A stretch of 25,980 nucleotides of DNA from Armatimonadota bacterium (lineage in GTDB: Bacteria; Armatimonadota; UBA10988), in NCBI GenBank assembly GCA_016235455.1, contig JACRKZ010000094.1:1-25980 (forward strand). Direction: 5' to 3'. The notes under the pieces are model-generated. The model saw only the letters and a list, made by a program, of their open reading frames with translations. It did not search any database and was not told the DNA's origin. Below are positions 1 through 25,980 of the stretch, piece by piece; within the stretch, counting starts at the first letter, position 1, and each line of letters begins with the position of its first letter. The position numbers were made by a program, and so were the translations under genes.

Positions 1-549
1 AGCTGGAGCGGCGGTGAGGCTGGCGCGGACGTGTTGTCGCGGCTGGTGCCGACGACCGCCGCCGGGCTGTATGCCGTGACGGCCAGCGCCGACAAGAGCA
101 TCACGCGGACCATCAAGGTGGCGGCGTGGACGGACGGGGAGGCGCCGACGGTGGAGCTGACCGGGGCGGTCGATGGTGACGCGGTCTTGTCGCCCACCAG
201 CATCGAGGTGGATCCCGGCATGGTTGTCGCGCTCGGGCTGAGGAACTGGTCCGACCTCGACGCCAACGAGTTCGCAGCCAGTGAACAGGACGAGTGGGAC
301 GTCGGCGCCACGGTCTGGACGGTCAAGGTGCGGCGCGTCGACCCGGATACCCAGGTGGTGACCTGGGTCGACCGGCCGGACCTGACCCGCACCGGCGCGA
401 CCTACAGCTTCAGGGTGCCGTGCGGCGGGACCTACGCCATTGCCGGCGCCGTGCCGGACCACGGGCTGCTGGCCAAGGACTCAGCGCCGGCGGCAGTGAC
501 GAGCACGGTGACGGTGCTTCACCCCTGCGGGACGAACTGCGGTCAGTAG
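1..549 (+). CDS. 5'-truncated hypothetical protein, beta-rich (Ig/PKD-like) C-terminal portion of a probably larger extracellular protein
   Basis: Frame is open from base 1 (SWSGGEAGADVLSRL...) to TAG at 547-549. Thr/Val-rich beta-strand pattern and GC-rich third positions. Confidence 0.7.
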   Translation, partial: SWSGGEAGADVLSRLVPTTAAGLYAVTASADKSITRTIKVAAWTDGEAPTVELTGAVDGDAVLSPTSIEVDPGMVVALGLRNWSDLDANEFAASEQDEWDVGATVWTVKVRRVDPDTQVVTWVDRPDLTRTGATYSFRVPCGGTYAIAGAVPDHGLLAKDSAPAAVTSTVTVLHPCGTNCGQ

Positions 550-591
550 CTGCCAGGCTCGCGGTGCAGACCCTGGTTGAGGAGGGAAGAG

Positions 592-1686
592 ATGTGCGAT
601 AGTTGGCCGATGCCTGACCTGTGTGGAGAGCGCCGCGTAGCGTGCTGGCTCATCGCCGTGCTGATAGCTGGCGCGGGGGCCGCGCGGGCGGACGATGCCG
701 TGACATGGGTGGCGCCGAGCACTACGAATGCCGACTACGTCGCCGCGATGGGCAGCGCCGTGTCGTTCGAGGTCCGTGCGCCCGAAGACATGGAGAACCC
801 GACTGTCGAATGGTCATTCGAGGACGATGGGACGAAGAAGACCGGGTCGAGTGTGAAGCACACGTTCGAGAAGGTGCGGCCCATGGGTTGGGCGGTTGGT
901 GTCACGATCACATGCAAGGCGAAGCCGCCGCTGAGCGACTTCAGGATCATCGACGTCATAGGCGGCTCCATTGAAGCTGACGGCTTCGTGCTCCACACGT
1001 ACCCCAATAGCACCACCGAGCCGTCTGCCCCGTACGCGTCCCGCCACTGCACACTACTTGAGGCGCAGCCTGCGGGCACTGCCTACGCGTGGACATGCTC
1101 ACCAGACATGATGCTCACCCAGATCGGAGCGGAGGCCATTGTCGGGGGGCGAGCGCCGTCGGCTGACAAGGTCAGCGGCTGGGTGCAGCTGACCCTTTCG
1201 TTGACGGGAACCACGAACACAGGCAGTTGGACCACGAGGCTCCCGGGTTGGTCGGTGCGCGCACCCAACGACTTCGTGTCGGTTAGCCCACATGTTGTGG
1301 ACTCCGCGCACCAGGGCGATGGTGCTGGCTTCCAGTCGTTGCAGTTCTACAGCCTGCATGATCAGCTCCAGGACGGCATGGAGGGTGTGCCCTTCTACGA
1401 GAGATTTGGCCAGGAGTCGCCCAGCACCACGTGGAAGCCATTTACACCTGGGCCCTTGAGGAACACCGCATCGCAGGGACGAGTAGCGGACCAAATCGAA
1501 GCCTGGGGGCAGTTGCAGCCGCCCTCGATGCCGCCCAGCCAACCGCTTGGGAATGTACTCGTCCGGACAGTGCCCCAGGTCTGGCGCGCTGGCGGAACGC
1601 AGTTTCCTGATGGCGTCGTCGTCGGCGACTTCATCATCTTCGAGTACCAGGACCACGCCCGTGTGCGGCCGATGACGATGGAGTGA
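592..1686 (+). CDS. Exported hypothetical protein with an N-terminal PKD-like domain and an unknown C-terminal domain
   Basis: GGAGG lies just upstream of ATG 592 (ORF track starts at TTG 577). Signal-like segment WLIAVLIAGAGAARA. PKD-like pattern VEWSFEDDGTKKTGSSVKHTF. Confidence 0.65.
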   Translation: MCDSWPMPDLCGERRVACWLIAVLIAGAGAARADDAVTWVAPSTTNADYVAAMGSAVSFEVRAPEDMENPTVEWSFEDDGTKKTGSSVKHTFEKVRPMGWAVGVTITCKAKPPLSDFRIIDVIGGSIEADGFVLHTYPNSTTEPSAPYASRHCTLLEAQPAGTAYAWTCSPDMMLTQIGAEAIVGGRAPSADKVSGWVQLTLSLTGTTNTGSWTTRLPGWSVRAPNDFVSVSPHVVDSAHQGDGAGFQSLQFYSLHDQLQDGMEGVPFYERFGQESPSTTWKPFTPGPLRNTASQGRVADQIEAWGQLQPPSMPPSQPLGNVLVRTVPQVWRAGGTQFPDGVVVGDFIIFEYQDHARVRPMTME

Positions 1687-2774
1687 CCGCAGATCGGGCG
1701 GTGCGCTCGCCAGTCACGATGCTCATGTCGGAGCGTCGCACGGGTTGGATTGCCATGATGATGAGGTCAGTGATGTTGCTGGCGGCCGTTTGCAGCGCCA
1801 CCGTCGCCACGGCCGGCGACGCGGGCCACGGGCAATCGTCGGGCAGATCGTATCTGCATGTGCCATCCTGGACGCGCGCGGCCGATCTGGTTGTGCTCGT
1901 CGTCGTTCGGTCCTGCGAGCGCCACGACGGGCAGTTGCGGGCCGCCGGGCGTGTAGCCGAGGTACTCAAAGGGAAGTGGAACGAGCCCGACATAGAGTTC
2001 GGCGTTGCTGTGGCCAGTCCCGTGGGCGTGACTGGTCTGGCCTTCCTCATGCAGGAGAATGGTGGCCTTGTGTCGCTCGACTCCTGCGGCGTGTTTGGAG
2101 CCGAGTCGCCACTACTCGTCGTGCAGCCTGCGCCGCTGGCGGGTTGGCCGACAACAGGCCTGGCGAGGGCTAGACAATTGCTGATGGCCACCGCAGAGGG
2201 TGGCGCCAGCGCGGCGCAGCGCGCCGCTGTGGACCAACTGGGCTACCTGGCAGTCAACAGCAGCACGACCGCGTTGTTGGAGCGTCTGTCCCGAGGCGGC
2301 GACGTCGCCCTGCGCGGCGTCTCCGTCGCGGCACTGCTGCGCCTCGGAGCCCCAGGCGCGATCTCGCGGGCTGCTGACTTCATCGCCGCCAGCCGAGGCG
2401 ACAGCGTCGGCCTGTCGCAGTGGGCCAATGTCCTGGGTGAGTTGGGGGCCATGGCTGCCCCTGCGGACACGGAAGGCCTAATCCGGCTGGCCAACGAACA
2501 GGAACCGATGGCGCGTGAGGCCGCCGCCCAAGCTTTGGGCCAGACCCTTGACCCGCAGGCCATTCCAGTCCTGATCCGGCTGCTGGAGGATCAGTCTCAG
2601 GCAGTACGCGCCAAGGTGATTGAGGCTCTGTCGGTGATCACCGCCAAGCCAGGCCGTGGCATCCGCATAGACTACGCCGCGAAAGAGGGCGAGTACCTGG
2701 ACTACTGGCGCCAGTGGTGGCGAACCGAGGGGCAACTGGCCTTCGCCGCCCCCGCGGCCGAGGGCCGGCCATGA
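1683..2774 (+). CDS. Exported HEAT/PBS-lyase repeat protein
   Basis: GTGA overlap with the upstream stop; the true start may be a downstream Met. Hydrophobic signal (MLLAAVCSATVATA). HEAT-like repeats AREAAAQALGQ...AIPVLIRLLEDQSQAVRAKVIEALS, then YWRQWW. Confidence 0.7.
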   Translation: MTADRAVRSPVTMLMSERRTGWIAMMMRSVMLLAAVCSATVATAGDAGHGQSSGRSYLHVPSWTRAADLVVLVVVRSCERHDGQLRAAGRVAEVLKGKWNEPDIEFGVAVASPVGVTGLAFLMQENGGLVSLDSCGVFGAESPLLVVQPAPLAGWPTTGLARARQLLMATAEGGASAAQRAAVDQLGYLAVNSSTTALLERLSRGGDVALRGVSVAALLRLGAPGAISRAADFIAASRGDSVGLSQWANVLGELGAMAAPADTEGLIRLANEQEPMAREAAAQALGQTLDPQAIPVLIRLLEDQSQAVRAKVIEALSVITAKPGRGIRIDYAAKEGEYLDYWRQWWRTEGQLAFAAPAAEGRP

Positions 2775-4126
2775 GAGGGCGCTCACGGCAGTCCGCGCTT
2801 TGGACGCTACTGATCGCCATCCAGGTAGCCGCTGGGCAGGAAGCTGGTGTCGGACGCCTGGTCGACGCCGTGGCCGACCTCAGCCGGCGGACCGGCGCGT
2901 TGGTGGCGGCGCCTTGTGACGGCGTGGAGGAACGAGGCGTGATTGCTGCCGACGCTGCCACGCCCGAGTTGGTGGCCAGCCTGGAGAAGGCGTGCGGCGG
3001 ACGGGCGCTGCCGCTGGGCGAGGGCCTGGTGGTGGCGCGTCCGTCGCAGGGCGATCCGACGTTGGCCGCCGCGCGGCGCGAAGGCGACGTTGCCTGGGCC
3101 GACGCCGGACAGGCTGCCGTCGACCTGCTCTGGAGCATGGGGCCGGAGCATCTGGCACGGCTGCGCGAAGCCGGAGAGCTGCCGCTGACGGCGCTGACAC
3201 CCGGTCAGCGCGAGCGGCTGTGGGCGTTCGGGGCGATGCTGCGGCGTGGGCCGGTCCTCGGCCGCGTGCCGCTGCACGCGCCGGAGAAGCTGCTCGCACT
3301 GCCCCCGGACCGGCTCTACTGCGTGGCCGGGCTGGGCCTGAGCATTGAGATCGCCGTGCCGGGCGCGCCGGACATCCAACAGTGGGCCTTCCGCGGCCGG
3401 GTCGCCGATTCACTACGCGAACACGCCACCACGCTCGACAGCGACGAGGAGCGACCACCTCTAGCCGCCGCCGAGGTGCCGGTGGCGCCCGTCTCGCCGG
3501 GTCTGCCCCGGCCGCTGCCGAAGGGAGACGAGCCCGTGCCGTGGCCCGTGCGTCAGCCGGCTGTCTACACGGCGGGCGAAGTGTGTGCCGCCGTGAGTGC
3601 GGCCACCGGCGCGCTGGTGCGCGTGGCGCCGCCGACGAGCGCGCTGCGGCTCACGCTGGCCGCGCCGGGCGGGCGAGCGCCCGCGAAGGACCTGCTGATC
3701 GCCGTGGCCGCCACCTGCGGGCAATCGTGGCGCGTCGTGGACGATGTGTTCTACCTGCCCGGCGTCGATCCGGCCACCTATGTCGAGCCGACCGCCATGC
3801 TGGCTGCGTCGGACAAGGAGCATGCCCGTGTGCTCGCCGGGCTGGCCATCTGGGTGGACCGACTGTGGAGCGAGGATCTGCCGGCGCCGCCCGCCTGGTC
3901 GCTCGGCACTGGCGGAACGCGGCGGTGGACCGAGCTGCCGTCGGCCTGGCAGAACGAAGTGCGCCGAGCGCTCTACCGTAGTGCAGGTGACGTGGCTCGC
4001 CAGGAGGCGGTACGCGATCTCCTGTGGCGGCCGCACGGGCTGGACCAGGCCCAGGTGACGATGCACCTGGGCATCGTGGCCGGCGTGGCGACGGCCCGCG
4101 ACTGGTGGGGCATCTCGATCTTCTAG
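2771..4126 (+). CDS. Exported hypothetical protein with possible STN/secretin-N0-like segments
   Basis: ATG 2771 overlaps the upstream TGA (ATGA). Signal-like WTLLIAIQVAAG. Segments AVADLSRRTG, AAVSAATGALVRV and LIAVAATCGQSWRVVDDVFYL resemble STN-type modules. Domain call is tentative. Confidence 0.55.
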   Translation: MRGRSRQSALWTLLIAIQVAAGQEAGVGRLVDAVADLSRRTGALVAAPCDGVEERGVIAADAATPELVASLEKACGGRALPLGEGLVVARPSQGDPTLAAARREGDVAWADAGQAAVDLLWSMGPEHLARLREAGELPLTALTPGQRERLWAFGAMLRRGPVLGRVPLHAPEKLLALPPDRLYCVAGLGLSIEIAVPGAPDIQQWAFRGRVADSLREHATTLDSDEERPPLAAAEVPVAPVSPGLPRPLPKGDEPVPWPVRQPAVYTAGEVCAAVSAATGALVRVAPPTSALRLTLAAPGGRAPAKDLLIAVAATCGQSWRVVDDVFYLPGVDPATYVEPTAMLAASDKEHARVLAGLAIWVDRLWSEDLPAPPAWSLGTGGTRRWTELPSAWQNEVRRALYRSAGDVARQEAVRDLLWRPHGLDQAQVTMHLGIVAGVATARDWWGISIF

Positions 4127-4132
4127 CCGCGA

Positions 4133-5305
4133 ATGCGAGGACGTTTGATGAGCAAGTGCCGATACAGCCACCTGGCGCCAGTAGCCTGCCTGGCCCTGCT
4201 CTTGGCCGCCGCGAGCCAGGCGGCGGATCTGTTCGTCGACGCATGGCGCGCGCCGGGCTTGGCCGACCAGCTCATCAGCCATCCCGAGCAGCTCAAGCGC
4301 TTTGCGCGGGTCCATGTCACGGCTTTCTCCAACGGCACGCTGCTGGGTCCGACCGGCAGCGAGCCGTTCGCCTGCCAGCCGGCGCCCGCGGGCGACGTCG
4401 TCACGCGGCTGACCCGCGCCTGCCGCGCGGCGGGCGTGCAGGTGTGCTGGTACCTGGACCTGCTGCGCTGGGAACGCGCCGGCCTGCCCAGCCCAGGGCT
4501 GCGCGAGCCGCTGGCCGAGGTGTGGGAACGCAACCTGGCTGGGCAGCCCGGCGGGAAGGACGAGACGGCGCTCTACGCCAGCCCCTGGCACCCGCGCACA
4601 CGGGAGATCCTGGGCCGGCTGCTGCGTACCCTGGCCGCCTGGGAGCCGCAGCCCGACGGCCTGACCGTCTCCTGCCGGCTGACGCGCGGTGAGTTGCTGG
4701 GCTACAGCGACAAGGCGCGCCGAGCCACCATCCTCGCCCTCGGTGTCGATCCGGTGGACCCCATGGAGCGGCCGGTCATGGTCAAGTGGTACCACCAACG
4801 CGAGGACGACCTGACCGAGCTGGTGACCGAGCTGGCCCAGGCCTACCACGCCCTGCGGCCGAACGTGCCCTTCCACGGCCTGTGCACCGGCGTCTATGCC
4901 AACTCCAGCCCCGGGCTGCGGCTCTATCCCGCCGACTGCGGGTTCCGCTGGGCCCAACGCCGGGTCATCGACTCGCTGCTGCTCGATGGCGCCTGGTGGG
5001 AGGGATCACTGGCCGCCGACGGCTTCCACGCCCATCAGCTATGGTCCAAGAGCGAGGCCGAGACCAAGCCCGAACTGGCCTGCGGCGACCGCGTGTATGC
5101 CGCTATCGGCACCCGCGACAACAACGGCAAGCTCCGCCTGACTGAGCAGATGGAGGCGCTGACCGCCCAACACTGCGGACTCGACCGCACCTGCTTCCAG
5201 CCCTCGCGCGACGGTGACCTGGCGCTGGTGCTGGCCGCAATGGACGAGGCGGCCGCGGCACCAGCCAGCCCGGCTGGTGCCGGTGCGCCGAAGGCCAAGC
5301 CATGA
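4133..5305 (+). CDS. Exported glycoside hydrolase-like (GHL10/DUF187-like) TIM-barrel protein
   Basis: Signal peptide (VACLALLLAAASQA). Motifs ACRAAGVQVCWY, YASPWHPRTREILGRLL and W..QREDDLTELVTEL follow the GHL10 pattern. Start may be ATG 4148. Confidence 0.55.
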   Translation: MRGRLMSKCRYSHLAPVACLALLLAAASQAADLFVDAWRAPGLADQLISHPEQLKRFARVHVTAFSNGTLLGPTGSEPFACQPAPAGDVVTRLTRACRAAGVQVCWYLDLLRWERAGLPSPGLREPLAEVWERNLAGQPGGKDETALYASPWHPRTREILGRLLRTLAAWEPQPDGLTVSCRLTRGELLGYSDKARRATILALGVDPVDPMERPVMVKWYHQREDDLTELVTELAQAYHALRPNVPFHGLCTGVYANSSPGLRLYPADCGFRWAQRRVIDSLLLDGAWWEGSLAADGFHAHQLWSKSEAETKPELACGDRVYAAIGTRDNNGKLRLTEQMEALTAQHCGLDRTCFQPSRDGDLALVLAAMDEAAAAPASPAGAGAPKAKP

Positions 5306-6543
5306 CCCGCCGCTACCTCCTGACCACCGCCCTGCTCGGCGCCTTGCTGGCGCTGCCGGCCCAGGACACCCCGCCGCCGCCGCTGCACCTGGCGGTCATC
5401 GGCTTGACGCTGGACTACCTGGAGCCGTGTGACTGCGGTGGGCAGAACGCCGGCGGGTTGGCCCGACGCGCGGCGCTGATCGCCGAGCTGCGGCGCGAAT
5501 GGCCCGATCTGGTGCTGGTCGACGCGGGCGACCTGGGCCAGGACGACCAGCGCCTGGCGGTGACCACCCGCGCCTTGGCCGCCGTCGGCGTCGATGGCAT
5601 CGCGCTGGGCAGCGTCGACCTGGACCGCTGGGCGACGCTCGCGCCGCTGCTGCGCGAACGCGGGCTGGCGGCGAGCAGTGTCACGCCACTGGTGCCGGGC
5701 CTCACTACGGAGCCCGCGCCGCCGGCGAGCCAGATCGTCGCCGCGGTGGGCGGGCCGCGGCTGGGCGTGGTTTCCGTGGCCGAAGGGCTGCTGAGCGGCG
5801 CGCGCCTGGCCGCGGCGACCCAAGCCGAGTTGCTCGCGCTACGCGGGCAAGGCGCGGCCTATCGGCTGCTGGTGGCGCATCTGCCGCGCGCCACCGCCGA
5901 GCGGCTGGTCGACGCGCTGTCGCCCGAGGCGCGGCCCGATGTGGTGGTCCTGGCCACCGACAATGACCAGCCGGCGCTGGCCAGACGGCGCGAGGGCGTG
6001 ACCTGGGTGCTGCTGGCGCACAAGGGCCGGTCGCTGGCGACGATGACCCTGGCGCCCGGCGCCGAACCCGTGGTGCGGCACACGCTGGTCGCCACGGGCG
6101 AGCGTGAGGCGCTCGTACAGGGCTGGGTGGACAGCTACTTCGCCGCGCTGCGGGCCGGCCAGGCGCCGCCGCCGGCCGGCGCGGCCAGCTTCCCGCGCCC
6201 CGAGGCCTGCGCCAAATGCCACGGCGCGGTGGTCGCCGCCTGGCAACAGCACCCGCACGCACGCGCGGTGGCGACGCTGGAGGAGCGCAAGCGCGATGTG
6301 GCGGCCTGCCTGCGCTGTCACGATGAGCGGCTGCGGCGCGACGGCGTGCGCTCGGCGGCCGGCCCGCGCGGGGTGGAGTGCGCGAGCTGTCATGACAAGC
6401 TGGCCGAGCATGTGGCGCGGCCCGAGAGCAGGCCGGGGCGGCTGGCCTGCGACCGCTGCCACACCGCCGAGCACAGCCCGCGGTGGCAGGCGGAGACCTA
6501 TGGCCGGTCGGTGGCCGAGGTGTGTCGCGCCAAGGCGCCGTGA
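5302..6543 (+). CDS. UshA/5'-nucleotidase-like N-terminal domain fused to a c554-like multiheme cytochrome c (4 CxxCH)
   Basis: ATGA overlap with upstream gene. LEPCDC...GGLARRA and LVDAGD in the N-domain. Heme motifs CAKCH, CLRCH, CASCH, CDRCH (6208-6462), with W...PHARA after the first. Confidence 0.8.
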   Translation: MTRRYLLTTALLGALLALPAQDTPPPPLHLAVIGLTLDYLEPCDCGGQNAGGLARRAALIAELRREWPDLVLVDAGDLGQDDQRLAVTTRALAAVGVDGIALGSVDLDRWATLAPLLRERGLAASSVTPLVPGLTTEPAPPASQIVAAVGGPRLGVVSVAEGLLSGARLAAATQAELLALRGQGAAYRLLVAHLPRATAERLVDALSPEARPDVVVLATDNDQPALARRREGVTWVLLAHKGRSLATMTLAPGAEPVVRHTLVATGEREALVQGWVDSYFAALRAGQAPPPAGAASFPRPEACAKCHGAVVAAWQQHPHARAVATLEERKRDVAACLRCHDERLRRDGVRSAAGPRGVECASCHDKLAEHVARPESRPGRLACDRCHTAEHSPRWQAETYGRSVAEVCRAKAP

Positions 6544-6550
6544 GTAGCTC

Positions 6551-6580
6551 TTGACACCGGCCGCGCCAGCCTGTACCAAT
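6551..6580 (+). promoter_or_regulatory. Possible sigma70 promoter for the URO-D-like/murJ unit
   Basis: Perfect TTGACA at 6551-6556, then TACCAA(T) after a 17-nt spacer (imperfect -10). AGGAG RBS at 6631-6635. Confidence 0.4.
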
Positions 6581-6644
6581 GCGCTCGGCAGCCGTAGGCT
6601 GCCCCAACGGCCGCAGGCCGCCGCAGTAGTAGGAGCACCGCCTC

Positions 6645-7724
6645 ATGTCCCAGGCTACCTTGTCGCTCAAGCCCGATCTGGCCGACGCCACCGCGCACTG
6701 GCTGGCCTTCTGGGAGCACCAGATCATCGACCGGCCCGCGTGCAGCATCCGCGCGCCCAAGGCCGGCGCCACGGCCGTCGGTGGGCCGCCCTATCTGGCC
6801 GGCGCCGTGGGCGATTGGCAGCCGGTCGTCGCGCAGGCGTTGGCCTCGCTGGAGGGCACCTACTGGGCTGGCGAGGCGATTCCCGCCTATGTGCCGAGCT
6901 TCGGGCCGGACCAGATGGCCGCGTTCCTGGGCGGTGAACTGATCGTCCCCGCCGACGACAGCCACTACGGCACCGACTGGGTGCTGCCCAATGTCGAGAG
7001 CTGGGATGACTCGCTGCCCTTCGTGCTCGACCCGGACAACGTCTGGTGGCAGCGCATGCTCGCCTTCTACCGCGACCTGGCCGCCGCCTTCGAGGGTAAA
7101 GCCGTGCTGGCGCACCTTGACCTGCACTCGAACATGGACACGCTGCTGGCGCTGCGTGGCGGCGAGAAGCTGTGCCTCGACCTGGCGCTCGAGCCCGAGG
7201 CCATCGACCGCGCCATGGCCAGCGTGCGCTCGCTCTATGCGCCGATCTACGACGGCGTCTATGAGGCCGGGCAGATGGCGCGCTGTGGCACCGTGGGCTG
7301 GGTGCCGGCGTATCATCCGGTGCGCACGAACACCATCCAGTGCGATTTCGCCGCGCTCATCGGCCCCCGGCAGTTCGACAAGTGGGTGGCGCCGGCCCTG
7401 GCCGAGGAGGCCGCGCACCTGGGCCACTGCGTCTACCACCTGGACGGGCCGGAGTGCATCGTGCACCTCGAGACGCTCTGCGCCATCGAGGGGCTCGACT
7501 GCATCCAGTGGGTGCACGGCGCGCGCAACGCGGGCTTCCGCGAGTGGATGGATCTGCTCCGGCGCATCCAGAGCCTGGGAGTCGCTGTGTGGGTCCCTTG
7601 TGGCGTGGACGAGATACCGTACTATCATGGGGAGCTCGATCCGACGCTGGTCTGGTATGACGCCTGGGCCGGTTCGGAGCAGCAGGCCGATGAGACGCTC
7701 GAATGGCTGAAGAAGAACACCTAG
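6645..7724 (+). CDS. Uroporphyrinogen decarboxylase / MtaA-CmuA (corrinoid methyltransferase-like) family protein
   Basis: AGGAG RBS. Motifs W.HQIIDRP, FGPD.MAAFLG, DTLLALRG, IQCDFAALIGP, YHLDGP and IQWVHG are typical of this TIM-barrel family. Confidence 0.75.
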   Translation: MSQATLSLKPDLADATAHWLAFWEHQIIDRPACSIRAPKAGATAVGGPPYLAGAVGDWQPVVAQALASLEGTYWAGEAIPAYVPSFGPDQMAAFLGGELIVPADDSHYGTDWVLPNVESWDDSLPFVLDPDNVWWQRMLAFYRDLAAAFEGKAVLAHLDLHSNMDTLLALRGGEKLCLDLALEPEAIDRAMASVRSLYAPIYDGVYEAGQMARCGTVGWVPAYHPVRTNTIQCDFAALIGPRQFDKWVAPALAEEAAHLGHCVYHLDGPECIVHLETLCAIEGLDCIQWVHGARNAGFREWMDLLRRIQSLGVAVWVPCGVDEIPYYHGELDPTLVWYDAWAGSEQQADETLEWLKKNT

Positions 7725-9376
7725 ACGCGCCTGACAGTATCGTCGCGGCGGCCGAGAGCGGCCCCGCCGCCACGGCCGGCGGCGCGGCGCTGCGCTCGGC
7801 CACGCGCGGGGCGGTAATCAGCGCGGCGCTGATCCTGCTCAGCCGGGTCACCGGCTTGGGCCGGGACATGGTCATCACCGCGGTGTTCGGCCAGGACATC
7901 TACACCGACTGCTTCAAGGCGGCGTTGCAGGTGCCCGACCTGCTGTTCTTCCTCATTGCTGGCGGGGTTCTGTCCAGTTCGTTCATGCCCACCTACGCCG
8001 AGTACCGGCGTGAGCATGGCGAGGAGGCGGCCTGGGAGCTGTGCAGCGTGGTGCTCACGCTGTGGACGGTGTTCGCCCTGGTGCTGGTCACCGTGGGCGA
8101 GGTGTTCGCCGTGCCGCTGGTGCGGACGTTGGCCACGCCGGGCCCCAAATGGACGCCGGAGCAAATCGCCTTCGTCGTCAACATGACGCGCATCGTGTTG
8201 CCCGCGCAGATCGCCTTCTTCACCGGCGGCGTGCTGATGGGCATCCAGTGGGTGCATCGCGACTTTGTCATCCCCGGCATCGGCCCGACCGTCTACAACG
8301 TGTGCATCATGGCCGGCGGCGCGATAGGCGGGCTGAGTCTGGGTTCGCGCGGCGTCATCGGCCTGGTCTGGGGCGGCCTGTGCGGCGCCTTCCTGGGCAA
8401 TCTGGCGCTGCAGTTCTATGGTGTGATGCGCTATCGGCCGCGGCTCCGGTTCTCGCTCAACTGGCGGCATCCCGGTGCGCAGCGCGTGTTCGTGCTGATG
8501 CTGCCGGTCATCTTCAGCCTGTCCATGCCCCAGGTCGACGTGCAGATCAACAAGTGGTTCGCCGCGGCCTGGCTGCCGGCCGGCGCGCTCAGCGCGCTGG
8601 ACACCGCCTACCGGCTGATGCTGCTGCCCGTGGGCGTGCTGGGCCAGGGCGTGGCCACGAGCTTCTACGCCACCATGACCAACCTGGTGGCCGAGCAGCG
8701 CATGGACGACTACCGCGCCACGGTGGTCCATGGCTTGCGCCAGCTGGCCGTCGTCGCGCTGCCGGTCACCGCGCTGCTGCTTGTGCTGCGCGTGCCAGTG
8801 GTGGCGGTGCTGTTCGAGCGCGGCCGGTTCACACGCGGCGACACGCTGCTGGTGGCTGGCGCGATGGCGCTCTACGGGCTGGGCATCTACTTCTGGTGCG
8901 CCGAGCAGTTGCTGGGCCGCGCCTTCTACTCACTCTCCGATACCAGAACGCCGCCCTGGTGCGGCACGGTGGTGACGGTCATCTTCATCGGCCTCGACTG
9001 GCTGCTGATGCGCGTGTTCATCACGCATTGGGGTCCGGGCTCGGGCTACCTGGGTCTGGCGCTGGCCACGACCATCGCCGCCGGCCTGTACGCGGTGGCG
9101 CTGCTGGTGCTGCTGCGGCGCAAAGTGGGGCCGCTGGGTCTGCGCTCGCTGTTCGTGTCGATGGTCAAGGCGCTGGCGGCGTCGGCGGCACTGGCCGCGG
9201 TGGCTTGGGCCATGCTGCGCGTGCTAGCCTCGGCGGGCACTGACGGCCCGCTGATCAGCCTGATCGTCGCTGGTGGCGCGGGTGTCTTGGCCTATGCGGG
9301 CGCGGCGCGGACGCTGGGGCTGGAAGAAGCCACGGCCATGGCCGACCGTCTGCTGGGTCGTCTCCGCCGCGGCTGA
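7703..9376 (+). CDS. murJ: Lipid II flippase MurJ (MviN)
   Basis: SRVTGLGRD..I...FG, A.QVPDLLF, AGG.LSSSFMP, RLM.LPVGV, LFERGRF and RAFYSL.DTRTP, with many TM segments. Start overlaps the upstream gene by 22 nt and is uncertain. Confidence 0.92.
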   Translation: MAEEEHLDAPDSIVAAAESGPAATAGGAALRSATRGAVISAALILLSRVTGLGRDMVITAVFGQDIYTDCFKAALQVPDLLFFLIAGGVLSSSFMPTYAEYRREHGEEAAWELCSVVLTLWTVFALVLVTVGEVFAVPLVRTLATPGPKWTPEQIAFVVNMTRIVLPAQIAFFTGGVLMGIQWVHRDFVIPGIGPTVYNVCIMAGGAIGGLSLGSRGVIGLVWGGLCGAFLGNLALQFYGVMRYRPRLRFSLNWRHPGAQRVFVLMLPVIFSLSMPQVDVQINKWFAAAWLPAGALSALDTAYRLMLLPVGVLGQGVATSFYATMTNLVAEQRMDDYRATVVHGLRQLAVVALPVTALLLVLRVPVVAVLFERGRFTRGDTLLVAGAMALYGLGIYFWCAEQLLGRAFYSLSDTRTPPWCGTVVTVIFIGLDWLLMRVFITHWGPGSGYLGLALATTIAAGLYAVALLVLLRRKVGPLGLRSLFVSMVKALAASAALAAVAWAMLRVLASAGTDGPLISLIVAGGAGVLAYAGAARTLGLEEATAMADRLLGRLRRG

Positions 9377-9483
9377 TGCCCGGGCGGCGAGGCTGATACC
9401 CAGCCTGGTCGATTGACCGCGCAATGCGAACAAATGGGTTCAAGAAGCGTCTCGGTGAGACCAAATGAAGGTTCGGTTAGGCA

Positions 9484-9512
9484 TTGACCACGCCTAGGGG
9501 CAGTGCTATGCT
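9484..9512 (+). promoter_or_regulatory. Sigma70-type promoter with extended -10
   Basis: TTGACC (9484-9489), 17-nt spacer, TGc-TATGCT (9507-9512), within a locally AT-rich intergenic region. Confidence 0.7.
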
Positions 9513-9547
9513 GGTATTGAAGTTTTCTATGAAGGCTGAGATTGGCA

Positions 9548-10027
9548 ATGGCTGATTGGGCCGAGATGAGTTTTGGTGAGCTGTCCAGGCGATACGAGGA
9601 CCTCGTGCGAGGCATACGTGCCGACTTGGCGACGTTGGCCGAGGTGGGACCGGTGCTGACCGCGAAGGCCGCCGACCTGGGCATGTCGATCGCGCTGGAT
9701 TACAGTTCGTTGGCCGCGGCGGCCACGGACTTGGTGGGTGGTCGCGCCAAGGGCGCGAGCGCCAGCCGGCGTGGCGCCAAGCCGGGCCGTTCGCACCGCT
9801 ATGCGCTGGTCTGGAAGAAGACCGGCCAGCCAGTGATGGATGACGACGGTCAGCCGCTGCGCTTCCGCAACCAGCTCAAGATGCTGCGCGGACCCAAGTA
9901 CGAGCGGCTCATTGGTGAGACCAAGATCAGCGGCGTGCAGCTGGTGGACACCGAGGCGGATGACGCCGTGGTGGAGCCTCAGATGGCGCTGGGCCCAGCG
10001 CCGGGTGGCCGGCGTCCGCGGGGCTGA
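9548..10027 (+). CDS. Small hypothetical protein (N-terminal amphipathic helices, basic linker, small C-terminal domain)
   Basis: ORF with GC-rich third positions directly downstream of a good promoter. ATG 9548 is preferred over TTG 9542. No family recognised. Confidence 0.7.
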   Translation: MADWAEMSFGELSRRYEDLVRGIRADLATLAEVGPVLTAKAADLGMSIALDYSSLAAAATDLVGGRAKGASASRRGAKPGRSHRYALVWKKTGQPVMDDDGQPLRFRNQLKMLRGPKYERLIGETKISGVQLVDTEADDAVVEPQMALGPAPGGRRPRG

Positions 10028-10206
10028 GACAGAGTCTCCGCCGACCAATTCTCTACGAGTGCGGCAGTCCGAGACACGCGTTTTGTGTCGATCGGGCTGC
10101 CGTTCCCCTTTTTCCGGGAATGGTTGGGTAGTGTCTCAGCTCTAGTGAGACGAGCAGGCACGGCGGCACGAAGAAGTGCTGGACAAAGACAGTGAGGGAG
10201 AGAAAG

Positions 10207-10280
10207 TAGCGAGGGAGGGACTCGAACCCTCGACCTAGCGATTATGAGTCGCTCGCTCTAACCGGCTGAGCTACCTCGCC
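10207..10280 (-). tRNA. tRNA with CAU anticodon, most likely elongator tRNA-Met; CCA not encoded
   Basis: Reverse strand folds as a cloverleaf: GGCGAGG/CCTCGCT acceptor, GCTC/GAGC D-stem, AGCGA-CTCATAA-TCGCT anticodon arm, GAGGG-TTCGAGT-CCCTC T-arm, discriminator A; 74 nt. No initiator features. Confidence 0.95.
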
Positions 10281-10308
10281 ACGATGGCGCTCGGCACCAA
10301 CGGGCAGC

Positions 10309-10337
10309 ACTCTATCGCGAAGCCTCTCTCCTGTCAA
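10309..10337 (-). promoter_or_regulatory. Sigma70 promoter of the tRNA gene
   Basis: Minus strand reads TTGACA (10337-10332), 17-nt spacer, TAGAGT (10314-10309), about 28 nt upstream of the tRNA 5' end. Confidence 0.75.
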
Positions 10338-10396
10338 GCCACCGCGACCCGGTAGGCGCGGGGTACGCGGCGGCGGAGCAAGCAAGGGTAGACGAC

Positions 10397-11287
10397 ATGA
10401 AGGGCACAGACTTTCTGAGCGCGGCGGATATCACCGCCCGGCAAGCGACGGACCTGCTCGACTCGGCCATGCGGCTCAAGGCCGATCGGCTGGGCTGCCG
10501 AGCGTTGGCCGGCCGGGTCTTGGCGATGATCTTCGAGAAGCCGTCGCTGCGCACCCGGGTCAGCTTCGAGACGGGCATGGTGCAGCTCGGCGGGCACGCG
10601 ATCTATCTGGCGCCGAGCGACATCTCGCTGGGCCGGCGGGAGAGCGTAGGCGATGTGGCGGCCAACCTGTCGCGCATGGTCGACGGCATCATGGCGCGGG
10701 TCTTCGAGCACGAGAAGGTGGTCGGCTTGGCCGCCGGCGCCGACGTGCCGGTGATCAACGGCCTGTCCGACTGGGAGCATCCCTGCCAGGCGTTGGCCGA
10801 CTTCCAGACCATCGCCGAGCACCGGGGCCTGGCCAATCGGCCGACGCTGGTGTTCGTCGGCGACGGCAACAACGTCTGCCATTCGCTGATGCTGCTGGCC
10901 AAGACGCTCGACGTGCCCATGCGCGTGGCCTGCCCGGTGGGCTTCGAGCCCGATCCGGCCATCTGCGCGGCGTGCCCCGACATTGAGGTCGTGCACGACC
11001 CCCTCGCCGGCGTCAGCGGCGCCGACGTCATCTACACCGATGTCTGGGCGTCGATGGGCCAGGAAGACTCCGCGGCGCATCGCAAGCAGGTCTTTGCCAG
11101 CTTCCAGGTCAATGCGGCGCTCATGGCGCGCGCAAAGCCGGACGCCATCTTCATGCACTGCCTGCCCGCGCATCGCGGCGAGGAGGTCACCGCCGAGGTG
11201 ATCGACAGCCCGCGGTCGGTGGTGCTGGACCAGGCTGAGAACCGCTTGCACGCCCAGAAAGCGTTGCTCGTCGCGCTCATGGGCTGA
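10397..11287 (+). CDS. argF: Ornithine carbamoyltransferase
   Basis: FEKPSLRTR, RES..D, VINGLSD.EHPCQALAD, GDGNNV, YTDVWASMG, FMHCLP and QAENRLH. Confidence 0.95.
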   Translation: MKGTDFLSAADITARQATDLLDSAMRLKADRLGCRALAGRVLAMIFEKPSLRTRVSFETGMVQLGGHAIYLAPSDISLGRRESVGDVAANLSRMVDGIMARVFEHEKVVGLAAGADVPVINGLSDWEHPCQALADFQTIAEHRGLANRPTLVFVGDGNNVCHSLMLLAKTLDVPMRVACPVGFEPDPAICAACPDIEVVHDPLAGVSGADVIYTDVWASMGQEDSAAHRKQVFASFQVNAALMARAKPDAIFMHCLPAHRGEEVTAEVIDSPRSVVLDQAENRLHAQKALLVALMG

Positions 11288-11483
11288 GCGGCTGCCCGGG
11301 TTGACGCATCCCCTGGCCTGTGGCACCCTCTGGGTTCACGGGCCAGGGCATGCTTCCGCCATGCACGCGGTTGCCGCACGACTGTGCTAGACACACGTTC
11401 GCTGCTGGATCTGGCGCCGGTGTCCAGCGGTGTCCGCGCCGCCTGAGTTGGCGTGCGGTGCCCGCCGAAGGAGTGTGGCGTAG

Positions 11484-12389
11484 GTGGCGCAGGCAGTCGT
11501 CGGCAGCGCAACCATCAGTGCTGGGCCCGACACCTGGGCGATCAGCGCCGGTGACGATGGCGCGTGGCAGACCGTGCGGTTCCTGGCCGACGCCATGGGC
11601 GACCTCGGCCCGCCGCCCGGCGGCGCACCGATCGTGTGGCTGACCTGCGACAGCGATGCCCAGTGGCCTGAGTGCGTGGCGGATCTGGTGCGCGCCGGGC
11701 GGCGAGGCGAGGCGCACCGTGTCTCGCTGCCGCGCTTGGGTCGTACGGCGAACGCTACCCCCACCGGCAACGCCATGGTTCTGGCTGGGGCACTGGCGCA
11801 GGGCCACGAGTGTGGTGGGCTGTTCCACGGCGGACTGGTCGAGCGCCACGGCCTGGGCATGCTGTTCTGCGCGCCTGGCGGCACGGGCAAGTCCACCGCC
11901 TGCGGGCGTCTGCCGGCGGGCTGGCACGCACACTGTGACGACACGGCGCTGGTTCTGCCGGCCGCCGAGCAGGGCTGGTGGGCGCATCCGTGGCCCACTT
12001 GGAGCCGCTTCGAGCCCGATGGGCCCGGTGGCCGGTGGGACACGTCATCACGCGTGCCCCTGCGGGCTGCGTTCTACCTGGAGCAGGCCGAGCGCGACGA
12101 GATCATCGCCGTGGGAAGCGGGGAGTCGGCAGCCAGGCTCTACGCCGCCGCGGAGCAGGCCCGGCGCATGCTCGTGCGCGGCTTGAGCGCCGAGGAACAG
12201 CGCGTGCGGCGGCAGCGCTGGTTCGATGACGCTGCCCGGCTGGCGGGTGCGCTGGTCGGTTACCGGCTGCGCTTGACGCGCACTGGGCACTTCTGGGAGT
12301 TGCTGGAGCCCATCATCGCCGCTCTGGGCAGGAGCCTGGCGAACGGCGACGAAGTCTGCGCGGACGCACGCCGTCCGATGGGAGTGTGA
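11484..12389 (+). CDS. scmC: SynChlorMet cassette protein ScmC (HPr-kinase-like P-loop protein)
   Basis: AAGGAG RBS upstream of GTG. FHGGLVERHG.G.LFCAPGGTGKST (Walker A), HCDD and HPWPTWS; sits next to PqqD and two rSAM genes. Confidence 0.8.
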   Translation: MAQAVVGSATISAGPDTWAISAGDDGAWQTVRFLADAMGDLGPPPGGAPIVWLTCDSDAQWPECVADLVRAGRRGEAHRVSLPRLGRTANATPTGNAMVLAGALAQGHECGGLFHGGLVERHGLGMLFCAPGGTGKSTACGRLPAGWHAHCDDTALVLPAAEQGWWAHPWPTWSRFEPDGPGGRWDTSSRVPLRAAFYLEQAERDEIIAVGSGESAARLYAAAEQARRMLVRGLSAEEQRVRRQRWFDDAARLAGALVGYRLRLTRTGHFWELLEPIIAALGRSLANGDEVCADARRPMGV

Positions 12390-12679
12390 TCGGGATGATG
12401 GCATACCCGCTGGCCGACCCACTGGTGGTCCTGCGCGAGGAATTCGACGACTGGGCGGTGCTGTTCCATCCCGACACGGGCGCGGCCGTCGGGCTCAACC
12501 CCGTGGGCGTGGCCATCTGGCAGCGCCTGGACGGCCGGCACACGGTGCCCGGCATCGTCACCGAGTTGACCGAGACGTTTGACGGCGTGCCCGGCAGTGC
12601 CGTTGAGGAGGTCCACGCTTTTGTCGCGGACCTGATCGAGCGCGGCTTCGTGGGCTCGGCCCAGAGCCAGCCCGGCTGA
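12386..12679 (+). CDS. scmD: PqqD-family RiPP recognition element (SynChlorMet ScmD)
   Basis: P.VVLREEFDDWAVLF.PDTG...GLNPVG..IWQRLDG.HTV..I...L...F....V..FV.DL.ERGF is a classic stand-alone PqqD pattern. Start is GTG 12386 or ATG 12395/12398. Confidence 0.9.
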   Translation: MIGMMAYPLADPLVVLREEFDDWAVLFHPDTGAAVGLNPVGVAIWQRLDGRHTVPGIVTELTETFDGVPGSAVEEVHAFVADLIERGFVGSAQSQPG

Positions 12680-12696
12680 AGCCGGAAGGAGACCCC

Positions 12697-12882
12697 ATGG
12701 AACGGACAGCCGAAGTCAAGGAACAGCAGCGCGACCGCGAGCCCGAGCGCCGCGAGTGGCAGGCACCGGTGGTGGTCGATCTGCTCGGCCAACCACGCGG
12801 CATTGGTAACGGCGGCGCCTGCCTCTCGGGCAGCTCCGACGCCACGGTGTGCGGCGCCGGCGGCACCGGGCCGGGCACCTAG
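12697..12882 (+). CDS. Candidate RiPP precursor peptide (61 aa)
   Basis: AAGGAG RBS at 12686-12691; fills the gap between the PqqD and rSAM genes. Charged leader with WQAPVVVDL, then Gly/Cys/Ser/Thr core GNGGACLSGSSDATVCGAGGTGPGT. Confidence 0.85.
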   Translation: MERTAEVKEQQRDREPERREWQAPVVVDLLGQPRGIGNGGACLSGSSDATVCGAGGTGPGT

Positions 12883-12883
12883 T

Positions 12884-14005
12884 TTGCCACCAGGCGCCGC
12901 GCATGCGCAGCCGCAGCCCGAGGCCGGGCCGCGGCTGGCGCAGTTCTACTTCTACCTGACCGAGGGCTGCAACTGCGCCTGCCGGCACTGCTGGTTGGCG
13001 CCCAAGTTCGACCCCGAGGCCACGCGCTATCCGACGCTGCCCGTGGCGGCGTTCGAGCGGGTCATCGCCGAGGCACTACCCCTGGGCCTAGGGCGCGTGA
13101 AGCTCACCGGCGGCGAGCCGCTCATGCATCCCGACATCGGCGATCTGCTGGCTGTCGTCCGGCGCGAGGACCTGGCGCTGACCGTTGAAACCAACGGCCT
13201 GCGGCTGACCGAAGCGCTGGCCGACGCCATCGCGGGTTGCCGGCAGCCCTTCGTGTCGGTCAGCCTCGATGGCGCCGAGGCGGGGTACCACGACAAGGTG
13301 CGCGGCGTGCCGGGTGCGTTCGACCTGGCGGTCGCGGGTGTGCGCCATCTGGTCGAGGCCGGGCTGAAGCCGCAACTGATCCTCTCGGTCATGCGCGACA
13401 ACGTGGGTCAGGTGGAGCCGGTGGTGCGACTGGCCGAGCAGCTCGGCGCCGGGTCGGTCAAGTTCAACCTGATCCAGCCCACCGAGCGCGGCGTGGCCTT
13501 GCACGAACAAGGCGATTCGTTGACGGTGCCCGAGCTGATCGACCTGGGTCGGTGGGTGGAGGGCGACCTGGCCGGCAGCACCGAGTTGGCGCTCCATTTC
13601 GACTATCCGCGCGCCTTCCGCTCCCTGGCGCGGCTGGCCACGCGCGGCGGGCAGGGCAGTTGCGGCATCCTCGGCATCCTCGGCGTCCTGGCCAGCGGGC
13701 AGTATGCCCTGTGTGGCATCGGCGAGTCGGTCCCGGAGCTGCTGTTTGGGCAGGTGGGCCAGGTCCCGCTGGCCGAGGTCTGGTACCAGCACCCCGTGCT
13801 GCTCGCGCTACGCGATGGGCTGCCCGGCAAGTTGGGCGGCATCTGCGCCGAATGCCTGCAGAAATCGGACTGTCTGGGCTCGTGCATCGCTCAGAACTAC
13901 TACCGCGCGAAGGACCTGTTCGCGCCGTACTGGTTCTGCGAAGAGGCCGACCAACTGGGCCTCTTCCCCGCGTCCCGCCGCGTGCCGGTCGCGGCCAAGG
14001 GTTGA
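12884..14005 (+). CDS. scmF: SynChlorMet radical SAM/SPASM protein ScmF
   Basis: YFYLTEGCNCACRHCW.APK (CxxxCxxC), KLTGGEP, ETNG, SVSLDG. SPASM cysteines CGI...ALCGIG...CAEC...CLGSCIAQNY...WFC. Start placed at the in-frame TTG 12884 just after the precursor stop. Confidence 0.85.
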   Translation: MPPGAAHAQPQPEAGPRLAQFYFYLTEGCNCACRHCWLAPKFDPEATRYPTLPVAAFERVIAEALPLGLGRVKLTGGEPLMHPDIGDLLAVVRREDLALTVETNGLRLTEALADAIAGCRQPFVSVSLDGAEAGYHDKVRGVPGAFDLAVAGVRHLVEAGLKPQLILSVMRDNVGQVEPVVRLAEQLGAGSVKFNLIQPTERGVALHEQGDSLTVPELIDLGRWVEGDLAGSTELALHFDYPRAFRSLARLATRGGQGSCGILGILGVLASGQYALCGIGESVPELLFGQVGQVPLAEVWYQHPVLLALRDGLPGKLGGICAECLQKSDCLGSCIAQNYYRAKDLFAPYWFCEEADQLGLFPASRRVPVAAKG

Positions 14006-14007
14006 CC

Positions 14008-15114
14008 ATGGCTGACTCCCCGGTCGCGGTGATGCGCTCACCGCGCAAGGTGCACCTCGAGATCACGGCCAAGTGCAACCTGCGCTGCCGGTACTGCTAC
14101 TTCTTCGCCGGCGACAGCGACAAATACCACGATCTGCCCACCGAGGCCTGGTTGCGCTTCTTCGCCGAGTGCGGTCAGGCCGGGGTCATGCACGCGGTCA
14201 TCGCCGGTGGCGAGCCGTTCGCGCGCGACGACCTGCGCGAACTGCTCGAGGGCCTGATGGCCAACCGGATGCGCTTCTCGCTGATCTCCAACGGCGGGCT
14301 GTTGACGGCCGAGATGGCGCGCTTCCTGCGCGACTGCGGACGTTGCGACAGCGTGCAGATCTCGCTCGACGGCTCCTGCCCCGAAACCCACGACGCAGGC
14401 CGCGGCGCCGGCTCCTGGGACGGCGCCGTGCGCGGGCTGCGGCTGCTGCTCGAGCATGGGCCGGCGGCGACGGTGCGCGTCACCATCCATCGGCACAACG
14501 TCGACGACCTGGCGGCCACGGCCAAGATGCTTCTGGAGGACTTCGGCCTGCCGGCCTTCAGCACCAACGCCGCGGGCTACCTGGGCGCCTGTCGACAGCA
14601 TTCGGACAGCCTGCTGCTCAGCCTGGCCGAGCGGGAGCGCGCCATGTCCACACTGGCAATGCTGGCCGAACGCTATCCCGGCCGCATCGGCGCCGCCGCC
14701 GGCCCGCTGGCCGATGTGCGCCTGTGGCGCCATATGGACGAGGCGCGCCGGTCGGGCGCCGCACCGTCCGCGCGCGGCGGCCATCTGACGGCCTGCGGCT
14801 GCGTTCGAGCCGAGCTGTCCGTCAGTTGTGACGGCCACTACATCGCCTGCTCCATGCTGCCGCACCTGCGGTTGGGCCGCATCAACCAGGACCGGCTGAC
14901 CGACATCTGGCGCGATGCACCGGCTCTGGTGGCCATGCGCGCGCGCGCGGCCATTCCGTTGAGCGATTTTGCTTTCTGCGATGGCTGCGAGTGGCGTGAC
15001 CACTGCACCGGCAACTGCCCTGGCCTGGCCTACTCGCTGACCGGCCAGGTGGACCACCCCAGTCCCGACGCCTGTCTGCGGCGCTATGTCGAGGCTGGCG
15101 GGCGGATCGTCTAG
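14008..15114 (+). CDS. scmE: SynChlorMet radical SAM/SPASM protein ScmE
   Basis: MRSPRKVHLEITAKCNLRCRYC, GGEPF, SNG, QISLDG. SPASM CGC...IAC...CDGC...CTGNCPG...PDAC. ATG is 2 nt after the scmF stop; the ORF-track extension to 13237 is an artefact. Confidence 0.88.
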   Translation: MADSPVAVMRSPRKVHLEITAKCNLRCRYCYFFAGDSDKYHDLPTEAWLRFFAECGQAGVMHAVIAGGEPFARDDLRELLEGLMANRMRFSLISNGGLLTAEMARFLRDCGRCDSVQISLDGSCPETHDAGRGAGSWDGAVRGLRLLLEHGPAATVRVTIHRHNVDDLAATAKMLLEDFGLPAFSTNAAGYLGACRQHSDSLLLSLAERERAMSTLAMLAERYPGRIGAAAGPLADVRLWRHMDEARRSGAAPSARGGHLTACGCVRAELSVSCDGHYIACSMLPHLRLGRINQDRLTDIWRDAPALVAMRARAAIPLSDFAFCDGCEWRDHCTGNCPGLAYSLTGQVDHPSPDACLRRYVEAGGRIV

Positions 15115-15118
15115 CGCC

Positions 15119-15727
15119 ATGGACCCGCACCCCGACGCGCCGGTCACGAGGCTGGTCTTCGAAGGGCGCAGCATGTGGCCCACGCTGCGCGAGCCCGCGC
15201 TGCTGGACATCGAGCCCGTCGGCCTCGACCAGGTGCGGCGCGGCGATGTGCTGGCCTTCCGCTCGGCCGAGGCTGGCGGCCATGTCATCCACCGCGCGGT
15301 AACCCATACCCCGGCCGGCTGGCGCACCCGCGGTGACAACAACCCCGCTGACGATCCCGAGTTGCTGACCGCCGAGCGGCTGCTAGGTCGCGTGGTGGCC
15401 TGCTCCGTCGGCCGACAGCGCCGGCGCGTGCGCAACGGGGGCCTGGGTCTGGCCTGGCATCGGTGGCGGCGGGTGGCGCGGGCGGTGCGCGGCGGATTGG
15501 CACGCGCGGGCCTCGGCCGGCCACTGCGCTGGGCGGCACGCCGTTGTGCGCTGGTGCTGGCGCGATGGCTGCCACGCGCCTGGCGACCGACCAAAGTCAG
15601 CTACGCCGATGGCCGTGCGCAGTGGGTGCTGGGCCGGCGCGTGCTGGCCCGCCAGTCGGAGCCCGGCGGGCCTTGGCAAGGTCGGTGGTGGGCGCGCCTG
15701 CTGGTCGACGAGGAGACGTGGCGATGA
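15119..15727 (+). CDS. S24/S26-family peptidase (signal-peptidase-like), candidate leader peptidase
   Basis: GRSMWPTL (catalytic Ser box), RGDVLAF, VIHR and TRGDNN...D. ATG is 4 nt after the scmE stop; no N-terminal TM anchor. Confidence 0.8.
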   Translation: MDPHPDAPVTRLVFEGRSMWPTLREPALLDIEPVGLDQVRRGDVLAFRSAEAGGHVIHRAVTHTPAGWRTRGDNNPADDPELLTAERLLGRVVACSVGRQRRRVRNGGLGLAWHRWRRVARAVRGGLARAGLGRPLRWAARRCALVLARWLPRAWRPTKVSYADGRAQWVLGRRVLARQSEPGGPWQGRWWARLLVDEETWR

Positions 15728-16854
15728 GCCCCGAGGAAGCAATCGTCGCGTTGATCAGCGGCGGCCAGTGGCCGGCCTCGGGCGAGGTCTGGACCGCGTT
15801 GCTCCAGCGTGCCAGCCTCCTTGGCCTGGCACCCGTGCTGGCCGCCCATCTGCCTGTCGACGCGCCGACCGAGGTGGTCAGTGAGCTGCGCCTGGCCTCG
15901 ATGGCGGCCACCGCACGCCATGCCCGTGCCGCCCATCAGCTGGCCGAGTTGCTGCGCGGCGCTGCGGTGCTCGATGTGCCGGTCGTCGCGCTCAAGGGCA
16001 GTTGTCTGGCGACCGAGGCCTATGCGCACCCATCACAGCGCACGTTCGGTGACCTCGACCTGCTGGTGCGGCGCGCGGACCTGCCCCAGGTGGAGGCGCT
16101 CAGCGAGTCGTTGGGCTACCGCCGCAGCGAGTACGAGCACGAAGGTGGGCATCACCTGGCGGTCCGCCAGCGAACCGGGTCGCTCAGCGTCGAGTGGCAC
16201 TGGCGGCCCATTGCCTGCCAGTTCGCGCCGGGGCTGGACGAGGGCGAACTGGGCGCCGTGTGGCGGCGAATGCGACCGTTCGTCGTGGCTGGTGAGCAGG
16301 CTCTCATGCTGTCGCCCGAAGACCAGTTGCTGACGCTCAGCGCCCACTGGGCCCTGAGCAACCGGTGCGCCGGTGGGCCCAGGCCGTTACTGGACATCGC
16401 CGTGGCCTGTCGCGCCTGGGCGCACGCCATCGACTGGGTGGAGCTGTGGGCTCGAGCCGGCCGCTGGCGGTTGACCCATGCGCTGGCCATGACGCTGACC
16501 ATGGCGCGTGAGATGGCCGCGGCGCAGGTGCCCGAAAGCCTGCCCGTGGCGCCCAGCGCCGAGCATCTGGCGCGCGTGCGCGGCCGCGTGCTCGGCCAGA
16601 CCGATCCGCGCCACGCCATGCTGCTGGCCGAGGCGGTGCACCGGGGGCCGCTGGCCGTGGTCAAGGCTGTCGTGCAGCGGCTGGCCGACCCGCGCGACAC
16701 GCCGGGCCGGGGCGTCGGTCGATGGTACCGCCACTGGTGCGGGCTGTGGCAGCGCCAGGGCGAGGTGGTGGCAGGCATGGCGAGTCGCTCCGGCCGGGCC
16801 GCACTGGCGGCCGAGGGCGACGTGGCCGATTGGCTCGCCGAAAGCGCTGATTAG
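15724..16854 (+). CDS. Nucleotidyltransferase family protein (NTP_transf_5-like)
   Basis: ATGA overlap with the peptidase. VALKG..LA...Y.....R.FGDLDLLV, VEWHW, LSPEDQLL....H, LLDIA and IDW. Confidence 0.85.
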   Translation: MSPEEAIVALISGGQWPASGEVWTALLQRASLLGLAPVLAAHLPVDAPTEVVSELRLASMAATARHARAAHQLAELLRGAAVLDVPVVALKGSCLATEAYAHPSQRTFGDLDLLVRRADLPQVEALSESLGYRRSEYEHEGGHHLAVRQRTGSLSVEWHWRPIACQFAPGLDEGELGAVWRRMRPFVVAGEQALMLSPEDQLLTLSAHWALSNRCAGGPRPLLDIAVACRAWAHAIDWVELWARAGRWRLTHALAMTLTMAREMAAAQVPESLPVAPSAEHLARVRGRVLGQTDPRHAMLLAEAVHRGPLAVVKAVVQRLADPRDTPGRGVGRWYRHWCGLWQRQGEVVAGMASRSGRAALAAEGDVADWLAESAD

Positions 16855-18998
16855 CGCCGCAGGAGCGCGTCCGCCGCGTCCATGACCTGCTGGAGGGTGA
16901 ACGGCTTGCCCAGCACGGCGTCGACGCCGCTCTGCTCGATCTGCTCGGGCTTGAGCTGGTCGCGGAAGCCGGTGAGCAACATCACCGGGGTGCCCCGGCC
17001 CGACTCCTTGACGGCGCGGATGACCTCCCAGCCGGACAGGTCGTCGGTGCGCAGGTCGGTGCAGACCAGGTCGTAGCTGCGCTCGCCAAAGCGCTCGATG
17101 CCCTCTCGGCCGCCGGCGCAGGTGTCCACCTCGAACCCGACCGACGAGAACAGCTCGGCGAGCACCTCGCACAGCGCTTCCTCGTCGTCGATGACCAGCA
17201 CGCGCAGTGGACTGGTGACCGGCTCCTCGGCCTCCTGGGCGCTCAGCGGCAGCGTGATGCTGACCGTGGTACCGACATTCGGCGCGCTCTCCACCTCGAT
17301 CTCGCCACGGTGCCGGGTGATGATGCCGTAGGTGACGCTGAGGCCCAGGCCCACGCCGGTCTCGGCCTTGGTGGAGTAGAACGGATCGAAGATGCTCTGC
17401 TGCTCCTCGGTGGACATGCCGCGGCCGCGGTCGACCACCGTGATGAACAGATGCTCGGTGGCCACATGGGCGTTGAGCGCCACCACGCCGCCGCTGGGCA
17501 TGGACTCGCACGCGTTGCGCAGCACGTTGCCCACGGCCTCGGCCAACTCGTCCGGATTGGCCAGCAGCACGCCGTCGAGTTGGCCGGGGTTGAGCTCGAT
17601 GTGGTATTTGGCCGGGTTCAGCTTGCTCACCTCGGCCAGTTGGGCGCGCGCGGCATCTTCCAGCCGCTGCCACACGGAGGCGACGTTGATCGGCTGCAGG
17701 TCTTCCTCGCTGCGTTCGCGCGTGAACTCCTGCAGGCGGCGGACGGTCTCGGCGGCGCGCCAGCCGATCTCGAAGATGGTGCGCAGGCCCTTATGGATGC
17801 GGTGATCGCTGGTCTGCCGCTGGAGCATCTGGGCGCGACCCAGAATGCCGCCAAGCGCGTTGTTGAACTCGTGCGCCACACCGCCGGCCATCTGCGCCAG
17901 AGCGCGGAACTTGGCGCCTTCGGTGGCGGCGTCCTGGGCGCGGTGCAGCCGTTCCAGGGCCTCCTCCTGCGCGCGCAGCAGGCCCGCGTCGCGTAGCGCC
18001 AGCGAGATGTGGAAGCTCAGCCGGTCGAGCATCTTGCGCGAGCGCCGGCTGATCTGGTCGGCCTGGCCAAACCCGACGACCAACACGCCAAACAGCCGGC
18101 GATCGAACACCAGCGGCTGGAATACGGCGCGCTGCACATGGGCCTCGCGCAGCATCTGGCCGACGCGGTCGCTGGGCTCGGTGCCCGGCGACTCCACCAG
18201 CACCGCCTGCTCACTGGCCGCGCGGAACACCTGCGGTGCTTCCGCGGCGCTGATGGTGAAGCGCTCGATGGGCAGATGCACCTCGAAGCGGTCGAGCCCG
18301 TCCTCGCAACGGGCCACCATGGCGAAGTTGGCGCGCAGCAGACGCGCCACGTTGCCCGCCGCCTGGCGCGAGGCGTCCTCGGCGTCGCGGCGGGCGTGGA
18401 GTTCGGAGACTGCGCGGCGATAGCCCTCTTCGTCGCCGATGTCGGTGGGCGTGATGACCACCTGCGCATCGACCAGCAGCGCATGGGTGACGAGACTGGC
18501 CGTCAGGGTCCAACGCTCGCGGTCGAACCCGAACCAACCGCCCTCATCCTCGGTGTAGATCGACACCAAGCCGATCACATGGCCCTCGACGGCCAGCGGC
18601 AGGATGAGCACGCAGCGCAGACCGACGGCTGTGACGAGCGTGCGCCAGGCGCCGTTGGGCACTGCCTCGTCGTCCAGGTCGAACGCGTCGACGCGGGCCG
18701 CCAGCCGCTCGATGACCCACTCGGGCTCGGCGACCTTCATGGCTGCCGACTGCGGGCCGGCCGCGGCCAGCAGAGTCCAGCCGGCGGGCTCCAGCCAACG
18801 CACGGCGACCGTGTGATCCGGCTCGGCCAGCAGGCGTGCGACGGCTTCGGCGCGCGTCTCGCGCCCGCCCGACCCCAGACAGATGGCGGCCAGCGCCATC
18901 AACTGCTGGTCAGTGTGTCCTGCCCGCTGTGCCATCTGTGCCGTTGTGCCTTGCCCGCCGATCATCCAGAACTCCCCTGCGTCGGACTCATCGGCCAA
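16851..18998 (-). CDS. Hybrid sensor histidine kinase/response regulator with GAF domains
   Basis: GAF-like LPLAVEGHVIGLV and QPLVFDRRLFGVL. H-box AHEFNNAL, N-box NVLRNA, DRGRGM, FDPFYSTK, G.GLGLS. C-terminal REC (VIDDE, VCTD, LTG, KPF). No obvious TM; start uncertain. Confidence 0.9.
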   Translation of the reverse strand: MADESDAGEFWMIGGQGTTAQMAQRAGHTDQQLMALAAICLGSGGRETRAEAVARLLAEPDHTVAVRWLEPAGWTLLAAAGPQSAAMKVAEPEWVIERLAARVDAFDLDDEAVPNGAWRTLVTAVGLRCVLILPLAVEGHVIGLVSIYTEDEGGWFGFDRERWTLTASLVTHALLVDAQVVITPTDIGDEEGYRRAVSELHARRDAEDASRQAAGNVARLLRANFAMVARCEDGLDRFEVHLPIERFTISAAEAPQVFRAASEQAVLVESPGTEPSDRVGQMLREAHVQRAVFQPLVFDRRLFGVLVVGFGQADQISRRSRKMLDRLSFHISLALRDAGLLRAQEEALERLHRAQDAATEGAKFRALAQMAGGVAHEFNNALGGILGRAQMLQRQTSDHRIHKGLRTIFEIGWRAAETVRRLQEFTRERSEEDLQPINVASVWQRLEDAARAQLAEVSKLNPAKYHIELNPGQLDGVLLANPDELAEAVGNVLRNACESMPSGGVVALNAHVATEHLFITVVDRGRGMSTEEQQSIFDPFYSTKAETGVGLGLSVTYGIITRHRGEIEVESAPNVGTTVSITLPLSAQEAEEPVTSPLRVLVIDDEEALCEVLAELFSSVGFEVDTCAGGREGIERFGERSYDLVCTDLRTDDLSGWEVIRAVKESGRGTPVMLLTGFRDQLKPEQIEQSGVDAVLGKPFTLQQVMDAADALLRR

Positions 18999-19022
18999 CT
19001 GTCGCCGCTCTTTACGGTCGTT

Positions 19023-20486
19023 TCACATTTGCGCCCGCCAGCCACGCCCGGCGTAGGGCAGCGCAGCTGGCTGCCGTTGGCCGACGCGCAGCGCGCCATC
19101 GGCCACAAACCCCTCAGACCGGTCGGCCAACTCGGCGATGAGCCGCTCACGCCAACGCGCCAGCCGCAGCGGTTGCCGCTCGGACAGATTGTGACACTCC
19201 GTGGGGTCGGAGTCCAGTTCAAACAGCAGCTCGCGCCCGGTCTGGGAGTACCAGACATACTTCTCCCGGCCATCGGTGAGCCAGTGGTTGGACCACCGCC
19301 CGCCGGTATGCTCGCCATGGAGCCACTCGCGCACCGGGGCGTCGCCGCCGGCCAGGATGGGCAGCAGGCTATGCCCGTCGACCGTGTCCGGGATCGGCGC
19401 ACCGGCCAGGTCGCAGAAGGTGGGATACAGATCGCGCAGTTCGACCACGGCATCGCTGACCTGACCGCCGGTGCGTGCGCTCCAGCGGTCGCGCGGCAAC
19501 TGCATGATCAGCGGCACCCCGGCCGATCCGGCGAACGGCTGGGCCTTGGCGATCAGGCGGTGGTCGTAGAGCAGGTCGCCGTGGTCGGAGACGAAGGCGA
19601 TGGCCGTGTCGGCCAGCACGTCGTCCTCGCTGAGCGCCATGAACAGCCGGTTGATCTGATGGTCGATGAAGGTGCACTGGGCATAGTAGGCGCGGCGGGC
19701 CAGGTCGACTTGTGCGGGGTCGCTGGGCACGGGGCTGTCCAAGCCGCGGCACAGGTCCAGTTCGTGCTCCACCCAGTCGCCGACCGGCAGCGGCGGCAGC
19801 GGCTTGCTCAGATAGCGGTCGAGGTAGCTCTGCGGCGGGTCGAGCGGCGGATGCGGCCGATGGTAGCTGGCCATGAGGAAGAACGGCTGCGTCGGGTCGC
19901 GTCGGCGCAGGAAGTCGATGCTCTGTGTGGTGACCCAGGCTGTGGGATGCAGCATGGGGTCGCGCGTCCAGGGCTGGACGGCATAGCCGTTGCAGCCCAT
20001 GCCGGTATCGACATAGTCGGCATAGGCCATCTGGGTGCGCTCGCGCAGCCAGGGCAGGTAGTCATCGAAGCGGCCGTAGTCGAGGCCGCCTCGCCGGCCG
20101 TAGTGCAGATAGCCGTCGTGCAGCTGCACTTCGTCGAAGCCGACGCGGTTGCGCTGCGGATGGGTGTGCATCTTGCCCACGCACTGGGTCTGATAGCCGG
20201 CCTGCCCGAGGGTGCGTGGCAGCGTCTGCTCATACTCCCAGACGATGGCGTCCTGGTAGCCGACATAGCCATGATGGGCCGGGGTCATGCCCGTGAGCAG
20301 ACCGGCGCGCGCGGCAATGCACGACGGGCAGGCGGTATAGGCCTGGCGGAATCGCGTGCCACCGGCGGCCAAGGTGTCCAGGTGGGGCGTCTCGACCACC
20401 GAATGGCCGGCACAGCCGAGCGCATCGGCGCGCCACTGGTCGACCATTATCAAGACGAGGTTGGGGCGACGGGTTGGCTCGCTCAA
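19023..20486 (-). CDS. Arylsulfatase (formylglycine-dependent, S1 family)
   Basis: RPNLVLIMVDQWR, TPHLD, CPSCIAARAGLLTG (CxAxR), GKMH, PHPP, SDHGD. Start at TTG 20486 with GGAG upstream (alternative GTG 20501). Confidence 0.92.
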   Translation of the reverse strand: MSEPTRRPNLVLIMVDQWRADALGCAGHSVVETPHLDTLAAGGTRFRQAYTACPSCIAARAGLLTGMTPAHHGYVGYQDAIVWEYEQTLPRTLGQAGYQTQCVGKMHTHPQRNRVGFDEVQLHDGYLHYGRRGGLDYGRFDDYLPWLRERTQMAYADYVDTGMGCNGYAVQPWTRDPMLHPTAWVTTQSIDFLRRRDPTQPFFLMASYHRPHPPLDPPQSYLDRYLSKPLPPLPVGDWVEHELDLCRGLDSPVPSDPAQVDLARRAYYAQCTFIDHQINRLFMALSEDDVLADTAIAFVSDHGDLLYDHRLIAKAQPFAGSAGVPLIMQLPRDRWSARTGGQVSDAVVELRDLYPTFCDLAGAPIPDTVDGHSLLPILAGGDAPVREWLHGEHTGGRWSNHWLTDGREKYVWYSQTGRELLFELDSDPTECHNLSERQPLRLARWRERLIAELADRSEGFVADGALRVGQRQPAALPYAGRGWRAQM

Positions 20487-20612
20487 GGGTGGTGTCTCCA
20501 CACGGCCATTTCGGCTTGGGGGCGCGTAACCCTTCCGAGGAGGATCGCCCGCCCGTCGGGCCAATGGAGGCCAGCGCGCCCAGGCACCGTGCCGGGTCGA
20601 TGGAGTGCCGAG

Positions 20613-23303
20613 ATGGCTCGATGGTTGGCGGTGGTGTTGTTGGCGGCGGCCGCATGGGGCGCGGAGCCGCGGGTGCTCGCGCAGTGGTCGTTCGACCAGC
20701 CGGGCAACCTGCAGGGCTGGTCGCCCAACGGGCACATGAAGGACGTGAAGGTGGCCGACGGCTCGGTCAGCGCCACCTGCCACGACTGGGATCCGTTCTA
20801 CGTCAGCCCGCTGTTCGAGGTCGCCGCGCGGCCCAGTCAGGCTGTCGAGATTGAGCTGCGCTGCGACAAAGGCGGCCAGGGCGACATCTTCTACAGCCCG
20901 GACAACGCTGGCCCGTACGGCGGTTTCTACAGCGAGAAGCGAGTGGGCTGGTCCATTCCCGGCGACGACAAGTGGCAGACCGTGCGCGTCGAGCCCTACT
21001 GGCAGGCCGAGGGCAAGATCGTCCGCCTGCGGCTCGATCTGGTGCAGGGCCAGACCATCGCCATCCGCCGCATCCGCATCGTGGAGCCAGCGGAAGCCGG
21101 CCCGGCGCTGACCAAGACCGACTTCGGCGGGCTGGCCGGCTGGCGCCGCGAGGAGGACGGCCGCCGCTTGTCGCCGCTGCTGGCCGTGCCGCTGGACAAG
21201 CTGTCGACCGTGACCCTGCGCATGACCGCCCGGCGCGGCGAGTCGGCCAAGCTGCTGTGGGCGGTGGACGGCCACAACGGCTTGCAGGAGACCGGCTTCC
21301 GGCTGCGCGCCGACGGCCGGGCGCATACTTACAACATTGAGATGACCGACGGCAAATGGGCTGGCAAGCTGGTGGCGCTGGGCCTGCGCCCGAGCGACGT
21401 CGCGCCGGACGAGGTGACCGTGGAGTCACTGACGCTGGCCGATGAGCCGGCTGGTGCCGCCGACCTCGACACCGTCTACTTTGGCCCGGCCGACGGCGTG
21501 AACCGTGTGGGTCGGCCGGCGCGGATCATCTGCCGCGTGGTCAACCGCGGTGGCCAGCCGGCAGAGAACCCAGCCGCCGATCTGGTCGTGCCCGCCGGCG
21601 TCAAGGTCGTGGCCGACAAGGCGCCCGAGGCCGCCGAGTTCGCCGCGCCGATCACCTTCGGCTGGAGCGTCACCGCGACGCGGCCCGGCCCGCTGGATGT
21701 GTCGGTGAAGCTGCGCGGGCCCGGCGCCGGACCCGAGACGCTGCGCGCCAAGCTGGACATCACCGCGGTGCCCACCGGCCTGGCCCAAGGCAGCATTCCC
21801 GCACCCAAGCCGGCGCAGACCAAGTACCGCATCGGCACGTACTACTTCCCCGGCTGGGGTCGGCCGGCGTCGTGGGCACCCATCGACAACGCGGCGCCCT
21901 GGCGCAAGCCGATGCTGGGCTGGTATGACGAGGCCAACCCCGACATCGCCGACTGGCAGATCAAGTGGGCGGTCGAGCACGGCATCTCCTACTTCCTGGT
22001 GGACTGGTACTGGAACCAGGGCTCGACGGGCCTCATGCACTGGGTGGAAGGCGCTTACGCCAAGAGCCGCTTCCGGAACCAGCTGCAGTGGGCCGTGATG
22101 TGGGCCAACCACAACCCGCGCGGCAGCCACACCGAGGCTGACTGGCGCAAGGTCACCCAATACTGGATCGACCACTACCTCAAGACGCCCGAGTACCTGA
22201 AGATCGACGGCATGCCCGCGGTGTTCATCTGGGATCCGGGCGGCATTCGGGCCGATGCCGGCGGCACCGAAAAGGCGGCCGCGTGGTATGCCACCTCGCA
22301 GGCCATGGCCAAGGCGGCGGGCCTGCCGGGCATCCGCTTCGTGGCCATGGACATTGCCGCCGACGGCCTGCCCACGGCGCCGCTCAAGAACGAGGGCTAC
22401 TGGGGCGAGACGCACTATCACGGCTGGTACGGCGCGCAACAGGGCGCGCCCGACCCGACCAACTTCCCGTTCAGCCGCATCGTCGACAAGAGCCCCGCGG
22501 GCTGGGACAAGCGCTCGGCGGCCATGGCCGAGGCGGGCATGAAGTACCTGCCGGTGGCCGATACCGGCTGGGATTCGCGGCCCTGGCATGGTGACTCCGC
22601 CATGGTCGTCAGCGGCCGCACCTCGGGCGAGTTTGAGCGGCTGCTCAAGCTGGCCAAGACCTGGCTGGACGCCAAGGGCCAGACCGACCTGGTGCTCGGC
22701 CCGTGGAACGAATGGGGCGAGGGCAGTTGGCTGGAGCCCAACACCGAACACGGCTTTGGGCTGCTGGATGCGGTGCGCAACGTGTTCGCGCAGCCGAGCC
22801 CGCACGCCGATGTCGTGCCGGGCGATGTGGGTGTCGGGCCCTATGACTTCCCGGTCATCCAGGCGCCGGCGCTGACTCGCTGGGACTTCGACAAGGCCGG
22901 CGACAGCCAGGGCTGGGGCGGCATGATGGGCCTGCGCGACGTGGCGGTGCGCGACGGTGCGCTGCACATGGTCACCACCAACACCGATCCCGCGCTGAGC
23001 GTGGGCCATGGTGGCCTGCGCGCGGGCAGCTACCCGCTGCTTAAGGTCTCCATGACTTGCGCGCCGGCGGACAACATCGGCGGCCTGCAGCTCTTCTGGT
23101 CGGGCGCTGGCAATTCGATGTCCGAGGCGGCCAGCATCACGCTGCCCATCGTCGCCGACGGCAAGCCGCACGAGTACACCTTCCGCCTGACCGAGAACTC
23201 GCGCTGGCGCGGCGTCATCCGCTCCTTGCGGCTGGACCTGGGCAGCGCGGCCAACGTGGCCATCAGCATCGACCGTATCGAGTTCGTGCCGTGGCTCAAA
23301 TGA
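20613..23303 (+). CDS. Secreted GH99-like/WbsX-like glycoside hydrolase with flanking CBM-like beta-sandwich modules
   Basis: GGAG RBS, then MARWLAVVLLAAAAWG signal. IGTYYFPGW, RKPMLGWYDE, QIKWAVEHGI.YF..DWYW, WANH, GWDSRPW and WNEWGEGSWLEP. Confidence 0.8.
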   Translation: MARWLAVVLLAAAAWGAEPRVLAQWSFDQPGNLQGWSPNGHMKDVKVADGSVSATCHDWDPFYVSPLFEVAARPSQAVEIELRCDKGGQGDIFYSPDNAGPYGGFYSEKRVGWSIPGDDKWQTVRVEPYWQAEGKIVRLRLDLVQGQTIAIRRIRIVEPAEAGPALTKTDFGGLAGWRREEDGRRLSPLLAVPLDKLSTVTLRMTARRGESAKLLWAVDGHNGLQETGFRLRADGRAHTYNIEMTDGKWAGKLVALGLRPSDVAPDEVTVESLTLADEPAGAADLDTVYFGPADGVNRVGRPARIICRVVNRGGQPAENPAADLVVPAGVKVVADKAPEAAEFAAPITFGWSVTATRPGPLDVSVKLRGPGAGPETLRAKLDITAVPTGLAQGSIPAPKPAQTKYRIGTYYFPGWGRPASWAPIDNAAPWRKPMLGWYDEANPDIADWQIKWAVEHGISYFLVDWYWNQGSTGLMHWVEGAYAKSRFRNQLQWAVMWANHNPRGSHTEADWRKVTQYWIDHYLKTPEYLKIDGMPAVFIWDPGGIRADAGGTEKAAAWYATSQAMAKAAGLPGIRFVAMDIAADGLPTAPLKNEGYWGETHYHGWYGAQQGAPDPTNFPFSRIVDKSPAGWDKRSAAMAEAGMKYLPVADTGWDSRPWHGDSAMVVSGRTSGEFERLLKLAKTWLDAKGQTDLVLGPWNEWGEGSWLEPNTEHGFGLLDAVRNVFAQPSPHADVVPGDVGVGPYDFPVIQAPALTRWDFDKAGDSQGWGGMMGLRDVAVRDGALHMVTTNTDPALSVGHGGLRAGSYPLLKVSMTCAPADNIGGLQLFWSGAGNSMSEAASITLPIVADGKPHEYTFRLTENSRWRGVIRSLRLDLGSAANVAISIDRIEFVPWLK

Positions 23304-23319
23304 CCGAGGAGGTCCGTTC

Positions 23320-24471
23320 GTGAACAGCCTGACACTCCCTGGCCTGACCTGCCTGCTGCTGGGTGCAGCGGTGGCCGGCGCGCCGACGCCGCCCCCACCA
23401 CCGTTCGCGCCGCCGGTGGTGTCGCCGGTCGTCACGGCCGACCGCAAGGTCACCTTCCGGCTCAGGACCACGGCCGACGAGGCGCGGCTGACCAGCCCCG
23501 ACATCCCGGGCCTTGGGCCGGGCGCCATGATCAAGAACGCCGATGGCGTGCATGAACTGACCGTCGGCCCGCTGCCGCCGGGCGCCTACCGCTACCTGTA
23601 TGAAGTTGCCGGCGTGCGCACGCTCGACCCGGTGAATCCCGCCAGCAGCGAGGGTAACGCCAACGCCTTCAGCCTGCTGCTGGTGCCGGGCTCGGAGCTG
23701 TTCGACACCAGGGATGTGCCGCACGGCGCCGTAGCCACGGTGACCTATGCCGCCCAGACGCGCGGCAGCCAGCGCCGCATGCACGTCTACACGCCGCCTG
23801 ACTACGAACTGGGTAAGGGCAGCTACCCCGTGCTCTACCTGCTGCACGGCGCCACCGACAGCGACGACTCCTGGGTGACCATCGGCCGCATGGCCGCCAT
23901 CCTGGACAATCTGATCGCCGCCGGCCGGGCCCGACCCATGGTGGTGGTCATGCCCAACGGGCACACCGGCCGGTTCAGCCGCGCGCCAGGCCGGAACGAC
24001 CGTGAGGTGGAGCTGTGCGCGGCCGAGGTGGCCGGCGACATCCGGCCCTTCATGGAGTCGCACTACCGGCTGCTGCCCGGCCGGCAGAACCGCGCCGTGG
24101 CCGGCCTGTCCATGGGCGGCGCGCAGGCGCTGGAGATCGCCGCCAACCAGTTCGGCGACTTTGGCTATCTGGGTGTGTTCAGCAGCGGCATCTTCAGCCT
24201 CGACCCGGACCGCCCCGCGCCGACGGGTCCCAGCTGGGAAGAGCGGCACAAGGCAGCGCTCGATGACACTGAGCTCCGCAAGGGCCTGCGCGTGGTCTGG
24301 TTCGCCATCGGCCGCGAGGACTTCCTGCTCAAGGTGTCGCGCGCGACGGTCGAGATGCTTGGCCGCCACGGCTTCGAGGTGAAGGTCAAGGAGACCGACG
24401 GCGGGCACGGTTGGGCCAACTGGCGAGACTACCTGGGCGAATGGCTGCCGATGCTGTTCAAGACGCCGTGA
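23320..24471 (+). CDS. Secreted alpha/beta-hydrolase esterase (CE1/enterochelin-esterase-like) with N-terminal CBM48/E-set domain
   Basis: GAGGAGG RBS. VTFRL..., Y.Y.Y.V.G...LDP.N, VPHG, VYTPPDY, YPVLYLLHG, VVMPNG, AGLSMGG (GxSxG) and GGHGWANWR. Confidence 0.88.
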   Translation: MNSLTLPGLTCLLLGAAVAGAPTPPPPPFAPPVVSPVVTADRKVTFRLRTTADEARLTSPDIPGLGPGAMIKNADGVHELTVGPLPPGAYRYLYEVAGVRTLDPVNPASSEGNANAFSLLLVPGSELFDTRDVPHGAVATVTYAAQTRGSQRRMHVYTPPDYELGKGSYPVLYLLHGATDSDDSWVTIGRMAAILDNLIAAGRARPMVVVMPNGHTGRFSRAPGRNDREVELCAAEVAGDIRPFMESHYRLLPGRQNRAVAGLSMGGAQALEIAANQFGDFGYLGVFSSGIFSLDPDRPAPTGPSWEERHKAALDDTELRKGLRVVWFAIGREDFLLKVSRATVEMLGRHGFEVKVKETDGGHGWANWRDYLGEWLPMLFKTP

Positions 24472-24476
24472 TCAAC

Positions 24477-24506
24477 CGACGGGGCGGCCTCGCGGCCGCC
24501 CCGTCG
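24477..24506. terminator. GC-rich hairpin between convergent genes (likely bidirectional terminator)
   Basis: Perfect 13-bp inverted repeat CGACGGGGCGGCC-tcgc-GGCCGCCCCGTCG between stops at 24471 and 24516. No long U-tract. Confidence 0.65.
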
Positions 24507-24515
24507 TGAACCTCA

Positions 24516-25151
24516 CTATTCGCCCTTGGACGGGTCGGGCAACCCGCCGCCACCGCCCGGAGGCGGACCACCGGGGCCACCGCCCCAGCCACCGCGTCCC
24601 GGGCCGCCCTGCCCGCCGGGACCGCCCCGGCCGCGGCCGCCGCGACCACCGAAGCCTCCAAACCCGCCACCGGGCATCTGGGCTGCCTTGGCCTTCTGCT
24701 CCGGCGTCAGGATGGCTTCCATCTTGGTGCGCATCTCGGCGCCCAGCGCTTGGCGCTGCGCACGGCGCTGCTCGTCGGTGAGCGAGGTGTTACCGCGCAG
24801 CGCTTCCATCTTGGGCCGCATCTCGGTGAGCACGGCCTGCATCTTGGCCTGCTGCTCGGCGGTCACGCCGAGCTCCTTCATCCGCTCCTGCATGCTCTGC
24901 CGCGGGCCGCCGCCGGGGCCGCGCATGCGGGCCATCTGGGCCGCGCGCTGGCTGCGCACACGGTGGCGCCAAGCCAATGCGCCGCCGCCGGCGAGCAGCA
25001 GGAAGCACAGCGCCAGCACCGGCCCGAGCACCTTCCAGTTGGTGCCGCGTGACGGCGTCGCCGCGGGCGCCGGCGCGTCGCTATCGGGATTGGCCGCCTC
25101 AGCGGCGCGTTGCGCGCGAGCGGCCTCCATCTCCTCTTGGGTGATTCGCAC
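24516..25151 (-). CDS. Single-TM protein with Spy/CpxP-like LTxxQ helical repeats and Gly/Arg/Pro-rich tail
   Basis: TM segment VLGPVLALCFLLLAGGGALAW. Repeats VTAEQ, LTDEQ, LTPEQ. Tail GGFGGFGGRGGRGRGGPGG. Confidence 0.7.
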   Translation of the reverse strand: MRITQEEMEAARAQRAAEAANPDSDAPAPAATPSRGTNWKVLGPVLALCFLLLAGGGALAWRHRVRSQRAAQMARMRGPGGGPRQSMQERMKELGVTAEQQAKMQAVLTEMRPKMEALRGNTSLTDEQRRAQRQALGAEMRTKMEAILTPEQKAKAAQMPGGGFGGFGGRGGRGRGGPGGQGGPGRGGWGGGPGGPPPGGGGGLPDPSKGE

Positions 25152-25205
25152 AATCGGTCTCCATGGCCACAGGAGGCGGCCCGTGCGCCCGCGGTTACAG
25201 CAGCC

Positions 25206-25980
25206 TCAGACGCCCCGCAGCAGCCGCAGGTAGTCGCGCGCGACGCGCAGGTCCTCCAGTGCCTCCTGCGCGGTGCACAGGGGCGCTCGTTCACCGCGCA
25301 CCGCCGCGCAGTAGTTGGCCGCCTGCTGCCGCATAGCGTGGACCCACGGCATCTGCGGCTCGCTGGTGGTGGGCGGGCCATCGCCGTTGTCGCGGAAGAT
25401 GGTCAGTCGGCCCGGTCGGTTGAGCGCCACGGGCGCCGGCAGATCGACGCGCAGCCAGCCGCGCTCGAAGGTGACCAGCGCCGACTCCTGCCAGTCGATG
25501 CTCGTGCTGTAGGCGGCCATCTCGATCACGCCCGTCACGCCCGAAGCGCTGTGCGCGCAGAACAGCACCTGCGACGGATCGGCCCAGCTCACGGCATAGG
25601 ACTCGCCCAGCAGGTGGCGCAGCAAGTTGACCTGATGGATGTAGTAGTTGACGAAGGAGATGTAGTCGTTGTAGGCCTCCGCCGACAGGTCCGCCGGCGG
25701 CTCATCGCGGTCCAGCGGCGGCATGGCGTCGTCGCCGTGCACCATCTCGGTGAACCCCGCGGCGATCCAGTCGCCGGGCGGCATGGACAGGCGCACGTAC
25801 TTCATGGCGCCCAGCTCGCCGGTCTGCTTGAGGCGCTCAATCTCGGCCTTGGCGGCCATGGTGGCCGGGTCGCTGCGCTTGTGATAGGCCACCTGGTGCC
25901 ATCCGCCGGCGGCCTCGAGCTGCGCCACCAGCCGCTCACCGACAGGCACCGAGGCGGCCAGCGGCTTCTCGGTCAGCACG
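25206..25980 (-). CDS. Gfo/Idh/MocA-family oxidoreductase, 5'-truncated by the window edge
   Basis: VLTEKPLA motif, VAYHKR.DP, YYIHQVNLLR.LLG and C-terminal A.EDL..A. Confidence 0.85.
   Translation of the reverse strand, partial: VLTEKPLAASVPVGERLVAQLEAAGGWHQVAYHKRSDPATMAAKAEIERLKQTGELGAMKYVRLSMPPGDWIAAGFTEMVHGDDAMPPLDRDEPPADLSAEAYNDYISFVNYYIHQVNLLRHLLGESYAVSWADPSQVLFCAHSASGVTGVIEMAAYSTSIDWQESALVTFERGWLRVDLPAPVALNRPGRLTIFRDNGDGPPTTSEPQMPWVHAMRQQAANYCAAVRGERAPLCTAQEALEDLRVARDYLRLLRGV

Follow-up and report, generated by a model that had tools for sequence, protein, structure and literature searches.

The peptide described here belongs to a family that is already catalogued as ScmA (TIGR04252), one of the SynChlorMet models of NCBIfam (TIGR04248-TIGR04252), a family defined by computation only. 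Several systems with described chemistry stand close to it. In streptosactin (GggA/GggB), a type II sactipeptide, a SPASM enzyme is described as forming small, sequential, un-nested rings, Cys31-Gly34 and Cys25-Ser28 (PMC8172795), and CrpC is described as installing ranthionine links on the Cys-rich protein CrpA (PMC13692751). Lasso precursors are described with a YxxPxL leader motif which is read by a PqqD-like protein (PMC6784204), and in those of the paeninodin/pseudomycoidin type the linear precursor is phosphorylated by a kinase, and a homologue of nucleotidyltransferases makes an addition to this phosphate (PMC9266682). The PQQ pathway (PqqA/PqqD/PqqE) has one SPASM enzyme, which makes a single Glu-Tyr cross-link, and its product is a cofactor.

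Here we analyzed an operon lying in a window of 25,980 nucleotides, the whole stretch of DNA that was examined. Its genes follow each other in the order ScmC, ScmD, precursor, ScmF, ScmE, S26-type peptidase and PF14907 nucleotidyltransferase, with ends that overlap or are separated by gaps of 1-17 nt, and the start of the last gene overlaps the S26 stop. ScmC, ScmD, ScmE and ScmF all exceed their NCBIfam cut-offs and are contiguous on the same strand, which places the locus among the SynChlorMet cassettes; it is the only Scm cassette of the genome. The features are as follows.

11484..12389, plus strand: ScmC, HPr-kinase/phosphorylase-like P-loop protein (TIGR04249, 166.2 bits, cut-off 125)
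12386..12679, plus strand: ScmD, PqqD-family peptide-recognition protein (RRE) (TIGR04248, 119.2 bits, cut-off 100; PF05402)
12686..12691, plus strand: AAGGAG ribosome-binding site, 5 nt upstream of the ATG (read from the sequence)
12697..12882, plus strand: predicted ScmA-type precursor peptide gene, 61 aa (sequence, HMM, paralogue, alignment, pattern search)
12757..12783, plus strand: leader recognition motif W21-Q-A-P24-V-V-V-D-L29 (alignment; putative ScmD-binding role)
12799..12807, plus strand: G35-I36-G37, small-x-small site, candidate leader cleavage after G37 (alignment)
12820..12831, plus strand: first core unit, C42-L-S-G45 (sequence, family logo)
12850..12861, plus strand: second and last core unit, C52-G-A-G55 (sequence, family logo)
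12884..14005, plus strand: ScmF radical SAM/SPASM enzyme, with a putative TTG start at 12884 (TIGR04251, 493.1 bits, cut-off 400)
14008..15114, plus strand: ScmE radical SAM/SPASM enzyme (TIGR04250, 486 bits, cut-off 400)
15119..15727, plus strand: S26 (signal-peptidase-I-like) peptidase, candidate leader peptidase (TIGR02228, 46.7 bits, below the 51.85 cut-off)
15724..16854, plus strand: PF14907 nucleotidyltransferase-like protein, accessory (PF14907)

The operon has no exporter gene. No promoter-like site was found across 11000-17200; two terminator-like sites were seen in this interval, both on the minus strand, and shuffles give as many. The Rfam search returned only one tRNA in the window, with no RNA element close to the precursor ORF.

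The ORF at 12697-12882 is confirmed as a genuine gene, translationally coupled within the operon. It runs from the ATG at 12697 to a TAG stop at 12880-12882, and with its AAGGAG site it begins 17 nt beyond the ScmD stop and ends 1 nt before ScmF. The original prediction had described this peptide as the precursor of the Scm cassette, with an AAGGAG site upstream, a charged N-terminus, the W21-to-L29 motif, the two C-x-x-G units ten residues apart and a core free of aromatic residues, and all of these were found: residues 1-20 form a charged N-terminal extension, the W21 codon lies at 12757-12759, C42 and C52 are 10 residues apart, no aromatic residue occurs beyond W21, and the role as precursor is supported by the operon position and by the family peptides. 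It had also been expected that so short an ORF would easily be missed by annotation, and this did not hold, as the product is already gene-called and is present on 3 contigs in the predicted-protein collection.

The DNA here has about 70% GC and is rich in spurious frames, 87 ORFs of at least 40 aa overlapping 8000-19000. We weighed the possibility that the ORF is no gene and stands open by chance between genes in such GC-rich DNA. An HMM of ScmA-like peptides was used for this (15 peptides from 12 loci, all from loci other than the window), together with all small ORFs of the genome (30-200 aa, n=50,166). The precursor scores 12.2 bits and ranks 5/50,166 with E 0.54, which is not significant genome-wide, and the case for it is carried by position and by a paralogue. 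Of 5000 shuffled versions of the peptide none reaches the real score (top shuffle 11.5 bits). The codon positions in the precursor frame have GC1/GC2/GC3 of 0.77/0.59/0.84, and GC3 is highest only in this frame, as is also seen for ScmD, ScmF and ScmE in theirs (GC3 0.88-0.91). One population variant falls within the ORF among the contigs of four DNA runs, 12792 A>G, a synonymous CAA to CAG change, variants being too few to gauge selection.

The paralogue is a 57 aa peptide encoded on a separate contig (G000:C111:4858-5031) and is the top match of the ScmA-like HMM among the 50,166 ORFs (19.2 bits, E 0.0034). Over 55 aligned codons 17 are identical, 10 differ synonymously and 28 non-synonymously, and it is mainly in the leader motif and around the Cys units that the two agree: the paralogue keeps W..PVVVDL, RGxG and C..GSSDA..CGxG, including a Ser pair encoded by TCC and AGC. 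A combined pattern of leader, Gly and two C-x-x-G units 6-9 residues apart, which was composed after the data were seen, matches 2/50,166 ORFs, namely the precursor ORF and this paralogue. Against the strong ribosome site with tight coupling to both neighbours, the GC3 profile, the synonymous changes relative to the paralogue, the pattern search, the shuffles and the single synonymous polymorphism, a chance frame is disfavoured, and we regard it as very improbable.

The relation to the family was then drawn from other loci. As a check, the original prediction had called for a search for similar peptides with a shared C-x-x-G repeat beside other Scm cassettes, and such peptides were found: the HMM finds a peptide at E < 1e-5 in 17/21 loci with a ScmF orthologue, including 5/9 of the loci that stood outside the HMM build, and a further 21 metagenome ORFs at E < 1e-8, against 0/59 other radical-SAM loci with a match at E < 0.01. 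The 21 genome loci belong to Chlorobiota, Planctomycetota, Chloroflexota, Nitrospirota, Thermodesulfobacteriota, Actinomycetota and others. In a set of 1.84 billion, at least 1634 representative proteins or clusters match at E <= 0.001. The cassette and its accompanying peptides are spread over many phyla; no publication on its chemistry or product was found in the literature search.

These peptides have in common the leader [W/Y]-x-x-P-x-[L/V]-x-x-[L/I], a strictly conserved Gly and C-x-x-G units placed 10-11 residues apart. In an alignment of 22 peptides P24 and G37 are invariant (22/22), and C42, C52 and G55 are conserved in at least 90%. The leader motif is present in 128 of the 138 short top database matches. 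When written as [W/Y]-x-x-P-x-[L/V/I]-x-x-[L/I/F/M] with a Gly about 16 residues beyond W/Y, the leader is found in the window precursor at W21, P24, V26, L29 and G37. In the family logo Gly stands at Cys+3 for 640/675 Cys (95%), and Cys-Cys spacing is 10 in 284 cases and 11 in 165. The window precursor agrees with the family in unit form and in spacing (C42..G45 and C52..G55, spacing 10), with a unit number of two.

The curated model itself does not recover the window precursor, TIGR04252 giving no match even at E <= 10. This model is evidently narrow, since its 35-bit cut-off is reached by 0/16 ScmA-like peptides (best 19.4 bits), 7/16 of them matching weakly at E <= 1. In leader, invariant Gly and C-x-x-G units the window precursor is like the peptides with such weak matches, and it differs from the family in several respects. 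It has two Cys units, whereas all 128 motif-bearing top database matches have 4-9, and the lowest number met elsewhere among motif-bearing peptides is 3, in a metagenome (L091); its distance from W to the first Cys is 21, usually 18-19 in the family; and it carries the 20-residue charged extension. The gene order of the window is C-D-A-F-E in place of D-E-F-A-C and is not that of any of the 21 other loci, and its genome also holds the second, orphan precursor copy. The window peptide is thus a divergent, minimal new member of the known and chemically uncharacterised ScmA kind.

The cassette is patchy across phyla. ScmF was found in 0/60 related genomes (1/61 when the window's own genome is counted), and a word-based search of 5.8 billion proteins with both paralogues as queries returned no near relative of the precursor besides the paralogue, so that the conservation evidence comes from one paralogue and from distant family members. 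In the metagenome scan the closest ScmF is 61% identical over its full length; a 73% match comes from L125, a fragment that carries ScmD and ScmE as usually ordered and lacks a peptide gene between the two. No relative with the window gene order or the two-unit core was found in the metagenome scan, the related genomes or the protein search.

The leader and C-x-x-G architecture of the family, the paralogue that keeps these motifs and the place in the operon make it highly probable that the ORF encodes a precursor peptide of ScmA type, belonging to the SynChlorMet cassette as a pathway for a ribosomal peptide natural product (RiPP). The peptide might also be a real small protein of the operon which is not a substrate, such as a regulator, an immunity factor or a chaperone-like subunit; its modification and its binding are predictions made from sequence, and the curated ScmA model passes it over. 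We consider this improbable, as its architecture of leader and C-x-x-G units matches that of cassette-adjacent peptides in other phyla, paralogue conservation is centred on just these parts, and the operon offers no second candidate substrate.

In the pathway that we propose for the ScmA-type precursor, ScmD, a stand-alone protein of PqqD type, would bind the leader at W21-x-x-P24-V-V-V-D-L29 and present the core to both enzymes, ScmE and ScmF, which appear to lack a recognition domain of their own (their structure models show no additional N-terminal domain). The PQQ system likewise combines a short precursor and a SPASM enzyme with a PqqD-type protein that stands alone, and the W-x-x-P leader presumably resembles that of PqqA. 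With ScmD a PqqD homologue, and PqqE and MftC among the sequence relatives of ScmE and ScmF, the peptide could give rise to a small redox cofactor, as happens for PQQ or mycofactocin. Such a product has little likelihood. The number of Cys across family peptides ranges from 2 to 15, and between the conserved positions there is free variation, as one expects of a peptide product rather than of a cofactor with a fixed structure; none of the 16 ScmA-like peptides matches the PqqA family at E <= 1, the precursor core has no Tyr for a Glu-x3-Tyr site, and the cassette is missing from the 60 related genomes.

Within the RiPP pathway, ScmE and ScmF would both act on the core by hydrogen-atom abstraction, with the C42-L-S-G and C52-G-A-G units as the sites of modification, and the likeliest product would be one sulfur-to-carbon thioether ring per unit. 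Cys-centred cross-links, possibly divided between the two enzymes, had also been put forward in the original prediction. Both enzymes carry the CxxxCxxC motif and the CxxCx5Cx3C SPASM motif (C29/C33/C36 and C321-x2-C-x5-C-x3-C334 in ScmF; C23/C27/C30 and C324..C337 in ScmE). Motifs and structure models agree with those of radical SAM/SPASM peptide maturases, which combine the cluster motif, a C-terminal SPASM motif of seven Cys and a partial TIM-barrel fold. As Gly at Cys+3 is nearly invariant, a ring from Cys to the i+3 residue, as in streptosactin, is the simplest guess. The likeness to streptosactin lies in the residue at Cys+3, by which analogy the ring assignment for ScmA may be guessed at; in streptosactin, by contrast, a single enzyme that contains a recognition domain acts on a precursor with another leader, only two rings are formed, and the setting is quorum sensing in a Firmicute. 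The ranthipeptides and Cys-rich SPASM substrates (CteB/SCIFF, PapB, CrpA/CrpC) likewise have a Cys-repeat substrate beside a SPASM enzyme, with the difference that their enzymes contain a fused recognition domain and their acceptors (Thr, Asp, Asn and others) stand in different motifs.

Sequence and fold similarity of ScmE and ScmF do not discriminate between the sactipeptide and ranthipeptide types. Their structure models (pLDDT 89.9 and 90.2) match SuiB, SkfB, CteB, anSME and PqqE with TM of about 0.7 over the full length, CteB (5why) being among the best structural matches to both and PqqE (6c8v) the best or second-best solved sequence relative of each; the similarity to PapB, StsB and AlbA is generic, with 55-97 bits against cut-offs of 340-850. 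No chemistry is assigned, since enzymes with quite different reactions come out on a par in the NCBIfam, PDB sequence and fold searches. The enzymes may act on a true precursor without making Cys thioethers, and this reading holds a substantial, if lesser, share of our expectation. The Cys would be metal ligands or disulfides, and the enzymes would act on Gly (+3), Ala (+6) or Ser/Thr, by epimerisation, by C-C or C-O cross-links or, as in anSME, by Cys-to-formylglycine oxidation; or ScmC would phosphorylate Ser, with elimination and a lanthionine-type route. It draws on the equal nearness of ScmE and ScmF to SuiB and PqqE (C-C), SkfB and CteB (thioether), anSME (Cys oxidation) and EpeE (epimerase), on the Ala at Cys+6, which is 74% conserved, with Ser/Thr common at +4, and on the HPr-kinase-like ScmC as a core member of the cassette. 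Against it, Cys and Gly+3 are the sole nearly invariant pair of each unit, and the Cys-rich substrates beside SPASM enzymes described so far proved to be thioether substrates, such as those in the accounts of CrpA/CrpC (PMC13692751) and streptosactin (PMC8172795).

In the proposed pathway, the S26-type peptidase would cut off the leader after the invariant G37. Cleavage had been predicted near QPRGIG, which fits this residue and the small-x-small pattern preceding it, and the site is suggested by the -3/-1 rule of signal peptidases together with the co-located S26 gene. Across the family, A/G/V/T/S stand at +14 from W/Y in 83% and G/A at +16 in 86%. The window S26 protein has the serine motif G-R-S-M-W-P-T-L at residues 16-23 and is without an N-terminal hydrophobic segment; an S26 gene is present in 13/21 loci. 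Thioether cross-linking, ring size and the predicted roles of ScmC, the S26 peptidase and the nucleotidyltransferase are what we infer from these comparisons.

ScmC has the features of a HPr kinase/phosphorylase-like protein and is predicted to be kinase-like. It carries GGTGKS at 132-137; H115, G135-K136, T138 (S137 in the window) and D152-D153 are invariant in 10/10 aligned sequences, from which one row (L005) was left out as it has a stop codon inside its ScmC range. Among solved structures the ScmC profile finds HPr kinase/phosphorylase 1jb1 as its best relative (E 0.0015), in an alignment that takes in H-G, G-x-G-K-S and D-D, and TIGR04352 matches at E 8e-5, under that model's cut-off. 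The kinases of lasso clusters are homologues of HPr kinase, and PsmN belongs, as we presume, to PF14907. With the kinase-like ScmC and the PF14907 gene at its end, the operon resembles the systems of the tailored lasso precursors paeninodin and pseudomycoidin, and the two proteins may add a phosphate-based decoration like their counterparts there. A C-terminal Ser/Thr is not conserved in the family (16/134 peptides), so that phosphorylation of the C-terminus in the manner of lasso peptides is probably not a general feature.

That the peptide is itself a lasso precursor is almost certainly wrong, even with its leader of [W/Y]xxPxL type, the PqqD-like protein and kinase-like and nucleotidyltransferase genes as described for some lasso clusters (PMC6784204, PMC9266682). 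The absence of a lasso cyclase had been pointed out in the original prediction, and Pfam and NCBIfam scans of the operon proteins and other window ORFs gave neither an asparagine-synthetase-like cyclase nor a transglutaminase-like leader protease, so this candidate was rejected. Two SPASM enzymes occupy the place of cyclase and protease, and no core N-terminal Gly/Ala/Ser/Cys with Asp/Glu at position 7-9 runs through the family.

We also put forward, tentatively and as a rather doubtful extension, that ScmA peptides are substrates of a new RiPP class. Each 10-residue C-x-x-G-x-x-A unit would be made into a small ring by two dedicated SPASM enzymes under the guidance of a single stand-alone protein of PqqD type, phosphate chemistry would come from ScmC, and removal of the leader would fall to a cytoplasmic S26 peptidase; in one possible form, a thioether would join Cys to Gly(+3) and the conserved Ala would carry another modification. 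If this were true, the window precursor, which keeps the first and last unit only, would be a natural minimal substrate for solving the chemistry. Having just two units, in a core some 24 residues long, it is the easiest member to express, to analyze by tandem MS and to mutate, and it would allow the part of each radical-SAM enzyme, and Gly at Cys+3 as acceptor, to be tested. This one cassette may also serve, in trans, for the maturation of the orphan paralogue on the separate contig, whose location shows that precursors of this system can be scattered in a genome, which is relevant to genome mining.

The genes around the candidate precursor were named by NCBIfam and Pfam scans and, judged by their likely starts, those from ScmC through the nucleotidyltransferase-like gene form one tightly coupled operon carrying the SynChlorMet (Scm) cassette.

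Features of the Scm operon
Start GTG 11484, + strand: ScmC (TIGR04249, 166.2 bits, cut-off 125)
Start GTG 12386, + strand: ScmD, overlapping the ScmC stop (TIGR04248, 119.2 bits, cut-off 100; PqqD domain)
12686-12691, + strand: AAGGAG ribosome-binding site, 5 nt 5' of the small-ORF ATG
12697-12882, + strand: small ORF (candidate precursor), between ScmD and ScmF
Start TTG 12884 (inferred), + strand: ScmF, 1 nt past the small-ORF stop (TIGR04251, 493.1 bits, cut-off 400)
Start ATG 14008, + strand: ScmE (TIGR04250, 486 bits, cut-off 400)
15119-15727 (start ATG), + strand: signal-peptidase-I-like (S26-type) protein (TIGR02228, 46.7 bits, under the 51.85 cut-off)
Start ATG 15724, + strand: nucleotidyltransferase-like protein, overlapping the peptidase stop (PF14907)

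The small ORF translates as MERTAEVKEQQRDREPERREWQAPVVVDLLGQPRGIGNGGACLSGSSDATVCGAGGTGPGT, in which W21, P24, C42-L-S-G45 and C52-G-A-G55 are located as the original prediction placed them, and zero aromatic residues occur C-terminal to W21, in line with the aromatic-free core that it described. The window has a G+C of about 70% and chance ORFs are abundant (87 ORFs of 40 aa or longer overlap 8000-19000). The GC3 of the small ORF is 0.84 in its own frame, the only frame in which position 3 is highest, and the neighbouring genes are likewise richest at position 3 (G+C 0.88-0.92).

Scanning genomes with ScmF produced 80 loci. Those numbered L001-L021 are orthologues at 35-60% identity; they come from many phyla and are commonly ordered ScmD-ScmE-ScmF-(small ORFs)-ScmC-S26 peptidase, with an S26 match in 13 of the 21. 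The small ORFs just 3' of ScmF share a short basic N-terminus, the motif [W/Y]-x-x-P-x-[L/V]-x-x-[L/I], a conserved Gly and C-x-x-G repeats. A seed HMM was built from 15 such peptides of 12 loci, with the window peptide left out. The search for similar short ORFs beside other Scm cassettes, which had been proposed as a check, found them at 17/21 orthologue loci (E < 1e-5), including five of the nine non-seed loci (L004, L008, L010, L012 and L016); the match at L002 was weak (E 0.25), and this HMM found no ScmA-like peptide at L006, L015 or L021. The 59 non-orthologous radical-SAM loci (L022-L080) gave none at E < 0.01, the best being 0.11. At the Chlorobiaceae locus L001, an ORF extension upstream of ScmC (5541-5720, + strand) opens with the ScmA-like leader M-K-W-K-I-P-L-L-I-D-L followed by Cys units, and its sequence suggests a third precursor gene besides those at 5186-5386 and 7142-7342.

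The metagenome scan added 21 ORFs at E < 1e-8, likewise just 3' of ScmF. Among 1.84 billion representative proteins, a 22-peptide profile had 1634 matches with E <= 0.001, of which 27 reached E <= 1e-10. Most of the matches are 60-110 aa long, and a handful of long, repetitive sequences among them are probably not members. The leader motif is present in 128 of the 138 top matches of <=130 aa, and these leader-bearing peptides have 4-9 Cys (mode 5), Gly at Cys+3 for 640/675 Cys, Ala at +6 for 74% of the internal units, and a Cys-Cys spacing that is 10 in 284 instances and 11 in 165. Therefore the two CxxG units ten residues apart, as originally noticed, are exactly the ScmA family repeat. Across the 22 aligned sequences P24 and G37 do not vary, and conservation is at least 90% at C42, C52 and G55. 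The window peptide resembles a first unit (C-x-x-G-S-S) joined directly to a last unit ending 9 residues past its Cys. Its two-unit core is the shortest among the ScmA-like peptides examined, the others having 3-15 Cys; the fewest outside the window among motif-bearing peptides seen is 3, in the metagenome peptide L091:3578-3787 (+), which stands 3' of the closest full-length metagenome ScmF relative (61% identity).

Sequence alone supports the window peptide as ScmA weakly: the seed HMM scored it at 12.2 bits (E 0.54, fifth among the genome's 50,166 small ORFs), and the curated ScmA model TIGR04252 did not match it at E <= 10. The evidence beyond this raw score, drawn from shuffles, the combined pattern and a paralogue, is strong. 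None of 5000 shuffles reached 12.2 bits, and the leader plus two-unit pattern, composed after the data were seen, matched two of the 50,166 ORFs. The second is a 57-aa ORF on contig C111 (4858-5031, + strand; locus L082), MHEDKPELTEVQHKPAWSPPVVVDLTHAQRGEGFSSCQNGSSDASGCGTGTLGSPMG, also the seed HMM's top match in the genome (19.2 bits, E 0.0034). Both copies have a charged N-terminal extension, of 20 residues in the window peptide, and share W..PVVVDL, R-G-x-G and C..G-S-S-D-A..C-G-x-G. The 55 aligned codons comprise 17 identical, 10 synonymous and 28 residue-changing ones, with one conserved Ser pairing a TCC codon with an AGC codon; on this comparison the codon pattern is the one expected when a translated gene is selected for its leader motif and Cys units. 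One variant was seen within the small ORF in public runs and it is synonymous; the window DNA occurs in metagenomes from groundwater and freshwater, which belong to two studies, and none of the public runs listed is RNA. Such an ORF had been thought easily missed by annotation, but gene callers had found both peptides, as their entries in the predicted-protein collection show; a word-based search there gave no further near relative of either.

The paralogue is an orphan, a distinctive feature of this genome: it has no maturase nearby, and its neighbours are an IS200-like Y1 transposase gene (3840-4814) on one side and a VIT-family gene on the other. The assembled genome (93% complete) contains a single above-cut-off match each for ScmD, ScmE and ScmF, and therefore one cassette would have to serve both precursor copies. 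The cassette is patchy, since ScmF was found at E <= 1e-40 in 0/60 related genomes; the window ScmF itself does not sit on an unusual branch, and its nearest relative is from a Chloroflexia MAG (60% identity). Elsewhere in the genome, contig C85 (43877-45594, + strand; L086/L088) has another tandem pair of radical SAM/SPASM-like genes, whose scores against the ScmE model (108.7 and 73.8 bits) are far under cut-off; this pair may represent a second peptide-maturase locus.

A catalogue entry for the precursor family already exists, ScmA (TIGR04252), and its model matched 7 of 16 ScmA-like peptides at E <= 1 and none at its cut-off. Within the library searched, no paper on the SynChlorMet cassette was found, and a review of SPASM RiPP enzymes does not mention Scm; the supplements of PMC10288494 may add more. 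The window peptide is classed as a divergent, novel representative of a kind already known but uncharacterised, and its gene order (C-D-A-F-E) differs from the usual D-E-F-(small ORFs)-C.

Both ScmE (368 residues) and ScmF (373) have CxxxCxxC and CxxCx5Cx3C motifs, and their predicted models (pLDDT 89.9 and 90.2) superpose on the peptide-modifying SPASM enzymes SuiB, SkfB, CteB, anSME, PqqE and ChlB with TM of about 0.6-0.7. Unlike SuiB and CteB they lack an N-terminal recognition domain, which fits a stand-alone PqqD-type ScmD. ScmD would bind the [W/Y]xxPx[L/V] leader, a motif that in actinobacterial lasso precursors is read by PqqD-like proteins (PMC6784204). The Cys units would then be modified by both radical-SAM enzymes. 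Thioether rings on these units are favoured on the analogy of other Cys-rich SPASM substrates (PMC13692751), and a Cys-to-(i+3) ring might be patterned on streptosactin, which has Cys31-Gly34 and Cys25-Ser28 links (PMC8172795); the results would also be compatible with other radical chemistry.

The leader would be removed by a peptidase cut just past the invariant Gly. Signal peptidases require small residues at -3 and -1; the proposed site fits this rule, with small residues in 83% and 86% of the family, respectively, and G-I-G in the window. The S26-type peptidase has the serine motif G-R-S-M-W-P-T-L at residues 16-23, and no N-terminal hydrophobic segment or membrane anchor. It also weakly matches the family of nickel-SOD maturation proteases (E 8.7e-4), a match that suggests a cytoplasmic pro-peptide peptidase and not a secretory signal peptidase. 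A GGTGKS P-loop is present in ScmC, along with invariant His and Asp-Asp residues, and the solved structure closest to the ScmC profile is that of HPr kinase/phosphorylase (1jb1, E 0.0015). ScmC and the PF14907 protein are reminiscent of a kinase and a nucleotidyltransferase by which linear lasso precursors are decorated (PMC9266682), whereas the C-terminal Ser/Thr used by lasso-precursor kinases is not conserved in ScmA (16/134).

No mobile-element signs were seen near the Scm operon, whose G+C (0.70-0.74) resembles its surroundings. Ornithine carbamoyltransferase, tRNA-Met and MurJ genes lie upstream, and a hybrid histidine kinase gene on the opposite strand is convergent with the operon. 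The tRNA-Met (CAT) is at 10206-10280 (- strand), just upstream of the ornithine carbamoyltransferase gene and the operon. The window also encodes, at 18009-23303 (+), a 1764-aa protein with a WbsX-type glycosyltransferase domain at residues 1303-1589 and no Pfam match in the remainder, and, at 5302-6543 (+), a multihaem cytochrome-like protein (Cytochrome_C554, paired CXXCH) among ORFs without Pfam match.
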